64,000 nt of DNA from Planctomycetota bacterium (GTDB lineage Bacteria; Planctomycetota; UBA1135; UBA2386): contig JBEGVB010000024.1 of assembly GCA_041178545.1 (NCBI GenBank), positions 3,355-67,354 on the forward strand, written 5' to 3'. Of this stretch, positions 1 to 64,000 are shown piece by piece. Below the pieces are notes generated by a model. The model saw only the letters and a list, made by a program, of their open reading frames with translations. It did not search any database and had not been told where the DNA came from. The first letter of the stretch is position 1; every line of letters starts with the position of its first letter. The position numbers and the translations under genes were made by a program.

Positions 1-415
1 CCTCGGGCACGACCGACTTCCGGCTCCGCTCGCTGGCGATCCACTGGACCAGCATGCGCCCGGTGAACAGCAACTGGCCGAGGAAGCCCAGCGCCACCCA
101 GACGAAGCCCACGGGCGAACTCACGTTGAGGACGGACTCGAGGATCCCGCGCGACGACTGCTCGCGGTGCAGGCGCTCGCTGAAGGCCAAGGGGTCCAGC
201 TGGGCGACGGCCCCGTCGTGCGCAGTGACCTGGTAGCGCAGCTGTCCGTCCTCGCCCCGGTGCAACCACACGCGGTCCTCGGCACCGACGAGTTGGACCT
301 TGAGGTCGATGGCACCCTCGGGCCCTTGCACGGGTCGAAGCAGCGCAAAGGCAACCCACGCGAGCACGCCCAGCAACAGCAGGGCCTCGAGCGCAGGGAG
401 CCAGCGGCGGTTCAT
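1..415 (-). CDS. Lipid-A-disaccharide synthase N-terminal (LAB_N) domain membrane protein, 3' end runs off the window
   Basis: Manual translation from ATG at 415 gives ...VGFVWVALGFLGQLLFTGRMLVQWIASERSRKSVVPE, the LAB_N signature (GQxxFxxRxxVQWxxSE...SVVP). Not in the ORF track because it is truncated. Confidence 0.8.
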   Translation of the reverse strand, partial: MNRRWLPALEALLLLGVLAWVAFALLRPVQGPEGAIDLKVQLVGAEDRVWLHRGEDGQLRYQVTAHDGAVAQLDPLAFSERLHREQSSRGILESVLNVSSPVGFVWVALGFLGQLLFTGRMLVQWIASERSRKSVVPE

Positions 416-467
416 GGCCGAAGGAGTAGCCGCCCCGCGGGTGCGAGGGAAGCGCGGACGCCACGCG

Positions 468-1442
468 TCAGGAGGAGACGGCGCGGTGCCTGCGCAACCA
501 GTCGAGGAGGGCCTGCATGTCGGACGGCAGCGGCGCCTCGAACGCAATCGGCTCGTGGGAGTGCGGGTGCGGGACCTCCAGCCGGTACGCGTGCAGGCAC
601 TGGCGGCCAGGGTCGGGCGCGCCCTCGGGCAGGGACTCGTGCTGGTTGCGCCGCGACCGGTAGACGTGGTCGCCGACCAGGGAGTGGCCCACGGAGGTCA
701 TGTGCACACGGATCTGGTGCGTGCGACCGGTGCGGGGCAGGCAGCGGAAGTAGGTGAACCCACGGAACCGCTCGAGGACCTCGTAGAAGGTGCTCGACTC
801 GCGACCGCCTTCCTGCACCACGATCATGCGGTCGGGGGCGCGGGGGTCGCTGGCGATGGGCCGGTCGATCCAGTCGGAGTCGAACCGCGACTCACCGTAG
901 GCAATGCAGTGGTACTCCTTGCGGGCCGTGCGCTCCTTGAACTGGGCGCGGAGCCAGTGGAACGCTTCGTCGTTCCGCGCGAGGAGCATGACCCCCGAGG
1001 TGTCGCGGTCCAGACGGTGGACGATGCCGGGGCGGTCCGCACCGCCGTGGGCTGGGAGGGCGCCGTAGCGGGCCCGCCCGAAGCTGGCGACGGTGTGGCC
1101 GACGAAGCCCTTCCCCTCGGGCGGGTGGCTGGCGAGGCCCGCGGGCTTGTTGATGGCCACCAGCCACGGGTCCTCGTGGAGCACCGGTACGTCGGGAGGG
1201 GGCTCGCCGCCGCCCGAGAGGGGGTCCCAGGGCTCCTCCTCGGGGACCGCGAAGGCCACCTGCTGGCCGGCGACAAGTTGGAGGCCGGGCTTGGGCTTGG
1301 CCCCTTCGAGGGTCACGTGGCCCTGCTCCACCAGCCCGCGCGCCATGCTGCGGCTCGAGACCTCCGGCTGCCGCGCCAGGAACAGGTCCAGTCGGATCCC
1401 GTCCTCGTCCTGGCTCACGGTGCGTTCGAACCGCTGGGTCAT
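468..1442 (-). CDS. rluD: RluA/RluD family 23S rRNA pseudouridine synthase with N-terminal S4-like domain
   Basis: RLDLFLA S4 start; INKPAGLASHP; GIVHRLDRDTSG catalytic Asp motif; TGRTHQIRVH; QCLHA. Confidence 0.85.
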   Translation of the reverse strand: MTQRFERTVSQDEDGIRLDLFLARQPEVSSRSMARGLVEQGHVTLEGAKPKPGLQLVAGQQVAFAVPEEEPWDPLSGGGEPPPDVPVLHEDPWLVAINKPAGLASHPPEGKGFVGHTVASFGRARYGALPAHGGADRPGIVHRLDRDTSGVMLLARNDEAFHWLRAQFKERTARKEYHCIAYGESRFDSDWIDRPIASDPRAPDRMIVVQEGGRESSTFYEVLERFRGFTYFRCLPRTGRTHQIRVHMTSVGHSLVGDHVYRSRRNQHESLPEGAPDPGRQCLHAYRLEVPHPHSHEPIAFEAPLPSDMQALLDWLRRHRAVSS

Positions 1443-1612
1443 GGGAGTGTTTTGGCATGCTTTCCACCGGTTGCCAACGGTCTGGTCATGGAAACTGCCG
1501 CAGCCCCAACTCTCGATGCCGGAAGGATCTGGAGCGTGGAAAGCTTGTGGAAAAAGGGGGCGACGGTCGGTCTAGTGGAAACGTCTTTCGGTCCGGAGCC
1601 AAGGCAACCTCC

Positions 1613-2653
1613 ATGCGGTTCTCCGATACGCTCGAACGTCCTGCCCCGCGCGAGTCCCGCGCCCCCAACCGAGTCTTGATCGTCGACGACGACCCGGGGG
1701 TGCTCGCCACACTGACCAGCATGATGCAGGGAGCGGGCTACGACGTGACCCCCACCGGCAACCTGCGCGAGGCGCTGCAGTCCCTGGGGAACGACCGGTT
1801 CCATCTGGTGCTGACGGACCTCTACCTCGGCGAGCAGGACCTCGGGTACCGGGTGGCGGAGGTTGCGCACAACCAGAACCCGCCGGTGCCGGTCGTGCTG
1901 CTGACCGCAAAGCCGAGCTTCGACAATGCAGCGGCAGCACTGCGCAGCCGCGTCAGCGAGATGGTGGTGAAGCCCGTCGACCCCCACACCCTGCTGACCA
2001 CCTGCCGCCGCACGATCCACGAGGCGCAACTCACCCACCGCAACCGCCAGTTGGAGGCGCAGAACCGCGTGCTCGCGGCGGTGCTGCCGCGCGCGATCGA
2101 GATCAAGGACCCGACGACGAGCGGCCACGCCGACCGAGTGGTCGGCTACGCAGACTCGCTCGCACGACGCTGCGGCATCGGACACGAGGACCGGGACCAC
2201 CTGCGCCTCGCCGCACTGCTGCACGACGTTGGCAAGATCGGCGTGCCCGACAGCATCCTCACCAAGCCAGGCGCACTGACGCCCGACGAGCGCGAGGTGA
2301 TCAACCGCCACCCCAAGATGGGTTTCGACATGCTGGAGCCGCTGCAGCACCACGAGAAGGTGCGGCTTTGGGTGTACCAGCACCACGAACGTTGGGACGG
2401 CAAGGGCTACCCAGAGGGGCTTGCCGGCGAGGACGTCGCTCTGCCCGGCAGGATCCTGATCCTCGCCGAGGTGTATGACGCGCTGGCGGAGACGCGCAGC
2501 TACAAGCCTGCCTGGGAGATCCCCAAGATCGTGGCCCTGTTCCGCGACCAGGCCGGCAGGCACTTCGACCCCGAGTTGGCGAAGATGGTGGCGGACGGGC
2601 TCGAACGTCAGGGCGCGCGGTTCTTCGCAGCCGACCCAGGCTCGCTGTTCTGA
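1613..2653 (+). CDS. Response regulator with HD-GYP phosphodiesterase domain (RpfG-like)
   Basis: REC domain (VLIVDDD, VLTDL, KP) followed by LHDVGKIG and HHERWDGKGYP motifs. ATG at 1613 chosen. Confidence 0.9.
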   Translation: MRFSDTLERPAPRESRAPNRVLIVDDDPGVLATLTSMMQGAGYDVTPTGNLREALQSLGNDRFHLVLTDLYLGEQDLGYRVAEVAHNQNPPVPVVLLTAKPSFDNAAAALRSRVSEMVVKPVDPHTLLTTCRRTIHEAQLTHRNRQLEAQNRVLAAVLPRAIEIKDPTTSGHADRVVGYADSLARRCGIGHEDRDHLRLAALLHDVGKIGVPDSILTKPGALTPDEREVINRHPKMGFDMLEPLQHHEKVRLWVYQHHERWDGKGYPEGLAGEDVALPGRILILAEVYDALAETRSYKPAWEIPKIVALFRDQAGRHFDPELAKMVADGLERQGARFFAADPGSLF

Positions 2654-2945
2654 CCTTGACTCCAGCCCCGTTCCGCGACGAAGCGCACGGCCGGTAGCGC
2701 CCCTGCCAACGGCACCAGGCACGCGGTGCGCCAAGCCCGCAACGTGGCTTCGCGCGAGTCGCTGAGGATCGCGCCCACCCGTCGCGCTTGGTCCGGATCC
2801 TCGGGCTACCCTTGCGGGGGTTGGCAGCAGGGACCCCTCGGGCATGATCTCGCAAAGCCCGGATTCGCTCGATACGCTCCTCGCCCCTCTCGCCCCGCGG
2901 CAGGGCCCGCCCGCCCGCCGCACCCCTGGAACCCACCGACATCCG

Positions 2946-4907
2946 ATGCACCTGCGCCTCTACCGCGCCGCATTCCCGCTGCTTCCTGCCGTCCTCGGCC
3001 TGGTCGGCCAGAACGCCATGGCCCAGGACCCCGCCCAGCCCGCCGCGCCAACCCAACTGGGAGTGCCGGAGGGCGTGCCGGACTTCCTGAAGCCGGTGCC
3101 CGGGGGACAGGTGTGGCTCGGGCTCAGTGCCGAGAAGCTGCTGGAGGTTGCCTCGCAGGCAGTCAGTCCCGCCAATCCCGACCGCGCCGAGGCCAAGAAG
3201 CTGGAGCGCGCCCTGAAGTACTCCGCATCGGCACTGGGCCGGACCCGCGCAACCGTCGAGCCCTTCCTGCTCGGCAAGTGGCAGGTGACCAACAAGGAGT
3301 ACGAGAACTACATCAAGCTCACCAAGAGCCGCTTCCCGTTCCACTGGTGGCGTTTCGGCCGCAAGGACGACTACGAGGCGCGCATCGCGGACATCAACCG
3401 CGAGTTCCCGCAGGAGAAGGTGCTCGCCGCGGTCTACTACTGGGAGCGTCACTGGAAGGACCTGCCCTACGCCCTCAAGGACGAGACCGGCAAGCCCATC
3501 GACAACCTCCCTGTCGTCCAGGTGTCGTGGACCGACGCCGTCAAGTTCGCCGGCTGGCTCGGCATGCGCCTCCCCAACGAGGCCGAGTGGACCCGCGCCG
3601 CGCGCGGTGAGTCGGATGCCGCCTGGCTCTGGGGCACCAAGGCTGGGGGCGTCGACAAGTTCGACCTCAAGTCGCTGGATGCCGTCCGCATGGCCAACAT
3701 GTCGGACCAGAAGCTGAAGCCGCACAGCGACTTCCCCGCCACCAACGGCGCCTATGGCCACCACCACATGCTCGGCCAGGTGTGGGAGTACATGGCCGAG
3801 CGCGACTTCGTGCCGCTCAGCGGCTCCGCCGACTACAAGAAGGAGCTGGAGAAGCTGCAGAAGTCGAAGGGCGGCAAGGGTGTCGAGAACCCGCCCGTCT
3901 ACAAGGAAGGCGCCGTCGTCGTCAAAGGTGGTTCGTTCATGTCGGGCAACGACCCGATCCAGTTGCTCATCGACGCCCGCGTGCCGATGCAGACCAACGA
4001 GACCGTGGACACCGTGGGCTTCCGCCTCGCCAAGAGCCTGAAGCCCGGCGCCGACATGCTCTCGTCGCTGCTGAAGACGGACTACACGTCCCAGATGCTC
4101 AACCCGAGCCAGGTCCCGGACCTCGCCGCGCAGGTGGGCATCGAGCGGTACGAGATGAACAGCGAGGGCTTCCCCGCCAGGTACGAGGCCTTCTCGCTGG
4201 CCCCGCTGAACTGGGTCACCAACGGCAAGAACGCAGCGCTCGACAAGCTGGCCGACCAGAGTCGCAGCGCCCCAATCCCCGTCGCGACGCTGGCGCTCAC
4301 CATGAAGCTGGAGCAGCCCGCGCTCGAGCCCGGCATCTACACCCTCGCCTACCGCCACAAGGGCATGGGCAAGGAACTCGCCGAGGCGATCCGCACCGGC
4401 CACAAGGCCGTGCAGAACATCCTCAAGAAGAAGGAGAAGGGCGAGGAGCCGGACGAGAAGGACCTCGCCGGCGACTGGAAGGACATCATCACCCGTGCCG
4501 GCCTCACGCAGGCGGACCTGGAGCCCAAGGACGCCGTCGAGAAGCTCAAGTTCGTGCGGTTCGGCGGTGCCGAACTCGACACCGAGACCGGCCTCTACGT
4601 GTTCGTCAACAACGAGGGCAAGGTCGCCGCAACGCTGCCGGTGAAGCTGGAGAACCTGCCTGCTGCCAACGCCCTGCCGAGCCACCTCGACCTCAAGGTC
4701 ACCAAGACGGCCAAGGGTGAGGAGAAGGAGCACCTGATGGTGCGCTTCGGCACCCCCATCGAGGAGCGCAACGCGAAGCGGGTGCTGGACACCAAGCTGG
4801 ACCTGATCCTGGCAGAGAAGCCTTCAGGCAAGCCCTGGCGGATGCCGACAACTGCCCATGACATGGCCGCCCCGACGGGTGGCCAGAACAAGCAGAGCAG
4901 CCGCTGA
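2946..4907 (+). CDS. Secreted SUMF1/FGE-sulfatase-domain protein with long C-terminal extension
   Basis: Signal-peptide-like N-terminus; F.LGKWQVTNKEY, PVVQVSWTDA, RLPNEAEW, MLGQVWEY, KGGSF and GFRLA motifs. Confidence 0.75.
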   Translation: MHLRLYRAAFPLLPAVLGLVGQNAMAQDPAQPAAPTQLGVPEGVPDFLKPVPGGQVWLGLSAEKLLEVASQAVSPANPDRAEAKKLERALKYSASALGRTRATVEPFLLGKWQVTNKEYENYIKLTKSRFPFHWWRFGRKDDYEARIADINREFPQEKVLAAVYYWERHWKDLPYALKDETGKPIDNLPVVQVSWTDAVKFAGWLGMRLPNEAEWTRAARGESDAAWLWGTKAGGVDKFDLKSLDAVRMANMSDQKLKPHSDFPATNGAYGHHHMLGQVWEYMAERDFVPLSGSADYKKELEKLQKSKGGKGVENPPVYKEGAVVVKGGSFMSGNDPIQLLIDARVPMQTNETVDTVGFRLAKSLKPGADMLSSLLKTDYTSQMLNPSQVPDLAAQVGIERYEMNSEGFPARYEAFSLAPLNWVTNGKNAALDKLADQSRSAPIPVATLALTMKLEQPALEPGIYTLAYRHKGMGKELAEAIRTGHKAVQNILKKKEKGEEPDEKDLAGDWKDIITRAGLTQADLEPKDAVEKLKFVRFGGAELDTETGLYVFVNNEGKVAATLPVKLENLPAANALPSHLDLKVTKTAKGEEKEHLMVRFGTPIEERNAKRVLDTKLDLILAEKPSGKPWRMPTTAHDMAAPTGGQNKQSSR

Positions 4908-4908
4908 C

Positions 4909-5475
4909 GTGACCCATCCCATCGACCCGCAGGCCAAGGTGACGGTCAACGACCGCGCCAAGGCGTCCTTCTCCTACCAGGACTACAGCGCGAAGACGCC
5001 CATCCAGGGCGTCGAGATCGTGGAGCTGCGTCGCTTCAACGACGACGGCGGAGCGATCACCGAGCTGGGACGGCTGACGGCGGGGATGCACGGCCAGCTC
5101 GCGGGGTTCGAGTGCAAGCAGGTCAACTACTCCGAGGTCGAGCCCGGCGCGATCAAGGCGTACCACATGCACCACCGCCAGACGGACGTGTGGTACGTGC
5201 CGCCCTGCGACAAGCTGCTCCTCGTGCTGCACGACTGCCGCAAGGGTTCGCCCACGGAGGGTGCGACCATGCGGTTCGTACTGGGTGACGGCAAGGACCG
5301 TCTCGTGCGCATCCCCCCGGGCGTCGCCCACGGGACGCGCAACCTCGCCCAGGAACGCGGCCGCATCCTCTACATGGTCGACGTGCAGTTCTCGGTGAAG
5401 CCCGGCGAGTGCGACGAGGGTCGCCTGCCTTGGGACTTCCTCGGTGCCGAGGTCTGGGAGATGGTCCGCGGCTGA
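4909..5475 (+). CDS. dTDP-4-dehydrorhamnose 3,5-epimerase family (RmlC-like cupin)
   Basis: DDGGAITE, QVNYS, AYHMH, DCRKGSPT and IPPGVAHG motifs. GTG start 1 nt after the upstream stop. Confidence 0.8.
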   Translation: MTHPIDPQAKVTVNDRAKASFSYQDYSAKTPIQGVEIVELRRFNDDGGAITELGRLTAGMHGQLAGFECKQVNYSEVEPGAIKAYHMHHRQTDVWYVPPCDKLLLVLHDCRKGSPTEGATMRFVLGDGKDRLVRIPPGVAHGTRNLAQERGRILYMVDVQFSVKPGECDEGRLPWDFLGAEVWEMVRG

Positions 5476-5499
5476 GCCGCCGGTCCGTTCGACCCGCCG

Positions 5500-6327
5500 T
5501 CAGGCATCCGCCAACATCGCGTCGAGCGACCGACTCGCACGCCACTCGCCAGCCAGAGACACGTCGCGGGGTCGCGTGGCGTCCTCGCAGTCCATAGGCA
5601 CGAGGAGTTCTGCCGGCAGGCCGTGCACGGCGCAGAACCGCTGGCCGAGTTCCCAGCGCGAGAGGCGCTCGGGTCCCGGCAGGTGCTGCACCTCGGGCAC
5701 GAGCGGGTCTCCCTCCGCCAGCCGCGCTGCGATGCCCGCGATGGCCACTGCGGCATCGGCCGCGTGCAGCGGGGTGCGGTACTCGTTGGGGAACAGGTGC
5801 ACGGGTTTCCGCGCCATGAGCGCGGCCCGGATCATCCCGGTCGCGCCACGGAACGCCGGGTCGGGACCGAAGAGGAGCGGCAGCCGCACCACCTTGCCGC
5901 CCGCGGCTCGCACCCGTTCCTCGCCCTCGGCCTTGGTCATCCCGTACACCGAGAGCGGCGCAACCGGTGCCGCGGCACCGTACGGCGCAGCCCTGCCGTC
6001 GAAGACGAGGTCGGTGGAGACCATCAGGATCCTGCCGCCCATCGCCTCGGCAAGGGCGCCGGGCAGGACGGCGTTGACCTGACGTGCACGCTCGGGGTCG
6101 GCAGCGCACTCGCCCATGCGGCTCATGGCCGCGAGGTGAACGACCACGTCCGGCCCGGCAGCGACCAGCACCTCCCTCCTTGCCTCCGGCTGCGTGAGGT
6201 CGACGGCCACGTCGCCGCGACTCCTCCCGACCCCGACGACGCGGGCGCGCCGCCGCTGGAGGGCAGCGGTCACGAACGGGCCGAGGAAGCCCGTGGCGCC
6301 GGTCACGAGGGCACGGAAGGCTGGCAT
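5500..6327 (-). CDS. dTDP-4-dehydrorhamnose reductase family (RmlD-like SDR)
   Basis: VTGATGFLG Rossmann motif; VSTDLVFDG; YGMTK (YxxxK). Confidence 0.8.
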   Translation of the reverse strand: MPAFRALVTGATGFLGPFVTAALQRRRARVVGVGRSRGDVAVDLTQPEARREVLVAAGPDVVVHLAAMSRMGECAADPERARQVNAVLPGALAEAMGGRILMVSTDLVFDGRAAPYGAAAPVAPLSVYGMTKAEGEERVRAAGGKVVRLPLLFGPDPAFRGATGMIRAALMARKPVHLFPNEYRTPLHAADAAVAIAGIAARLAEGDPLVPEVQHLPGPERLSRWELGQRFCAVHGLPAELLVPMDCEDATRPRDVSLAGEWRASRSLDAMLADA

Positions 6328-6386
6328 CGCGCCCCTATGGTTGCGACAGTTCGCCGGGAACGAAAGCCCAGCGGTCCCAAACCACG

Positions 6387-7268
6387 ATGCATCGCCTCCT
6401 GATCCTCGCCAACCCGATCTCCGGGGGCGGCAAGGCACGCCTGCTCGCGCCTGCCTTGGCAACGGCGCTGCGCGCACGCGGCATCGAGTCCGAGGTGCAC
6501 CTCACCAGGTCCGCAGGGGACGCCGCAGCACGGGCTGCGAGTGCGGCCGCAGAGGGGTTCAGCGGACTGGTGGCGGTGGGCGGCGACGGGACCGTCAACG
6601 AGGTGCTGAACGGCATGGCGGACCCGTCCATGCCCCTCGCGGTCCTGCCCGTGGGCACGGCCAACGTGCTCGCACTCGAACTCGGCCTGCCCCGCGACCC
6701 GGAGGTGCTTGCGGACCTCGTCGCCTCGGGGTCCACGCGGCAACTGGCCATCGGACTCGCAGCGGGCCGCCGCTTCCTGCTCTTCTGCGGCATCGGTCTC
6801 GACGGTGCCGTGGTGCAGCGGTTGAGCCAGGTGCGGACCGGCACCCTCGGCAAGCACAAGTGGGCGGCCCCCATCCTGCACACGGTGCTGCACTGGCCCA
6901 AGTACAACCTCTCGGTCACGTTCGACGACGGCACGAGGCTCGAGGACGTGAGCACGGTGCTGGTCACCCGCGTGCGCAACTACGGCGGCATCGCGGCGAT
7001 GCCCCCCGGCATCGACCTCGGCGACGGGAAGCTCCACGTGCTGTGCTTCCGGCCGCGCTCGCGGCTCGCATGGGTGTGGCTGGGCCTCCTCGCCATCCTC
7101 CGCCTGCTGCGCCCCGGCCGCTGGCTGGACCACCGCACTGCGCGTTCGCTGACGGTCACGGGCCCTGCACCCTGCCAGGTCGATGGCGACCACGGTGGCA
7201 CGACCCCGCTCACGGTCGAACTCGCACCAGTGCTCGCAACGGTGTTCGCGCCGCAGCCGAGGGGCTGA
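6387..7268 (+). CDS. Diacylglycerol/lipid kinase family protein (DAGK catalytic domain)
   Basis: ANPISGGG, GGDGTVNEV, LPVGTANVLA and QVDGD motifs. Confidence 0.9.
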   Translation: MHRLLILANPISGGGKARLLAPALATALRARGIESEVHLTRSAGDAAARAASAAAEGFSGLVAVGGDGTVNEVLNGMADPSMPLAVLPVGTANVLALELGLPRDPEVLADLVASGSTRQLAIGLAAGRRFLLFCGIGLDGAVVQRLSQVRTGTLGKHKWAAPILHTVLHWPKYNLSVTFDDGTRLEDVSTVLVTRVRNYGGIAAMPPGIDLGDGKLHVLCFRPRSRLAWVWLGLLAILRLLRPGRWLDHRTARSLTVTGPAPCQVDGDHGGTTPLTVELAPVLATVFAPQPRG

Positions 7269-7271
7269 GCC

Positions 7272-9410
7272 TCAGGCCCCGAGTCCGCGCTGCAGGCGCT
7301 CGACCACCAGCCCCGCCACCCACGTCGACACGCGCTTGGTGCGCAGCGGCAGCTGGGTGAAGCACACGAGGGGCAGGGTCCACTGCAGCAGGGGCAACAG
7401 GTAGGCAGCCTCGCCGCCCGCGTCCCCCGCCTGACGGCGCGCCAGGCCGCGCAGCAGGGCTGCCATCGCAAGCCCCTTGTCGAGCATGGGATCGCCGCTC
7501 GGGCGGTCCGGCTCCCCCACCGCGAAGAAGTCCGCGTGGCCGTGCAGATGGCGGTGTGCGAGCAGCACGCGCAGCTCGTCCTCGTCCGACTCCATGCGCG
7601 GGTGCTGCAGGGTCAGCAACGGCTCGAGACGCGCGAAGTCGGAACAGACGTTGCGCTCGCGCGTCTCCGAGAAGTCGATCACGTAGAGGTTCTCGCGGTC
7701 GTCGACGAGCACGTTGTTCAGGTTGAGGTCGCCGTGCGTGATGGAGATGCGGCAGCGGGTGAGTTGGGCGCGCAGCCGCGGCCACTCGTGCCGGAGGAAC
7801 CACCACGGATTGGCGACGTCGCAGGCAAGCGGCCCACAGGGGATGCGCGGCGCATCGGGGTCGATCCCCAGCACGTCGACCGCAACCGACTCCATCCCGC
7901 GGAACAGCACGCGTGGGTCGTGCTCGTCGAACAGTGAGACCTCGCGCTCACGCCACTGGCCGTACCAAGGCTGCAGCACGGAGCCCGCGAGTTGCAGGTA
8001 GAGCCTGCGCAGGTCCGCGACCGGCTGCAGGGCATGCACGTCCGCGAGCGAGTGCAGCCGTGCGCCGGCACCGTTGATGCCCACGAAGTTGTAGCGCAAC
8101 CCAGCTGACTCGCCGCGGTTGGCGCGGCCCATGATCACCGTGCTGTTGTTGAGGATGAAGTTGCGGACGTACTCGTGGTACGCGCGCTCCTCCCGGTCGG
8201 TGAATGCGTGGGAACTGACCTTCAGCACCGTGGGGATGGTGGTGCGCCCCTCGTGGTCGTGGCTCGCCACGGCATATGTGGCGGCGCTGTAGCCGCCGGT
8301 GAGACGGGTCAGGCGGATCGAGCTGGAGCCGTGGTACAGGGTGCGCGCGATCACCTCGGCCTCCTCGCCGAGGTCCGCCGGGGCATCGACCCGCAGACGC
8401 GCTGCGGAACCGTCGGCCACCTGGTCCGCGCGCCAGACGAAGGCCGTGGCCGACCCCTTGCCCAGTGCCGTGCTCGCGTCCACGGCAACCAGGTCCTCTG
8501 CACCCTCGACAGCGGTGGCGAGTGCAGCCGGCGAACCGGGCAACACGGCTGTGGAACCCCACTCCAGTGCGGGTCCCGTCGCAACAACGGCCCCGCCGCC
8601 CGGCGCACACACGACAACGCGCGCCCGCCTGCGGTCCCCGACCGCAACACAACTGAAGATGCCGAGCCAACCGTCGCCAGCAGCCGCACGGCACGCGGCC
8701 AGCAAGCCATCCTCGTCCGTCAGTCCCTTGCTGCGCAGGACGAGCGTTGGCGCTCCCCGCAGTGCAACGGCCTCGTCGAGGTGCACGAAGGCTGCATGCG
8801 GCAGGGCGGCGAGCAGGTGGTCGCAGGACCCGTTGCCGAACTGCATGCCCACGAGGCTGCCCGTGGAGACGAACCGCATGGGTTGCGCAGCGGCCTGCTC
8901 GCGACTCGCTCCCGTGCCCCCGGCACCCGTCGCGAGACCGAGTTCGGCGAAGCTCGTGGGAGCAAGCGGGCCCGGCGCAAGCCGTTCCATCCGCCCAGCA
9001 CCCGGCTCACCGTGTGCAAGTTCGAAGGACGTTCCGCCGTGCTCGAAAGCAGCAGCACCGCCGGCCGAGGCTCGGTCCCCGCCCGCGGCGGCAACTGCAC
9101 TGGCGAGGTCGGCGGCCTGCGGCCAGAACGCACCCATCCCGGAGATCTCCAGCACGTCGCGCACCCCGGGGCGCAAGCCGGCAAGGGTCGTCGTCCGCCC
9201 AGCTGCGCGCTGCCGCTTCTCGTGGGCCAGCAGCACGCGCAGGCCCGCGCTGGACACGTAGTCGACACCACAGACGTCCCAGACCGTGGGCGCAGGGGCA
9301 TGGGACTCGAGCCACGAGCCGAGGACGCCAGCCGTGCTGCCGTCGATCCTGCCCCGGAGCACGAGGACAGGCACCGCGGTGCCACTGGCAAGGGCGAGTT
9401 CGAGTGCCAT
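7272..9410 (-). CDS. STAS (anti-anti-sigma) domain fused to a C-terminal aminoglycoside-phosphotransferase-like kinase domain
   Basis: N-terminus GRIDGST...DVCGVDYVSSAGLRVLL (STAS with conserved Ser). C-terminus LTGGYS, VLKV, HGDLNLNNVLVD, IDFSET. ATG at 9410; the upstream part of the tracked ORF is a shadow of the PKD gene. Confidence 0.75.
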   Translation of the reverse strand: MALELALASGTAVPVLVLRGRIDGSTAGVLGSWLESHAPAPTVWDVCGVDYVSSAGLRVLLAHEKRQRAAGRTTTLAGLRPGVRDVLEISGMGAFWPQAADLASAVAAAGGDRASAGGAAAFEHGGTSFELAHGEPGAGRMERLAPGPLAPTSFAELGLATGAGGTGASREQAAAQPMRFVSTGSLVGMQFGNGSCDHLLAALPHAAFVHLDEAVALRGAPTLVLRSKGLTDEDGLLAACRAAAGDGWLGIFSCVAVGDRRRARVVVCAPGGGAVVATGPALEWGSTAVLPGSPAALATAVEGAEDLVAVDASTALGKGSATAFVWRADQVADGSAARLRVDAPADLGEEAEVIARTLYHGSSSIRLTRLTGGYSAATYAVASHDHEGRTTIPTVLKVSSHAFTDREERAYHEYVRNFILNNSTVIMGRANRGESAGLRYNFVGINGAGARLHSLADVHALQPVADLRRLYLQLAGSVLQPWYGQWREREVSLFDEHDPRVLFRGMESVAVDVLGIDPDAPRIPCGPLACDVANPWWFLRHEWPRLRAQLTRCRISITHGDLNLNNVLVDDRENLYVIDFSETRERNVCSDFARLEPLLTLQHPRMESDEDELRVLLAHRHLHGHADFFAVGEPDRPSGDPMLDKGLAMAALLRGLARRQAGDAGGEAAYLLPLLQWTLPLVCFTQLPLRTKRVSTWVAGLVVERLQRGLGA

Positions 9411-9533
9411 GGGGGGATTCTGGGGAAGGGGCCGTGCGGCACCAGCCCCACGAGCGGTTTCCCGGTTGTCGATCGCGAGGAACCCGCGGCCCCACCGGCA
9501 CCGTCGAACACGCGGTACCATCCGCCCCTGAAC

Positions 9534-11612
9534 ATGCACGCACGCATCGCCCTGCTGTCGCTGCTGTCCGCAGCGTCCCTGCTCGCCCAGTCCCCTGCCA
9601 GCCTCACCGTGCCCGTCGGGCTCGCGGCCACCGAGGGCAACAGCAACAACACCTACCCGTGGGGCCGTGGCACCGCAGGTGGGATCCGGATCCAGAACCT
9701 CTACGACAGCAGCCACTTCACCAACCAGGCGGTGAACAGCCCGATCCTCGTCACTCGCCTCAAGTGGCGCGCCAACGGCACCACGACATCGTGGGGCGGC
9801 GGCACCTACAGCAACGTCACGGTGCAGATGTCGACGGCAGCAGTCGACCAGGCCAGCCCCAGCACCACGTTTGCCGCCAACCATGGTCCCGACCTGCTCA
9901 CGGTGCACTCCGGCAACGTGGCATTCCTCGCGGGCACCGGCGCAGGGACTGCGGTCCCCGGCCCCACGGTCGTCGACCTGCCGCTCGCAGCCCCGTTCCT
10001 CTACAACCCGGCCACGGGCAGCGACCTCGTCGTCGACGTGGACTTCGCCAGCGGGTCGTTCACCGGGAGCGGCGTCACCGCCATCGACGTGAGCACGACC
10101 ACCCCGCTGGCGAGCCGCGTCTACAACACGGTCAACACCTCGCCCACGGGAATCATCACCATCAACCACGGCATGGTGATGGAGGTGGAGTACACGCTGG
10201 CGAACGGTCTCTATGCCGCGTTCAGCACGTCCGCAACGCGCGGTGCGAGCCCACTCACGGTGCAGTTCACCGACCGCAGCTTCTCCTCCGCACCAGGCGG
10301 CGTGGTCGCATGGTCGTGGGACCTCAACGGCGACGGCACCGTCGACAGCACGGCGCAGAACCCGAGCTTCGTGTACGGCAGTTGCGGCACGTGGAACGTG
10401 AGCCTCACGGTGCTCGATGCCGCGAATCCATCGTCCACACTCACCCGCACGGGACTGGTGGTGACCGACGAGGTCACGCCCTCGTTCACCACGGCACTGC
10501 TGGCGCCCGCCGGTGTGGTGCAGTTCACCGACACGTCGACACCCACGCCCACCAGCTGGGCATGGGACCTCAACGGCGACGGGGTGACGGACAGCACCGC
10601 ACAGAACCCCATCTGGGTCTACGGCTCGGTGTGCGGCAACCCGGTCACGGTGGGACTCGTCGTCAACCGCCTCTGTCGCGGCCCCTACACGACCAGCAGG
10701 TCCTTCGTGCCGGGCAACAGCCTCGCCACGGTGACGGACGGCAACACCTCCACGAGCACGGGCGCAGGCGGCTACTTTGACCTCAACGTCACCAACCCGA
10801 ACGGCATCTCGGTCTGCAGGATGACCGCCAAGACCACGGCTGCAGCCAATGCGGCCCTCACCTTCGTGGTGTCGGCGATCCCGGGCACCTACGTCGGCCA
10901 GGAACGCAACCTCGCGGCCTGGCGCACCGTCGCCACGGTGGCGAGCACGGGTGCGGCGACCGCGACGGAACTGGAGGTGCTCACCTTCAACCCGCCGCTC
11001 TACCTGCCGCCGGGCACCTGGGGCCTGCACGTGGCCACGGCCACGGCAAGCGCCCAGTACACGACCATCACGGCTTCCCAGACCTTCACCCACCCCGACG
11101 TGGCGCTGACCGCGGGGTCCGTGGGGATCCTCGGCAGCACCCCCATCGCCAACCGCCTCTGGAACGGTTCGCTCACCTTCAGCTCCTGCGACAACTCGGG
11201 CACGGCAGGCCACGGTTACCTCGGCCTCGGCTGCGCCGGCACCCTGGCCACGAGCCGCCAGGTGGCCACTGCACTGCCGCGGATCGGCAACTCAATGTCC
11301 GTCGACTTCGACAACCTGCCGCTGAGCACGGCGATCCTGTCTGTCGGATTGAGCACCACGAACTCGCCACTGGGCCCGCTGCCGCTCGACCTCGGCGGCC
11401 TCGGCGCACCGGGGTGCCAGCTGCGCGTGAGCCCGGACGTGACTGCAGTGCTCGTCGGCGGGGCCAACCGTGCGACCTGGTCACTCGCCATCCCCAGCAG
11501 CACGGCGCTCCAGTGCGTGCGCTTCCACTCGCAAGCCCTGGTGCTGGACCCGACCGCCAACCTGCTGGGCGCCGTGGTGAGCGACGCCGCCTCGTCGGTG
11601 ATCGGCCTCTAG
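9534..11612 (+). CDS. Secreted protein with two PKD domains and a conserved C-terminal domain
   Basis: Signal peptide MHARIALLSLLSAASLLAQ; two VQFTD...W.WDLNGDG..DSTAQNP PKD repeats. Confidence 0.85.
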   Translation: MHARIALLSLLSAASLLAQSPASLTVPVGLAATEGNSNNTYPWGRGTAGGIRIQNLYDSSHFTNQAVNSPILVTRLKWRANGTTTSWGGGTYSNVTVQMSTAAVDQASPSTTFAANHGPDLLTVHSGNVAFLAGTGAGTAVPGPTVVDLPLAAPFLYNPATGSDLVVDVDFASGSFTGSGVTAIDVSTTTPLASRVYNTVNTSPTGIITINHGMVMEVEYTLANGLYAAFSTSATRGASPLTVQFTDRSFSSAPGGVVAWSWDLNGDGTVDSTAQNPSFVYGSCGTWNVSLTVLDAANPSSTLTRTGLVVTDEVTPSFTTALLAPAGVVQFTDTSTPTPTSWAWDLNGDGVTDSTAQNPIWVYGSVCGNPVTVGLVVNRLCRGPYTTSRSFVPGNSLATVTDGNTSTSTGAGGYFDLNVTNPNGISVCRMTAKTTAAANAALTFVVSAIPGTYVGQERNLAAWRTVATVASTGAATATELEVLTFNPPLYLPPGTWGLHVATATASAQYTTITASQTFTHPDVALTAGSVGILGSTPIANRLWNGSLTFSSCDNSGTAGHGYLGLGCAGTLATSRQVATALPRIGNSMSVDFDNLPLSTAILSVGLSTTNSPLGPLPLDLGGLGAPGCQLRVSPDVTAVLVGGANRATWSLAIPSSTALQCVRFHSQALVLDPTANLLGAVVSDAASSVIGL

Positions 11613-11926
11613 CCCGGCGCGCGGGCGCCGTGCGCGTGGGCAAGCCGGTCGACATGGCGCGCGAGCTCCACGTCGAAGCCGGTGACGCCGCCGCGGTCAT
11701 GGGTCGTGAGTCGGATCGAGACACGGTTCCACGAGTTGGACCAGTCGGGGTGGTGGTCCAGTTCCTCCGCCACCGCGGCAACCGCAGTCATGAAGGCAAA
11801 GGCTGCGCAGAAGTCGTCGAACCGGAGGTCGCGCGCGAGCGACGTGCCGTCGGGACAACTCCAGTGCGGGAGACTCGCGAGGACATGCTCGAGGTCTGCG
11901 GGACCGAGGACGGTGCGGGACGGCAT
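11609..11926 (-). CDS. phhB: Pterin-4-alpha-carbinolamine dehydratase
   Basis: [34 protein letters not shown] signature. Confidence 0.9.
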
Positions 11927-11988
11927 GGCGTGACGATAGCCCGCACTGGGAGCGTGCCTGCGCAGATCCTTCCGCTACCATCCGGCGC

Positions 11989-12828
11989 ATGCCCGCAGAC
12001 CGTCCCGTCACCCGCACCGTGCACGTCGGCAGCGCCGCCTTCGGCGGCGGCAACCCCTTTGCACTGATCGCCGGCCCGTGCGTGATCGAGAGCCGCGAGC
12101 ACTGCCTCCGCCATGCCGAGGCGCTTGCGAAGCTGTGCCGAGACCGCCGCATCCCGCTGGTCTTCAAGTGCTCCTACGACAAGGCCAACCGCACCAGCGG
12201 CGCGGCCTTCCGCGGTCTCGGCGTCGAGGGCGGCCTCGCGATCCTCGCCGAGGTGAAGCGCGAGCTCGGCCTGCCTGTGCTCACCGACGTGCACGAGAGC
12301 ACGCAGTGCGCTGAGGTCGGAAAGGTCGTCGACTGCCTGCAGATCCCAGCCTTCCTCTGCCGCCAGACCGACCTGCTGCTGGCTGCAGCCGCGACCGGCA
12401 AGGTCGTCAACGTGAAGAAGGGACAGTTCCTCGCCCCCGAGGACGTGGGCAACGTGCTGTCCAAGGTGCGCGATGCCGGCAACCCCAACGTGATGGTCAC
12501 CGAGCGCGGCGCCAGCTTCGGCTACCGCACGCTGGTGGTGGACTTCGCCGGGTTCCCGACCATGCGCGCCTTCGGCCAGCCCCTGGTGTTCGACGCCACC
12601 CACTCGGTGCAGCGCCCCGGCGGTGAGGGCAAGTCGACGGGCGGCGACCGCACCAAGGTGCCCTACCTCGCGCGCGCTGCCGTGGCCTGCGGGGTGGACG
12701 GCCTCTTCATGGAGGTCCACGAGGACCCCGACCGCGCACCCAGCGACGGGCCCAACATGCTGCGCCTCGACTCGGTGGGCGCGCTGCTGGACGAACTGCT
12801 GCGGGTGCAGGACGCCGTGCGCGCCTGA
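11989..12828 (+). CDS. kdsA: 3-deoxy-8-phosphooctulonate (KDO8P) synthase
   Basis: [54 protein letters not shown]. Confidence 0.95.
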
Positions 12829-12870
12829 GCGCGCACGACGGTGGTCACGGCATCCCGGTCGCCTGCGGGC

Positions 12871-14451
12871 TCAGTTCGGGTTGAGCAGCAGGTCGAGGCC
12901 GTTGGAGGTCACCACCCCCAGCGGGTTGACCGACGGCGTCAGCGCCAGCGACTGGGCGAACACGCGCACGCCCGCCAAGCCCGGGTTGTTGGGGATGGCG
13001 AACGGGATCGTGCCGGTGTTCCCGGAAGGCAGGAAGACGGCCGAGGCCGACACCCCCACGTGCTGGTAGCAGCCGGGCGCGCCCAGCGGGGCCAGGTCGA
13101 AGCCCGGGACGATGGAGCCGAAGCCGAGGCCGAGGATGCCCAGCACCGAGGTGGTCGGCACGTTGGTGGTGATCCAGTTGATCGAGGTCCCGATGCGGGG
13201 GCGTGCCGAGGTCGCAAGCACCAGCGGACGCGCGTCCTGCTGCGTGACGAAGGGCACCGAGGTGGAGAGGTCGCGGGAGCCGGGATTGCGGTTGCCGGCG
13301 CCGGCACTCCAGCCCGTGAGCACCGTGTGGGTCACGTTGACGCAAGACTGGTAGCGGAACTCGACGGCACCCGAGGCGAAGAAGGCCACCTGGAACGTGT
13401 TGGTGTTGGTCTGGCCGAACTCGGGCACGCCGAGCCAGGTCACGTACGCGGCGGTGTTGGAGGGATCGACGTCGAAGTGCACCGTCCCGCCCACGCCGGG
13501 GTTGAGGTCCTGCCACAGCGGACAGAAGCGCTCGCCCTGCGCCAGCAGCGCCACCGGGTCGCCATTGCAGCACCCGTTGGCACCGTTGGCGCCCGTCCAG
13601 ATGAAGCCGTTGGAGCTGACCACCAGGGCGCTCGTGATGCCGGCCGGCGTGATGAGCGGGAAGGGCAGTGCGAGCGAGGGCGACACGGTGTCGTCGGTCA
13701 GGCCGAGGTTTGCGGAGGTGGGCGTGAACCACGTGCCGGAGCCGGGCAGGACCGCGTAGCCGCCTGCACCGGTGGGGTTCAGCAGCAGGCTGTTGGAGCC
13801 GGGTGCGGTCCCGCTGAGGTCGAAGGTGCCGGGTGCAAACGTCTCGTAGAACGTGGAGGTCTGGTCGAGGCAGCCCGCACCGAAGGCACCAACCTGTGCG
13901 ATGTTGCCGCCGGCAGTGGTGTAGTAGACCTCGACCCGGCCGATCGAGCCGCCGGCCTCGGTGGAGAGCGGCTGGTTGCCACCCGTGGTGCTGAGGTTGG
14001 TCTGCGTCAGCATGCGGGTGAGGGTCACCGGGATGCCGAGCACGTCGCTCTGGAACGTCCCGGCTGCTGCATAGGAGTTTGCCATCGTCGCGTTGCCGCA
14101 GGCACCGAGGACACCCACCCACTCGTTTGCCTGCACCGGCACCACACAGGGGATGATCTGGTTCGAGGGGACGTTGCTGGCGAAGAAGGACTGCGTGACC
14201 GAGGTGGTGGCCGGATAGGCAGGCGGCATCGCAGGGTGCAGGGTCAGTTCGACACACTGCACGCCCTGCGCGGACTCGTCGGGGACGCGCAACCCGATGA
14301 TGGTGATGGCCGCCGGGGACTGGAAGCAGAACCCTCGGGTCAGCGTGGGCGACGAGAAGGTGCTGGAGAATGCCGGGATCGGCAGTTGCGTGCCCTGGGC
14401 AGCGACACTGCCTGCGAGCGAGAGGAGAACGAGAGCCGGGAAGTGACGCAT
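12871..14451 (-). CDS. Secreted hypothetical protein (nidogen/NIDO-like central region) with conserved C-terminal domain
   Basis: Signal peptide MRHFPALVLLSLAGSVAAQ with GGAGG upstream; SSNGFI..., PLWQDL, NTFQVAF motifs. Confidence 0.7.
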   Translation of the reverse strand: MRHFPALVLLSLAGSVAAQGTQLPIPAFSSTFSSPTLTRGFCFQSPAAITIIGLRVPDESAQGVQCVELTLHPAMPPAYPATTSVTQSFFASNVPSNQIIPCVVPVQANEWVGVLGACGNATMANSYAAAGTFQSDVLGIPVTLTRMLTQTNLSTTGGNQPLSTEAGGSIGRVEVYYTTAGGNIAQVGAFGAGCLDQTSTFYETFAPGTFDLSGTAPGSNSLLLNPTGAGGYAVLPGSGTWFTPTSANLGLTDDTVSPSLALPFPLITPAGITSALVVSSNGFIWTGANGANGCCNGDPVALLAQGERFCPLWQDLNPGVGGTVHFDVDPSNTAAYVTWLGVPEFGQTNTNTFQVAFFASGAVEFRYQSCVNVTHTVLTGWSAGAGNRNPGSRDLSTSVPFVTQQDARPLVLATSARPRIGTSINWITTNVPTTSVLGILGLGFGSIVPGFDLAPLGAPGCYQHVGVSASAVFLPSGNTGTIPFAIPNNPGLAGVRVFAQSLALTPSVNPLGVVTSNGLDLLLNPN

Positions 14452-14562
14452 GGAACCCTCCTGTGGGTTGGTCCCGCGAACGAGGACGCGGGACTGCTCT
14501 TTGTACCGCTTCCGGCCGAGGTGCGCATTGCGTCGTGCAAGAAGGCTGCATAAGACGCGCCC

Positions 14563-15726
14563 ATGAGCGCGCCCCGACTCGTCGACGCCCCTTCCTTGCC
14601 GACCTACGACCTCGGCCAGGACCACGTGTTTGCGCGCGACCGACAGAGGCCCCTGTTCGACCTGATGGTCGCAAGTCACCTGGTCCAGCCCGGCGACTTC
14701 CTGCCGGTGGTCGCGGCAACCGAGGACGAACTCGCCCTGGTCCACGAGCGTGCCTACATCGCCATGCTGGAGGCCACGTCACAGCCGCACGTGGACCGCG
14801 AGACCCTGCGGCGCGCGCCGCTCTACGGTCTCGGGACGGCCGACAACCCCATCGCCCCCGGTCAGCATGCCGCAGCGGCTGCCGCAGTCGGTGCGACGCT
14901 CGCGTGCACGCGCGCGGTGATGGACGGCAGGGCGCGGGCAGCCTTCAACAGCGCTGGCGGCCTGCACCACGCCATGCCGCACGGAGCCGCCGGGTTCTGC
15001 CTCTACAACGACCTCGCGATCGCCATCGCCGACGCGCGCAGGCGCGGCGCCGCACGGGTCCTGTACGTGGACTTCGACGTGCACCACGGCGACGGCGTGG
15101 AGTACGCGTTCCGCGCCGACCCGACCGTGCTCACCATCAGCTTCCACGAGACGCCGGAGGTGCGCTTCCCGTTCACGGGCACGGTCGAGGACCGCGGCGA
15201 GGGACCGGGACACGGCTATGCAGTCAACGTCCCGCTGCACCCGGCCACCGACGACGCCAGCTGGCTCGAGGCCGTCGAACGCGTGCTGGTGCCGGCCGCC
15301 CGGGCATTCGCACCCGACCTCGTCGTGAGCCAGCACGGGTGCGACACGCACCGCGAGGACCCGCTTGCCACGATGGAGTGCACGACGCAGTCGATGCACC
15401 GGGCAGCAGGGATCACGCGCGACCTCGCGCGCGACGTGTGCCAGGGTCGCTGGGTCGCGACCGGCGGTGGCGGCTACCAGCCCTACCGGGTCATCCCACG
15501 CGCATGGTCGATGGTGTGGAGCGTGATGAGCGGCAGGCCGCTGCCGCCGCGCATCGACCTCGGCTGGCAGGAACGCTGGGAGCGAGCGGCCCACGGCGAG
15601 CTGCCCACGGAATGGTACGACCACGAGGAACATGCCGCGCGGCACGAGCACGCAGCGGCAACGAACCGCCACGTGGTGGACCAGGTGCTGGCCGGCATCC
15701 CGTGGCTGCGGGGCAGCGGCCGCTAG
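14563..15726 (+). CDS. acuC: Acetoin utilization protein AcuC / histone deacetylase family lysine deacetylase
   Basis: GGLHHA, GFCLYND, YVDFDVHHGDGV, QHGCDTH, GGGGY. Confidence 0.85.
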   Translation: MSAPRLVDAPSLPTYDLGQDHVFARDRQRPLFDLMVASHLVQPGDFLPVVAATEDELALVHERAYIAMLEATSQPHVDRETLRRAPLYGLGTADNPIAPGQHAAAAAAVGATLACTRAVMDGRARAAFNSAGGLHHAMPHGAAGFCLYNDLAIAIADARRRGAARVLYVDFDVHHGDGVEYAFRADPTVLTISFHETPEVRFPFTGTVEDRGEGPGHGYAVNVPLHPATDDASWLEAVERVLVPAARAFAPDLVVSQHGCDTHREDPLATMECTTQSMHRAAGITRDLARDVCQGRWVATGGGGYQPYRVIPRAWSMVWSVMSGRPLPPRIDLGWQERWERAAHGELPTEWYDHEEHAARHEHAAATNRHVVDQVLAGIPWLRGSGR

Positions 15727-15729
15727 CCG

Positions 15730-16974
15730 TCAGCCCAACAACCCGCCGAGCGGCGCTGGCGCGTCGGCACCGAGCACGGCCGCCGCGTCGACGCCTGCCC
15801 ACGCGAGCAACGCACCGTACACCGAGCGGAAGTCGGTCGTGGGCCGCACGTCGCCGTCGTCCAGGTCTGTGAGGTCCGGCGGCGTGCCGTGCGGGCCAGG
15901 CAGCACCCCACCACCCAGAACGAACACGGGCGCCGCGGCGCCGTGGTCGGTGCCCTGGCTCTGGTTCTCCGCCGTCCTGCGCCCGAACTCGGAGTGCACC
16001 AGCACGGCCGTGGTGTCGAGCGCCTTCGCGGCAGCGAGGTCGGCAACGAAGGCACCGAGGGCACCGTCCAGCTGTGCCATGAGGGCTGCGTGCGCGGGCA
16101 GCTGCCGCGCATGCGTGTCGAAGCCGCCGAGCGACACGTGGAAGAACCGCGTGCCGAATCCTGCACCCACCACCTGGGCCACCAGCTGGAGCTCACGACC
16201 CAGCTTGGTCTGCGGGTACTCGACAGCCGGTCGGTAGGAGGCGAGCGAACGGCGCAGCTGTTCGCCGAGTCCCGCAGCCCGGGCTGCCATGTCGCCCACC
16301 CACCCTGCCGCGTCGCCCGAGCCGCCGCCGAGCACCGGGGCCAACGCGTCGCGTCCTGCCTGCGTGCGCTCCACCGGCTGCAGCTGGAAGTCCTCGATGC
16401 GCTCCAGCGACGGCACGAGGGCCGAGCGGGCACGGAGCGCGAGCGGCACCTGCAGGCTGCCCACGGCAAGCGCGGGCACCGAGCTGCCGCCGGCGGCGAG
16501 CTGGTCGGCAGCACGACCCAGCCACCCCGTGGTGGAGGCACCCACGCGCTGCAGCCGGGGATCGGCGGCATGCCAGATGTCGCGGCTGCGGAAGTGGGAG
16601 CGGTCGGGGTCGGGGTAACCAACCGAGTGCACCAGGGCGGCACGCTGCTCGCCGTGCAGGCGGTGCAGGCGGTGCAGCGACTTGAGCGCCCCGTGGAGCG
16701 CGAAACCGTCGGCCACGGGCAGCGACCCCTTGCGCACCGCGCCCAGCCGCGGCCGCAACCGCGCGTACACCGGGTCCTCGGTGGGCACCACGGTGTTGAG
16801 CCCGTCGTTGCCGCCCTCCAGCTCCAGCACGACGAGGCAACGCACAGGCCCGTCCGGGACCCAGGCGCGCAAGCCATGAGGGGCCAGCGACGCGAGCGGC
16901 AACATGGCACCAAGCGAGAGCACCTCGCGGCGCGTGAGGGATGCAGGTCGTGCAGGGTCCATGGGAAGGTTCAC
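15730..16974 (-). CDS. DUF1501 family protein
   Basis: TRREVL twin-arginine-like leader; LEGGNDGLNTVVP, RSHFRS, GGFDTH, SEFGRR, GTDHG. GTG start overlaps the DUF1800 stop (alternative ATG at 16962). Confidence 0.9.
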   Translation of the reverse strand: MNLPMDPARPASLTRREVLSLGAMLPLASLAPHGLRAWVPDGPVRCLVVLELEGGNDGLNTVVPTEDPVYARLRPRLGAVRKGSLPVADGFALHGALKSLHRLHRLHGEQRAALVHSVGYPDPDRSHFRSRDIWHAADPRLQRVGASTTGWLGRAADQLAAGGSSVPALAVGSLQVPLALRARSALVPSLERIEDFQLQPVERTQAGRDALAPVLGGGSGDAAGWVGDMAARAAGLGEQLRRSLASYRPAVEYPQTKLGRELQLVAQVVGAGFGTRFFHVSLGGFDTHARQLPAHAALMAQLDGALGAFVADLAAAKALDTTAVLVHSEFGRRTAENQSQGTDHGAAAPVFVLGGGVLPGPHGTPPDLTDLDDGDVRPTTDFRSVYGALLAWAGVDAAAVLGADAPAPLGGLLG

Positions 16975-18284
16975 AGCAGTTGTGCCTCCGGCAGGCAGCA
17001 GGCAGCGTGCAGCAGGACCGCGGCGCCGTCCGGCCCCGCGGCCGCGGGCCCGGCGGCAAGGCGTTCGAGGGCCTGCCTTCCATCCTCGCTCGCGTCCCCG
17101 TCGACCACCATCAGCAGTGCGGCCTTGGCGCGGTCTGCAGGACGCTTGAGGTTGCCGAACAGGGACTCTGCAGCGGGCGCGAACTTGCCGCGGCGGCCCG
17201 CGAGCAGGTCGGCGACGAAGTTGGTGCGCAGCAGCCACGTCGCCTCCGTGAGCCACTGCCGCTCGCGCGGCCAGCCCTCGACGGAAGGCGGTTCGAGCCA
17301 CAGCTCGCCGAGCTGGCCCATGGCGCGGGACAGGTCGGTGGGCGCTGCCGTGGCACCGAGCGTGCGGACGGTGCCCACCACCCAGTCAGCGGGAGAGCGG
17401 ATGCGCGACCGGTACGCGCGCGCCGAGAAGAACAGCTGGCTGCGGAGCAGCACGGCAAGCGTGTCGCCAAGGTGCCGGCGCTGTTCCCGGTAGCAGGTGG
17501 CAAGCGCGCCGACCTCCTCCTCCGTGGGCTCCGGGTGCACGAAGCACTCCAGCAGGCAACGGGCCACGTGGCGCGCGGACTCCTCGCGCTCCACCACTGC
17601 GCGCACGACCTCCTCGCCGCCGAAGCCGCCCGACCGGCCGAACAAGACCTTCTGGCCGTCGTCGTGGAGGCGCTTGGCGAAGAAGAACCTGCCGTCGCGC
17701 ACGTGCCAGCCGGTGAAGGCTCGCGCTGCCTCGCGCACGTCGACCTCGCTGTAGGTACCGCGACCGAGCGCGAACAGCTCGAACAGCTCGCGGGCGAAGT
17801 TCTCGTTGGGCCTGCCCGAGACGTTCACGTCGTTGTCGAGCCACCGGAGCATCGCAGGGTCCTGCGCCACACCCAGCAAGAGCTCGTCGAAGGTGCCAAG
17901 CCCCTTCTCGTCGAACATCGCCTGCTGCAGGGCCATGGCGCGCGGGTCGAGCACCTTCTGGTTGGAGGTGGCGAAGTGGTCGTGCCAGAGAGCCGACATG
18001 CGCACACGCAGCGGTGCCGTCGACTCCAGTGCCAGCAGCACGCGCCAGCTGCGCACGCGGTCGATGTCGCCGAGACTCACCACCGCGTCGAGCTGCGCCC
18101 GGTCGACAGCTGGCTGGTCCGCCGCTGGGAACAGCGACCGCACGGCGGCATCGACGCCGCTGCGCACCAGTTCGCGACGCTGGCGCAACGAGCCACCGAA
18201 GCCGGCGCGCCGCAGCAGGTGACCTGCCTTGCGCAGGTCGAACGGGTCCGCCGCGGACGGCACCCATGGCGCGAGCAGGCTCAC
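16971..18284 (-). CDS. DUF1800 family protein
   Basis: HLLRRAGFG, WHDHFATS, PAMLRWLD, PNENFARELFELFALG, PPSVEGW. GTGA overlap with the upstream gene. Confidence 0.9.
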   Translation of the reverse strand: MSLLAPWVPSAADPFDLRKAGHLLRRAGFGGSLRQRRELVRSGVDAAVRSLFPAADQPAVDRAQLDAVVSLGDIDRVRSWRVLLALESTAPLRVRMSALWHDHFATSNQKVLDPRAMALQQAMFDEKGLGTFDELLLGVAQDPAMLRWLDNDVNVSGRPNENFARELFELFALGRGTYSEVDVREAARAFTGWHVRDGRFFFAKRLHDDGQKVLFGRSGGFGGEEVVRAVVEREESARHVARCLLECFVHPEPTEEEVGALATCYREQRRHLGDTLAVLLRSQLFFSARAYRSRIRSPADWVVGTVRTLGATAAPTDLSRAMGQLGELWLEPPSVEGWPRERQWLTEATWLLRTNFVADLLAGRRGKFAPAAESLFGNLKRPADRAKAALLMVVDGDASEDGRQALERLAAGPAAAGPDGAAVLLHAACCLPEAQLL

Positions 18285-19873
18285 CTGGCCCTCCGCAGCG
18301 ACACCCATGCGTGCAGCGAACCGTCGCGGAGGCCGTAGCCCCAGCGCAGGCCGTCGAGTTCCTCGAGCAGCACCATCGCGGACCGCCAGAAGCGCTGGGC
18401 CGCCGCGGCGTCCTCGCCCTCGTCCAGTTGCCGCGCAAGGACCAGCGGTGCCAGGTTGCGTGCGACGCTTGCCGCGAGCGGCCTGCCCCGCACCACCATG
18501 CGGTCGCCTGCCACCTCCTCGGTGGGACCGCGGAGCGCAGCCAACGCGCGCAGCGCCGCGTCCTGCGTGGTGGCAACCGCCAGCACGCCGTCCTGCACGA
18601 GCACGGTCGGTTGGATCGCCGCCTCCAGCGGCGGCAGCCCGGGGCCGCGCCACTCGGTCATCGTCGAGGTGAAACCGCTGGCACCGCCCTCGGCAAGGCG
18701 CTCGATGCGGAACGGTTGCTGGTTGCGCTGGCCGCGCTCTGCGTTGCCGATGATCGTGACGAGGCCGAGCACCTGCTCGACGACGTCTGCGACCCTTGCG
18801 TCCTGCATGCGTGCGGCGAGTGCAATCCCCGGGAGCACGAACATCGGCTCCCCCGCGCTGGCTGCCGGCGTCTCGAACACCATCAGGTGCACAGGTTCCT
18901 CGAGCCTGCCGAGCAAGCCGTCGACGAAGGAGTTGGGGCCGTCCAGCAGGTCCGCAGTCGCGAGGAAGCCCGCGACGCCCGGGTCCTGCGCTGCAGCACG
19001 CGCGGGGCCACCGCCGAACAGGACGCGCAACGACCGGTCGAGGGACGCATAGAGCAGGCAGCCAGGCTCCAGCACCGGCACCTGCCGCGGCCCGAACCCG
19101 TGGACGAGCGTGGCGAGCGTCTCGGCGCCGGGCAGCGCCTCGAGCATGGCCTCGAGCCTGAGTTCGTCGCCGCCGTGCAACTCGACCCGGAGCGCATGCG
19201 CCGACCTTGCGGCAGCCACGAGCCCGGGGAACAGCAGCGCCGCACCAAAGCCCTCGGGCTGGTCGCGCTCGGCAGCGGCCTGCAGCGCACGGACCCGGTC
19301 GAGGTCGAACTCGATGCGGGCCACCGCCTCGGTGGCCGGACCAAGTTCAAACCGTCGTGCCCATGCGCCTGCCGCTTCCTTGTCGCCAAGGCTCGCGAGC
19401 CCGGCAGCAGAGTTGGCGAGCAACAGCTGCGGTCCCTCGCGCCGCCAGCGCAGCTGCGGCTTGGTGCGCACCCACTCGACGGCCGCGTCCACGTCCCCCG
19501 GCTGCGCCACCGCGACCACGGCAGGCACGGCACCGTCCAGGAGGACTCCGAGGGCCATGCCGCCCTTGCCCAGCCGCTCGGCCAGCTCTGCCGGCGTGCC
19601 ACCCAGGAGCCGTGGCAGTGCCAGCAGCCCGATGCCCAGCAAGGCGCGCTGTTCCTCGGGCAGGGCAGGCGGGATGTCGCCGAGCGCTGCGCCGATGCGG
19701 GCCACCGCCTGCACCGGGTCGGGCAGCCAAGCGACGGCAAGGCAGGCATCCGGGACGCGCGCGAGCGGCCCGGGGACGGGCATCGTCCCCGCCGTGCCCT
19801 GCGCCACGGGAGCCGCGGCGGGCGCGAGGGAGGAAACGACGGTCGCGAGCAGTCGGAGACGGGTGCGCAGCAT
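18281..19873 (-). CDS. Secreted hypothetical protein, first gene of the DUF1800/DUF1501 operon
   Basis: ORF from ATG 19873 with signal-like N-terminus; stop overlaps the DUF1800 start. Confidence 0.65.
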   Translation of the reverse strand: MLRTRLRLLATVVSSLAPAAAPVAQGTAGTMPVPGPLARVPDACLAVAWLPDPVQAVARIGAALGDIPPALPEEQRALLGIGLLALPRLLGGTPAELAERLGKGGMALGVLLDGAVPAVVAVAQPGDVDAAVEWVRTKPQLRWRREGPQLLLANSAAGLASLGDKEAAGAWARRFELGPATEAVARIEFDLDRVRALQAAAERDQPEGFGAALLFPGLVAAARSAHALRVELHGGDELRLEAMLEALPGAETLATLVHGFGPRQVPVLEPGCLLYASLDRSLRVLFGGGPARAAAQDPGVAGFLATADLLDGPNSFVDGLLGRLEEPVHLMVFETPAASAGEPMFVLPGIALAARMQDARVADVVEQVLGLVTIIGNAERGQRNQQPFRIERLAEGGASGFTSTMTEWRGPGLPPLEAAIQPTVLVQDGVLAVATTQDAALRALAALRGPTEEVAGDRMVVRGRPLAASVARNLAPLVLARQLDEGEDAAAAQRFWRSAMVLLEELDGLRWGYGLRDGSLHAWVSLRRAR

Positions 19874-19933
19874 GGACGTTGCGCAACAACGCTCCTGCGT
19901 TGCGCGCGGTCCCTGCCATACTATCCATCCCGC

Positions 19934-21052
19934 ATGAAGACACGTGCGCTGCTCTTCGCCATGCCGTTGCTCGCGGCCCTCGCGCTCGCATGGGCCCTGT
20001 GGCACGAGGGTGGCGAACCCGTGGCGGTCCCGCAGCCGGACCCGTCCCAGGCCACCGAGGAGCCTGCTGCGGGTGCCCCGGCAGCGGCGGCTCCCGTGGC
20101 GACCACCACACCCGGCCCCGAACAGGTCCCGGCGCCGATGGCACCGCCCGAGGCACGGGAGACCGTCCAGCCGAAGGGTTGGACCGCGGGCATCATCCGC
20201 GGCGACGTCCAACTCGCAGCCTCGGTGGTCGACCGCATCCAGGGGCTGCAGGTGACCGTGGCCGAGCTCAAGGCGGTGCTCGACACGCAGGGCAATGCCA
20301 CGCGCCCGTGGACCCGCACCCAGCGCGTGGAGATGGGCAAGGGCACCCCCACCTTCGAGGTGCGCGAGGTCCCGTTCTCCAAGTACGGCTACGCAGTGCG
20401 CATCTACTCGCCCGGGCTCAACGGCAGCCAGCAGACCGTGACCATCACCGAGGAGCACCCGCTGGAGGAGGGCGTGCGCCTGTCCGTGACCCCGGGCGTG
20501 CCCTTCTCGGTGCTGCTGCGCGACCAGGACGCCAACCCGGTTCCCGCGGCCCCGGTCAAGATGGCGCCGATCGGCGACCCGCCCGGCCGCCCGGTCCACG
20601 ACGGCACCTCGGACGGCTTCGGCAGCGCGGTGTTCGCAGACGTGCTGGCGGGCGACTACCGCATCTTCGTCGGCCCTGCCCATGCACCGCTCATGGAACC
20701 CGTCGAGGTCACCGTGCACCCCGCAGGCATGACCTTCCGCAACGGGCAGGTGCTCAGCCAGGGCACCACCGTGGTCGTGCCCCGAGGCGTGCCCGTCACC
20801 GTGCTCGTCCGCGACGTGGGCAACTACGGCGTGGCGGACGCACGCGTGCGGCTGCAGGCCACGGACCGCGTCAAGCTCACCGTCGTCGAGGGGACCACCG
20901 ACTTGGCCGGCCGGTGGAGCATCCAGCACCTGCAGCCCGGCATCTGGCAGGTGGACGTGATCAAGGACGGCTACCAACGCACGTCGAGGCAGTTCACGGC
21001 CACCGAGGGTACACCGGTGCCCGACCTCGAGTTCCGCATCCTGCGGAACTGA
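19934..21052 (+). CDS. Membrane-anchored protein with carboxypeptidase-regulatory-like (beta-sandwich) repeats
   Basis: N-terminal TM segment, Pro/Ala linker, repeated VRD..G..V..A.V...T...G.....L.PG.Y/W motifs. Confidence 0.7.
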   Translation: MKTRALLFAMPLLAALALAWALWHEGGEPVAVPQPDPSQATEEPAAGAPAAAAPVATTTPGPEQVPAPMAPPEARETVQPKGWTAGIIRGDVQLAASVVDRIQGLQVTVAELKAVLDTQGNATRPWTRTQRVEMGKGTPTFEVREVPFSKYGYAVRIYSPGLNGSQQTVTITEEHPLEEGVRLSVTPGVPFSVLLRDQDANPVPAAPVKMAPIGDPPGRPVHDGTSDGFGSAVFADVLAGDYRIFVGPAHAPLMEPVEVTVHPAGMTFRNGQVLSQGTTVVVPRGVPVTVLVRDVGNYGVADARVRLQATDRVKLTVVEGTTDLAGRWSIQHLQPGIWQVDVIKDGYQRTSRQFTATEGTPVPDLEFRILRN

Positions 21053-21133
21053 GCCAGGGTGGCTGCCGGTACCGCGCAAAGTCCTGCCTCCGCGGTTCCT
21101 GCAGGCGCAACCGCCTGCTAGCGTGTGGCAACC

Positions 21134-21613
21134 ATGGGACAGCCGATCGTCGACCTCAGCACCCTCGACCTCTCCAAGGACGTCGTGAGCACGGAGGAAC
21201 TGCGGCAGATCGTGCCCCACCGCGAGTACTTCCAGATGCTCGACGGCATCTGCCACCTCGACCTCGAGCAGGGCATCATCGTCGCCTACAAGGACTGGGA
21301 CGCGAACCCGTGGTGGGCAGGCGGCCACATCCCCGGCCGGCCGATCATGCCAGGCGTGCTGATGATCGAGGGTGCAGCCCAGTCGGCCACCCTGCTCATC
21401 AAGCGCACGCTGGGCTGGCCCAACGAACGCTTCGTCGGGCTCGGCGGCCTCAACGACGTCCGATTCCGCGGCCAGGTGGTGCCCCCCGCGCGCGTTTACT
21501 TCGTGTCCAAGCGGGGCCAGACCAGCGGCAGCCGCCTCGCGCGCTACCCCGCGCAGGCATTCTGCAACGGGCAGCTGATCCTCGAGATGGAACTGCTGGG
21601 CGTGCTGATCTGA
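21134..21613 (+). CDS. fabZ: 3-hydroxyacyl-ACP dehydratase, FabZ/FabA hotdog family
   Basis: IVPHR, GHIPGRPIMPGVLMIEGAAQ, VRFRGQVVP. Confidence 0.75.
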   Translation: MGQPIVDLSTLDLSKDVVSTEELRQIVPHREYFQMLDGICHLDLEQGIIVAYKDWDANPWWAGGHIPGRPIMPGVLMIEGAAQSATLLIKRTLGWPNERFVGLGGLNDVRFRGQVVPPARVYFVSKRGQTSGSRLARYPAQAFCNGQLILEMELLGVLI

Positions 21614-21623
21614 GGCGCACCCG

Positions 21624-23510
21624 GTGACCCAGCTGCCCCCTGCGCCGCGCTGGTACCTGCTGCTGCCGCTGCTCGCAGCACTCGCATGGTGGCCCGGCGC
21701 AGCCGCCTGGCAGAGCGACGACTGGCTCGCACTCGAGCGTGTCAGCGACTTCCGCAACGTGCTTGCCGACTGGTTCGGGCCCCAGTTCGGGGCCAGCGAC
21801 CTGTGGTGGTTCCACCGCCCGGTGGTGACCACCAGCTTCTGGGTCGACTGGGTGCTCGCGGGCGACAACCCGCCCTGGTTCCACTGCACCAACGTGCTGC
21901 TGCACGCGGCAAGCGCATTGCTCATGGCGCTCGCGTGGCGCCGCGTCGCAACCGATGCCACGGCCTTCCTCGCAGGCCTGCTGTGGTCGGTGTCCCCCAC
22001 CCATGCAGGAGCCGTGCTGTGGGCAGCGGGGCGCAGCGACCTGCTCGCCACGCTGTTCACGCTGACCAGCATCCTCTGCCTGCTGCGCACGATGGAAGGG
22101 CAGCGGCACGGCCGCACGTGCAGCCTGGTCGCGCTCGCGCTCGCGCTGTGCAGCAAGGAAGTCGCGTTCGCCGCCCCAGCCCTGCTCTCTGCCATCGCCT
22201 TTGCGCTGGCACCCGCGGGCGAACGAGTCCGCACGGTCGTGCGGCAGACCGCGGCTCACTGGCTGCTGTTCGCCCTCGTGCTGGTGGTGCGACTGCTGGC
22301 CATCGGCAGGCTCGGCGGCGGTTACAGCGGTGCGAGCCACGATCCGGTGGCCATGGCGGCCGGGCTGGGCTCGGTCGCGGTCCAACTGCTCTCACCGCCC
22401 AACTGGCTCCCTGCTGAACTGTGGATGGCTCGACCGGGGACCGAGTCCGGCACCGGACTCGTGGCCCTGCTCGCACCCGCCAGCTACCTGCTCCAGGCAG
22501 TCCCGCTTGCACTGGGTCTGGCCTTGTTGTTCCGCCGCGAGGCGATGCTTGCCGGACTCGCGCTCTTCGTGCTCGCCTGTGCACCGATGGCAGGGTTCCT
22601 GTCGACACCCGAGCAGTTCCACAACCTCCGCTACTTCCACCTTGCCCTCGGCGCGCTGTGCGGCGTGGTCGCGTGCGGCTCGCGCCTCTGCGCGCTGGTC
22701 GCTGCCGTCGCATGGCTGGTGTTCCTGCAGCCGGTCCGTGCGGTGTACGAGTCCGCGGCCCGTGAGAGCGCGGACCTGCGCAGGGCGGTCGAGACCGTGG
22801 TGCCGCCGCAGCAGCCGCAGGACGAGATGCCGCTGCTGTTCGTCGCGGGCCTGCCGCACACGACCGTGGACGGCATGGTGCTGCAGTACCACTTCGGCGT
22901 CGACCGCGTGACCAAGGGAAGGGCACGGCTGCTGCCGCTGCGCCCTGCCGTCGAGTCGCAAGGCGCCTACCGCTTGTTCGCGGACGCGGCAGGTGCCTTC
23001 GGCATCCCGGGCGCGCGCACCTTCCGGGCCGAGCCGCACGGGCTCATGGTGGCGCTCGACCCGCAGGACCTGCCGGCAGTGCCGCTCGGCACCGTGCGCA
23101 GCTTCGACTGTTCTGCAGCCGCACTGGGGCGCATCGCTGCCGGGACCGAGTCACCGGCCATCCACCTGCCCGGCCTGCGGCGCCCGCACTACCGCATCAC
23201 GGTGTTCACGGCCGTGGGCTGCTTCTGCCTCGTGGTGCCGGACGCACCCGACGACGGCCTCGACGCACTGCTGGAGCTGAAGAGCCTGTTCAAGACCGCC
23301 CAGTGGGGCACGGAACCGGGCTCCAACCTGCTCATCGGCCTGCAGGTGCCGACCATCCACGACCTGCACACCGACTTCCCGGTACTCGTCGAGGCGGGCG
23401 AACTCACGCCACGGGGGTTCGTCCCCTCGCACCGTGCGCGCGAACTGCTCACGTTCCGCTTCGACCGCGAGTTGCCGAGCTTCGTGCGTGCGGCCACGGG
23501 CGGCGGCTGA
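21624..23510 (+). CDS. Multi-pass membrane protein, GT-C fold glycosyltransferase-like
   Basis: SDDW loop, FHRPVV, FHCTNVLLH, P.H..AV.W..GR.DLL, SKE motifs typical of PMT/TMTC-like GT-C proteins; many TM helices. Confidence 0.65.
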   Translation: MTQLPPAPRWYLLLPLLAALAWWPGAAAWQSDDWLALERVSDFRNVLADWFGPQFGASDLWWFHRPVVTTSFWVDWVLAGDNPPWFHCTNVLLHAASALLMALAWRRVATDATAFLAGLLWSVSPTHAGAVLWAAGRSDLLATLFTLTSILCLLRTMEGQRHGRTCSLVALALALCSKEVAFAAPALLSAIAFALAPAGERVRTVVRQTAAHWLLFALVLVVRLLAIGRLGGGYSGASHDPVAMAAGLGSVAVQLLSPPNWLPAELWMARPGTESGTGLVALLAPASYLLQAVPLALGLALLFRREAMLAGLALFVLACAPMAGFLSTPEQFHNLRYFHLALGALCGVVACGSRLCALVAAVAWLVFLQPVRAVYESAARESADLRRAVETVVPPQQPQDEMPLLFVAGLPHTTVDGMVLQYHFGVDRVTKGRARLLPLRPAVESQGAYRLFADAAGAFGIPGARTFRAEPHGLMVALDPQDLPAVPLGTVRSFDCSAAALGRIAAGTESPAIHLPGLRRPHYRITVFTAVGCFCLVVPDAPDDGLDALLELKSLFKTAQWGTEPGSNLLIGLQVPTIHDLHTDFPVLVEAGELTPRGFVPSHRARELLTFRFDRELPSFVRAATGGG

Positions 23511-23523
23511 CTCCCGGCGCAGC

Positions 23524-24150
23524 TCAGGCTGCGTACAGGTCGATGTCGAGCTCGAGCCCGAGCGCGCCCAACTCGGCGACGAGGTCGCGGTCGAGGTGGA
23601 AGCCAGCCATGGTCTCGACGGCACCGTGGTAGGCAATGGCAACCTGTGCCGACTGCAGGCCGCGCAGCGCGAGCACCTCGTCCCAGCGCGGCTCCGCGCG
23701 CAGCATCGCAACCAGCTCGGCAACGTTCTCCTCGGGCCAGTGCCAGCCGGGCAGTTCCACCTCGCGGATCCAGAGGCCGTGGTCGCGCACCCGCGAGCTG
23801 CCGTGCTGCACCTCGCCCTTGGCAAAGGCACGCGTGGGTACCATGCGGAGCAGGCTGGAGACCGCTGCGGGCTGCAGGTCACCGAGGCCGAGGACGAGTT
23901 CGACGCGCGAGCCCGGCAGCACCGAGAAGCCTTCCTCGCGCCATCCATCCGCAACGGGCTTCCACTGCAGCTCCACCACGGGCGAGGTCCTGCCGACGCG
24001 GAAGTACTGGCGCAACAGCGTGCCGCTCGCGTCCGTGTGGAAGGCCATCTGACGGGCCCAGTCGACCTGCCGCGCCACCATGCTGCGGATGGGGTCGCGC
24101 CCGGTGCACTGCAGCCGTCCGAACGGGACCTGCGGCGCGGGTGCGTGCAC
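23524..24150 (-). CDS. Hypothetical protein (C-terminus resembles DUF4279)
   Basis: GTG start just after the Pus10 stop with GAGG upstream; ends ...LGALGLELDIDLY. Confidence 0.5.
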   Translation of the reverse strand: MHAPAPQVPFGRLQCTGRDPIRSMVARQVDWARQMAFHTDASGTLLRQYFRVGRTSPVVELQWKPVADGWREEGFSVLPGSRVELVLGLGDLQPAAVSSLLRMVPTRAFAKGEVQHGSSRVRDHGLWIREVELPGWHWPEENVAELVAMLRAEPRWDEVLALRGLQSAQVAIAYHGAVETMAGFHLDRDLVAELGALGLELDIDLYAA

Positions 24151-24151
24151 C

Positions 24152-25009
24152 TCAGTCCTCCCCTGGGGCGGGTGCCGCGAACCGCGGGCCCTCGACGTCG
24201 TCGGTGAGGATCTCGAGCACGTCCAGCACGTCGCACCTGCAGGCCGTGCCCAGCAGCGAGGCCAGCGAGGGAACGGTCCTGCCCTCGTCGCCACTGATCC
24301 ACTCCTTCACGTAGGTGCCGTGCTGGCACAGCAGCCTGAGCTCGAGCCGGTCAGGGGCCATCACCTGCAGGTCGACCACCCGCACACGGCGGCGGCGGTC
24401 CAGGTCGGCGCGGCGGTGTGCCACGCGCTGTGGCGTGCGCTGGACCACGACTTCCTCGAACCCCACGGTGCGAGCCACCAGGTCTGCAGCCACGGGGGCC
24501 GCGCACGCGACCTCTGCGCGGTAGACCTTGTCGAAGTGCGACTCCTTCCAGTGCGGCACGCGGTCGCGCTTCACGCGCACGAACGGGGCCAGCTCGATTG
24601 CACCGCCAGCCCGTTCGACGATCTCACGGCGCAGTGCCTCGAGGTCGACCTCGGGGTTGCGCACACCGTTCAGCTCGATGACGAAGGGGCGGCCCGCGCC
24701 CAGCATCAGCACGTCGATGTCCTCGCGGCCGGCACCGTGGAACGCACTCGAACGGGCGCGGAACGCGGGCACCATGCGCCGCGCGACCAGTTCCTGCACC
24801 GACTCCTTCGTCAGCTTGCCGAAGCCGCCGCACGTCGCGCAGCCCTCCCGCCGGCGGCGGTTCCCCTTGCAGGCAGGGCACCAGAAGATGGTCTGCGGCA
24901 GGCCGCGCACGAGCTTGCGGTACCGGGACTCGAACCAGAGGTCGAGCCTCGCACTGCGACGGTCGCTGCGGTCACCGGTGACTCCACCGGGAGAGGGTGT
25001 CTCGCTCAC
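24152..25009 (-). CDS. pus10: tRNA pseudouridine(54/55) synthase Pus10, catalytic domain only
   Basis: RYRKLVRGLPQT, CxxC...CxxC insert, FHGAGREDIDVLMLGAGRPFVIE, QRTPQRVAHRRAD, GTYVKEWISGDEGRTVPSL, LDV. Confidence 0.9.
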   Translation of the reverse strand: MSETPSPGGVTGDRSDRRSARLDLWFESRYRKLVRGLPQTIFWCPACKGNRRRREGCATCGGFGKLTKESVQELVARRMVPAFRARSSAFHGAGREDIDVLMLGAGRPFVIELNGVRNPEVDLEALRREIVERAGGAIELAPFVRVKRDRVPHWKESHFDKVYRAEVACAAPVAADLVARTVGFEEVVVQRTPQRVAHRRADLDRRRRVRVVDLQVMAPDRLELRLLCQHGTYVKEWISGDEGRTVPSLASLLGTACRCDVLDVLEILTDDVEGPRFAAPAPGED

Positions 25010-25050
25010 GGCGGCGCAGTATAGGCAGCACCGCGCGGGTCCCGCGACGG

Positions 25051-25479
25051 TCAGCCTGCCGGCACGGGGTCGAGCGGGGCCTTGCGCCGGCCCTGGGCAC
25101 CGCCCTGGGCCTGGGTGTTGCGACGGGACCGGAAGCGGCCCACGAACCCGAAGAACTCCTTCACGTCGAGCGGGCTCTGCAGGAACGAGTGGATGTGGTG
25201 CTTGGCCTTCTGCACGCCCATGTCCTTGATGCTGGCTGCGGGAGCGATCACCACGAGTTCGGTGTCGTGGTCGAACGAACGCATGTACTGCAGCAGTTGG
25301 ACCGTCTCCGCGTCGCGGGGGTCCACGCCCAGGAACACGCAGTCGAACTTCTTGTGCCGCAGCTGGGCGATGGCCTCGTAGCCGAGCCCCACCTGCACGT
25401 GGCAGTCGGGGAACTGTTCGAGGCCAACCTTCACCTGGTCGCGGACCAGAGGATCCTTCTCCACCAGCAGGAACTCCAT
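25051..25479 (-). CDS. Single-domain atypical response-regulator receiver
   Basis: MEFLLVEKDPLVR..., FDCVFLGVD, FLQSPLD: REC fold with degenerate active-site residues. Confidence 0.65.
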   Translation of the reverse strand: MEFLLVEKDPLVRDQVKVGLEQFPDCHVQVGLGYEAIAQLRHKKFDCVFLGVDPRDAETVQLLQYMRSFDHDTELVVIAPAASIKDMGVQKAKHHIHSFLQSPLDVKEFFGFVGRFRSRRNTQAQGGAQGRRKAPLDPVPAG

Positions 25480-25513
25480 GGTATTGGCCCTATCGGCATG
25501 GGAGGCTGCGCGA

Positions 25514-26461
25514 GTGAACTTCCAGGCAGGTGTCGACGAGGCAGGGCTCGGCCCGATCCTTGGCCCACTGGTCGTCGCGGGCGTCGCGATGGGCGGTCCC
25601 GAGGGTGCCGACCCGTGGCAACTGCTGGCCGGGCGGGTCGCCCGCGAGCGCCATGCGAAGGGCAAGTTGCGCGTGGCCGACAGCAAGAAGGTGCACTCGG
25701 GGGCCCACGGCCTGGAGCGGCTCGAGCAGACCGTCCTCGGCTTCTGGGGTGCCTTCCGCGGCGGCCTGCCGACCACCCTGGCCGAGTGGCTGCACGACCT
25801 CGGCCACGACACCAGCGGCCTCAGCCGGTGCCCTTGGTACCAGTCGCTCGACCTTGCCCTCCCGCTGCACACGGACCGTGGGCTGCTGGAGCTGCAGGCG
25901 GCGATGCTGGCGCGGGACCTCGAGTCCGCAGGCCTGCAGCTCGCCCGCATCGCCGTGCGCCCGGTCGAGGTCGAGGAGTGGAACGCGCTGATCGCCGAGA
26001 CCGACAACAAGAGCCGGGCCCACTTCCGTGTGTATGCGGAGGTCATCGCACGCATCCTCGAGGTGCTGCCCGCGGGCGCCCACCTCGTTGCCGACCGGGC
26101 TGGTGGCCGCATGCACTACCGCAACGACCTGGTGCGAATCCGCCCCAGTTGCCGCGTGGAGGTCGTGCAGGAGCAGAAGGCCGTGTCGGTCTACAGGCTG
26201 CACGAGGACGGTGCGACGCGCACCGTCACCTTCAGCGAGAAGGCCGAGAACCGGGCTTTCCCCACGGCTCTCGCCAGTTGCTTCGCCAAGTACACCCGCG
26301 AGCTGTTCCTGCGCGTGCTCAATGACTGGTTCGCCTCCCGCGTGCCAGGCATCACCCCCACCGCCGGGTACTTCGTCGACGGGCACCGGTTCCTGCGGGA
26401 CCTGGAGCCGCACGCGGCCGGCCTGGCACTGCCACGGGAACTGCTCGTGCGCTGTCGCTGA
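25514..26461 (+). CDS. Ribonuclease HII-like protein
   Basis: AGVDEAGLGPILGPLVV, ADSKKV, VAD, KAE, ALASCFAKYTRE, TAGY. Confidence 0.75.
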   Translation: MNFQAGVDEAGLGPILGPLVVAGVAMGGPEGADPWQLLAGRVARERHAKGKLRVADSKKVHSGAHGLERLEQTVLGFWGAFRGGLPTTLAEWLHDLGHDTSGLSRCPWYQSLDLALPLHTDRGLLELQAAMLARDLESAGLQLARIAVRPVEVEEWNALIAETDNKSRAHFRVYAEVIARILEVLPAGAHLVADRAGGRMHYRNDLVRIRPSCRVEVVQEQKAVSVYRLHEDGATRTVTFSEKAENRAFPTALASCFAKYTRELFLRVLNDWFASRVPGITPTAGYFVDGHRFLRDLEPHAAGLALPRELLVRCR

Positions 26462-26520
26462 ACGGGACGAGGCGCCCTCATCCCCTTGCGGCTCGTGTGG
26501 AGGGTCGCCATCCTGCGACC

Positions 26521-27162
26521 ATGCTGCGCGCCCTGGCCCTGCTCTCCGTCGCCCTGCCTGCCGCTGCCCTCGGTGGCAGGCTCACCGCGCCCGTGTCGAG
26601 CGAGGAGCCGCCGCTCCAGATGGTCCTCACCGTCGGCGGCGTCGAGCACCGCATGGTCGACGGCAGGGAGGTCGAGATCGAGGTGGGTGGAAACAAGGTC
26701 AAGGCCAACGTGAGCGTTGCACCGGTCCGCACCTTCGAGGGCGCCGGCATCCGCTTCGAGTTCCCGCGCGACATGGCGTGGTCCCACCAACCGGGCGAGG
26801 AGGCGGAGATCTGGACGCTCGACGGCGACGAGTTCGTCATCCACGTCAACTCCTACCCGTCCGGCGACCCGCTGGAACTCGCCGAGGAGACCGTGAAGCA
26901 GATCGCACGCACGGTGGACGAGGCCAACGATGCCAAGCCGAAGCGCTCGGAGTTCCAACTGGGCATGCTGACCTGCAGCGCCTACTCGGTGGAGATCGGC
27001 CTTGCCGGATTCGAGATGTCGCTCACGGCAATTGCCCTCCCCATCGAGGATCGCCCGGTCGTGATCCTGCTCCAGCGCGGGACCGAGGACCAGGACGAGA
27101 ACCCGGAGGAGACCAGGCAGGTGATGGAACTGCTCCGCACCACCTTCCGCGTCGTGGACTGA
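26521..27162 (+). CDS. Secreted hypothetical protein
   Basis: Signal-like N-terminus MLRALALLSVALPAAA; typical GC3-rich codon usage. Confidence 0.6.
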   Translation: MLRALALLSVALPAAALGGRLTAPVSSEEPPLQMVLTVGGVEHRMVDGREVEIEVGGNKVKANVSVAPVRTFEGAGIRFEFPRDMAWSHQPGEEAEIWTLDGDEFVIHVNSYPSGDPLELAEETVKQIARTVDEANDAKPKRSEFQLGMLTCSAYSVEIGLAGFEMSLTAIALPIEDRPVVILLQRGTEDQDENPEETRQVMELLRTTFRVVD

Positions 27163-27252
27163 GACTCCCGCGCGCAGGACCGGGGTCCAGGCGCGCGCGG
27201 ACCACGCCGAGGGTGGCACTCGCAAGCCGCCTCCGTACGATCCCCGCCCTCC

Positions 27253-30200
27253 ATGACGAGCGCGCTCCCCGAGAAGTACGACCCGGCCACGCTGGAACCC
27301 GCGGTCACGCAGAAGTGGCTGCAGCAGAAGGCATTCGGGGCCACGCCCGACGCCCGTGAGAACCGCTACGTCGTGATGATGCCGCTGCCCAACGTGACGG
27401 GTGCGCTGCACATGGGCCATGCGATGGACAACGTGATGCAGGACCTCCTCATCCGCTGGCACCGCATGCAGGGAGACAACACCCTCTGGATGGCTGGTAC
27501 CGACCACGCGGGCATCGCAACCCAGTCCGTGGTGGAGAAGCGACTCAAGGAGATCGAGGGCAGGACGCGGCACGACATCGGTCGCGAGGCCCTCGTCGAG
27601 CGCATCTGGGCCTGGAAGGAACAGTGCCAGACTCGCATCGTCACCCAGCAGCAGGCCATGGGCTGCTCGTGCGACTGGGACCGTACGCGCTTCACCATGG
27701 ACGCAGTGTGCGCACGCGCCGTGCGGCACACGTTCTTCCGGATGTTCCGCGACGGGCTGATCTTCCGCGGCAACCGGCTGGTCAACTGGGACTGCGCGCT
27801 GCAGACCGCGGTGGCGGACGACGAGCTCTACAAGGAGACTGTCCAGGGCAAGTTCCACTACCTGCGTTACCCGGTGGCAAACCCGCAGGCAGGCGAGCCC
27901 ACGCACGTGCACGTGGCCACCACGCGCCCCGAGACCATGCTGGGCGACACGGCAGTGGCAGTGCACCCCGACCCCGCGGGCGCACTCGAGCAGGCCATCG
28001 CCGAACAGCAGGCAAGGGTGGCGGCAGCGACGCCGAAGGAGCGAGCCGATGCGGAGCGCGAGCTCGAACGGCTGGTGGAGCGCCGCACCTCGGTGGTCCC
28101 CCACCTCGTGCAGGTGGCCGCCATGGCACGCGCGGGCCGCAAGGTCGTGCTGCCGCTCCTCGGACGCGAGATCCCCGTCGTGTGCGACACCTGGGCGGAC
28201 CCCACGCTGGGCACCGGCTGCGTCAAGGTCACGCCTGCCCACGACCCCAACGACTATGCCGTGTGGCAGCGCCACCCCCACATCGGCGCGGTCAACATGA
28301 TGCAGCCCGACGGCAGCATCGGTGCCGCAGGCGGCGTGTACCAAGGCCTCGACCGGTTCGAGGCGCGCAAGCGGATCCTCGCCGACCTCGACAAGGCAGG
28401 ACTGCTCGAGCGCATCGAGGACCGCGCCATGGAGGTCGACCACTCCGACCGCAGCAAGACCGTCGTCGAGCCGTGGCTGAGCCGCCAGTGGTTCGTGCGC
28501 ATGGCGGACGTGGAGGGCGGCATCCTCATGGGACGCGGCACCGCCAAGGAGTTCCGCAGCCCCGGCCTCGCCCAGGCGGCGCTCGACGCAACCAACGGGA
28601 CCCTGCCGTCGCTGCCCGGCGGCAAGCCCCGCGCGCAGGTGCAGTTCCACCCCGACCAGGACCGCTACCGCAAGATGTACGACCAGTGGCTCGCCGAGAA
28701 GCGCGACTGGTGCATCAGCCGCCAGCTCTGGTGGGGCCACCGCATCCCCGTGTGGCGCGGCGACATGCCCGTGCACAAGCTGTTGGCCCTCGAGCCGGTG
28801 CTGGGCTCCGCGCTGCAGCGCGACGACATTGCTGCGTGGGTGGTGACCGACGACGGCAAGCGATGGTCCCCTGCCGAGGCATTCGTCGCCCTGCGCCAGC
28901 CGGGCAGTCCTGCTGCCGTCGAGGTGCAGATCTGCTTCCGCGACGAGGCACAGGACGCCCAGCTGGGCCCGATGCTGCAGGGTGCAGGCCTCGCGCTCGA
29001 CCCCGACGTGCTCGACACGTGGTTCAGCTCCGCGCTGTGGCCGCACAGCACGCTGGGCTGGCCCAACCCCACCACGGCTGCCGTCGACGCGGGCCAGAGC
29101 CCCATGGTCACCCCGGACGGCACCAGCGTCCTCGACTACTACTACCCGGGATCGTGCCTCGTCACCGGCCGCGACATCATCACCCTCTGGGTCGCGCGCA
29201 TGGTCGTCACCGGCCTCTACAACCTCGGTGACCTGCCGTTCCGCGACGTGTTCCTGCACGCCACCATCCTCGACGGCAAGGGCGAGCGCATGTCGAAGTC
29301 GAAGGGCAACGGCATCGACCCGCTCGACATCATCTCCCGCTACGGCGCCGATGCCCTGCGCTACATCGTTTGCGAGCTCCAGACCGGCACGCAGGACATC
29401 CGGCTGCCCGTGCAGGCCATCTCGCCGTTCGACAGCGAGGAGCGCCTCATCGACCTCGCCACCGCCAAGCAGGGCCCATTCGTCGGCACCTACGTGGACC
29501 CGAAGACCGGCAAGGTGTTCGACCTCGTCGGCCTCTACCAGAAGGAGGGCTTTGCACAGGCGCGCGCAACCAGCGACCGGTTTGCCGTCGGCGCCAACTT
29601 CTGCAACAAGCTCTTCAACGCCGCGCGTTTCGCCTTCCTCAACGTCGAGGGCTGCACCTTCCGCCCGCTCGACCGGGCCACCCTCCCGCTCGAGGACCGC
29701 TGGGTCCTGTCGCGGTTGCAGGCAGCGGTGACGACCACGCAGGCGCAGCTCTGCGACTACAACCCGTCCGCGGCCATCGGCACGCTGCGCGAGTTCTTCT
29801 GGAACGAGTTCTGCGACTGGTACCTCGAGCTGGTCAAGCCGCGCTTCCGTCCCGAGGCAGACCCGGCGGGCGCCGCCGTGGCGCGGCAGGTGCTTGCTGC
29901 GGTGCTCGACCAGTCCCTGCGGCTGCTGCACCCCTTCGTGCCGTTCCTCACCGAGACCCTGTGGACACGGCTCGACGAACTGGCGCCCGTGCGCGGCATC
30001 GAGACGCCCTTTGCCCCCTCCAAGCTGCTCGTGCACGCACAGTGGCCCGCAGGCCGCCCCGCGTGGAGCGATGCCGCTGCCGAGGAGCAGGTGCGCGCCG
30101 TCCAGCAGTGGTGTGTCGCCATCCGTGAGACCCGCAGCCGGTACCAGGTGGCGCCCAAGGTGCGCCTCGAGTGTCGCATCGCAGCCGAGGGCGCGGTGGC

Positions 30201-30543
30201 CGGGGTCCTGGAGGCAGCAGCAGCCCTGTTGTGCAACATGGCCGGGCTCAGCTCCCTCACCGTGGCGAGCGGTGCCACGCGCACTGCCGACTCGGCCACC
30301 GTCGTCGTGGGCGGCGCCCGCGCCTACCTGCCGGGCGTGGTGGACCTCGACAAGGAGCGTGCGCGGTTGCGCCAGCAGGCCGACAAGCTGCGCGGCCAGA
30401 TCGAGGGACTCGCGCGCAAGCTTTCCAACGAGGGATTCCTCGCCAAGGCGCCTGCCGACGTCGTCGCCAAGGAGCGCGCCAGCCTCGAGGCCATGCAGTC
30501 ACAGCTCGCCACGCTCGAAGAGAGCCTGCGGGAACTGGGCTGA
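27253..30543 (+). CDS. valS: Valine--tRNA ligase
   Basis: PNVTGALHMGHA, GTDHAGIATQ, ATTRPETMLGDTAVAVHP, DWCISRQLWWGHRIP, DTWFSSALWP, RMSKS; C-terminal coiled coil. Confidence 0.97.
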   Translation: MTSALPEKYDPATLEPAVTQKWLQQKAFGATPDARENRYVVMMPLPNVTGALHMGHAMDNVMQDLLIRWHRMQGDNTLWMAGTDHAGIATQSVVEKRLKEIEGRTRHDIGREALVERIWAWKEQCQTRIVTQQQAMGCSCDWDRTRFTMDAVCARAVRHTFFRMFRDGLIFRGNRLVNWDCALQTAVADDELYKETVQGKFHYLRYPVANPQAGEPTHVHVATTRPETMLGDTAVAVHPDPAGALEQAIAEQQARVAAATPKERADAERELERLVERRTSVVPHLVQVAAMARAGRKVVLPLLGREIPVVCDTWADPTLGTGCVKVTPAHDPNDYAVWQRHPHIGAVNMMQPDGSIGAAGGVYQGLDRFEARKRILADLDKAGLLERIEDRAMEVDHSDRSKTVVEPWLSRQWFVRMADVEGGILMGRGTAKEFRSPGLAQAALDATNGTLPSLPGGKPRAQVQFHPDQDRYRKMYDQWLAEKRDWCISRQLWWGHRIPVWRGDMPVHKLLALEPVLGSALQRDDIAAWVVTDDGKRWSPAEAFVALRQPGSPAAVEVQICFRDEAQDAQLGPMLQGAGLALDPDVLDTWFSSALWPHSTLGWPNPTTAAVDAGQSPMVTPDGTSVLDYYYPGSCLVTGRDIITLWVARMVVTGLYNLGDLPFRDVFLHATILDGKGERMSKSKGNGIDPLDIISRYGADALRYIVCELQTGTQDIRLPVQAISPFDSEERLIDLATAKQGPFVGTYVDPKTGKVFDLVGLYQKEGFAQARATSDRFAVGANFCNKLFNAARFAFLNVEGCTFRPLDRATLPLEDRWVLSRLQAAVTTTQAQLCDYNPSAAIGTLREFFWNEFCDWYLELVKPRFRPEADPAGAAVARQVLAAVLDQSLRLLHPFVPFLTETLWTRLDELAPVRGIETPFAPSKLLVHAQWPAGRPAWSDAAAEEQVRAVQQWCVAIRETRSRYQVAPKVRLECRIAAEGAVAGVLEAAAALLCNMAGLSSLTVASGATRTADSATVVVGGARAYLPGVVDLDKERARLRQQADKLRGQIEGLARKLSNEGFLAKAPADVVAKERASLEAMQSQLATLEESLRELG

Positions 30544-30550
30544 GGCCGCC

Positions 30551-31090
30551 ATGCTGTTCCGTTTCGAGATCGGCGTCGCAGACCTCGACCGCGACCACTA
30601 CACGACCCTCGACCTGCGCGTCGCCCGCCATCCGTCCGAGGACAACCCCTACATGCTCACCCGCGTGCTCGCGTTCGCACTCGAGCACAAGGAGGGGCTC
30701 GAGTTCAGCGCCGGCGGTCTCAGCGACGTCGACGTGCCCGCCCTCCTCGTGCGCGACGACACCGGCAGGATCCGCGAGTGGATCGAGGTCGGTGCCCCTG
30801 CCCCCGACCGGCTCCACCGCGCGGCCAAGGCAGCCGAGCGGGTCGTCGTCTGGTGCCACCGCAGGCCCGACCTGCTGCGCCAGCGCTGTCAGAAGGAACG
30901 GGTCCACCGTGCCGAGCAGGTCCAGGTCGTCGAGGTGCCGGGGGACCTGCTGGATGCGCTCGAGAGGCGACTCGACCGCAACAACCGGTGGGACCTCACG
31001 AGGCAGGAAGGCCGCATCACCCTCGTGATCGGTGCGGACGTGGTCGAGGCAGGTCTCGAGTCCGGCCCGCTGGCACCGCCGACAGGCTGA
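30551..31090 (+). CDS. yaeQ: YaeQ family protein
   Basis: ADLDRDHY...ARHPSE...RVLAFAL...GLS.D.P...WIEVG.P. Confidence 0.9.
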   Translation: MLFRFEIGVADLDRDHYTTLDLRVARHPSEDNPYMLTRVLAFALEHKEGLEFSAGGLSDVDVPALLVRDDTGRIREWIEVGAPAPDRLHRAAKAAERVVVWCHRRPDLLRQRCQKERVHRAEQVQVVEVPGDLLDALERRLDRNNRWDLTRQEGRITLVIGADVVEAGLESGPLAPPTG

Positions 31091-31210
31091 GTCCCCGGGA
31101 CGACACTGGGCACAAGTGCCCATGGGCCCCTGCAGCCCGACAGCCGATCCTGCTGTGGACTCCAGACCGGCTCTGGCAGAGTGACCGGAGCCCAACCCAA
31201 ACCGCTGCCC

Positions 31211-31777
31211 ATGTACGGACTCGTCAACAAGGCTGTCGAAGGCCTCCTCCGCTCCAGGTTCGGCGACTCGACCTGGCACCGGATCCGCGAGAGTGCCGGG
31301 CTCCCGGACCAGCCGTTCCTCTCCATGGAGCAGTATCCGGACGCATCCACCTATGCGCTCGTGGGTGCTGCGAGCCGCATCCTCGGCGTCGATGCCGATG
31401 CCATCCTGCGGGAGTTCGGCCGCTACTGGACCGAGTACACCGGTGAGCAGGGCTACGGCGAGCTCATGCGCAGCGCAGGCAGGACCCTGCCCGAGTTCCT
31501 GCGCAACCTCGACCAGTTGCACACACGCATCCAGCTCGCCTTCCCGCACCTCCAGCCGCCGAGCTTCTCGGTCTCCGACGAGACCGAGAACAGCCTCGTG
31601 CTCCACTACTTCTCCGAACGTGCGGGACTTGCCCCGCTCGTCGAGGGACTGGTCGACGGACTCGGCAAGCGTTTCCAACTCGAGGTCTCCATCCGCCGGG
31701 GGCGGGTCGAGACGCCCACGCCGCACGAGACCTTCCACCTGCAGTGGCGCGCGGCAGCCGGCCAGGGCACGACATGA
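31211..31777 (+). CDS. Stand-alone H-NOX (heme NO-binding) protein
   Basis: MYGLVN start, FLRNLDQLH (proximal His), PPSF, LHYFSER (YxSxR heme motif). Confidence 0.92.
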   Translation: MYGLVNKAVEGLLRSRFGDSTWHRIRESAGLPDQPFLSMEQYPDASTYALVGAASRILGVDADAILREFGRYWTEYTGEQGYGELMRSAGRTLPEFLRNLDQLHTRIQLAFPHLQPPSFSVSDETENSLVLHYFSERAGLAPLVEGLVDGLGKRFQLEVSIRRGRVETPTPHETFHLQWRAAAGQGTT

Positions 31778-33417
31778 GTGCAGGCGAGCCAGCCACGCCG
31801 GGAACATCGTCCTTGCGGGCGCAACAGGACCTGCTCCTGCAGTTGTTCCCGTTCCACTTCACCGTCGGTGCCGACGGACGGATCCATGCCCTCGGCAGTC
31901 GCTGGGCCTCCATGCCGGGGGGCGTGCGCGAGGGAGCCGCCTTCGACCAGACCTTCTCCGTCGTGCGACCTGTCGGACTTGCCGGGCACCGCGACCTGAC
32001 CAGGCGGCCCGAGGACGTCTTCGTCCTGCGGCTGAGGAGCAGCGGGGGTCCCTCGTTCCGGGGCCAGTTCCTGCCCAGCCGTGGCCCTGACGGCGAGGAC
32101 TGGGTCCACTTCGTCGGCGGCCCGTGGGTCACCAGCCTCTCCGCCCTCTCCGAGCACGGGCTCGAGCTGCGCGACTTCCCGCCGCACGACCCGCGTGGCG
32201 ACATGCTCCTCCTCATGCAGGTGCAGGAGTCCTCGCTCGCCGAGATGCGCAAGCTCGCTGCCAACCTGCAGCAGCGCATGGAGGAACAGGCGCGCCTCGA
32301 GAACCAGATCCGCCACATCCAGAAGATGGAGCTGGTGGGCAGGCTCGCGGGCGGCATGGCCCACAACTTCAACAACATCCTCATGACCATCAGCAGCTAC
32401 GCCGAGTTGGCGCTGATGCAGGCCGAGGGCGATGCACAGGCGCGCGAGTCGCTGCAGGAGATCCTCGCGGCCACCGAGCACGCCACCTCCATCACCCGCG
32501 GCATGCTCTCCATGAGCCGCAGGCACCCGGTGCGCATGGAGGACCTCGACCTCGGCACCGAGCTGGAGGAGTTGCGGCGCTTCACCGAGCCGCTGCTCGG
32601 CAGGCAGGCCGTGTTGCACCTGGACGTCGACCCCGATGTGCGCGGCGTGCACAGCGACAGTTCGTGCCTCAAGCAGATCCTCATGAACCTCGTGCTCAAT
32701 GCACGGGATGCAATGCCTGCCGGCGGCACCATCCGCATCCATGCATCCGTCCAGCCACCCGAGGAACACCTTGCGGGATGCGAGGCATCGCGGGTCTGCA
32801 TCACGGTTGCCGACACGGGCACCGGCATGGACGAGGCAACCAAGGCACGCGTGTTCGAGCCGTTCTTCACCACCAAGCCCTCCGGCAAGGGCGTCGGACT
32901 CGGGTTGCCCACCGTGTACGGGCTGGTCCAGCAGGTTGGCGGCTCGATCGACCTGGAGAGCCGCCTGGGCGTCGGCACGACTTTCCGTGTGGTGCTGCCT
33001 GCCGCCAGGGGCACCGCACTGCCGGCAGCGAGTCGTACCGAGACCGCCAACCCGGGTGGCCACGTCCTCCTCGTCGACGACGACCCTGCCGTGCGCAAGC
33101 CCATGGAACAGCTCCTCCTCCGCGCGGGCTACCAGGTCACGCCCGCCTCCAGTGCCGAGGCTGCCATCGAGACCCTCGGCGGCGGAGCGCGCTTCGACGC
33201 CATCGTCACCGACATCGTCATGACGGGCTTGTCCGGCGTCCAACTCGCGGGCGCGATCGAGGCCCGCGTGGGCAAGGTCCCCACGATCCTCATGAGCGGG
33301 CACAACGAGGATGCAGGGCTCAAGGTGGAGTCGCTGCCGCGGCACCAGCGCTTCCTCACCAAGCCGTTCTCGTCCGAGCATCTGCTCGCCACACTCCGCG
33401 AACTCCTCAGCCGCTGA
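31774..33417 (+). CDS. Hybrid sensor histidine kinase: H-NOBA/PAS-like + HisKA + HATPase + REC
   Basis: LFPFHF...RGQF...GLELRDFPPHD (H-NOBA); AHNFNN H-box; NLVLNARDAM; DTGTGM; FFTTKPSGKGVGLGL; C-terminal REC. ATGA overlap with H-NOX. Confidence 0.9.
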   Translation: MSAGEPATPGTSSLRAQQDLLLQLFPFHFTVGADGRIHALGSRWASMPGGVREGAAFDQTFSVVRPVGLAGHRDLTRRPEDVFVLRLRSSGGPSFRGQFLPSRGPDGEDWVHFVGGPWVTSLSALSEHGLELRDFPPHDPRGDMLLLMQVQESSLAEMRKLAANLQQRMEEQARLENQIRHIQKMELVGRLAGGMAHNFNNILMTISSYAELALMQAEGDAQARESLQEILAATEHATSITRGMLSMSRRHPVRMEDLDLGTELEELRRFTEPLLGRQAVLHLDVDPDVRGVHSDSSCLKQILMNLVLNARDAMPAGGTIRIHASVQPPEEHLAGCEASRVCITVADTGTGMDEATKARVFEPFFTTKPSGKGVGLGLPTVYGLVQQVGGSIDLESRLGVGTTFRVVLPAARGTALPAASRTETANPGGHVLLVDDDPAVRKPMEQLLLRAGYQVTPASSAEAAIETLGGGARFDAIVTDIVMTGLSGVQLAGAIEARVGKVPTILMSGHNEDAGLKVESLPRHQRFLTKPFSSEHLLATLRELLSR

Positions 33418-33637
33418 CCACGGGGCGGTCGCCGCCGGCTGCACACGCGGCGCAGACACAGGCGACGCCACGGGCCGCTGCCGGGACCTGGTCCAGCACC
33501 GACTGCGGGATGGTGGCGCGGAAGCACCAGCAGTCCACGGTGGCGGCGGCGGATGCGCATGGGGTGCCCTGGGTGCGAGCCATGGCGCACTGGTTGGCCT
33601 GCCCGCAGAGGGGGCAGCATCTGGGGTCAGGGCTCAT
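33407..33637 (-). CDS. Cysteine-rich CWC family small protein
   Basis: CPLCGQANQC...CWC...IP...L..VP......CVCAAC. Confidence 0.8.
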   Translation of the reverse strand: MSPDPRCCPLCGQANQCAMARTQGTPCASAAATVDCWCFRATIPQSVLDQVPAAARGVACVCAACAAGGDRPVVSG

Positions 33638-33647
33638 TCCATCCCAC

Positions 33648-34104
33648 GATACCGATCGCGGAGTTGTGGAGGGGCGACGGCTGGGTTGCACGGAGAGCGA
33701 GGCTTGGGGACCAGCCCTTGCCACCAGCCCAGGATGGCAGTCGGCCATCCCCGCGGCGCAGACCGTCGCCGCTGGTGTGGCTGTGCTGGCCCCAGACCGG
33801 CGCAGGCCCCCCAACGGCTCTCGACCGCCACTGGACAGCCAAGCTGAACGGCTTGCTTGGGCACCCGGAGTGCGCGCCGCCGCTCTGGGGACCCGTGCCT
33901 GCTGCAGGTACCCGGACCTACCGCGGGCCAAGGCCTCGCTGTCGGCCTACCGCCCCGGGAAACGGCTGGGCAGAGCCGACTCAGGCCATGGCCGCATGCC
34001 GGGACAGGAGTTTGCGTCTGCGTACCTCGTCCAGACCGGTTGCCGCATGCAGTGCAACGGGAACCTCGCCGGTGACAGGGTTCCACAACTCCGCGATCAG
34101 TATC
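33648..34104. mobile_element. MITE-like non-autonomous element (457 bp) with 23-bp terminal inverted repeats
   Basis: GATACCGATCGCGGAGTTGTGGA (33648-33670) versus TCCACAACTCCGCGATCAGTATC (34082-34104): reverse complements at 22/23. No transposase inside and no clear target-site duplication. Confidence 0.7.
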
Positions 34105-34145
34105 CTTTGCAACCTCCCCGTCTCCCCCCTCGAACCACCCTGGCC

Positions 34146-34751
34146 ATGCACCCCCTGCTCCTGCCCCTGCTCGTCACCGGCTGTTCGCTCTCGCTCCTCT
34201 CCTGCTGCTCGCAGGAAGCCCCGGCAGCAGCACCCGTGGCGCCCGCGGCCGAGGCGAGCAACACCGTCCCCGCCACGACGCCGTCTGTCGAGACCCCGGC
34301 CACCAGCCCAACCAACCCATCGGAACCTGCAGCCATGCCCACCCAGCCCACCGGCTACAACAAACTGACCGCCGAAGAAGCACGCGTCATCCTGCAGAAG
34401 GGCACCGAGTGGCGTGGCACCGGCGAGTACACGTCCAACAAGGCCAAGGGCACGTACCTCTGCCGCCAGTGCAACATCCCGCTCTACACCTCCGACCAGA
34501 AGTTCGAGAGCAACTGTGGCTGGCCCAGCTTCGACGACGAGATCGAGGGCCGGGTCGACCGGCACCCTGACCCCGACGGCATGCGGGTCGAGATCGTCTG
34601 CGCCAACTGCCAAGGCCACCTCGGCCACGTGTTCGAGGGCGAGGGCTTCACGGACAAGAACATCCGCCACTGCGTGAACTCGATCTCGATGCGCTTCGTG
34701 CCCGCGGGCCAGGAACTGCCCAAGCCCATCGTGCTGCCGAAGGCGAAGTGA
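34146..34751 (+). CDS. msrB: Peptide-methionine (R)-S-oxide reductase with exported/lipoprotein-like N-terminus
   Basis: KGTE, YLCRQC, KFESNCGWPSF, EIVCANC.GHLGHVF, RHCVNS. Confidence 0.92.
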   Translation: MHPLLLPLLVTGCSLSLLSCCSQEAPAAAPVAPAAEASNTVPATTPSVETPATSPTNPSEPAAMPTQPTGYNKLTAEEARVILQKGTEWRGTGEYTSNKAKGTYLCRQCNIPLYTSDQKFESNCGWPSFDDEIEGRVDRHPDPDGMRVEIVCANCQGHLGHVFEGEGFTDKNIRHCVNSISMRFVPAGQELPKPIVLPKAK

Positions 34752-34752
34752 C

Positions 34753-36564
34753 GTGACCCGCGTGCGCCACGGACGGGTCCACACGGCACTGGCCGTGTGG
34801 CTGCTGCTGGGCGTCCCGTTCGCCTCCGCACAGGACCCCGAGGCCACGCCGGAGGGACGCAGCACGTACCTGGGGCGCCCCGTGGCCCACACGATGCACT
34901 GGACCGGTGCCGCCTGGCTGCTGCGCGCGACGCGCGAGCAGGAGGAGAACGGCGTGCTGCTGCGCAAGTGGCTCGACGTGCAGCCCGGCCAGGCGGTCTG
35001 CGACCTCGGCTGCGGCAATGGCTACCACACGCTCCCCTTGGCGGAGACCGTGGGCAAGCAGGGTCTCGTGTACGCAGTGGAGCTGCAGCCCAAGCTGCTC
35101 GAGATGCTGGAGCTGCGCGCAAGGCCGCGCGGCATCGAGAACCTCCGCTATGTCGAGTGCACGGTGGACGACCCGAGGCTGCCCGCCGACTCTTGCGACC
35201 TCGTGCTGATGGTGGACGTCTACCACGAGATGTCGCACCCCGTCCGCGTGATGCAGGCCGTCAAGCGCGCGCTGCGACCCGACGGCCGCGTGGTGCTGGT
35301 GGAGTTCCGCGCCGAGGACCCCGAGGTGCCCATCAAGCCCGAGCACACGATGGCCAAGGCACAGGTGCTGCGCGAGATGGCCGAACACGGCTTCGTCCTC
35401 GCCGACGAGACCGACGAGTTGCCCTGGCAGCACGCGATGAGCTTCGTGCCTGCCCCGGCAGACCCGCGGCTCGGTGCCCGCCAGACGGTGCATGGGTTCT
35501 TGCGCGCAACTGCAGGCGGTGACGACCGCGTGGTCGCACCGTTCCTCGCCGACGAGGCGCTGCTCGGCACGCTTCCTGCCCTTGCCGCCGACGACCGCGC
35601 CGAGCTCGAGGCAGGACCCGACGGCAGCCTTGTTGCACGACTGCGGACGGCCACCGGCGAACGGTTGCCCCACGACCTCGACGAACTGGTGCTGACCCGC
35701 GACGAGTTCGGCCGCTGGGTGGTGCGCGAGGTCCGCACGAGGACCGACGCGCCTCGCGGCCACGGCTCACTGCGCCCGTTCGTGGCGATGCACACGGGCA
35801 CGGGCACCGCGCCCGCCGAACAACAGGCTGCGATGGTGCGCGAACTCGGTTTCGACGGGATGGAGTGCCCGGTCGAGCGCACGGCCGAGACGCGGAGGGC
35901 CTGCGAGGCCGCGGGCACCGACCTGCGCGCGGCCTACGGCGTGCTCGACCTCGTCGACATCCCCGCCACCGAGTCCAACCCGGTGCGGATCCTCGCGCCC
36001 CGCCTCGAACCGATGCGCCGTGCAATGCGCGAACTCGCAGGCGGCCCCGGGATGCTCTGGTTGGCGCTGCGCCACGATCGCGCTGCACGGCGCGACGCAG
36101 CCGGCGACCCCGCCGCATGGTTCGCCCTGCGACAGTTGCTGGAGGAGTCGCGGGCAACAGGCGTCGAGATCGCGCTCTACCCCCACAAGGACTTCTGGCT
36201 GGAGACCGTCGACGATGCACTGCGGCTCGCGGCCCGCATCGACGACCCCAGGCTCGGGGTCTGCTTCAACCTGTGCCACCACCTCGCCACGAGCGACGAC
36301 ACGGACGTGCGACCAGTCCTCGGGCGCTGTGGCAAGCTGCTGCTGGCCGCCACGGTGAGCGGCGCGGACGCGGACGGAACCGAATGGTCGACTCTCATCC
36401 AGCCACTCGGCCGCGGCAGCCACCCGCTGGGCCAGTTCCTCAAGGGGCTCGATGCACAGGGGTTCCGTGGTCCCGTGGGCCTGCAGGCCTTCGGCATCGC
36501 GCAGCTTCCTCGCGATCACCTCACCGAGTCGATGGCCGCCTGGCGGGCCGCGCACGCTCGCTGA
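34753..36564 (+). CDS. Fusion: class I SAM-dependent methyltransferase + xylose-isomerase-like TIM barrel
   Basis: N-terminal AAWL.R..RE.EE, CDLGCGNGY, MVDVYHE, LVEFRAED; C-terminal IALYPH, GVCFNLCH, LIQPLGRG, GPVGLQ. Confidence 0.75.
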   Translation: MTRVRHGRVHTALAVWLLLGVPFASAQDPEATPEGRSTYLGRPVAHTMHWTGAAWLLRATREQEENGVLLRKWLDVQPGQAVCDLGCGNGYHTLPLAETVGKQGLVYAVELQPKLLEMLELRARPRGIENLRYVECTVDDPRLPADSCDLVLMVDVYHEMSHPVRVMQAVKRALRPDGRVVLVEFRAEDPEVPIKPEHTMAKAQVLREMAEHGFVLADETDELPWQHAMSFVPAPADPRLGARQTVHGFLRATAGGDDRVVAPFLADEALLGTLPALAADDRAELEAGPDGSLVARLRTATGERLPHDLDELVLTRDEFGRWVVREVRTRTDAPRGHGSLRPFVAMHTGTGTAPAEQQAAMVRELGFDGMECPVERTAETRRACEAAGTDLRAAYGVLDLVDIPATESNPVRILAPRLEPMRRAMRELAGGPGMLWLALRHDRAARRDAAGDPAAWFALRQLLEESRATGVEIALYPHKDFWLETVDDALRLAARIDDPRLGVCFNLCHHLATSDDTDVRPVLGRCGKLLLAATVSGADADGTEWSTLIQPLGRGSHPLGQFLKGLDAQGFRGPVGLQAFGIAQLPRDHLTESMAAWRAAHAR

Positions 36565-36579
36565 GACGACCTACAGCGC

Positions 36580-37686
36580 CTACTTGGCGCCGTCCTTCCA
36601 CATCTCGAGGGCCTTCTTGAGGTTCTCGTTCTTGGGATCGAGCTGGATCGCGCGCTCCATGGTGGCAAAGGCCTCCTTGCGCAGGTTGTTGTAGAGCTGG
36701 CAGGCGGCAAACGTGTAGAGACGCTCGGCCAGCCACGGGTTGCCGTCCTTCATCGCCTTGGCGGCGGTCTCGGCGGCGGCAACCGACTTCTTCGCGATCT
36801 CCAGCGCGAGCTTCTGCTGGTTCTTGTCCAACTCGGCGCGGAACTCGTACGCGTACGCGACGACGCGGTTGCCCCAGTCCATCACCTCCTCGGGCGGGAT
36901 GTTCTTCCACGCGCGCTCGACTGCCTCGGTGGCCGCCTTGAGGTTCTGGCGCCGCCACTCGGCCGCGGCAATGCGGTCCCAGCCGAGGAACTGGATCCGC
37001 TTGCTCTTCGCCTTCACCAGGAACTCGCGCAGCGGCTTGAGGTCCACATCCTGCGGGGTGATCTCCGGCCTGAAGGTGGCCTCGCAGATGCGCATGAGCA
37101 TGGCCTCGGCAGCGGCCTCGGAGGCGAACTTGGGGTCCTTGGCGAGGATCCCGTCCACGAGCTTGGCCGCTCCTGTCTTGTCTCCAGACGCGGCCAGCTT
37201 GCGCGCGAGGCGCAGCGCGAGCGCATGGTCGTCGGGCTTGGCCTCGAGACTCGTGCGCATGGCACCCATGGTCTCCTTGCCGGAGCGGATGCGCGCGATC
37301 TCGTCGAGCATCGCCTTCACCTGCAGCACGCCGAGGAGCACGTCCTCCACCTTGCCGTCCGGCTTGACGAACAGCACCGTTGGCACGCTCTGGACGCCAT
37401 AGGCCTCGTGCACCTGCTTGCCAACCGGGTCCTCGTACTTGGCACCCATGCACACGAACTCGGACAGCGCAGCCTGCACGGATGCATCCATGACCGTGCC
37501 CTCGTAGAGCTCCTTGCAGAGCGGGTCACCGTCCTTCCAGCAGTAGAGGACGGTCATGCCGGCCTTGGCCGAGGCTGCCGCGGCGATGGCCCCTGCCATG
37601 TCCTTCTGCCACCACTCGACCTTCTGGGCCGGGAGCAGGGCACTGCATGCGAGGAGGGCGAGGACGGAACAGGCTGCGTGGCGCAT
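36580..37686 (-). CDS. Secreted thioredoxin-fold + TPR-like protein
   Basis: Signal peptide; YGVQSVPTVLFVKPDG thioredoxin-like motif without CxxC; helical C-terminus ending AIQLDPKN. Confidence 0.65.
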   Translation of the reverse strand: MRHAACSVLALLACSALLPAQKVEWWQKDMAGAIAAAASAKAGMTVLYCWKDGDPLCKELYEGTVMDASVQAALSEFVCMGAKYEDPVGKQVHEAYGVQSVPTVLFVKPDGKVEDVLLGVLQVKAMLDEIARIRSGKETMGAMRTSLEAKPDDHALALRLARKLAASGDKTGAAKLVDGILAKDPKFASEAAAEAMLMRICEATFRPEITPQDVDLKPLREFLVKAKSKRIQFLGWDRIAAAEWRRQNLKAATEAVERAWKNIPPEEVMDWGNRVVAYAYEFRAELDKNQQKLALEIAKKSVAAAETAAKAMKDGNPWLAERLYTFAACQLYNNLRKEAFATMERAIQLDPKNENLKKALEMWKDGAK

Positions 37687-37770
37687 GACGCGATTGTCGC
37701 GCACGGCCCGGAGCCGGCAAGGGTGCAGCGCGTGCTTGCCCCCCTGCCCTGCACGCCCCATCCTGCCGCC

Positions 37771-38610
37771 ATGCCCGAACTGCCCGAGGTCGAGACCGTG
37801 CGCGCCGGTGCGGAGCCGCACCTGGTGGGCCGTCAGCTGCGTGCGGTGGAGCTGCGACGCACCGACCTGCGCTGGCCGATCCCGGTGGCAGCCGTGCACG
37901 ACCTAGAGGGCAGGAAGTGCACGGCAGTCTCCCGCCGATCCAAGTACCTGCTGCTGCACTTCGACGGCAAGGGAGCCCCCGTGGCGATCGTGCACCTCGG
38001 CATGTCGGGCCGCATGTTCGTGGACGTGCTTGGACCGCGTGCCCCGCGCCCCGACTGGCGCCTGCACGAGCACTGGCGGATGGACTTCGGCACCCGGCTC
38101 GTCCGCCTGGTCGACCCACGCCGCTTCGGCGCCCTGGACGTCAGTCCCGCCGCCGACCTCGCGCACCACAAGCTGCTCGCGGGCCTCGGCATCGAACCGC
38201 TCGAACCCGGGTTCGACGGCGCCTTCCTGCACCGCAAGAGCCGCAAGAAGAAGGCCACCGTGAAGACCCTGCTGATGGACGGCAGGGTGCTCGTTGGCGT
38301 CGGCAACATCTACGCGAGCGAGGCCTGCTGGCGCGCACAGGTGCGTCCGCGCCGTGCCGCAGGGACACTCACGCGCGCCGAGTGCGACTTGCTGGCAACG
38401 GCCGTCGTGGCCGTGCTCACAGCGGCCATCGACGCAGGTGGCACCTCGTTCCGCGACTACGTGGGTGTCGACGAGAACGCTGGGTTCTTCCAGCGCGAGC
38501 TCGCCGTCTACGAGCGCGAGGGCAAGCCGTGCCGGAGGTGCGGGACGGTCGTCCGGCGCACCACCGACGGTGCCCGCAGCACCTACTGGTGCCCCGGCTG
38601 CCAGCGCTGA
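37771..38610 (+). CDS. mutM: Formamidopyrimidine-DNA glycosylase
   Basis: MPELPEVET, RRSKYLL, HLGMSG, DPRRFG, GVGNIYASE; C-terminal CRRC...CPGCQ zinc finger. Confidence 0.96.
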   Translation: MPELPEVETVRAGAEPHLVGRQLRAVELRRTDLRWPIPVAAVHDLEGRKCTAVSRRSKYLLLHFDGKGAPVAIVHLGMSGRMFVDVLGPRAPRPDWRLHEHWRMDFGTRLVRLVDPRRFGALDVSPAADLAHHKLLAGLGIEPLEPGFDGAFLHRKSRKKKATVKTLLMDGRVLVGVGNIYASEACWRAQVRPRRAAGTLTRAECDLLATAVVAVLTAAIDAGGTSFRDYVGVDENAGFFQRELAVYEREGKPCRRCGTVVRRTTDGARSTYWCPGCQR

Positions 38611-38617
38611 GCGAGAC

Positions 38618-39688
38618 TCAGGTGTCGAAGGAGATGAACCACAGCAGCCGGACCTCACCGCCCTGGGGCTCGTTGCGCACCTGGAACAACCCGAGCAGCG
38701 CGTGGAAGCGCGTGGCGGCCACGTCCGTGCGCACGTTGGTGTCCGGCAGCAGCCGGTACTCGCCGCCGGCGAGGACGCCGATGCCCAGCACCCACTCGCT
38801 TGAGCTCCGCGTGGCCTCGCGCCAGTACACGAACGGCACGTGGATGCGCTTCGTGCCCTCGTCGGCCGCCGGCGTGAACGTGGCCTCGTGCTGGTCGCTG
38901 CCGCGCACGGCACCGATGCGTACGGGTGTTCCACCGACACCGTCCTGCGCGAGCCTCGGCGCGAGGTCTTCCAGCGGCGGTACCGGCTTGCCGTCGAGGC
39001 TCACGATGCGGTCGCCGCCGCGGAATCCCGCCTCCCAAGCGGGTGAACCCACCTTGACCGAGGCCACCAGCACGCCATTCGCACCTGCGCCGAACGCCGC
39101 CTCGCTCGCGTCGCGGGGCATGCCACGGAGCACGAGACCCGTGGTGGCCGTGACCTCGTGCGCGAGCGTCATGGCGACCGGCCTCGTGAAGTTGCTGGGG
39201 TACTGGAACGACCCTGCCGTGAGCGAGAGGTCGAGCGTCCCGGAGCCTCGCAGCACCTGGACGGCAACCATGGCACCGGGCCGGCAGGCCGCCTCCACCT
39301 CGCGCCAGGTGTCGAGGTAGAGGGTCTCCCTGCCGCCGACGCGCGTGACCACGTCGCCCGACTGAATGCCGGCCAGCGCGGCAGGACCGTCGGCATGGAC
39401 CGAGACGACCAGCACACCCGCGAACGGACGCTGGGCGATGCGCTGGGCACGCTCCTTGTCGAGTTCGACCACGCTGAGACCGAGGCTGCCCACCACCGTG
39501 CCCGAGGGAGCTCGCCACTGCAGCCGGCCCTCGCCGCCCGAGTGGAACTCCAGCACCTCGGGCCGGTCCCCCACCTGCACGCGGGCAAGTTCCCACGTGC
39601 GGTGGGCCTCGGCAGGATGGTGCAGGCTGCGGCACGAGGCGAGCAGCAGGATGCCGAGGAGGGCGACAAGGCGGAGCACGGAATGCAT
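38618..39688 (-). CDS. Lipoprotein with two PDZ domains
   Basis: LLLASC lipobox; V..V..DGPAALAGIQSGDVV and VKVGSPAWEAGFRGGDRI PDZ motifs. Confidence 0.75.
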   Translation of the reverse strand: MHSVLRLVALLGILLLASCRSLHHPAEAHRTWELARVQVGDRPEVLEFHSGGEGRLQWRAPSGTVVGSLGLSVVELDKERAQRIAQRPFAGVLVVSVHADGPAALAGIQSGDVVTRVGGRETLYLDTWREVEAACRPGAMVAVQVLRGSGTLDLSLTAGSFQYPSNFTRPVAMTLAHEVTATTGLVLRGMPRDASEAAFGAGANGVLVASVKVGSPAWEAGFRGGDRIVSLDGKPVPPLEDLAPRLAQDGVGGTPVRIGAVRGSDQHEATFTPAADEGTKRIHVPFVYWREATRSSSEWVLGIGVLAGGEYRLLPDTNVRTDVAATRFHALLGLFQVRNEPQGGEVRLLWFISFDT

Positions 39689-39765
39689 GGGCAGGAAGTC
39701 TTGCAGGGGAGGGGTTTGGTGCAAGTGGACGGAGACCGGGCGCGCCTGTCGCGCAGGCATGGGAC

Positions 39766-40995
39766 TCAAGCTGCCGCGGCCTGTGGCTCCCGCACGAGTC
39801 GCCAGATCACGAGCCAGGAACCCAGCTGGCAGAGCGCAGCGAGCCACAGCACCGCGCCGAAACCGCCGTCGGACGCCGTCTCCGCCCCGCCGCGGTCGAG
39901 CAGCAGGCCCGCACCGAGTGCACACAGACCGATGCCCAGCTGCTGGCTGAAGGCACGCAGCCCCATGAGGCTCGCCAGCTGCGACTGCGGGACCTGGCCG
40001 CTGGTGAGAGCCTGCAGCGGGCCCGTGCGTGCGCTCGCGCCCACGGCAACGAGCGCGCCCAGCACCAGCAGCGCTGCACCGTGGCGGACGGCAGCGAGGG
40101 CCACGAATCCCGCGACCAGGACCACTGAACTCGCCAGCACGAACCTGCGCTTGCCGATGCGGTCCGACAGCGAGCCGAACCCGTATGCGCCGAAGACGGA
40201 GGCAAGCCCGAGGCCGACCCAGAGCCACGATTGCTGGTCGCGCGGCAGCAGGCCCGAACCGTGGAGCCACGTGCCCGCGAGCTGCGCAGTGGTGAAGAAC
40301 GGACCGACGTGCAGCATCACGGCGAGCATGGCGGCGAGCACGGTGCGGTTGGTGAGCAGGCGCAGCGGCGCGACACCGGCAACGGCACCGCGGTCGCGCG
40401 GCACGGCGCGCCAGGCAAGGCCCAGGGCGAGCACGGCAACCGCACACTGCACGACGAAGATCCCCTGCCACGAACCCGATGCCGCAAGCGCGATCGCGAG
40501 CGGCAGCCCGAGCGGCACCGCGAGGAAGAGCCCGGCCGTGAATGCACCCATCGCCGCACCGCGGCGCTCGTAGGGCACCAGTTCGGCCACCATGGCAGAG
40601 GCACAGGCATAGGCGACGCCGACGGCGGCACCCGACAGGGCACGCAACGCGACCAGGATGCCAAAGCTGTCGGCAACGGTGTGCAGCAGCGAACCGACGG
40701 CAAACACCGCGAGGCCCATGAGCAACGGCGCCCGCCTGCCGTGGCGGTCCGCGTGGGGTCCGACCCAGAGCGCACCGAGCGCAGAGGCGGCTGCGGCGGC
40801 AGCGAGCAGCAGCCCGCGCCGCCATCCGTCGAGGCCGAACTCCGTGTCGACGTGGTCCAGCAGCGGACCCATCACGTTGGTGTTGAGGTTGAGCGCAAAC
40901 GCAGCGAGCGTCAAAGCCACGATGGCAGCGCGCTCACGGGCCCGCGGCAGCGGCTCGCGGGCGGCGGCTTCGTGTGCATCGGGTCCTTGTGCCAA
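39766..40995 (-). CDS. MFS transporter
   Basis: About 12 hydrophobic segments; GPHADRHGRR and GSLSDRIGKR motif A repeats. Confidence 0.9.
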   Translation of the reverse strand: MAQGPDAHEAAAREPLPRARERAAIVALTLAAFALNLNTNVMGPLLDHVDTEFGLDGWRRGLLLAAAAAASALGALWVGPHADRHGRRAPLLMGLAVFAVGSLLHTVADSFGILVALRALSGAAVGVAYACASAMVAELVPYERRGAAMGAFTAGLFLAVPLGLPLAIALAASGSWQGIFVVQCAVAVLALGLAWRAVPRDRGAVAGVAPLRLLTNRTVLAAMLAVMLHVGPFFTTAQLAGTWLHGSGLLPRDQQSWLWVGLGLASVFGAYGFGSLSDRIGKRRFVLASSVVLVAGFVALAAVRHGAALLVLGALVAVGASARTGPLQALTSGQVPQSQLASLMGLRAFSQQLGIGLCALGAGLLLDRGGAETASDGGFGAVLWLAALCQLGSWLVIWRLVREPQAAAA

Positions 40996-41100
40996 GCGGC
41001 GGCATCATGGCCGCTTGCCGGTGCGAATCCACCTGCGTGGTGGTTCGCAGCCGAAGTAGAGTCCTCGCACCGTGCACCACGCATTCGCACTGGAGGTTCG

Positions 41101-42441
41101 TTGAAGATCGCCATCCTCGGCGGCGGCATCTCGGGCACCACCCTTGCCCGGCTGCTGGCCGCAGACGGCCACGCCGTGGTCGTGCTCGAGAAGGCCTCGC
41201 GCCCGGGCGGCCTGTGCCGCAGCCGGAAGTACGGTGAGTTCACCTTCGACGAGGCCGGCGGTCACATCGTCTTCAGCAAGCGCAAGGACGTGCTGCAGTG
41301 GCAGATCGACCGCTGCGGCGGCGAGCAGGGCACCGTGCGCACGGTGCGCAACACCAAGATCCGCTGGCACGACCGCTGGGTGCCCTACCCGTTCGAGAAC
41401 GGCGTCGGCCACCTGACCAAGGAAGCCATCGTCGACTGCATGCGCGGCTACGTCGAGGCGCACGTGCAGCGGCGGCTGGGCGTGACGTGCCCGTCGAACT
41501 TCGGCGACTGGATCCAGTGGCGCATGGGCGACGGCTTCGCGCGCCACTTCATGGTCCCGTACAACGAGAAGATCTGGAAGTGCGACCTGCGCACCATGAG
41601 CTCGGGCTGGGTCGCGGGCCGCGTGCCCGAGGCGCCCATCGAGGACATCCTCAAGGCCGCTGTCGGCATCGACACCGAGGGTTACGGGCACCAGTCGACG
41701 TTCTGGTTCCCGCGCAAGGGTGGCTTCGAGGCCATGGTGCACGGCACCGTGCAGGGCGGCGGCTTCGAGCTGCGCTGCAACACGGCCGTCGAGAACGTAC
41801 GCAAGGACGGCTCGCGCTTCCTCGTCAACGGCGAGGCCTTCGACCTCGTGGTCAACACCGTGCCGCTGCCGCAGGTGACGCCCGCGTTCGAGGACGTGCC
41901 CGAGGCGGTGCGCGCCGACATCCGCGCATTGCGGCCCATCTCGCTCGTCAACGTGATGATCGGCGTCAAGGTGGACGAGCCGTTGCCGCCGCTGTCGTGG
42001 ATCTACCTGCCGTTCCCGGACCAGGGCCCCACGAACCGCGTCACCTACTTCAGCAACTACTCGCCCGACAACGCCCCCACCGGCCACGGCTCCTTCCTCG
42101 CCGAGGTCACCCACCGGGGCGAGCTGCAGCCCGACCGCGGATGGATGGACGGCGTGCTGCAGGGCCTCGAGCGGGCGGGCATCCTTCGCCGCGACCAGGT
42201 CGTGCTGTCCGAGTGGTGCAACAACGAGTACGCGTACATCCACCAGGACCTCGAGTTCGAGGCGCGCATCGGCCGCGTGCGCAACTGGTTCGACAACTCC
42301 GGGTACGTCACCTTCGGCCGCTTCGGCCGGTACGAGTACCACAACAGCGACCAGTGCATCGCGCGCGCCATGGAGGTGCACCAGCACGTGCGCGAGATCG
42401 CGCGCAGTGGCGCGCCTGCCCGCCCGAACTTCAGGGACTGA
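41101..42441 (+). CDS. FAD-dependent oxidoreductase, UDP-galactopyranose mutase / protoporphyrinogen-oxidase-like
   Basis: TTG start with GGAGG RBS; ILGGGISG, PGGLCRS, GGHIVFS, PYNEKIW, GRFGRYEYHNSDQ. Confidence 0.75.
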   Translation: MKIAILGGGISGTTLARLLAADGHAVVVLEKASRPGGLCRSRKYGEFTFDEAGGHIVFSKRKDVLQWQIDRCGGEQGTVRTVRNTKIRWHDRWVPYPFENGVGHLTKEAIVDCMRGYVEAHVQRRLGVTCPSNFGDWIQWRMGDGFARHFMVPYNEKIWKCDLRTMSSGWVAGRVPEAPIEDILKAAVGIDTEGYGHQSTFWFPRKGGFEAMVHGTVQGGGFELRCNTAVENVRKDGSRFLVNGEAFDLVVNTVPLPQVTPAFEDVPEAVRADIRALRPISLVNVMIGVKVDEPLPPLSWIYLPFPDQGPTNRVTYFSNYSPDNAPTGHGSFLAEVTHRGELQPDRGWMDGVLQGLERAGILRRDQVVLSEWCNNEYAYIHQDLEFEARIGRVRNWFDNSGYVTFGRFGRYEYHNSDQCIARAMEVHQHVREIARSGAPARPNFRD

Positions 42442-42519
42442 GTCCGCCTGCCCGGCAGGCAGCTGTGGCCGCCAGCCCCTGGCACCACTCGCGGGTGGTC
42501 CTGCCTCCGGCCTGCTGAC

Positions 42520-43599
42520 TCAATCGCCGGCCAGCATGCGCAACTGCCTGCGCGCCATCGACCACTCCCACTGGTCCGTGGCCTCGGTGGCGACGGCGCG
42601 CGCGAGCAGCACGAGCGCCGTTGCCTTGTCGTCCCTGCGCTGCGCCACGAGTCCCGCGTGCAGCAACGCGGCGCACCGGCGCGACGCCACCTCGGCAGGC
42701 TTGGTTGCCTCGGCCACGGCGCGCGCAAGCAGCGCATCCAAGCCCAGCTCACCGCGCAGGTGGGCGGCAAGGTGGCGCACCCAGGTGAGCGCAGCGGGAT
42801 CGATGCCGTCGGCATCGGTTGCCGCAGCGATCTCCTCGAGCTGTGCTGCCGCAGCCTGTGCATCACCAGCCCGGGCGTGCAGTTGGTGCAGCCACGGCCG
42901 AGCCTCGAACTGCTGGGCAGCGTCGAGCTGCAGCCCCTTCTCGAGGAAGCCGATGGCAGCCGCCTCCTCGCCCAGGCACGCCTTGAGGTAGCCAAGCTGG
43001 CACTGCGCGTCGTCGTGGCGCGGCTGGCAGTCGACCACCTTCCAGAAGTCAGGCTCGGCGCGCTCGAAGTCGAGCAATGCGGCAAACGCCTTGCCGCGGA
43101 TGAAACGCAGCCATGGATTGCCGTCGTCGATGCGCAGTGCCACGTCGAGGTCAGCGATCGCGCCGACCTGGTTGCCCAACAGGCTGCGCGTGAACCCGCG
43201 CCACTCGTAGGCCTTCTGGAACGCAGGGTCGAGTGCGATGGTGCGCGTGTACGCGGCAACGGCATCCTCCTGCCGACCGAGGTGGTGCAGGCACATGCCG
43301 CGTGCGTAGTGGGTCCACGCATCCCTCGAGCCGAGCTCGAGCGCACGGTCGAGGTCCGCCAGCGCCAGTGCGTATTGTTCTGCCCCGGTGTAGGCATGTG
43401 CGCGCCAACGCAGCGCCTCGGTGTTCTCGGGCTCTGCTGCGAGCAACAGGGTGAGCGACTCGATGGCCTGCTGCCACTTGCGCTGCAGGGCGAGTTCCGC
43501 ACCGCCTGTCTCCGTCACCACCGGGTCCTGCGCGACGAGGGCCGTGACGGGGGAGAGGGCCAGCAACAAGCCGAGGATCAGGGAACGGGTCGGGAGCAT
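42520..43599 (-). CDS. Secreted tetratricopeptide repeat protein
   Basis: Signal peptide; repeated A...RG.......A..D...AL.L.P TPR units. Confidence 0.85.
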   Translation of the reverse strand: MLPTRSLILGLLLALSPVTALVAQDPVVTETGGAELALQRKWQQAIESLTLLLAAEPENTEALRWRAHAYTGAEQYALALADLDRALELGSRDAWTHYARGMCLHHLGRQEDAVAAYTRTIALDPAFQKAYEWRGFTRSLLGNQVGAIADLDVALRIDDGNPWLRFIRGKAFAALLDFERAEPDFWKVVDCQPRHDDAQCQLGYLKACLGEEAAAIGFLEKGLQLDAAQQFEARPWLHQLHARAGDAQAAAAQLEEIAAATDADGIDPAALTWVRHLAAHLRGELGLDALLARAVAEATKPAEVASRRCAALLHAGLVAQRRDDKATALVLLARAVATEATDQWEWSMARRQLRMLAGD

Positions 43600-43676
43600 G
43601 GGTCCCCTAGCCTCGCGCGACGCGGCGGCAACGGAAGCCCCTTCGGACGGATTCGTGCTGCGGCTACCCTGACTGC

Positions 43677-44534
43677 ATGCGCAGCGCCTGCCTTGCCCTG
43701 TTGTCCGCGCTCGTTGCTGCGTGCGGCACGCACCGCGGGGCGCCGACCGCCGCAGACCCGGAGCTCCTCGTGGTCGTGAGCGCCAACATCCGCTACGGCA
43801 CAGCACGCGACGGTGCCGACAGCTGGCCCGCCCGCCGGGACGCGCTGGCAGACCTCCTCTTGGCCCAGCAGCCGACAGTCCTCGGCGTGCAGGAGGCCCT
43901 CGACTTCCAGGTGGCGTTCCTCGAGGAGCGGCTGCCCGGACACCAGCGGCTCGGCGGCGGCCGCGATGCGGACCGCGGCGGCGAGCACGCGTGCCTGTTC
44001 GTCGACCGCGCACGCCTCGAGGTGCTCGACCACGGCGACTTCTGGCTCAGCACCACGCCCGGGGTGGCGGGCTCGGTCGGTTGGGACGCCGCGCTGCCGC
44101 GCATCTGCACGTGGGCGCAGCTGCGCGACCGCGCCAGCGGACGCTCGTTCTGGGTGTGGAACACCCACTTCGACCACCGCGGCCCGGAAGCGCGCAGACA
44201 GTCGGCGCTGCTGCTGGCCACCAGGATGGCGACCACGGCTGGCCCCCACCTCGTCCTCGGCGACTTCAATGCCGGCGAGTCCTCGCCGCCGCTGCAGGCC
44301 CTGCGTGCCGCGGGCCTGCGGGACACCTACCGCGAGTTGCAGCCCGAGGGCCCTGCAGGGACCTTCCACGCGTTCCGCGGCGGGCTCGGCGGCGAGAAGA
44401 TCGACGCCGTGCTGGCCTGCAAGGGGTTCGTCACGGTGCAGGCCGGCATCCTCTCGGACCCGATGGAGACCGGCCGGTACGTGAGTGACCACCACCCGGT
44501 GGTGGCGGCGGTTCGGCTCGCAAGAGACCCGTGA
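43677..44534 (+). CDS. Endonuclease/exonuclease/phosphatase family lipoprotein
   Basis: LVAAC lipobox; SANIRY, GVQEA, NTHFDH, LGDFN, KID, SDHHPV. Confidence 0.9.
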   Translation: MRSACLALLSALVAACGTHRGAPTAADPELLVVVSANIRYGTARDGADSWPARRDALADLLLAQQPTVLGVQEALDFQVAFLEERLPGHQRLGGGRDADRGGEHACLFVDRARLEVLDHGDFWLSTTPGVAGSVGWDAALPRICTWAQLRDRASGRSFWVWNTHFDHRGPEARRQSALLLATRMATTAGPHLVLGDFNAGESSPPLQALRAAGLRDTYRELQPEGPAGTFHAFRGGLGGEKIDAVLACKGFVTVQAGILSDPMETGRYVSDHHPVVAAVRLARDP

Positions 44535-44813
44535 CCGGGCGCGGGGCCTGCCCACTCGTGCGTACGGTGGACCGGCTGAAACCCCTGTGCCGCAAGGCAC
44601 TAGGTCGACCCGTGAACGAGGATCCCGCCACGGACCCGACCGGAAACACCCACTGCGGTGGGGTCGCAGTGCTGCCCTGACCGCGCCGTCCCCGTCGGTC
44701 GGTTACCGCCCACGGGAAGCCTGCTCGCACGGATTTGCAGGTTCGCACGGAACCTGTCACCACCCCCCGTGCGTCCTTGGGTTGTCGCGGAGCCATGCAC
44801 TCCGCACAGCTCT

Positions 44814-44978
44814 TTCCTGTTCCCGAGACAAACACTGTCGGCGGTCTCCGGACGCCGAGAAGGCACCGCGAATCAGAGGGGTCTGTTCCAGGGTGCATTG
44901 CCCGGGTGCCGGTCGCGCAGTCAGCGAGCTGCGTGACGTCTCGCACCGCCGACAGCCCATGCGTCTCGGGAACAGGGA
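44814..44978 (+). ncRNA. Candidate structured RNA: ~165-nt rod with side hairpin (6S-like architecture, unassigned)
   Basis: Nested helices 44816-44829/44963-44976 (14 bp perfect), 44835-44845/44945-44955 (11 bp perfect), 44862-44867/44905-44910, and hairpin 44912-44937. G-U pairs favour the + strand. Confidence 0.45.
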
Positions 44979-45011
44979 TCCTATCCCGCTGCGGACAGCA
45001 CCGCAGCGCCA

Positions 45012-45046
45012 CGGAGCACACCCTCACCGGTGTGCTCCGGTCTTTT
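45012..45046 (+). terminator. Terminator-like hairpin upstream of the DGQHR gene
   Basis: CGGAGCACACC-ctcacc-GGTGTGCTCCG 11-bp perfect stem followed by gTCTTTT. Confidence 0.45.
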
Positions 45047-45139
45047 CGGGAGGCGTTCTCCGGGCCCAGGTGGCCCTGCTTGCATCCCTGCATGCGTGGC
45101 CGAAACTGCAGGTCCCAACCCTGCCAAGGAGGTCTGCCC

Positions 45140-46279
45140 GTGTTCGCCCAGCGCATGCGCCAGAAGGAGTCGGAGTTCTACTTCGTCAGCTACCCGGCCG
45201 AGGACCTGCTGCGAAAGGTCCGCTTCGTGACCCGCTTCTACGGGGAACGCGGCCAGACGATCGGCGGTGAGGAGCCGAAGCCGAAGGGCAAGGCCTCCGA
45301 GCCCGACGACGTCGAGCGCTACGTGCAAGCCATCGAGAAGAACAGCAAGTCGTTCCAGCGCGACCTGAACCGGCGAAAGATCCGCCAGATCAAGGACTTC
45401 TACCGCAACGAGTCGCGCCAGCCGGTGATCCCCGGCGCGGTGCTGCTGTTCACGCCGGAGAAGCTCGAGTTCCAGCCGCTCAAGGGGATGGAGCGCGCCG
45501 GCAACCTGGTCGAACCGCGCAGCGACTTCCTCATCATCGACGGGCAGCACCGGCTGGCCGGCCTGCACTTCTACCTGCAGGAGAAGGACGCCGACCGTCG
45601 CATCGAGGTGCCGGTGGTGGTCTTCGACGGCAAGACCAGCGACTTCGCGACGGAGATGTTCGTCGTGATCAACAGCACCCACACGCGCATCAATCGCTCG
45701 CACCTCATCGACCTCTACGAGCGCATCGAGTGGGGCACCGACCCGGAGAAGAAGTACGCGGCCTCACTGGTGCGCGCGTGCTACGAGGAGGACGACAGCC
45801 CCCTGCAGTACCACATCAACATGCTGGGCGGCCGCAGCCACCAGGAGATGTGGATCAACCAGGCGCAGATCTTCGGCGAGTTGCTGCGCCTGATCTCGCG
45901 CAAGGACGCACAGCACCGCTTCAAGGACGGTCGCGGCTGGAGCAAGGACCGCGGTTACGGCCTGGTCCGCGACGTGCTCAAGGCGTTGCGCACGACCTTC
46001 GGCACGGCATGGGGAGACAACAAGAGCCACATGGTGACGCGCGACGTCACCATCGAGGCGATGCTGCGACTTTGCGGCGACGTGGCGGCGAAGGTCGACC
46101 CGACGGTCGCGCCCGGGCCCGAGCTCGCAAAGATGCTCGAGAGCCGCTTCCGACCGGTGGCGGAACTGGTGCACGAGTTCCGGCGCGAGGGCTTCTACGA
46201 GCGATTCCCGGCCCGCGGCCAGATGGAGCGCATCGAGATGATCCGCAAGCGGCTGGCGCGACAGGCCAGGCTGGAGTGA
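45140..46279 (+). CDS. DGQHR domain protein (DndB/ParB-like superfamily)
   Basis: AAGGAGG RBS before GTG 45140; FQRDLN, IIDGQHRLAG and FVVIN motifs. Confidence 0.9.
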   Translation: MFAQRMRQKESEFYFVSYPAEDLLRKVRFVTRFYGERGQTIGGEEPKPKGKASEPDDVERYVQAIEKNSKSFQRDLNRRKIRQIKDFYRNESRQPVIPGAVLLFTPEKLEFQPLKGMERAGNLVEPRSDFLIIDGQHRLAGLHFYLQEKDADRRIEVPVVVFDGKTSDFATEMFVVINSTHTRINRSHLIDLYERIEWGTDPEKKYAASLVRACYEEDDSPLQYHINMLGGRSHQEMWINQAQIFGELLRLISRKDAQHRFKDGRGWSKDRGYGLVRDVLKALRTTFGTAWGDNKSHMVTRDVTIEAMLRLCGDVAAKVDPTVAPGPELAKMLESRFRPVAELVHEFRREGFYERFPARGQMERIEMIRKRLARQARLE

Positions 46280-46303
46280 GGTCGCTGCACGAACGCGGCA
46301 GCG

Positions 46304-47209
46304 TCACTTGCCAGTGGTTGCCGGCTCGACCTTCTTGACCGGCTCCACGGGTTCTGGCCTCGGCGTGTCGCGGAAGAACTCGACGATGAGCGCACCCCAG
46401 GTCGGCAGGAAGCGGTGGCCGCCCTCGTGCACGAGGGTGACCACGTCGGCACCCTTGGAGGAACGCTGGATCGTGCACCCCTCGTGGGCCTTCCAGGCCT
46501 CGGGGGCGCTGCACTCACCGCGCTTCACGAGTTCGGCGACGGTGAGCGCCTGCCACGCGTACTTCACCAGCGGGTCGGTGCGCCCCGAGAGGTGGAACAC
46601 CGGACGCGGCACCAGGGTTGCGCCACGCAGCGACTTGTTGAAGGCTGCGCCCGAGGGCGCGAACGAGGCAAAGACGTCCCCGCGCGCGGCCCACAGCAGG
46701 TAGGTGAAGCCGCCGCCGTTGCTGTGGCCGGTCGCGTGGACACGCCGAGGGTCGACGCGGTACTGCTGCTTCAGGTCGGCCAGCACGGCATCGAAGAATG
46801 CGAGGTCCCGGTCGCCCTGGTCCCCCATTTCCTTCTGCCAACCGGTGCGCTTGCCCTCGGGGTCGGTGATCTGGCCCGGGGTGTTGAGCCCCTGCGGGTA
46901 CACCACCAGGGCCTCGGGCCAGTGCTCGTGGATGCGGAAGGTGCGCGCGGCGTTGCGCATGCTGCCGCCATGCCCGTGGAAGACGAACACGAGGGGCACG
47001 GGTGCGTCCTTTGCCTTGGGCGGGACGTGCACGAGCGCCATGCGCTCGACGTCCCCCACCTTCCACGTGCGCTGTTCCTCCAGCGCGTCCTTGGCATCAT
47101 CCTCCGACTCGGTCGCAGGAGCGGTGGACGGTGCCACCGCCGGTTCGGAAACGGGCGGGTCCTGGGGCACCAGGACCGCGAGGAAGCCGGCAAGGAGCAG
47201 GGCTGTCAT
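46304..47209 (-). CDS. Secreted alpha/beta hydrolase (PHB depolymerase/LpqC-like esterase)
   Basis: FVFHGHGG, VVYPQG, TGHSNGG nucleophile motif, GRTDPLV, HEGGH. Confidence 0.85.
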   Translation of the reverse strand: MTALLLAGFLAVLVPQDPPVSEPAVAPSTAPATESEDDAKDALEEQRTWKVGDVERMALVHVPPKAKDAPVPLVFVFHGHGGSMRNAARTFRIHEHWPEALVVYPQGLNTPGQITDPEGKRTGWQKEMGDQGDRDLAFFDAVLADLKQQYRVDPRRVHATGHSNGGGFTYLLWAARGDVFASFAPSGAAFNKSLRGATLVPRPVFHLSGRTDPLVKYAWQALTVAELVKRGECSAPEAWKAHEGCTIQRSSKGADVVTLVHEGGHRFLPTWGALIVEFFRDTPRPEPVEPVKKVEPATTGK

Positions 47210-47254
47210 GGCACCAAGGTAACGCACCGGGCCCCGTGCCCCCACCGCAGCCGG

Positions 47255-49357
47255 TCACTGCGCGAGACGCGACAGGTCGGCAACCTGGTTCATCAGGGCG
47301 TGGAGCTGCTGCAGCAGGGCCAGCCGGTTGGTGCGCAGCGCAGCATCATCGACGTTGACCATCACCGCGTCGAAGAACGCGTCCACCGGCGCCTTGAGGG
47401 CGGCAAGGGCCACCAGTCCGGCCTGGAAGTCGCCCTTGGCGAACAGCGGCATCGCCCGTGCGACGGCACCCTCCAGCGCCTTGTGCAGCGCCTGCTCGGC
47501 GGGCTCGCGCAGCAGGGCTGTGTCGGTGCGCGCACCCGCAGGCAGCTCGCTCTTGCGCAGGATGTTGCCGATGCGCTTGTTGGCCTCGGCCAGCGGGACG
47601 GCCTCGGCCAGACCGGCAAAGGCACGCACGGCTGCCAGCCTGCGCGGCACCTCGGCAAGACGCTGGGGTCGCAGGCTCACCACGGAGTCGACCTCCTTGG
47701 CACTGAATCCCTGCTCCCGCGCAAGGAACGCGAGCCGGTCGAACACGAAGTCCGTGAGGGCCGCGCGCGGGTCGGTGATGCGGTCGCCGAACGCAGGAAC
47801 GGCCATGCCCACGAGCGCGTCGAGGGCCAGCGGCAGCTCGCGCTCCGTGACCATGCGGATGACCCCCAGCGCGTGGCGACGAAGGGCAAAAGGGTCCTTG
47901 TCCCCAGTGGGCACCTGGCCGATGCCGAACAATCCCACGAGGGTCTCGACCTTGTCGGCGAGCGCCACGGCGATGCCCGCCTGGTTGCGGGGCAGCGCGT
48001 CCCCGGAGAACCGCGGGCGGTAGTGGTCCTCGACCGCCTGCGCGACCTCCTCGGCCTCGCGGTCGTTGCGCGCGTAGTACCCACCCATGACGCCCTGCAG
48101 CTCGGGGAACTCGCCCACCATGTCGGTGAGCAGGTCGGCCTTCGCCAGCAGTGCAGCGCGGTCTGCACTGGCTGCCAGCGCGTCACCGCCCAGCGCCTTG
48201 CCGATGGCACGAGCGATGGTGCGCACGCGCTCGACGCGCTCGCCCTGGGTGCCGAGCTTGTTGTGGTAGACGACCTTTGCGAGGCCGGGCACCCGCGACT
48301 CGAGCGACTTCTTCCGGTCCTGCTCGAAGAAGAACCGGGCGTCGGCGAGGCGCGGCCGCACCACGCGTTCGTTGCCCCCGACGACGGCGCTCACGTCCGC
48401 AGGACGGATGTTGCTCACCAGCAGGAACCGGTTGCTGAGCCTCCCCTTCGCGTCGAGCAGCGGGAAGTACTTCTGGTTCTGCTTCATCGTGAGGATGAGG
48501 CACTCCTGCGGCACGGCGAGGAACTCCTCCTCGAACGTGCACGACAGCACGTTGGGGTTCTCGACCAACGAGGTCACCTCGTCCAACAGGTCCTCGTCCT
48601 GCACCGGGGACAACCCAGCAGGAGCGCGCTCGGCCAGCTGCCGCACGATCTCGGCGCGGCGCGCGGCAAACGAGGTCACCACGCCGCCCTCGTCCAGCAG
48701 CTGCGCCTCGTAGGAGTCGGCATCCCGCACCTCGACCACCGCGTGCTTCGACTCGAAGCGGTGGCCGCGCGTGGTGCGGCCGGACACGAGGCCAAGCCCC
48801 GTGAGCGGGACCACTGCGCTCCCGTGCAGCGCGACGATGCCGTGGGCCGGACGGACGAACTTCACCGAGGACCAGCCGTCGGCCAACTGGTAGGTCATCA
48901 CCTTGGGGATCGGCAGCTTGGCGAGCGCCTCGTCGAAGGCCGCCTGCAATGCGTTCCCGAGGCTCGCACCGCTCACGGTGACGTCGAGGTACAGCGTCTC
49001 GTTCTTGCCGTCCATCGCGCGCACGGTCCGCGCGAGGGCGGACTCGTCGAGCCCCATCGAGGCGAGCTTCTTGAGCAGGACCGGCGTCGCCTTGCCGTCG
49101 GCGTCGAGCCCGACCTTCACGGGCACCAGCTTCTGGCGCTCCTCACGGTCGGCTGCGCGGGCGGCCACGGAGCCGATGGACACGCCGAGGCGCCGCGGGG
49201 TGCCGTGGGCACGCACGGTCGCGTCGGCAGGCGCGAGCCCCTGGGCACGCAGGCTCGCTGCAATGGAGTCCGCGAACGCGGCACTGAGCCTTGCGAGTGC
49301 CTTGGGCGGCAACTCCTCGACGAACAACTCGACCAGCAGGGTGGCAGTGGCGCTCAC
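47255..49357 (-). CDS. glyS: Glycine--tRNA ligase beta subunit
   Basis: [55 protein letters not shown] overlap with glyQ. Confidence 0.96.
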
Positions 49358-50286
49358 GCGGCACCACCCTTCTTCGCGTCGGCCTCGAGCCGTGCCAGCA
49401 CCTCCGCCGACCACGCCTTGGGCGCCATGGGGAAGCCGAGACGTGCGCGGCTGTCGACGTAGCTTGCGGCTACGGCGCGCGCGAGGTTGCGGATGCGGCC
49501 GATGTACGCCGCACGCTCGGTCACGCTGATGGCGCCGCGGGCGTCCAGCAGGTTGAAGGTGTGCGCAGCCTTGAGCAGCTGCTCGTACGCGGGCAGCGCC
49601 AGTTTCTGTTCCATCAGCAGCTTGCTCTGCTTCTCGTGCGCGGCAAACGCCTGCAGCAGGAACTCGACGTCGCTGTGCTCGAAGTTGTAGGCGCTCTGCT
49701 CGACCTCGTTCTGGTGGAACACGTCGCCGTACTTCACGCCCTCGGCAAACGTCAGGTCGAACACGTTCTCGACTCCCTGCAGGTACATGGCCAGGCGCTC
49801 GAGTCCGTAGGTGATCTCACCGGTGATCGGCTTGCAGTCGATGCCGCCCACCTGCTGGAAGTAGGTGAACTGCGTCACCTCCATGCCGTTGAGCCACACC
49901 TCCCAGCCGAGGCCCCAGCAGCCGAGGGTCGGGTTCTCCCAGTCGTCCTCGACGAAGCGCACGTCGTTGCGCTTCAGGTCGAAACCCACCGCCTCCAGCG
50001 AGCCGAGGTAGAGCTCGAGGATGTTGGCGGGCGCGGGTTTCAGTACCACCTGGTACTGGTAGTAGTGCTGCAGTCGGTTCGGGTTCTGGCCGTAGCGGCC
50101 GTCCTTGGGCCGCCGGCTCGGCTGCACGTACGCGGCCTTCCACGGCTCCGGGCCGAGCGCGCGCAGGAACGTGCCGGTGTGGCTGGTGCCAGCGCCCACC
50201 TCCATGTCGTAGGGCTGGAGCAGGGTGCAACCCTGCCGGTCCCAGTATTCCTGCAGACGGAGAATCAGTTGCTGGAAGGTGAGCAT
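49354..50286 (-). CDS. glyQ: Glycine--tRNA ligase alpha subunit
   Basis: [57 protein letters not shown]. Confidence 0.97.
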
Positions 50287-50333
50287 CGCGGTCGCGCCGG
50301 ATCCTAGGACCCCGCTGCACGACGCGCCACGAC

Positions 50334-51470
50334 TCAGTGCCTGCACATGCCCGCGCGCAGTGCGCGGAGCGGGTGGTGCGTGCCGCGCCAACGGATGCCG
50401 CCGCGCACGAGGGCCAGCACCGTGGAGCGCAGCAGGGCGAGAGGCAGCAGGACGCGCGCAAGGGGCACCACCAGTGCAGCGGCCCACGGTGCCCCGTCGC
50501 GCCGTGCCAGGGCAAGTGCAGGGACCACGGCACTCGCGGCCCCGGCAAGCGCCACCCAGCCCAGCGGGTGCACGAGTGGTGCGCCGAGCGAGGCGCAAAA
50601 CACTGCCAGCGCGACAGCTGCGGCCCCGAGCGCGAGGGCGGTGCGGAAACGCGTGGCGGCGAAGAAGTTCTTCTCCAGCACGAAGAACAGGTCGCCGAGG
50701 GTGCAGCCCCAATCGACGGTGAGTTCGCGGGGCGCGAACCAGACCCGCGCCCGCACCCCGTGGCGAAACAGCAGGAAGCCGAGGTACACGTCGTCGAGCA
50801 CCTCCATGGCGAGCGGCTCGTGGCCGCCCACGGCCCGGTGGTCGGCAGCGCGCACCAGGTTGCAGGCACCGAGGCCGGCAAAGGTGCGCGGTGGCTCGCG
50901 CAGCACCAGCCACAGCCGCGGCATGGCCATGAGCTGGAACGCGAGCCAGCCCGCCCAGCCGCCGACTCCCGCATGCCGTGGCCCGGGCAACAGCATCAGG
51001 TGGCCCGCACCGGCATGCATGCCTGCAGCAAGGGCGCGCGCGAGCGCGTCCGGGGCAAAGCGTGCATCGGCGTCGGTGAACAGCAGCCACTCACCCGTGG
51101 CCACGCGGGTGCCCTGCACCAGCGCATGGGGCTTGCCGAGCCAGCCCGCGGGCAGTTCGCGCACGGTGACGACGCGTACACGGGCATCCTCGACCGCAAG
51201 GCGCCCCAGCACCGCACCAGTGCCATCCGTCGACCGGTCGTCCACCACCACCACGTCGAGGTCGACATGGCGTTGCGCCAGCAGCGCGCGCACCGTGGCC
51301 TCGACCTCGTGGGCGCCGTCCCGCACCGCGACCACGGCCGTCACGCGCGGCATGGGGCCGGACACTCCCGCAGGCAGGTCCGGGACCGCTCGCACCGCCA
51401 CCAGTTCCAGCGTGGACCAGGCTGCGTGCACGGCGCCCAGTGCGACACAGGTGGCACCGAGCGCGTCCAT
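50334..51470 (-). CDS. Glycosyltransferase family 2 (HpnB/CrtQ-like)
   Basis: [41 protein letters not shown]. Confidence 0.85.
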
Positions 51471-51474
51471 CTGC

Positions 51475-51981
51475 TCAGGATTCCACGGTGTAGATACCGC
51501 GCTGGCCGGGCGTCTCCTCGACCCCCACCGAGAGCTTCTGCACGTGCAGGCCGGGCCAGTGCCTCTCGATGCGCGCCAGGATCTCGCGGCCCACCCACGT
51601 GGCGAGGTTCTCGGCCGAACTGTTGCTGATCGGCAGCACGATCACCTCCTTCGCGGGGATGGAGTAGAAGCGCTCGCCGTAACGGATCTCCATCTGGCCG
51701 TCGGCCGTCGGCCGCGCCGTGAGGACCGGGTGCTGGCCGGGGATCAGCACGTGCTCGTCGAGGCTGTCCACCAACTCGCGGATGAGCGGCTTGATCTCCT
51801 TGAAGTTGAGCACCAGCCCGTGCTGGTCGAGGCCGGTCTGCACGTCCACGTAGACCTTGTAGTTGTGGCCGTGCAACTGCTCCGCGGTGCCGTCCGGGAA
51901 GATGAGGAAGTGCGCGGCACTGAACTTCAGGTAGTCCTTGTGGACGCTGATCGACCAGGATTCACGGGGCGTGCTCGGCAT
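51475..51981 (-). CDS. 6-pyruvoyl-tetrahydropterin synthase family protein (PTPS-III-type ExxHGH motif)
   Basis: FSAAHF, AEQLHGHNY, LNFKEIK, LDE, SSAENLA, VEET. Confidence 0.85.
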   Translation of the reverse strand: MPSTPRESWSISVHKDYLKFSAAHFLIFPDGTAEQLHGHNYKVYVDVQTGLDQHGLVLNFKEIKPLIRELVDSLDEHVLIPGQHPVLTARPTADGQMEIRYGERFYSIPAKEVIVLPISNSSAENLATWVGREILARIERHWPGLHVQKLSVGVEETPGQRGIYTVES

Positions 51982-52013
51982 GGCGGCTCCCACGCAGCGT
52001 AGCGGGGCCGGGC

Positions 52014-53207
52014 TCAGGTCCCCAAGGTCATGTGCAGTCGCGCGCTCGCAACAAGACCTGCGTACCCGGCACACGGTGCCGACGGTGCCTGCAGCAGCAC
52101 CCACTGGGCCCCGAGGACGACCCCGACGAATGCCGGGTTGGTGGGCACCAGCCATGGCCAGCTGGCCGCCCCGCCGGACTGCGGCACGAACGAGTAGCTG
52201 GGCGCGTTGAGGAACGTGCAGGTCCCACAGCTGCTCTCGTTGCCCGGGAAGCCGAGCCCGACGAACGGCAGCGCCCCCGCAGGCGCGCCCTGCAGCGTCA
52301 GGGCGAAGTTGGTGCTGCCAAGCGTGAAGGCGCCTGTGGTGCCGATCGTGCCCGCGCTGCCGCACGAACTGCCCACGGTGACCACCGAGGAGGCCGCGAC
52401 CGAGAAGCCCAGGTGGTTGGCCACCGCGCGGTGGCTGCCGCCGCTGGGCCGGTTCTGGACCAGCGTGCCGCCGGGCGGTGACCACAGGAGCGAGGACGAG
52501 CCGCCGCCGTCGAGGTTGACGGCGCGCCACGCGCCCATGGCGATGAGAACGTTGGCGACCTCGGGCAGCGTCATGCCCACCGACCAACCAGTCTGCCGGC
52601 CGTCCACCACCACGAGGTAGAGGGTCGTGCCCTGCTGGTTGGTGCCCACTGCCGTGCGCGGGTTGCGGACGAGAGGGTCGACGCGCGCCGTCGTGCCGGT
52701 GTTGACCCCGTCCGTCACGAGCAGCGTGCCGGGCACCGTGTCGGTGCTGCTGGGCCCGACACCTGCAACGGCCCACTGTGCTGCGGCCGCCTGCGCGGTC
52801 GTGATGTTGCCGATGGTTGCAATGCGGTTCGATCCGATCGCGAGCGCGGGGTCCGGGGCGGTGCCGAACTGGCGCACGGGCGAAACCAGCGCACCATTGC
52901 TCTTGCTGAGCCCGATCACGTCCGCGGTCGTCGCCGTGAAGGTGCCGAAGAAGTTGGCGTTGACCGACAACTGGTTGCCGAGCCGCGTGTGCCAGCTCAG
53001 CGTCGTCTCCAGCACGGCCTCGTGGGACTGGGCCGGGACCAGTGGCGCGGTGACGTGGATCCTCAACCTCGGGTCGGCAAGGTCCACCACGGCAACGAAA
53101 CCGCGTGCCGTGCCGCCCGTCGTCGACCACGTCTGCGCTGCCACCGTGACCTGGGCTTGCGCCGCCACGGCGAGTGCCAGCCCAGCGAGAACCGCGCGAA
53201 CCACCAT
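52014..53207 (-). CDS. Secreted phosphodiester glycosidase (NAGPA) family protein with conserved C-terminal domain
   Basis: VNANFF, RNPRTAVG, VVVDGRQ...SVGMTL, AVNLDGGGSS, NRPS...RAVAN. Confidence 0.85.
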   Translation of the reverse strand: MVVRAVLAGLALAVAAQAQVTVAAQTWSTTGGTARGFVAVVDLADPRLRIHVTAPLVPAQSHEAVLETTLSWHTRLGNQLSVNANFFGTFTATTADVIGLSKSNGALVSPVRQFGTAPDPALAIGSNRIATIGNITTAQAAAAQWAVAGVGPSSTDTVPGTLLVTDGVNTGTTARVDPLVRNPRTAVGTNQQGTTLYLVVVDGRQTGWSVGMTLPEVANVLIAMGAWRAVNLDGGGSSSLLWSPPGGTLVQNRPSGGSHRAVANHLGFSVAASSVVTVGSSCGSAGTIGTTGAFTLGSTNFALTLQGAPAGALPFVGLGFPGNESSCGTCTFLNAPSYSFVPQSGGAASWPWLVPTNPAFVGVVLGAQWVLLQAPSAPCAGYAGLVASARLHMTLGT

Positions 53208-53396
53208 GTCCTCAACTTAGCCCACCGGGGAAGGGCGGGGACAGGCGGGCCACCCCCGCTTCCCGTCGACCCATCGACCGGAAATCCGAGGTTCCAGCCG
53301 GGCCACCCTTGATCGCCGCTGGGCCATGTGCTGCAAAGGTGCCATGGCAGGGGCTCTGGTGCCCCGCCGCACCCACAACCAAGGATCGAGAACAAC

Positions 53397-53588
53397 ATGA
53401 GCCAGAACTTCGACCGCCTGGTCCAGGCCATCGAGGCCATCCGCGAGGACGTGGCCAAGGCTGACGGTGGCAACAAGGCCGCCAAGACGCGCGTGCGCAA
53501 GGCGATGCAGGACGTGAAGAACATCGCCCAGGACGTCCGCAAGGAAATGCTGGGCGCCGGCGAGGCCGGCGAGGGCGGCGACAGCTGA
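53397..53588 (+). CDS. Histone H1-like nucleoid protein (Hc1 family N-terminal domain)
   Basis: D..KA..GNKAA.TRVRKAMQDVK..AQ.VRKE signature; 63 aa. Confidence 0.8.
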   Translation: MSQNFDRLVQAIEAIREDVAKADGGNKAAKTRVRKAMQDVKNIAQDVRKEMLGAGEAGEGGDS

Positions 53589-53675
53589 CCCGTACCCGGG
53601 CCGGGACGCTGCGCGGGCCCTCCCCGGGGCCCCGCGGCGCCCGCCGGCCCAGTGCAGCGCACCCCATCGCGCCCC

Positions 53676-54005
53676 ATGGACCTTGCCGCGATCCCGTGGC
53701 GCGAGACCCGGTACCCGGGTGTGCGGATCCACTTCTACGCGAGCGACCGGACCTCGGGCCGCGTGGTGGCCTTGATCGCGATGGAACCGGGCTGCGGCTA
53801 CCCCCGCCACCTGCACCGCGACGCCGAGGACATCCTGGTGCTCCAGGGCGGCTACGCCGACGAGTTCGCGACCTACCTACAGGGCAGCTGCGCCCACTAC
53901 GGGCGTGGCACGTGCCACAGCCCGGTTGCCCTGCGGAGCGGCCCCACCTGCGTGCTGCTGACCACGGCCACCGAGGGCATCCAACTGCTCGACGGCACGG
54001 ACTGA
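53676..54005 (+). CDS. Cupin domain protein (ChrR/cupin_7-like)
   Basis: IPW..T..PGV, PG..YPRHLH...EDILVLQG, G.CHSP. Confidence 0.75.
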   Translation: MDLAAIPWRETRYPGVRIHFYASDRTSGRVVALIAMEPGCGYPRHLHRDAEDILVLQGGYADEFATYLQGSCAHYGRGTCHSPVALRSGPTCVLLTTATEGIQLLDGTD

Positions 54006-54119
54006 CGCGCTGCACGGACGCTGCGGGCCCCCGGAAACGAGACCGGCGCCCCCGACCGTGAGGTCGAGCGCGCCGGCTGTGGCGGTCCGGGCAGCTGCAG
54101 CCGCCGGGACGCGGTCAAC

Positions 54120-56198
54120 TCACTTGGCGTATTCCTCGAGCACCTTGGTGGCGATGTTCGGCGGCACCGGCTCGTAGCTGGCGGGCTCCATGGTGTACGT
54201 GCCGCGACCCTGGGTCAGCGAACGAAGCATCGTGGAGTACTGGAACATCTCGGCGAGCGGCACCTTGCCGGTCACGGCGGAGATGCCACCCGGCTTGGAG
54301 ATCATCTCCTCGACCAGGCCGCGGCGGCTGCTGAGGTCGCCGATGACGTCGCCGGTCTTCTCCTCGGGCGTCTCGATCTCGATCTTCATGATCGGCTCGA
54401 GCAGCAGCGAGTTGTTCTCGGCGGCCATGCGGAAGGCGAGCACGCCTGCGGCCTCGAACGCCATCGTCGAGGAGTCGACGTCATGGCTCTGGCCGTCCCA
54501 CAGCTCGGCGACGATCTTGCAGTACGGGAAGCCGATACGGCCACCGCCGGTGACCGCCTGCTTGATGCCGTACTCGACCGAGGGGATGTACTCACGCGGC
54601 ACCGAGCCGCCCTTCACCGCGTCGACGAAGTTGAGGTCCTCGACGGTCTCGTCCACCGTGAAGCGCACGCGCGCCACGGCGAACTGGCCCGAGCCACCCG
54701 ACTGCTTGATGTGGCGTGCCTCGACGTCCTTCGGGCCCTTGAGGGTCATCTTGTAGGCGACCTTCGGGCGACCCACGACCACCGGGATCTTGTAGTCGTT
54801 CTGGATCATGTTGCACTTCACCTCGAGGTGGAGTTCGCCCATGCCCGAGATGACCATCTGGCCGGTCTGCTCGTCGGTGCGCGCCTTGAACGTCGGGTCC
54901 TCGCGCACGAACTTGCCGATCACCGTCGACAGCTTGTCGCGGTCGCTCTGGTTCTTCGGCTCGATGGCCATGCTGATCACGGTGTCCGGGAAGTTCATGG
55001 CCTCGAACACGACCGGGTTCTCCTTGGTGGAGAGCGTGTCGCCCGTGATCGAGTCCTTGATGCCCACCGCCGCCACGATGTCACCGGCGCGCGCACTGTC
55101 GATCGGCTCGCGGTTGTTGGCGTGCATGCGCATGAGGCGGCCGATGCGCTCGAAGCGGCGCAGGCGCGCGTTGTAGTACTTCTCGCCCTGGACCATCTCG
55201 CCCGTGTAGATGCGGATGAAGGTGAGGTCGCCGTTCGGGTCGCTGATGGTCTTGAAGACCAGGCCACTGAAGGGCTCCTGCGGCATGAGCGGGCGGGCGA
55301 CCACCTCGCCGGAATCGGGGTTCTTGCCCTCGATCGGGGGCACGTCCAGCGGGCTCGGCAGGTAGTCGACGATGGCGTCGAGCACGAGCTGGACACCCTT
55401 GTCCTTGAAGGCCGAGCCGCAGAACACCGGGGTGAACTTGAGCTCGAGGGTGCCCTTGCGGATCGCCGCCTTGACCTCGTCGTTGGAGATCTCCTCGCCG
55501 CCGAGGAACTTCTCGATGAGCTTGTCGTCGGCCTCGGCCACCGCCTCGATCATCTTCTCGCGCTGGGCCTTGGCCTCGGCCATCAGGGCCGCGGGGATCT
55601 CGCTCACCGTCATCTCGCGTGCGTCGTCATCCGACCAGACGCACAAGCGCATGTTGACGAGGTCGACGACGCCAGCGAACTCCTTCTCCTTGCCGTAGGG
55701 CATGACCATCGGCACGGCGTTGGCGTTGAGGCGCTTCCGCATCGACTCGACGGCCTTGTAGAAGTCGGCGCCGGTGCGGTCCATCTTGTTGACGAACGCG
55801 ACGCGCGGGACCTTGTAGCGGTTGGCCTGGCGCCACACCGTCTCGGACTGCGGCTGCACGCCTGCCACGGCGCAGAACACGCCGACGGCACCGTCGAGAA
55901 CGCGGAGCGAGCGCTCCACCTCGGCCGTGAAGTCCACGTGGCCCGGGGTGTCGATGAGGCTCATGCGGTGCTCGCGCCAGAAGCACGTCGTCGCGGCCGA
56001 CGTGATCGTGATGCCGCGCTTCCGCTCCTCCTCGAGGTAGTCCATCGTGGCAGCACCCTCGTGCACCTCACCGATCTTGTGGCTCTTGCCGGTGATGAAG
56101 AGGATGCGCTCGCTGAACGTCGTCTTGCCCGCGTCGATGTGTGCGATCACACCGAAGTTGCGGTAGGTCTTGATGGTCTGGGCGTCTTTTTGCGACAT
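54120..56198 (-). CDS. fusA: Elongation factor G (stand-alone copy)
   Basis: [47 protein letters not shown]. Confidence 0.95.
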
Positions 56199-56313
56199 GG
56201 GTCTCGGGGGAGCTGGCGGATTGGAAGGCCGAACAGGTTAGCGAGCCCCCCCCGGGGGTCAACCAGACCCGCCCTCCGGGAGCCAAGAAACCCCGCAGGC
56301 GGGCCGGTGCGCC

Positions 56314-57990
56314 TCAGCCGCCCGCGAGCACGCGCTGGGCCGCGGCGAGGCGCGGGGGATCCTGGTTCCAGCCGAAGTAGAAGCGCTGGAAGCCCTCGAA
56401 CTCGGCCTGCAGGGCGGCCCGGTCCCGCCCGGCAGCCCCTGCCACCCACTGGTCGATCACGGTGCGGATGTCGGTGAACTCGATGCCATCGACGCCCTTC
56501 ATGCGGTCCATGAGCCCCTGGTCCCAGTGCACGAGGAGCACGGGCATCCCGAACAGCCGCGCCTCGCGCCACGGCTCCACCTCGCCCCACTTGGGACCGA
56601 GCCAGAGCTGGACCCGTCGCTCGAACAGGTACTCGGGCCGCATCAGGATCGACTTCTCGTGGCCGATCCGACCGCGCTCGGGCAGCTCCATGGTGGCAAG
56701 GGTGCGGTCGGTGAGGCCGGCGGCGCCCTCGAGCGCATAGGGGAAGCGCGCCTCGTACACGAACATGGCCTGGCTGCCGAAGAACACCACGCGGGCACCC
56801 TCGGGGCCCAGCGCCTCGCGCACCCTGCGCGCCAACGCACGTTCTGCTGCGACCTTCTCGACCGGGTACTGCTCGCGCTCCTCGGTGACGCCGTCCACCT
56901 CCGTGTGCAAGCCGCGCAGCTGCGGGTGCTCGCTCCACGCCAACGTGGCACCGGCAACCACGGCGAGGGCCGCCCACTGGCCGGCCGGGGCGAGCCACCT
57001 GCGCACCAGCAACTCGACCGCGAGGTAGAGCAGCGGCGTGACCGGCAGCAGGAAACGACCGAACATGAAGTCGCCGCCCACCCACACGACGAACGCCCCG
57101 TACGTGAACACGACGAGGGCGAGCCAACGCCAGGCCCAGGCAGCAGGGGCGGCGGACTCGGCGGCCCCGCGGGCCGTGCGCGGGGCGACCAGCAGGAACA
57201 GTGCGGCCAGGAGCGCGGGCACCAGCACCCAGTACGACTGCAGGTAGAGCGCCACGTAGTGCAGGCCCTGGCTCGCATAGGCGTCACCGGCGGACTTGGC
57301 GTGGAAGGTGTTGGGCACCAGGTCGCCGTAGTAGGAGAGCCGCCAGGCGAGGAACGAGCCGAACAAGGCGAGTGCCGGCACCGCGTAGGCAACGAAGGAC
57401 CCCACGCCGCGGGTGCGGACCGAGTGCCATGCAGCAGCACCTGCGGCAAGCACCGCGAGGACGGCACCGTCGGGGCGCGTCATGGCCGTGAATGCGGCCA
57501 CGGCACCCGCAGCAGCCCAGCTGCGTGGTCGGTTGGCCCCGCCCACCAGGCCCACCAGCACCACGGTGCACAGCTGGAACAGGGCGGTCTCGAGGCCGCA
57601 GCTGCTGAACGACTGGCTGTGGTGGTGAAGCAACAGGCAGACCGCGGCAACGGGCAGGGCCCGGTCGGCAGGCAGCAGGCGGCGCCCGGCCCATGCGAGC
57701 GCCAGGCCACACAGCGCGAAGCATGCGATGCCCGCATGCTGGCTGAAGACCACGGGGTCGCGCCCGAGCCGGGCCGCGGCAGCGCACAACAGCGTCCACG
57801 TGAAGTTGCTGTAGCCCTCGACCCGCTCCTCGGCGTTGAACACGAGGCCAAGGCCCTCGGCGAGGTTCACGGCATACCGGTAGGTGATGAATGCGTCGTC
57901 GCACAGCCAGCGCAACGAGAGGGCACGGGCGACGCCGAGGGCGAGCGCGGCACAGAGCACCAGCAGGCCGAGTCGGGACATGCGGGTCAT
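56314..57990 (-). CDS. GT-C membrane glycosyltransferase (arabinofuranosyltransferase-like), paralogue 2
   Basis: DDAFITYRYA..L..G.GLVFN..ERVEGYSNFTW, GLET, TRPDG, PNTFHAK, GGDFM.GRF. ATGA overlap with paralogue 1. Confidence 0.75.
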   Translation of the reverse strand: MTRMSRLGLLVLCAALALGVARALSLRWLCDDAFITYRYAVNLAEGLGLVFNAEERVEGYSNFTWTLLCAAAARLGRDPVVFSQHAGIACFALCGLALAWAGRRLLPADRALPVAAVCLLLHHHSQSFSSCGLETALFQLCTVVLVGLVGGANRPRSWAAAGAVAAFTAMTRPDGAVLAVLAAGAAAWHSVRTRGVGSFVAYAVPALALFGSFLAWRLSYYGDLVPNTFHAKSAGDAYASQGLHYVALYLQSYWVLVPALLAALFLLVAPRTARGAAESAAPAAWAWRWLALVVFTYGAFVVWVGGDFMFGRFLLPVTPLLYLAVELLVRRWLAPAGQWAALAVVAGATLAWSEHPQLRGLHTEVDGVTEEREQYPVEKVAAERALARRVREALGPEGARVVFFGSQAMFVYEARFPYALEGAAGLTDRTLATMELPERGRIGHEKSILMRPEYLFERRVQLWLGPKWGEVEPWREARLFGMPVLLVHWDQGLMDRMKGVDGIEFTDIRTVIDQWVAGAAGRDRAALQAEFEGFQRFYFGWNQDPPRLAAAQRVLAGG

Positions 57991-59684
57991 CGGCGTGCCA
58001 GCCATTCCTCGAACCGCGCCTTGCGGGGCGCGTCGTCGTTGTGGTCGAAGTAGAAGGCGCGGAAGGCAGCGTAGTCGCGCTCGACGTCGGCCCTCGGCCG
58101 CGTGTCGAGCTGGGCGAGGTAGGCGTCGAGCTCCTGCTCGAAGTCGACGCAGCGGATGTTCGGGTCGCGCCGGCGCAGCTCGGCCATGAGTTCACGGTCC
58201 CATGTCACCAGGCGTGCAGGGACCACCGGGAAGTCGAGCTGCCGGTACCGGTCCACCACCGTGCCGTCGGCATAGCTGAGCTCGAACATCACCTGGACCC
58301 CGCGCCTGCGCAGGTAGTCGTGGTAGCCGTGGTAGTTGCGCTCGTGCCCAACCATCCCGCGCTCGGGCACCGGCAGGTGTGCGATGTGCGCGTCGGTGAG
58401 CCCGGCAGCGCACTCGACGGCGACCGGGACCCGCGAACGGTATGCGAGGTTGGCGTGGCTGCCGGCGATGCCGATGCGCACGTCGAGTCCCTCGAAGACG
58501 CCGCGCAGGTAGTGCCCTGCGACGCGCAGCGCCTCGGTCATCGGCATGCCGGGAGCGAACTCCTTCACCGAGATCGCACGGTTGTCGCTGAAGCCGCGCG
58601 GGTTGGAGTAGTCGTCCAGCCAAGCCGGGTGGGTCCGCCACAGCATGCCCAACGCGATGCTGCACGCCACGAGGGCGCACTGCCGCAGGGTGCCGCGCGC
58701 GCAAGCCACGTCGAGGAACAGCAGCACGAGCGGCGTCACCGGCAGCAGGAAGCGCGCGAACATGAAGTCGCCGCCCACCCACACCACGAAGGCCACGTAC
58801 GGGACGACCAGTGCCCAGAGCACCGCCTGCGGGGAGTGCATCGCCTGCCCCCGCGCACCTTCCGGACCGCGCCGGAACCAGGCCATCGGTGCCGCGAGCA
58901 ACGGCACCGCGAGCACCCAGTAGGACTTGAGGTACTCCCATACGTACACCCAGCCCTGGCTCGGGTAAGGGTCGCCGCCGGACTTGGCGTAGAAGGTGTT
59001 GGGCACCCAGTAGCCGTAGTAGGAGTGGCGCCACAGCAGGTAGGGCACGAACACCAGTGCGAACGGCAGGCAGAAGCCGAGCACGTGCTTCCTGCACCCT
59101 GCGTGCACCGTGGCCCGCAGCGCGAACGCACCTGCCACGACGGCCACGATCGCACCGTCGGGCCGCGTCATGGCCGCCAACAGGCAGAGCCAGCCAGCCA
59201 GTGCATGGTCCCGTGCGTTGCGCGCGACCAGCAGCCGGTGCGCCACGAGCGTCACCAGCAGGGTGAAGAGCGCGGTCTCGAGGCCTGCGGGCGCCAGCGA
59301 GGCTGCATGGTGGTGCAAGGCGAACCCGATTGCGGCGAGCGGCAGTGCCGTGCCGAGCTGGCGCGCACACAGGCCGAGCACGAGCACCGTGGCCCCGTGG
59401 CACAGGGTGCCCAGCAGCGCGGCCCAGGCCTCGACCGCGTCGCCCGTGAAACCGAGTTGCATGCCGAGCGCGAGCAGCAGCGTCCACGTGAAGTTCGTGT
59501 ACCCCTCGACGGGACGCTCCGCGGGGTCGAGGTTGAACACGAGCCCGTGCCCCTCGACGAAGTGCTGCGCGTAGCGGTAGCTGATGTAGGCGTCGTCACA
59601 ACTCCACCGCAGCTGCCAGGCCCATGCCATGGCCACTGCGACGGCTGCCGCCACCACCACGAAGGACCACGCGCCGCGCTGCAT
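57987..59684 (-). CDS. GT-C membrane glycosyltransferase (arabinofuranosyltransferase-like), paralogue 1
   Basis: DDAYISYRYA, VEGYTNFTW, GLET, TRPDG, PNTFYAK, GGDFM.ARF, GLTD, GHE. Confidence 0.75.
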   Translation of the reverse strand: MQRGAWSFVVVAAAVAVAMAWAWQLRWSCDDAYISYRYAQHFVEGHGLVFNLDPAERPVEGYTNFTWTLLLALGMQLGFTGDAVEAWAALLGTLCHGATVLVLGLCARQLGTALPLAAIGFALHHHAASLAPAGLETALFTLLVTLVAHRLLVARNARDHALAGWLCLLAAMTRPDGAIVAVVAGAFALRATVHAGCRKHVLGFCLPFALVFVPYLLWRHSYYGYWVPNTFYAKSGGDPYPSQGWVYVWEYLKSYWVLAVPLLAAPMAWFRRGPEGARGQAMHSPQAVLWALVVPYVAFVVWVGGDFMFARFLLPVTPLVLLFLDVACARGTLRQCALVACSIALGMLWRTHPAWLDDYSNPRGFSDNRAISVKEFAPGMPMTEALRVAGHYLRGVFEGLDVRIGIAGSHANLAYRSRVPVAVECAAGLTDAHIAHLPVPERGMVGHERNYHGYHDYLRRRGVQVMFELSYADGTVVDRYRQLDFPVVPARLVTWDRELMAELRRRDPNIRCVDFEQELDAYLAQLDTRPRADVERDYAAFRAFYFDHNDDAPRKARFEEWLARR

Positions 59685-59743
59685 GAGCCCCGAAGGCTAC
59701 CCCGAGGCCCGCCCCGGCACAGCAGTCCGTTGGCAGCAGCCGT

Positions 59744-60475
59744 TCAGCCGACCTTCTGCGGGTTCTGCTGCGCGTCGGCCTGACGGGCACGCTCACGTGC
59801 CGCGGCCAGCACCGTGCGCAGGCGCACCGACCACTTCTCGATCGCCTCGTGGCAGGCAGACCAGATGTCGAAACCGGCGCGCAGGTTCTGTTCTGCGACA
59901 CGACGGTCGACCGCGGCGCCCAGCACCTCCTTGGTGCCGCCGTCGCGGATGACGATCTCGATGGTGATCTCGCCGGCGGTGACCGGGTCCATGCCCGCGA
60001 TGCGCTGGATCAGTCCCATGCCGCGCCCCACTGGCGTGGCGGAGGAGACCGCGTGCAGGACCGGGGTCGAGGCCGAGGCGTCCAGCAGGGTCATCTGGAT
60101 CATCAGCGTGTCCGCAGCCGGCGTGTCGACCATGGTCCAGTCCTGCGACAACTCCTTGTAGGCCATCGTCCACGCGTTCTCGGCGAACGACTGCATGTTC
60201 TTCTTCTGCGTCTCCGTGACCTCGGTCCCGCCCGCCACGCGCACGGGCTGGATGAGCACGTTCTGGTAGCGACGGATGTCCGCCTTCGGGTTGCGGTAGA
60301 CGTAGTACGCCTCGTTCTCGTTGCCGCGCTTCAGCAGCGAAGGGTCGATGGACAAGGAGTCCTTCATCTCGTCCAGCTCGAGCTTGCGCGCCTCGCGGCT
60401 CGTGGAGCAGCTCCCGAACGCGAGCAAGGGGACCAGCAGGGAACCGAGGAACAGCGCGCGGGTGCAGGTGTGCAT
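59744..60475 (-). CDS. DUF3313-like lipoprotein
   Basis: Lipoprotein-like leader (GSC); YRNP...Y..VLI.PV and E..I.D..T.EVL.A.VDRR motifs. Confidence 0.65.
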   Translation of the reverse strand: MHTCTRALFLGSLLVPLLAFGSCSTSREARKLELDEMKDSLSIDPSLLKRGNENEAYYVYRNPKADIRRYQNVLIQPVRVAGGTEVTETQKKNMQSFAENAWTMAYKELSQDWTMVDTPAADTLMIQMTLLDASASTPVLHAVSSATPVGRGMGLIQRIAGMDPVTAGEITIEIVIRDGGTKEVLGAAVDRRVAEQNLRAGFDIWSACHEAIEKWSVRLRTVLAAARERARQADAQQNPQKVG

Positions 60476-60623
60476 GCCGTGCGTGTAGGGGTTGACAGGG
60501 GCTGCTGTCCAGAGCCGGCACCCGATCACACGCCCGTCGAAGGGCTGGGGGTTGCATCTGGCGCATGCCACGGCGACCCTTGGGACCTGTCGCAGCAGGA
60601 CGACGCCCGGGAAAGGAGAGGAC

Positions 60624-61730
60624 ATGAACGGACCGAAGCACCCGCACGCCTCCAGAGGCCCTGCGTCCCGCAGGGCGGCATGGCGTGTTGTCGCCCTGGC
60701 TGCCGGGACGTGCGCAGCCCTGGCCCTGTGCGAGACCCTGCTACGGTGTCTCCTGCCGCAGCCGGCCTCGTGGCTCGCCATCTACGCAGCACACCCGAGG
60801 CTCGAGGCCTACGGCCTGGCCCCGAACCAGCATGCCCTCGTCGAGACGGGTGAGTGCCGCTGGGAGGTGCACACCGACTCGCGCGGACACCGCACCGGGG
60901 CAGCAACCTCCTCGGCCGACCCCGGGCTCCCCACCGTCCTCTGGCTCGGCGACTCGTTCACCTTCGGCTACTCGGTCTCCCACGCGGAGAGCTTCGTCGG
61001 CCGCATCGCAGGCCGCGACCGAGGCACGCGAATCCACGTGAACGCTGCAGTACCGGGACACGGCCCTCGCGAGTACGCAGACACCCTCGACGACCTGCTG
61101 CAGCAGGGGCTGGAGCCACAGGCCGTGATCGCGTGCACGTACGTGGGCAACGACTTGATGGACATGGTCTGGGACAAGCCGAACGTGGTGCGCAACGGGG
61201 TGGTGGGCGACCGCGGCGACCTGCGGTCCTTCGTCAAGCGGAACCTCCACACCTACCGGCTCGCGAGCCGAGCCTGGCAGGCGTGGGTGCCTGGCCCGAG
61301 CCGCCACCAAGGGCCACTGGGATCCGTGGCGGACCCGTCGGCATGGTCCACCGAGCCGCTTGCCTCGGCCAGCTTGGGGTACCGGGAGTCCTTTGCACGG
61401 ATGGCGTCAACGTGCGCCACACGGGGGATCCCCTTCCACGTGGTGGTCCTGCCACCGCGCCAGACCGTGGCCGCTGCGCGGGGAGAGTCGGCACCGGTGG
61501 ATTCGCAACGCTCGGACCCGAGGCTACCCGTCGCCAAGGTGCGCTCGCTGCTGGAGCAGACGGGGCTCGCCCCTGTCGACGTGACCGATGCCCTTGCCGC
61601 AGAACAGGTCGAACGGACCTACTTCCGCCACGACACCCACTTCACGCCAGCAGGTCACGCACTCGTGGCAGACGCACTGGTGGCGCGCCTCGCGTCCCTG
61701 GCGGAGGCAGCACCAGCGCCGCCGCGCTGA
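60624..61730 (+). CDS. SGNH/GDSL hydrolase (AlgX/AlgJ-like O-acetylation protein)
   Basis: AGGAG RBS; N-terminal TM; LGDSFTFG, N.AVPG, GND, DTHFT..GH. Confidence 0.8.
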   Translation: MNGPKHPHASRGPASRRAAWRVVALAAGTCAALALCETLLRCLLPQPASWLAIYAAHPRLEAYGLAPNQHALVETGECRWEVHTDSRGHRTGAATSSADPGLPTVLWLGDSFTFGYSVSHAESFVGRIAGRDRGTRIHVNAAVPGHGPREYADTLDDLLQQGLEPQAVIACTYVGNDLMDMVWDKPNVVRNGVVGDRGDLRSFVKRNLHTYRLASRAWQAWVPGPSRHQGPLGSVADPSAWSTEPLASASLGYRESFARMASTCATRGIPFHVVVLPPRQTVAAARGESAPVDSQRSDPRLPVAKVRSLLEQTGLAPVDVTDALAAEQVERTYFRHDTHFTPAGHALVADALVARLASLAEAAPAPPR

Positions 61731-61733
61731 GAC

Positions 61734-62159
61734 TCAGTGCCCCTCGGGCAACTCGGGGTTGTAGGTCACCCCTTCGAGCTGGAACGAGGCGCGGCCGTGC
61801 AGGTGCTCCTGCTTGAGCGCATCGTGGGCAGCGCGGAACGACGATGCCTTGCCGTCCGTGGGGTTGGCAGCGGTCGTGGCGATCTCCACCCACTCCTTGC
61901 CCTGCTCGACGCGCAGCACGAGCGAGGTGGGGACGAGCAACGGGGTCTTCTCGTCCTCCTTGGTGAAGATCAGCTCGACCTCGCCCACGCCGCGCTTGTG
62001 GATCACCTCCATGTGGCCTGCGCCCCCGGAGAGCTCGACCACGTGGCCGCCGTTGGGGCCGTGCTCGTGCTCGTGGGCATCAGCACCGGCAGGAGCGCCC
62101 TTGTTGCAGGCGGCGAGGAGGGACAACGACAACAGCGGGAGCAGGAACTTGTTCTTCAT
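61734..62159 (-). CDS. His-rich lipoprotein (putative metal binding)
   Basis: LLAAC lipobox; HEHEHGPNGGH...HMEV motif. Confidence 0.7.
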   Translation of the reverse strand: MKNKFLLPLLSLSLLAACNKGAPAGADAHEHEHGPNGGHVVELSGGAGHMEVIHKRGVGEVELIFTKEDEKTPLLVPTSLVLRVEQGKEWVEIATTAANPTDGKASSFRAAHDALKQEHLHGRASFQLEGVTYNPELPEGH

Positions 62160-62219
62160 GGATGGGGTCCTCGGACAGGAGACTAGGAGACTGGACGCGG
62201 GGGCCCAAGGTCGCTGGCC

Positions 62220-63503
62220 TCAGATCGGTCTCGCGCCCCGAGCCGCAGAGAGCTCTGCGGCCGTGCGCTCCTGCTGCTCCCACTGCCCGTAGAGGTGGCC
62301 TCGCGAGGCCAGGGTGTGCAGCTGCTTGCGCACCTCGGGGGCGAGCACGCCCGGTGGCATGCGGCGGAACGGCGTGCCGGGCAGCGGCAGGAAGGTGTGG
62401 CCGTGCACGCGCGCGCCCAGCGCGACAAGCCGGTCCATGAGTCCGAGCGTGGCCTGGACGTCCTCTGGCTCCTCGCCTGGCATGCCGAACAGGAAGTCGA
62501 CGTGCGGCACGAACCCGTGCTCGACGCAGAGTGCAGCAGCGCGCTCGACGGTCGCGCTGTCGTGGCCGCGCGCGCTCGCCGCGAGCATGCGATCGCTGCC
62601 CGACTGGCCGCCGAGGATGAGCGCACGGTTGGTGACGTACCGCTTGACCAGAGCGAGTGCCTGTGCCGTCACGTGCTCCGGACGGATCTCACTGGGGAAG
62701 GTGCCGAACCACAGCCGGCGTTGCGGACCGATGGCCTCGCGGCAGCGCGCCAGCAGCTGCTCGACGGCACCGAGGTCCGGGTCCGGGCCGTGCGCGCCGT
62801 AGCTGAGCGACGTGGGAGTGAGGAACCGGAAGTCGACGAAGCCGTGCTGCACAAGCCAGCTCACCCAGTGCAGCACGTTGTCGATGCTGCGGTGCCGGAA
62901 GTTTGCGCCCGCAAAGTAGGGCGTCTGGCAGAACCGGCACGCGTAAACGCAGCCGCGCGTGATCTCGATGGGCCCGAACCGGTCGTGCCGCGGCGCGAAC
63001 GGCGGCCATTCGTCCAGCACGATGCGGTCGGCCCTGCCGTTGCGCACCAGCGCGCCCTGCGCGTCGCGCGAGGCGGCACCGGGAACGGCACGCACGTCGG
63101 CGCCCTTGTCCCAGGCATGGACCAGGTCACAGACCAGCTGCTCGCCCTCGCCCACCGCCACGAGGTCGAAGCCAGCCTGCAGCGTCTGCAGCGGCTCGGC
63201 ACTCGCATGTACGCCGCCTGCCACGTGCAGCACGCGCGCGTCGTCGACCTGCGCACGGACCGCGGCCAGCTCGTCCCGCATCTGCGCGAAGTCGGGCGAG
63301 TAGAACGACCAGCCCACCAGCGGTCGCCGCCCGGCCGCCAGGGCATCGCGGACCGCCCCAACCACGGCCTCGGGCCCGCCTGCAAACACGACCGGCACGT
63401 CGCGCGTGCGCAGGTCGCTGTCCAACGCGCCCGTGAGCACGTGGAACGCGAACTTGCCGGTTCGCCGGTAGGCCCAGACCACCGTTGCAGGTGCCATGTG
63501 CAT
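62220..63503 (-). CDS. B12-binding domain / radical SAM protein (TIGR04013 / MJ_1487-like)
   Basis: VAGGVHAS..P, GFD...GEGE, PIEITRGCVYACRFCQTP (CxxxCxxC), GTFPSEIRPE, G.QSGS, F.PLPGTP. Confidence 0.85.
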   Translation of the reverse strand: MHMAPATVVWAYRRTGKFAFHVLTGALDSDLRTRDVPVVFAGGPEAVVGAVRDALAAGRRPLVGWSFYSPDFAQMRDELAAVRAQVDDARVLHVAGGVHASAEPLQTLQAGFDLVAVGEGEQLVCDLVHAWDKGADVRAVPGAASRDAQGALVRNGRADRIVLDEWPPFAPRHDRFGPIEITRGCVYACRFCQTPYFAGANFRHRSIDNVLHWVSWLVQHGFVDFRFLTPTSLSYGAHGPDPDLGAVEQLLARCREAIGPQRRLWFGTFPSEIRPEHVTAQALALVKRYVTNRALILGGQSGSDRMLAASARGHDSATVERAAALCVEHGFVPHVDFLFGMPGEEPEDVQATLGLMDRLVALGARVHGHTFLPLPGTPFRRMPPGVLAPEVRKQLHTLASRGHLYGQWEQQERTAAELSAARGARPI

Positions 63504-63570
63504 GAGGCTAGCAGCGCGTGCGCGACGAACCATGACCGTCGCCACAGCCGGTGCCGCTATCCTGCCGCCC

Positions 63571-64000
63571 ATGCACGCGCAGCCCCGTCGGCGCCCAGTG
63601 GTCCCCGCAGCCCTCCTCGCCCTCTCCGCGCTGGCCTCCTGCGCATCGCGACCGAGCTTCCACGAGGACCTCGCGTCCCTGCGGCAGCATCGCGAGACCC
63701 TCGTGCTCACTGCGCCCGACGGCAGTGGCAAGGTGGCCGTGGTGCCGGAGTTCCAGGGCCGGGTGATGACCTCCACCATTGGCGACGGCAACGGCATGTC
63801 GCACGGGTTCCTGAAGCACGATCGCATCGCCGCGCGCGACCTGCTCCCGGGGATGAACCCCTACGGCGGCGAGGACCGGTTCTGGCTCGGCCCCGAAGGC
63901 GGACCGTTCTCGCTCTTCTTCGCGCCGGGCAAGGAGCAGGTGATCGCGAACTGGCAGACACCTGCCCCCATCGACTCGGAGCCCTTTGCCCTCGCAGGCC
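63571..64000 (+). CDS. DUF6786-like lipoprotein, 3' end runs off the window
   Basis: Manual translation from ATG 63571: LASC lipobox, VAVVPEFQGRVMTST, GGEDRFWLGPEGG.FS.FF, W.TPAPID.EPF. Confidence 0.7.
   Translation, partial: MHAQPRRRPVVPAALLALSALASCASRPSFHEDLASLRQHRETLVLTAPDGSGKVAVVPEFQGRVMTSTIGDGNGMSHGFLKHDRIAARDLLPGMNPYGGEDRFWLGPEGGPFSLFFAPGKEQVIANWQTPAPIDSEPFALAG

Follow-up and report, generated by a model that had tools for sequence, protein, structure and literature searches.

A catalytic-domain-only Pus10 in a planctomycete lineage, a probable replacement of TruB in tRNA psi55 formation

TruB and psi55 are regarded as near-universal in bacteria. What, then, would a bacterium do with a gene for Pus10, the pseudouridine synthase that makes psi54/psi55 in archaea such as M. 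jannaschii and P. furiosus? The gene that raises this question lies at 24152–25009 (minus strand) of a 64-kb stretch of DNA, here called the window, and encodes 285 residues between a GTG start and a TGA stop. The host is a freshwater Planctomycetota MAG, with a genome of 3.9 Mb in 218 contigs and a completeness of 92.3%. Pus10 is stated to be absent from Bacteria in papers from 2019, 2021 and 2025 (including PMC7912444 and PMC12710931); annotation pipelines already label these bacterial genes Pus10. A literature search, with supplementary files and Fitzek et al. 2018 (on Pus10 evolution) outside its scope, returned no paper on a bacterial Pus10.

Profile searches bear out the Pus10 identity that an earlier note on this DNA had proposed. 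The protein matches Pfam Pus10_C (PF21238) with an E-value of 7.5e-57 and 193 bits (cut-off 27) over profile positions 4–231 of 232, and NCBIfam TIGR01213 (Pus10) with 264.7 bits (cut-off 200), where only the C-terminal part of the profile, positions 161–401 of 402, is aligned. Pus10_C is the sole match in a Pfam scan of the ORF, in which no TruB_N, PseudoU_synth_1 or PseudoU_synth_2 domain was found. The AlphaFold (AF2) model of the 285-residue protein has a pLDDT of 94.9 (97 for residues 41–60), and its top Foldseek match is human PUS10 (2V9K; E 5.9e-23, TM 0.75, rmsd 1.8 Å, 253 columns), an enzyme of 530 residues with an N-terminal THUMP/Zn domain; human PUS10 is also matched in sequence (E 2.6e-25 over residues 65–273). 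The runner-up is TruA (E 1.8e-7), a likeness that reflects the shared core; a placement in the TruA, TruB or RluA families, named in the earlier note as the competing assignment, is thus not what the searches give. TruB has the general core fold (E about 1e-5) and the predicted product, psi55, in common with the planctomycete protein, but constitutes a separate family.

The motifs show that the catalytic domain of Pus10 is complete in the ORF, with no catalytic or loop element missing; every Pus10 motif listed at the outset, and both CxxC pairs, were found. The motif RYRKLVRGLPQT occupies residues 29–40 and is followed by the forefinger zinc knuckle CPAC-x9-CATC (residues 44–60; 24830–24880, minus strand), the active-site motif HGAGREDID (residues 91–99; 24713–24739, minus strand), of which residues 94–99 form GREDID, and MLGAGRPF (residues 102–109). 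The thumb-loop motif QRTPQRVAHRRAD (residues 190–202; 24404–24442, minus strand) aligns with the same motif of human PUS10, and GTYVKEWISGDEGRTVPS spans residues 231–248. The active site presents the catalytic Asp97 with Arg95 at position −2 and a His at −6, where human PUS10 has a Ser. GREDxD, with its catalytic Asp and the Arg two residues before it, is the Pus10 motif as defined, with the roles of both residues, in PMC3753934, according to which TruB has no forefinger loop and fills the gap left by the flipped base with a His rather than an Arg. Gly94, Arg95 and Asp97 are invariant among 70 aligned homologues, which have 24 invariant columns overall; Cys44, Cys47, Cys57 and Cys60 are invariant in alignments of 15 and of 70 sequences, and the His at −6 and the thumb His-Arg are each kept in 37/37 clade members. 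Archaeal Pus10 has the same Pus10_C domain, GREDxD with Arg at −2, four-Cys forefinger and RVxHRR thumb, and archaeal-type representatives are 38–47% identical to the planctomycete protein.

Besides its bacterial host and its higher net positive charge, two features set the planctomycete protein apart from archaeal Pus10: (i) the Zn-ribbon and THUMP region, about 160–200 aa in the archaeal loci sampled, is missing, and (ii) the zinc-knuckle spacer has 9 residues, including NRRRR, and not 4. The earlier observation that the locus leaves no room for a THUMP domain holds, in that the stop of the preceding response-regulator gene, at 25051, lies 41 nt before the Pus10 start, with no coding room between, and in-frame translation upstream of the start is an Arg/Pro/Gly-rich read-through of that gene. 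PF22023 had no match at E ≤ 1 in the whole genome, and an HMM of the archaeal Pus10 N-terminal region hit neither the genome translated in six frames nor any of 38 clade loci. A split gene with a THUMP partner acting in trans was considered and rejected, the sole THUMP protein of the genome being an ordinary RlmL-type methyltransferase. Since an N-terminal THUMP/Zn region was not found, the gene is classed as a domain-reduced variant rather than a canonical Pus10.

Longer forms, with the same catalytic domain, occur in other families of the phylum (about 335–420 aa) and in DPANN archaea (about 320–350 aa). The longer forms give weak matches to N-terminal HMM positions of about 73–167 in 12/20 loci and reach 13–24 bits with PF22023 in 6/10, their zinc-knuckle spacer has 4 residues in most, and a long-form model aligns with 2V9K over 330 residues (Z 26.4). 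Judging by these weak hits and the model, the longer Planctomycetota and DPANN forms retain some 90 aa of a THUMP-like module. Among planctomycetes, the catalytic-only Pus10 thus stands at the far end of a series of reductions.

The basic insertion NRRRR (24848–24862, minus strand), recognized by comparison of zinc-knuckle spacers, is specific to the clade of the window protein. The spacer measures 6–10 residues in 33/37 clade members, compared with 4 residues in all 47 archaeal-type and all five other bacterial sequences, and the insertion is absent from the 52 non-planctomycete sequences compared. Lys and Arg make up 53% of the expanded spacers, and the median net charge of the catalytic domain is +10 in the clade vs +5 in archaeal-type sequences.

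The genomic setting is bacterial throughout. The contig flanks carry RNase HII-like, receiver-domain, FabA-like and ValRS genes and are syntenic in relatives, which speaks for a bacterial host and against a chimera with archaeal DNA; GC is uniform across the window (0.67–0.73), and the GC3 of the Pus10 gene (0.885) falls within the range of six neighbours (0.878–0.920), in line with the host-like codon usage noted before. The receiver-only response regulator directly upstream (25051–25500, minus strand; Pfam Response_reg 30.2 bits, exactly the cut-off) has a counterpart that precedes Pus10 in the same orientation in 17/38 planctomycete loci, at about 30–280 nt in 14 and about 1.0–1.6 kb in three. 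The best-conserved neighbour is the divergent RNase HII-like gene (25478–26461, plus strand; Pfam RNase_HII E 3.3e-10, N-terminal stretch only), found within the flanks of 30/38 loci. Downstream lies a DUF4279 gene (23524–24150, minus strand; Pfam DUF4279 E 3.5e-10), whose GTG start at 24150, 1 nt past the Pus10 stop, had suggested co-expression; the close spacing stands, but synteny was seen in 0/10 loci and then in 4/38, all close relatives, and DUF4279 was rejected as an operon partner. In four RNA libraries, short near-identical contigs fall within the Pus10 ORF, a weak hint that the ORF is expressed; parts of the stretch are without contig cover in these runs, which counts neither for nor against expression.

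Window-type proteins form one clade (SH-aLRT 99) apart from archaeal sequences, and this single supported clade, the conserved neighbourhood and the host-like GC3 together indicate that the gene is old and has been inherited vertically in the planctomycete lineage. A quick tree of 109 rows placed the clade beside Iainarchaeota (DPANN) with an SH-aLRT of 96. Constraining the 57 planctomycete rows, longer forms included, to a single clade gave a tree 5.5 lnL better (p-AU 0.57), and both the scenario of a DPANN donor and that of two separate planctomycete acquisitions were dropped. Of the ancient archaeon-to-bacterium transfer that had been postulated, the age is thus retained but no donor lineage is upheld, the DPANN sister position having failed the AU test. 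Bipolaricaulota Pus10 branches away from the planctomycete clade, and a clade of all bacterial rows, a group named only after the tree had been seen, is disfavoured (p-AU 0.03).

The distribution of the gene among genomes relates it to TruB. In the host family and order, Pus10_C is present in 60/61 genomes, some of them single-contig assemblies, with an intact reading frame in 60/61 relatives, and TruB in 0/61. In the host genome, at 92.3% completeness, TruB was found neither with TIGR00431 nor with PF01509; tblastn with three planctomycete TruB queries gave a best E of 0.13, and a small TruB profile, built from these three queries and a wrong long frame (L132), was also without a match. The possibility that Pus10 replaces TruB, raised in the earlier note, is therefore supported by both the host genome and its lineage. 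Among 201 sampled Planctomycetota genomes, 33 have a strong Pus10, and 31 of these have no TruB; two genomes (G101 and G127) have both. Neither enzyme was found in 68/201, of which five, including one from the window's own family (G019), were rechecked with the window protein as the query; loss of TruB alone thus requires no replacement in Planctomycetota. In Bipolaricaulota, Pus10_C is present in 50/51 genomes and TruB_N above the cut-off in 0/51, and archaeal genomes with Pus10 likewise have no TruB. The Bipolaricaulota proteins differ from the window protein in being full-length, with 123–155 bits to the N-terminal HMM and a 4-residue spacer, and the phylum would represent an independent replicate of the exchange of TruB for Pus10.

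We propose that 24152–25009 encodes an active single-domain Pus10, which probably serves as the tRNA psi55 synthase of the host and as a non-orthologous replacement of TruB; the psi55 role is assigned because of the phyletic anticorrelation of Pus10 and TruB, the one line of evidence that bears on psi55 formation. Mechanistically, the T stem-loop would suffice for recognition by the single domain, which would grip it with the thumb loop (RVAHRR) on one side and the zinc-knuckle forefinger on the other; U55 would be flipped out, with Arg95 filling the gap, and isomerized by Asp97. RNA contacts that make up for the lost THUMP domain may come from the Arg-rich zinc-knuckle insertion. A substrate is at hand in the host, where the T-loop starts with UUC in 41/47 predicted tRNAs. 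What is reported for archaeal Pus10 is compatible with such a mode of action, in that PMC3753934, PMC7912444 and PMC12710931 jointly describe an enzyme that makes psi55, has a 17-mer T stem-loop as its minimal substrate and, in E. coli, complements a truB trmA double mutant. Several mutants of MjPus10 are, however, reported to have lost activity on the bare T stem-loop, so that contacts beyond the T-arm matter and a THUMP-less Pus10 may be weak or shifted in its substrate range.

Would such an enzyme make psi54 as well? Kamalampeta et al. are said to have studied the roles of the Pus10 domains biochemically in 2013. According to PMC12710931, basic residues of the N-terminal THUMP domain and the Zn cysteines are crucial for psi54 but not for psi55, and for this reason we favour psi55-only specificity as the more likely property of the THUMP-less enzyme. 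The alternative is a dual-specificity Pus10 like that of M. jannaschii, making psi54 and psi55 and leaving the host with archaeal-type psi-psi-C rather than T-psi-C T-loops, which we consider rather unlikely although several observations point that way. The marks linked to psi54 activity in PMC3753934, i.e. a long forefinger that includes the two Cys pairs, a His at −6 and the thumb His-Arg, are all found in the 285-residue protein, where the forefinger is even expanded, and psi55-only specificity is accordingly not assured; the His and His-Arg marks are, however, nearly universal in the sampled sequences, a set without Thermococcales. An N-terminal Zn-site mutant of MjPus10 is described as losing psi54 and keeping psi55 in vitro, while still forming psi54 in vivo. 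As to the other enzymes of position 54, the note had pointed to truB, trmA and trmFO as the genes to look for; none was found, with no TrmA reaching the cut-off and no TrmFO in the host genome, but the genome encodes four RlmD/RumA-type m5U methyltransferases, so that T54 remains compatible with its gene content. In some Archaea, T54 is reported to be the product of a RumA-type enzyme, and T54, if present in the host, might come from one of the four, cf. Thermococcales. TrmY (PF04013), moreover, was not found in the host genome. In 23S rRNA, rather few m5U sites are known. A joint reading, in which the single-domain Pus10 would perform the whole T-loop pseudouridylation of the order, with the insertion replacing THUMP docking and both psi54 and psi55 being made, appears doubtful to us.

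The conserved catalytic residues and T-loop-recognition loops also bear on whether tRNA psi55 is the target at all. Pus10 could have been recruited to rRNA, tmRNA or mRNA, or to only some of the tRNAs, with bulk psi55 absent or supplied by an RluA/RsuA-type paralogue, of which the host genome holds 11 (PF00849). Loss of THUMP, the presumed docking module for the acceptor end, would fit this, as would the planctomycete genomes that have neither enzyme and the two that keep TruB beside Pus10; the strong anticorrelation in two separate phyla, the strict conservation just mentioned and the T stem-loop as the known minimal substrate make it improbable. We know of no RluA-family member that makes psi55. 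That the protein is a catalytically dead remnant or a pure RNA chaperone is more improbable by far: a gene in decay might well lose an entire domain on the way, and TruB has a chaperone role besides catalysis according to PMC7912444, but the frame is intact in nearly all relatives, Gly94, Arg95, Asp97 and the other invariant columns are kept, and the predicted fold is confident and complete. Last, an archaeal fragment assembled or binned into a bacterial genome has a precedent in our data, where a contig titled Faecalibacterium bears a Pus10 almost identical to the one in a methanogen bin; for the window, such an origin has next to no probability, given the uniform GC, the neighbour-like GC3, bacterial flanking genes that are syntenic in up to 30/38 related loci, the presence of the gene across related genomes, single-contig assemblies included, and a clade of its own apart from archaea.

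The single-domain Pus10 as a probable psi55 synthase in place of TruB has consequences beyond this genome. With Pus10 present and no TruB seen in an entire planctomycete order and, separately, in Bipolaricaulota, the textbook distribution of the two enzymes is revised, and if the joint psi54 and psi55 reading were true, Pus10 would have taken the place of TruB on two or more occasions in Bacteria. A replacement of TruB by Pus10 would also explain why TIGR00431, which belongs to the standard set of single-copy markers for bacteria, is systematically missing. The catalytic-only form amounts to a natural deletion experiment on the contribution of THUMP to psi54 vs psi55 specificity, and one phylum offers both THUMP-like intermediates and a candidate compensating insertion, which can be tested by complementation of E. 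coli truB/trmA.

The ORF at 24152–25009 (minus strand; 285 aa, GTG start, TGA stop) lies exactly where the earlier note had placed it, and all the motifs named there were located in it. Pus10_C is its sole Pfam match (E 7.5e-57, profile positions 4–231 of 232), and the NCBI equivalog TIGR01213 (Pus10) reaches 264.7 bits (cut-off 200), with only profile positions 161–401 of 402 matched. Human PUS10 (2V9K) was the single solved structure reached by sequence search (E 2.6e-25). A confident AlphaFold2 model, calculated from a 70-sequence alignment (mean pLDDT 94.9, pTM 0.88), also retrieved 2V9K first in Foldseek (E 5.9e-23, TM 0.75, rmsd 1.8 Å over 253 columns), well ahead of every other pseudouridine synthase, including the runner-up TruA (E 1.8e-7). 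As judged by the model, the window protein and human PUS10 would share the same fold, and the matches assign the ORF to Pus10 rather than to the TruA, TruB or RluA families. The initial observation is thus confirmed, and its interpretation is supported with refinements.

The Pus10 gene is genuine and long resident in the host lineage. GC along the window is even (0.67–0.73), and the gene (GC 0.709) has a GC3 of 0.885, within the 0.878–0.920 of its neighbours, in agreement with the host-like codon usage proposed earlier. The flanking genes are bacterial (RNase HII-like, receiver domain, FabA-like and ValRS), and neighbours recur among 38 related planctomycete loci: RNase HII-like in 30/38, FabA-like in 17/38, and an upstream receiver gene on the same strand in 17/38, at a distance of roughly 30–280 nt in 14. 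Because of these features, Pus10 is neither an artefact, such as a chimera with archaeal DNA, nor a recent arrival. The linkage to the receiver-only response regulator (25051–25500, minus strand), which recurs across the clade, has no apparent reason. The downstream DUF4279 gene, previously put forward as a partner, recurs in just 4/38 loci and so is no conserved partner. The closest proteins carry the source name “Planctomycetes/Planctomycetota bacterium”, and each of the 120 best matches is 267–322 aa long. Near-identical DNA (at least 87% of sampled words) occurs in metagenome runs from rivers, freshwater and drinking water, spread over some five or six studies besides possible source studies. 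Four riverine RNA libraries contain contigs of 151–336 nt inside the ORF with 0–2 differences, which, given possible DNA carry-over, provides only a weak hint that the gene is transcribed.

The absence of a THUMP domain, noted earlier, holds for both the gene and the genome. The receiver gene stops at 25051, leaving 41 nt before the Pus10 start, and in-frame translation of the upstream sequence is read-through of that gene, rich in Arg, Pro and Gly. The host genome (3.89 Mb in 218 contigs; completeness 92.3%, contamination 2.2%) has no match at E ≤ 1 to PF22023, the THUMP family of archaeal Pus10, and its six-frame translation has none at E ≤ 10 to an HMM trained here on N-terminal sequences from 37 loci of archaeal Pus10. 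The one generic THUMP match belongs to an RlmL-type methyltransferase (RlmL_1st, THUMP and UPF0020 domains). The N-terminal HMM matched 0/38 window-type loci, that is, planctomycete relatives of the window protein, and 52/52 other loci, where 37 are the training rows and 15, including all five bacterial ones, are independent.

Other planctomycete families hold 20 more Pus10 loci (L109–L128; 35–46% identity to the window protein), with 83–272 residues of room upstream of the Pus10 domain. These proteins of about 335–420 aa have a THUMP-like module of about 90 aa without the N-terminal Zn-ribbon part. The N-terminal HMM matches 12/20 weakly at about 73–167 (its THUMP half), a pattern shared with Pus10 from DPANN archaea (Iainarchaeota), and PF22023 reaches 13–24 bits in 6/10 tested, under its cut-off of 28. 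In a confident model of one 379-aa form (pLDDT 93.2), 330 residues align with 2V9K (Z 26.4) over model range 4–370, so that the alignment extends into the N-terminal domain. Planctomycetota thus hold both forms with a THUMP-like module and a catalytic-only form.

TruB was absent from the host genome as judged by TIGR00431, PF01509 and a small profile made from three valid planctomycete TruB proteins; tblastn with these proteins, which recover one another at E ≤ 1e-60, gave a best E of 0.13. Across the window's own family and order (61 genomes, 10 family codes), Pus10_C is present in 60/61 and TruB in 0/61, which favors the earlier suggestion that this enzyme may replace TruB. G019, the sole genome of the family without Pus10_C (94% complete, 8 contigs), also lacks TruB. 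Among 201 evenly sampled Planctomycetota genomes, where TruB was counted if either model matched, 33 have a strong Pus10_C match and 102 have TruB: 31 have Pus10 only, 100 TruB only, 2 both and 68 neither. The anticorrelation between the two enzymes is strong. Planctomycetota genomes devoid of Pus10 often lack TruB too, and this makes it less certain that Pus10 has to be its substitute; many of the 68 genomes are at least 90% complete, and five of those with neither enzyme, including G019, gave no match to the window protein itself. Either psi55 is dispensable in such genomes, or a third enzyme makes it.

Several genomes depart from this simple division. TruB is patchy inside single family codes (3/9 genomes in f21). 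Two f51 genomes, G101 and G127 (L114, L116, L132; each 86% complete, 3–4% contamination), hold Pus10 and TruB together, which could mean that the genomes are in transition, that the two enzymes divide the work between them, or that the assemblies are contaminated. Weak Pus10_C cross-matches on TruB-like genes occur in 4 further genomes of the 201. A divergent TruB-like gene with only weak and partial TruB matches (G069:C9, G115:C109, G123:C168 and G139:C644) cross-matches the Pus10_C profile at about 120–203; G069 has a normal TruB besides.

Bipolaricaulota are apparently a second bacterial case, separate from planctomycetes. A scan of named genomes recovered full-length Pus10 genes at five loci, of which four are titled Bipolaricaulota and the fifth Fraserbacteria (L070, L073, L079, L082, L095), and TruB_N was found in none of these five genomes. 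In a sample of 51 Bipolaricaulota genomes (one titled Fraserbacteria), counted irrespective of completeness, Pus10_C is present in 50/51 and TruB_N above cut-off in 0/51, with one sub-threshold match (19.6 bits). Bipolaricaulota Pus10 retains the THUMP region, whereas the window protein is a catalytic domain only. A full-length Pus10 on a contig titled Faecalibacterium sp. CAG:74 (L097) is near-identical to L089 from a methanogenic-archaeon bin and is most likely a binning error. Another protein, P0156, is a 542-aa fusion of a CTP-dependent riboflavin kinase domain (PF01982), THUMP and Pus10_C.

In a quick IQ-TREE analysis of 89 rows (LG+C20), the 37 window-type rows group together as a clade (SH-aLRT 99, stem length 0.69), and monophyly of all the bacterial rows, a grouping chosen after inspection of the tree, is disfavoured (p-AU 0.03). 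With the 20 extra planctomycete rows, many of which have long branches and deviant composition, the free quick tree places the window-type clade beside Iainarchaeota (support 96), apart from other planctomycetes. When the planctomycete rows were constrained to be monophyletic, the tree scored 5.5 lnL better (p-AU 0.57). The test therefore does not reject a single origin in Planctomycetota, and the sister position was discarded as a pointer to the donor. The trees single out no donor lineage for the ancient transfer from an archaeon proposed earlier.

Passages of PMC3753934 report that MjPus10 makes psi54 and psi55 in E. coli lacking TruB and TrmA, with a 17-mer T stem-loop as minimal substrate; that both activities require Asp275 and Leu440; that Arg273, Tyr339 and forefinger segment ffl2 are required for psi54 only; and that a mutant of the N-terminal Zn site has lowered psi54 formation in vitro. 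The catalytic Asp, Arg, His at −6 and thumb His-Arg are kept in the window protein and in 37/37 clade members, and 41/47 tRNAs predicted in the host genome have a T-loop starting with UUC. Based on these sequence features, we read the window protein as the predicted psi55 synthase of its lineage. It may also make psi54: the marks of its catalytic domain favor this activity, but the missing N-terminal domain argues against it, and a 2025 review (PMC12710931) describes THUMP basic residues and Zn cysteines as crucial for psi54 and not psi55. In some Archaea a RumA-type enzyme provides T54 and Pus10 gives psi55 only (PMC6380271). The host genome has no TrmA at or above cut-off and neither TrmFO nor TrmY was found, which answers the trmA/trmFO survey proposed earlier; four RlmD/RumA-type m5U methyltransferases (L014–L017, on contigs C16, C100, C52 and C167) all exceed the TIGR00479 cut-off. 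The kept catalytic residues and the UUC T-loops lead us to psi55, and a shift of the window protein to another substrate is kept alive by 11 RluA/RsuA-type synthases and one TruA in the same genome. RNA-modification paralogues are numerous for a 3.9-Mb genome, and one RluA/RsuA-type gene lies on the window's contig, at about window positions 696–1163.

According to three papers, Pus10 is absent in bacteria (PMC6380271, 2019; PMC7912444, 2021; PMC12710931, 2025), and a full-text search, which does not reach supplements, found no literature on bacterial Pus10. The gene's existence is on database record, since annotation pipelines already name some relatives “tRNA pseudouridine(54/55) synthase Pus10” (NCBI) or “tRNA pseudouridine synthase 10” (JGI). 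The order-wide and phylum-wide presence of Pus10 in place of TruB, the catalytic-only architecture with its reduction series, and an insertion in the forefinger zinc knuckle appear to be undescribed.

The four forefinger Cys are invariant in every alignment made. The spacer between their two pairs has 4 residues in 47/47 archaeal-type rows (the mis-binned row included) and in 5/5 other bacterial rows, and 6, 9 or 10 residues in 33/37 window-type rows; that of the window protein contains NRRRR. In expanded spacers, Lys and Arg make up 53% of residues and Asp and Glu 3%, and the domain has a median net charge of +10 in the window-type clade vs +5 in others. Among 58 planctomycete loci (2 duplicates included), an expanded spacer occurs in 39 without an N-terminal match and 1 with, and a 4-residue spacer in 10 with and 6 without; 2 have no knuckle match. 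The rows are kin, and the signal comes mostly from one clade and family f63, so the association of long spacers with an absent N-terminal domain is only suggestive. In the mechanism that we propose, the window protein would act on the T-arm alone, and the basic insertion in its zinc knuckle would compensate for the loss of THUMP.

Follow-up and report, generated by a model that had tools for sequence, protein, structure and literature searches.

The window, a stretch of 64,000 nucleotides of Planctomycetota DNA, contains a gap of 605 nt (44535–45139) between an EEP gene and a gene for a DGQHR-domain protein. Codon periodicity is absent in this gap and present in both flanking genes (the GC frame is flat over the gap), and a Pfam search of the six ORFs that overlap it gave no match. 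These results bear out the sequence-only reading of the gap as non-coding. Its description as the longest gene-free stretch is plausible on a crude ORF list, as the other large ORF gaps, at 38.6–39.8 kb and 49.4–50.3 kb, are periodic and hence coding. Positions ~44781–45046 of the + strand very probably form a stand-alone gene for a complex-folded small RNA of ~266 nt, which is restricted to one Planctomycetota family and absent from Rfam 15. The remainder of the 605-nt gap lies outside the RNA. An ECF-sigma-type promoter motif opens the gene. It is followed by a 5′ hairpin and then by a long closing rod, on top of which two three-way junctions are stacked; a 3′ hairpin and an intrinsic terminator complete it. 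At the level of motifs it has its own predicted promoter and terminator at conserved distances, as expected of a stand-alone small RNA gene. Scans of the region for tandem repeats and for tRNA or tmRNA found none.

The candidate promoter is located at 44749–44775 (+) and consists of GGAAC at 44749–53, an unconserved spacer of 18 nt and CGTC at 44772–75. Transcription from it would start at about 44781. Among 60 distinct relatives, a script finds GGAAC-N18-CGTC with exactly 18 nt in 57. For the remaining three, the motif is visible by eye in L039, one relative has GAAAC-N17-CGTC and L007 has none. ECF-class promoters carry AAC in the −35 box and CGT(C) in the −10 box (PMC5758882), and at the motif level both boxes are found here with the fixed spacing of an ECF regulon. 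A scan of the region for the sigma-70 consensus gave no site. Judged by its two boxes, the RNA would be transcribed by an ECF-type sigma factor. The GGAAC/CGTC motif is unenriched genome-wide, with 54 matches at a spacer of 18 vs 29–179 at other spacers. Fifteen of its matches in the genome are non-coding; among them, one precedes a gene for a di-haem cytochrome c peroxidase and another a gene of the XRE type. No sigma-factor gene, an autoregulated ECF sigma included, was found among the motif matches in the incomplete genome of the host. An ECF regulon defined from this motif was rejected as too weak on these two grounds.

The terminator scan identified an intrinsic terminator at 45012–45046 (+), with an 11-bp stem (45012–22/45029–39) followed by GUCUUUU. 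At the same distance, 28 of 59 relatives have a hairpin with a stem of 6 bp or more and, after it, four or more T within 9 nt; about 14 further relatives show a strong hairpin followed by CTCTGTACG, a weaker T-tail. The terminator-type hairpin is conserved at a distance of +132 to +172.

Folding energies separate the RNA from its surroundings. The whole 605 nt give z = −4.0 on the + strand and −5.9 on the − strand (20 shuffles each). The signal is significant over 44781–45046 (z = −8.44, with 0/200 shuffles as good) and not over the flanks, where z is +0.46 for 44535–44748 (134/200 shuffles as good) and −0.70 for 45047–45160. All helices listed in the sequence-only reading are present in the sequence at the coordinates given there, and an inverted-repeat search recovered three. 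Its picture of a gap packed with helices holds in part. Real and conserved are the 5′ hairpin, the rod at 44814–44978, CGCTGCGG/CCGCAGCG and the terminator stem of 11 bp. Four others do not exceed chance and are unconserved outside the genus: GTGCC-GCAA-GGCAC, CCGACCG/CGGTCGG, CACTGCG/CGCAGTG and CAGGTTC/GAACCTG. The first three of these belong to the spacer after the EEP gene (44535–44748, unstranded), which is outside the RNA. Within this spacer, the block 44561–44620 with the GTGCC-GCAA-GGCAC hairpin is 93% identical to a same-genus genome and has no match elsewhere, and CCGACCG/CGGTCGG and CACTGCG/CGCAGTG are absent even from that genome. The fourth, CAGGTTC/GAACCTG, shares positions with the promoter's −35 box.

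The minimum free energy (MFE) fold of the RNA, read on the + strand, begins with hairpin P1 at 44781–44810. Its core stem pairs GCGGAG (44787–92) with CTCCGC (44800–05) and its loop CCAUGC (44793–98) is nearly invariant; the alignment positions C22, A23, T24, G25 and C26 are invariant or near-invariant. Each of the nine RNAalifold pairs of P1 is changed on both sides in 1–17 sequences. The closing rod and the core follow at 44814–44978, marked by perfect inverted repeats of 14 and 11 nt. P2 (44814–29/44963–78) comprises 12 pairs with 1–23 double changes each, and an internal loop AAACA/CCCAUGC, with CCCAUGC at 44956–62, separates it from P3 (44835–45/44945–55), which has double changes in 5/6 pairs. 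A conserved 5′ bulge CUCCGGACGC (44846–55) precedes P4 (44856–60/44939–43; double changes in 5/6 pairs), which leads to the first three-way junction. The second three-way junction at 44862–44910, formed by P5, P6 and P7, is the most conserved domain. Its P5 (GGCACC/GGUGCC) covaries, as does P7, a hairpin of the GNRA type at 44891–44903, whose loop is replaced by UUCG in one member (L059). Between them, P6 at 44870–88 (GAA-U-CAGA GGGG UCUG-UUC) contains the invariant AGAGGGGUCU, and AGAGGGGTCT is unchanged in 45/45 sequences of alignment A3, divergent members included. P8 at 44912–44937 carries the conserved loop UCAGCGAG (44921–28); all of its 9 pairs show double changes, with pairing in 92% of cells. 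The P8 loop (CGAG) could form a pseudoknot with the bulge (CUCG), but this reading, made by eye from the alignment, was dropped because the sequences with a UCCG bulge have no compensating change. The 3′ hairpin CGCUGCGG/CCGCAGCG with the loop ACAGCA is located at 44987–45008 in the MFE fold. Relatives also have a hairpin at this position, often with a CCCAUGC loop, and the CCAUGC loop motif occurs twice in most members.

Every variable helix shows compensatory changes. In the RNAalifold structure 37/47 pairs have double changes, and in the curated core 25/37. Of the cells in the curated core, 92.1% pair vs 33–39% in slid controls, and 154 double-change cells are counted vs 22–66. On five covariation measures, 0/500 shuffles match the curated core on any, these controls being ones that ignore phylogeny and the structure being derived from the same sequences as were tested. 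The pairing places the RNA on the + strand, with 203 G-U cells vs 33 A-C cells. The core alignment also carries indels of 1 and 2 nt.

Model R1 of the RNA has exactly one match each in 70/91 genomes of the host's Planctomycetota family. The other 21 have none, and at least G021, G033 and G034 among them carry divergent copies. At the DNA level, 18/36 genomes of the same family match and 0/24 from other families of the order. When R1 was applied to 151 genomes of the phylum, only two matches were obtained, both in the host's family. The sub-domain model R2 matches 36/42 sampled family genomes vs 3/108 in the rest of the order; of these three, one is strong and lies at a contig end, and two have E ~0.005. 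Public genomes contain an exact 20-mer of the second-junction domain in 57 contigs, nearly all of which bear a Planctomycetota label. Essentially, the RNA is not found elsewhere in the sampled order or phylum. Its carriers form a single Planctomycetota family that is mostly freshwater and so far uncultured, with no cultured member among the public records examined. Its surroundings are stable as well: an amine-oxidase-like gene lies upstream in 55/60 loci and a convergent PTPS gene downstream in 43/60. A same-genus genome keeps the RNA, and similarity stops directly after the terminator.

In river metatranscriptomes, contigs on the core are up to three orders of magnitude deeper than those on its flanks. 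Depth here is one mean per assembled contig and not a profile of reads. For run X15, the contig covering 44808–44965 has a depth of 3,210 vs 2 on 44660–44810. For run X17, depth is 8,367 on 44906–44965 and 97.5 on 44936–45039 vs 2.3 on 45061–45272. Run X16 gives 43 on the core vs 2.7–3.6 on the flanks, and run X18 has contigs on the flanks and none on the core, a kind of gap in contig cover that carries no weight by itself. Overall, the core stands at 43–8,367 vs 2–4 for the flanks in 3/4 runs, on assembled contigs that are strandless and carry no transcript ends. Close relatives contribute part of this signal, as the X15 contig shows at 44846, where its allele is that of the same-genus genome. 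The contig ends 44808, 44906 and 44965 were discarded as ends of the RNA, as the core contigs break at 44807 and 44905, which coincide with strain-variant sites.

Searches of known RNA families returned nothing for the new RNA. At the gathering score, Rfam 15 has 0 matches on the whole window. With E up to 10, the segment 44300–45400 gives six noise matches only (E 0.86–9.4), none on the core; a single one to RF01053 (E 9.4) lies outside the RNA. The 18 related loci searched with E up to 0.5 give 0 matches. SRP, RNase P and tmRNA were each located elsewhere in the genome and are excluded as identities. The same holds for 6S RNA: RF00013 has no match at the RNA locus, and contig C175 carries a separate 6S-like locus. 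The C175 locus is a full-length RF00013 match (27.6 bits, E 0.001) below the gathering score. It is 91% identical to a same-genus RF00013 match and homologous to the matches in G001, G007 and G008. Seven relatives have an RF00013 match and the new RNA at different places. At the level of titles and abstracts, we found no description in the literature of an abundant structured RNA from planctomycetes or freshwater. The suggestion of an undescribed structured RNA is supported by conservation across the family, by strong covariation, by the lack of a counterpart in Rfam and by the very high depth seen in RNA libraries.

The other suggestion, a leader or attenuator that controls or partners the DGQHR gene, is not supported. 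This gene (45140–46279, +) encodes a DpdB/DndB-like protein (TIGR03187, 124.9 bits against a cut-off of 58.85; PF14072 DndB; PADLOC DpdB, 54 bits). Its promoter-like leader is found at 45080–45139 (+), with TTGCAT at 45080–85, 16 nt, GAAACT at 45102–07, the predicted ribosome binding site AAGGAGG at 45127–33 and the GTG start at 45140. Upstream regions of five DGQHR orthologues in other contexts align with this leader segment alone. They share only the last ~65 nt with the window, including TTGCA-N16-nAnACT and the RBS, and the leader presumably serves as the gene's own promoter. The idea that the RNA is a cis leader, attenuator or riboswitch of DGQHR, or a dedicated RNA partner of its protein, draws on the host's arrangement, where the two share a strand and ~95 nt separate the end of the RNA terminator from the DGQHR start, and on the aptamer-like, invariant junction nucleotides. 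Across the family the two genes go separate ways. DGQHR is found in 0 of 75 related RNA loci within the flanking sequence examined, and the gene downstream of the RNA is mostly the convergent PTPS gene (43/60). Orthologues of DGQHR occur in 45/90 other family genomes; in all 38 with both, the two are on different contigs. In genus g12, DGQHR is missing in 15/15 genomes and the RNA is present in 14 of these, and G019, G031 and others show the reverse, DGQHR without an R1 match. The orthologues retain their own promoter-like leader, and in RNA libraries the depth of the RNA exceeds that of the DGQHR leader or gene by a factor of >1,000. The adjacency is an accident unique to the host genome, with DGQHR a neighbour and not a partner. 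We regard the dependence of the two as very unlikely and already largely refuted.

As to function, our best guess is a stress-induced, protein-binding, complex-folded RNA. The most likely role, to which we give somewhat less than even confidence, would be that of a protein decoy or a scaffold of an RNP. This is suggested because the sequence of one helix-loop, AGAGGGGUCU, never varies, in contrast to the covariation of all other helices, because the CCAUGC loop motif occurs twice in most members, and because there is no extended antisense target in the genome. If an ECF-type sigma factor drives its transcription, the RNA would accumulate under some envelope or stress signal. The mature form would be a stable rod with the two stacked three-way junctions as its cap, and it would act in trans. 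A base-pairing regulatory sRNA of an ECF regulon, like the sigma-E-dependent MicA, RybB and MicL, would share the ECF-type promoter motif and a gene that stands alone and ends in a terminator. Among the conserved loops and bulges, the unpaired CGGACGC, UCAGCGAG, CCAUGC and CUUUCC could act as seeds. We consider this unlikely. The elaborate covarying architecture and the invariant helix are atypical for seed-type sRNAs, Hfq was not found in the 92.3%-complete genome, and the invariant 23-mer has no other complementary site in the genome with up to 3 mismatches. In addition, none of 16 GGAAAGAG sites lies ahead of a plausible start codon, and in the MFE fold most of GCUCUUUCC is taken up by pairing at the base of P1 and of P2. 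An anti-Shine-Dalgarno role for CUCUUUCC was rejected on the same count, with 0/16 complementary sites at a start codon and the motif mostly paired.

The further readings are weaker still. A 6S or Ms1 analogue that sequesters RNA polymerase holoenzyme or core would fit the abundance, the size of ~160–270 nt, the long rod formed by the 5′ and 3′ parts and the lack of an RF00013 match in the host genome at default thresholds. However, the rod has two three-way junctions in place of a central bubble, and the C175 locus and the seven relatives with both RNAs speak for a distinct 6S RNA; such a function is quite improbable. We find it improbable, if to a lesser degree, that the RNA senses a ligand or acts alone as a ribozyme, with a fold built for chemistry. 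Two stacked three-way junctions with invariant nucleotides are present, and the conserved 10-nt bulge could be a receptor for the GNRA-type loop of P7, but a conserved downstream gene that it could regulate is missing, none of the ribozymes or riboswitches in Rfam matches, and L059 does without the GNRA loop. Hardly credible is a DNA-level element (a MITE or IS remnant, or a recombination site) or a small protein gene in place of an RNA gene, as the perfect 14-nt and 11-nt inverted repeats around ~100 nt and the ORF 44735–46279, in frame through the region into DGQHR, might suggest. A MITE or other repeat would occur in multiple copies; the region has one match in its own genome, contrary to a multicopy repeat, and one per genome in all 70 matching family genomes. 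It is syntenic in 55/60 loci, tolerates G-U pairs on one strand only and reaches very high depth in RNA libraries, and codon periodicity is absent, the core has 1- and 2-nt indels and the six ORFs have no Pfam match. More speculative than the decoy or scaffold role, and doubtful in our view, is a new functional class of ECF-driven, stress-induced and extremely abundant RNAs. Here the junctions would form a catalytic or ligand-binding core, or the RNA would assemble with itself, the self-complementary CAUG core of its CCAUGC loops allowing these to pair and so to build particles of RNA alone or of RNP. If true, uncultured freshwater planctomycetes would have in it a housekeeping machine specific to their lineage and not an ordinary regulator.

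To our knowledge, almost no small RNAs have been characterised in Planctomycetota. A strongly supported fold, a clean promoter motif and a depth over 1,000 times that of neighbouring genes are features that usually come together only in RNAs central to the cell. The RNA is a well-defined new target for structural and functional work by RNA biologists, it supplies a sequence marker and a covariance model for this lineage in metatranscriptomes, and its promoter may give a first handle on an ECF-sigma regulon in the host family. To be noted for annotation, the in-frame ORF 44735–46279 would falsely lengthen the DGQHR protein through the RNA gene.

The new RNA can be compared with several known systems. 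Riboswitch and attenuator leaders similarly combine junctions that contain invariant nucleotides with a terminator hairpin behind them, but the new RNA has no conserved downstream gene, the next one being convergent in 43/60 loci. Y RNA and YrlA with Ro60 (Rsr) share the terminal stem formed from both ends and a multi-helix module, and the new RNA would likewise act by binding a protein. Unlike for these, TROVE/Ro60 was not found in the 92.3%-complete host genome, nor were Hfq and CsrA (searched with PF05731, PF02599 and PF17209), so that the partner proteins expected for a Y RNA, a CsrB-type RNA or an Hfq-dependent sRNA were all missed there, and ARAGORN detects no tRNA-like module in the new RNA. 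The sigma-E-dependent enterobacterial sRNAs MicA, RybB and MicL are short or processed and act by a seed with Hfq. The new RNA resembles them as a stand-alone gene with an ECF-type two-box promoter motif and an intrinsic terminator, and is likely stress-induced; it differs in its 266-nt covarying multi-junction fold, in a genome where Hfq was not found, and shows no homology. With 6S RNA (RF00013) it has in common the abundance, a similar size, the pairing of the 5′ and 3′ parts into a long rod and a single copy broadly kept in its lineage, whereas it has two stacked three-way junctions and an invariant hairpin and no single-stranded central bubble. Orphan large structured ncRNAs of bacteria (bioRxiv 10.1101/2024.12.08.627333) form a last group, with the raiA motif RNA, OLE, ROOL and GOLLD. 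Like the new RNA, they are lineage-restricted, complex-folded, highly expressed and supported by covariation. They belong to another phylum; compared with these, the new RNA has no match to their Rfam models, is smaller and has an ECF-type promoter motif.

The intergenic gap at positions 44535–45139 (605 nt) holds a new, family-restricted and probably abundant structured small RNA gene of ~266 nt (44781–45046, + strand). The gap is bordered upstream by a gene of the endonuclease/exonuclease/phosphatase family (EEP gene, 43677–44534, +; PF03372) and downstream by a DGQHR-domain gene (TIGR03187, 124.9 bits; PF14072) with a GTG start at 45140 and AAGGAGG in front of it. Both neighbouring genes show strong codon periodicity in their GC content, and over the gap the codon-position profile is flat. 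None of the six ORFs overlapping the gap has a Pfam match, and no tRNA, tmRNA or tandem repeat is detected in it. The own genome (3.9 Mb, 92% complete) has one copy of the stretch, which is not a multicopy repeat. Read in the DGQHR frame, an ORF (44735–46279) extends upstream across the RNA gene and would encode 514 aa versus 379, and automatic annotation could wrongly lengthen the DGQHR protein in this way.

All helices listed in the sequence-only reading, which took the whole gap to be densely structured, are present in the sequence. Folding of the 605 nt against shuffles gives z = −4.0 on the + strand and −5.9 on the − strand (20 shuffles per strand), and the signal is confined to one of three pieces. 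For 44781–45046 z is −8.44 with 0/200 shuffles as good, versus +0.46 (134/200) for 44535–44748 and −0.70 (50/200) for 45047–45160; dense structure thus holds for the RNA and not for the two flanking pieces. Since 44535–44748 folds no better than shuffles, the four upstream hairpins (GTGCC-GCAA-GGCAC, CCGACCG/CGGTCGG, CACTGCG/CGCAGTG and CAGGTTC/GAACCTG) are rejected as chance pairing at the level for 70% G+C, the last of them pairing the −35 box with a sequence that is complementary to it by chance. Around GTGCC-GCAA-GGCAC, a 60-nt block (44561–44620) shares 93% identity with the same-genus genome amid diverged sequence. This block is single copy, is not found in other genera, and may serve as terminator of the EEP gene or be an element particular to the genus.

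A two-box motif is found upstream of the first helix, P1. GGAAC (44749–44753, +), exactly 18 unconserved nucleotides and CGTC (44772–44775, +) occur in 57 of the 60 distinct relatives; a 58th relative also carries the motif, another has GAAAC-N17-CGTC, and one truncated locus lacks it. Such a pair of conserved boxes, held at constant spacing while the sequence between them varies, suggests a promoter. According to PMC5758882, promoters of the ECF-sigma class have AAC in their −35 and CGT(C) in their −10 element, a signature that GGAAC-N18-CGTC appears to carry. The motif is not enriched in the own genome (92% complete), and no sigma gene carrying it is found there. A terminator-type hairpin (at least 6 bp, then at least 4 T in 9 nt) lies at constant distance in 28 of 59 relatives, and ~14 further relatives have a strong 3′ hairpin with a weaker tail. 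Together, the promoter and terminator signals point to an RNA of ~266 nt with predicted ends at ~44781 and 45046.

Our RNAalifold consensus on 59 distinct sequences contains 47 pairs, and in 37 of these both partners change. A core alignment was scored with a hand-written 37-pair structure derived from the same sequences and with controls that ignore phylogeny: 92.1% of cells pair versus 32.9–38.6% with partners slid by 1–3 columns, double changes are found in 25 pairs and 154 cells versus 8–19 pairs and 22–66 cells, and 0/500 column shuffles reach any of five measures. G-U cells number 203 versus 33 A-C cells, and therefore the + strand is the RNA strand. On this strand, the P1 hairpin (44781–44810, loop CCAUGC) is followed by the closing helices P2 (44814–44829/44963–44978) and P3 (44835–44845/44945–44955) and by a conserved 5′ bulge, CUCCGGACGC. 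P4 (44856–44860/44939–44943) opens a three-way junction with P8 (loop UCAGCGAG) and P5, and P5 (44862–44867/44905–44910) opens a second one with P6 and P7; most members have a GNRA-type hairpin at P7. Next come a 3′ hairpin (44987–45008) and the terminator (45012–45046). P8 (9/9 pairs), P3 and P4 (5/6 each), P1 and P2 are free to vary yet remain paired. In P6, AGAGGGGUCU is invariant in 45/45 sequences, divergent ones included, and covariation is limited to the helix base (CUGUC/GACAG in the relative G021). Two or more copies of the CAUGC motif are present in 39 of 59 members. The P1 loop always holds one; the second lies in the loop of a 3′ hairpin or of the terminator, or, in the window, in the internal loop of the rod (44958–44962).

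A DNA search of 60 relatives matches a core of ~100 nt (44849–44944) at 74–93% identity in 18 of 36 same-family genomes, always one per genome, and in 0/24 genomes from nine other families of the order. The exact 20-mer 44868–44887 is found in public genome contigs, 57 in all; the titles of nearly all name Planctomycetota MAGs, and many of the contigs duplicate loci of the family genomes. R1, a 129-position covariance model of the core, gives exactly one match in each of 70/91 family genomes, and the 2 matched among 151 genomes sampled phylum-wide belong to the same family. Genomes negative with R1 can hold divergent copies, the central domain being found in G033, G021 and G034 next to the syntenic gene (29.9, 20.1 and 14.2 bits with R1). 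A model of this domain alone (R2) matches 36 of 42 sampled family genomes and 3/108 genomes of the order's other families: one strongly, at the end of a short contig in a 66%-complete genome, and two at E ~0.005. Identity to the same-genus genome is at least 95% between promoter and terminator, and the two sequences are unrelated from ~45050 on. The planctomycete RNA, flanked by the same flavoprotein and PTPS genes, also turns up in a MAG titled Luminiphilus sp. (a gammaproteobacterium), on a contig that is probably mis-binned; a short contig with a 68-bit R2 match in G279, a genome of another family, is a similar case.

Twenty public runs hold the gap stretch or part of it, 14 of them DNA runs (freshwater, river or drinking-water metagenomes) and six river metatranscriptomes, the latter with 0.18–0.41 of the sampled words, roughly the fraction of the 605 nt that the RNA takes up. 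Four RNA runs were compared over 44200–45500 as assembled contigs, which lack strand and ends and whose depth is a mean per contig. In run X15 the RNA contig (44808–44965) has a depth of 3,210 and the flank (44660–44810) of 2; in X17 the depths are 8,367 (44906–44965) and 97.5 (44936–45039) on the RNA and 2.3 on the flank (45061–45272). X16 gives 43 (44926–44969) against flanks of 2.7–3.6, and X18 has contigs on the flanks only (2.5–2.8). Two contig ends adjoin sites differing from the same-genus genome (44807, 44905). The X15 contig has the same-genus relative's allele at 44846, and therefore part of the signal comes from close relatives. DNA contamination cannot yield a 1,000-fold step between adjacent stretches. 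This is good, though not final, evidence that the RNA is very abundant and stable.

The sequence-only reading saw something real, but its borders and its partner were wrong. It had proposed a leader or partner of the DGQHR gene, and DGQHR is encoded in 0/75 related RNA loci. The two lie on different contigs in all 38 cross-tabulated genomes having both, and genus g12 of the family has the RNA in 14/15 genomes and DGQHR in 0/15. DGQHR orthologues (71–91% identity) are found in 45 of 90 other family genomes in differing contexts. Upstream regions of five of them align with the window over the last ~65 nt only (TTGCA-N16-nAnACT, then the RBS); DGQHR therefore brings its own promoter-like leader (45080–45139), and the gap outside the RNA gene is spacer plus this leader. 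The directly upstream gene on the same strand in 55 of 60 distinct related loci is instead an orthologue of 40231–42441, an amine-oxidase-like flavoprotein, and the next downstream gene in 43/60 is a convergent 6-pyruvoyl-tetrahydropterin-synthase/QueD-family (PTPS) gene. In the window's genus the flavoprotein gene is separated from the RNA by a TPR gene and the EEP gene. The ~500–700 nt between terminator and PTPS gene in relatives (e.g. L009:1740–2375) show little cross-genus conservation and contain no ORF passing the GC3 filter.

The DGQHR gene is solitary, as first described, its downstream neighbours being a convergent hydrolase gene (46304–47245, −) and glyS (47255–49414, −). These are the true genes beneath a 1,015-aa shadow ORF (46415–49462, +). 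PADLOC gives only weak DpdB/DndB likeness, no Dnd or Dpd partners are found beside the window's copy, and the gene is not a sporadic defence-island gene. Elsewhere, this planctomycete encodes at 53328–53588 an 86-aa histone H1-like Hc1 protein (PF07432, 67.9 bits), which is a nucleoid protein of the chlamydial type.

The RNA is conserved, single copy, strongly structured and probably abundant, with its own signals. An ECF-type sigma factor would make it, and because of this its level should go up in response to an envelope or stress signal of some kind. The predicted fold, with its rod, two three-way junctions, GNRA-type loop and conserved bulge, would be a compact tertiary structure and not a seed-type antisense RNA. 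The invariant P6 helix-loop amid drifting helices argues for sequence-specific recognition of that helix, and the occurrence of two CCAUGC loops for a pair of equivalent binding sites. Given the RNA gene, we rank first, tentatively and somewhat short of an even chance, a protein-binding decoy or scaffold RNA. Hfq, CsrA and Ro60 are not found in the own genome (92% complete). A base-pairing sRNA of an ECF regulon ranks second and is unlikely, as the compact fold is unlike seed-type antisense RNA and no extended antisense target is found in the own genome; an anti-Shine-Dalgarno role is without support. It is more doubtful still that the RNA is ligand-sensing or catalytic, the third-ranked reading.

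Comparison with Rfam 15 gives nothing at gathering score over the whole window, only noise and none on the core at E up to 10 on 44300–45400, and nothing at E up to 0.5 on 18 relatives. No such RNA is described in the titles and abstracts found by literature search, in agreement with the original view of an undescribed structured RNA. SRP RNA, RNase P RNA and tmRNA are rejected as identities, since their own copies lie on other contigs (72, 261 and 162 bits). Ranked fourth, and very improbable, is an RNA-polymerase-binding analogue of 6S or Ms1. RF00013 (6S) finds nothing in the own genome at default thresholds, and seven relatives carrying the RNA have a full-length sub-threshold 6S match elsewhere in their genomes. 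A locus on contig C175 of the own genome (~1680–1867, −; L100:231–418) matches RF00013 at full length with 27.6 bits (E 0.001), below gathering score. It is 91% identical to the same-genus RF00013 match, is conserved in the relatives G001, G007 and G008, and is probably the genome's divergent 6S RNA.
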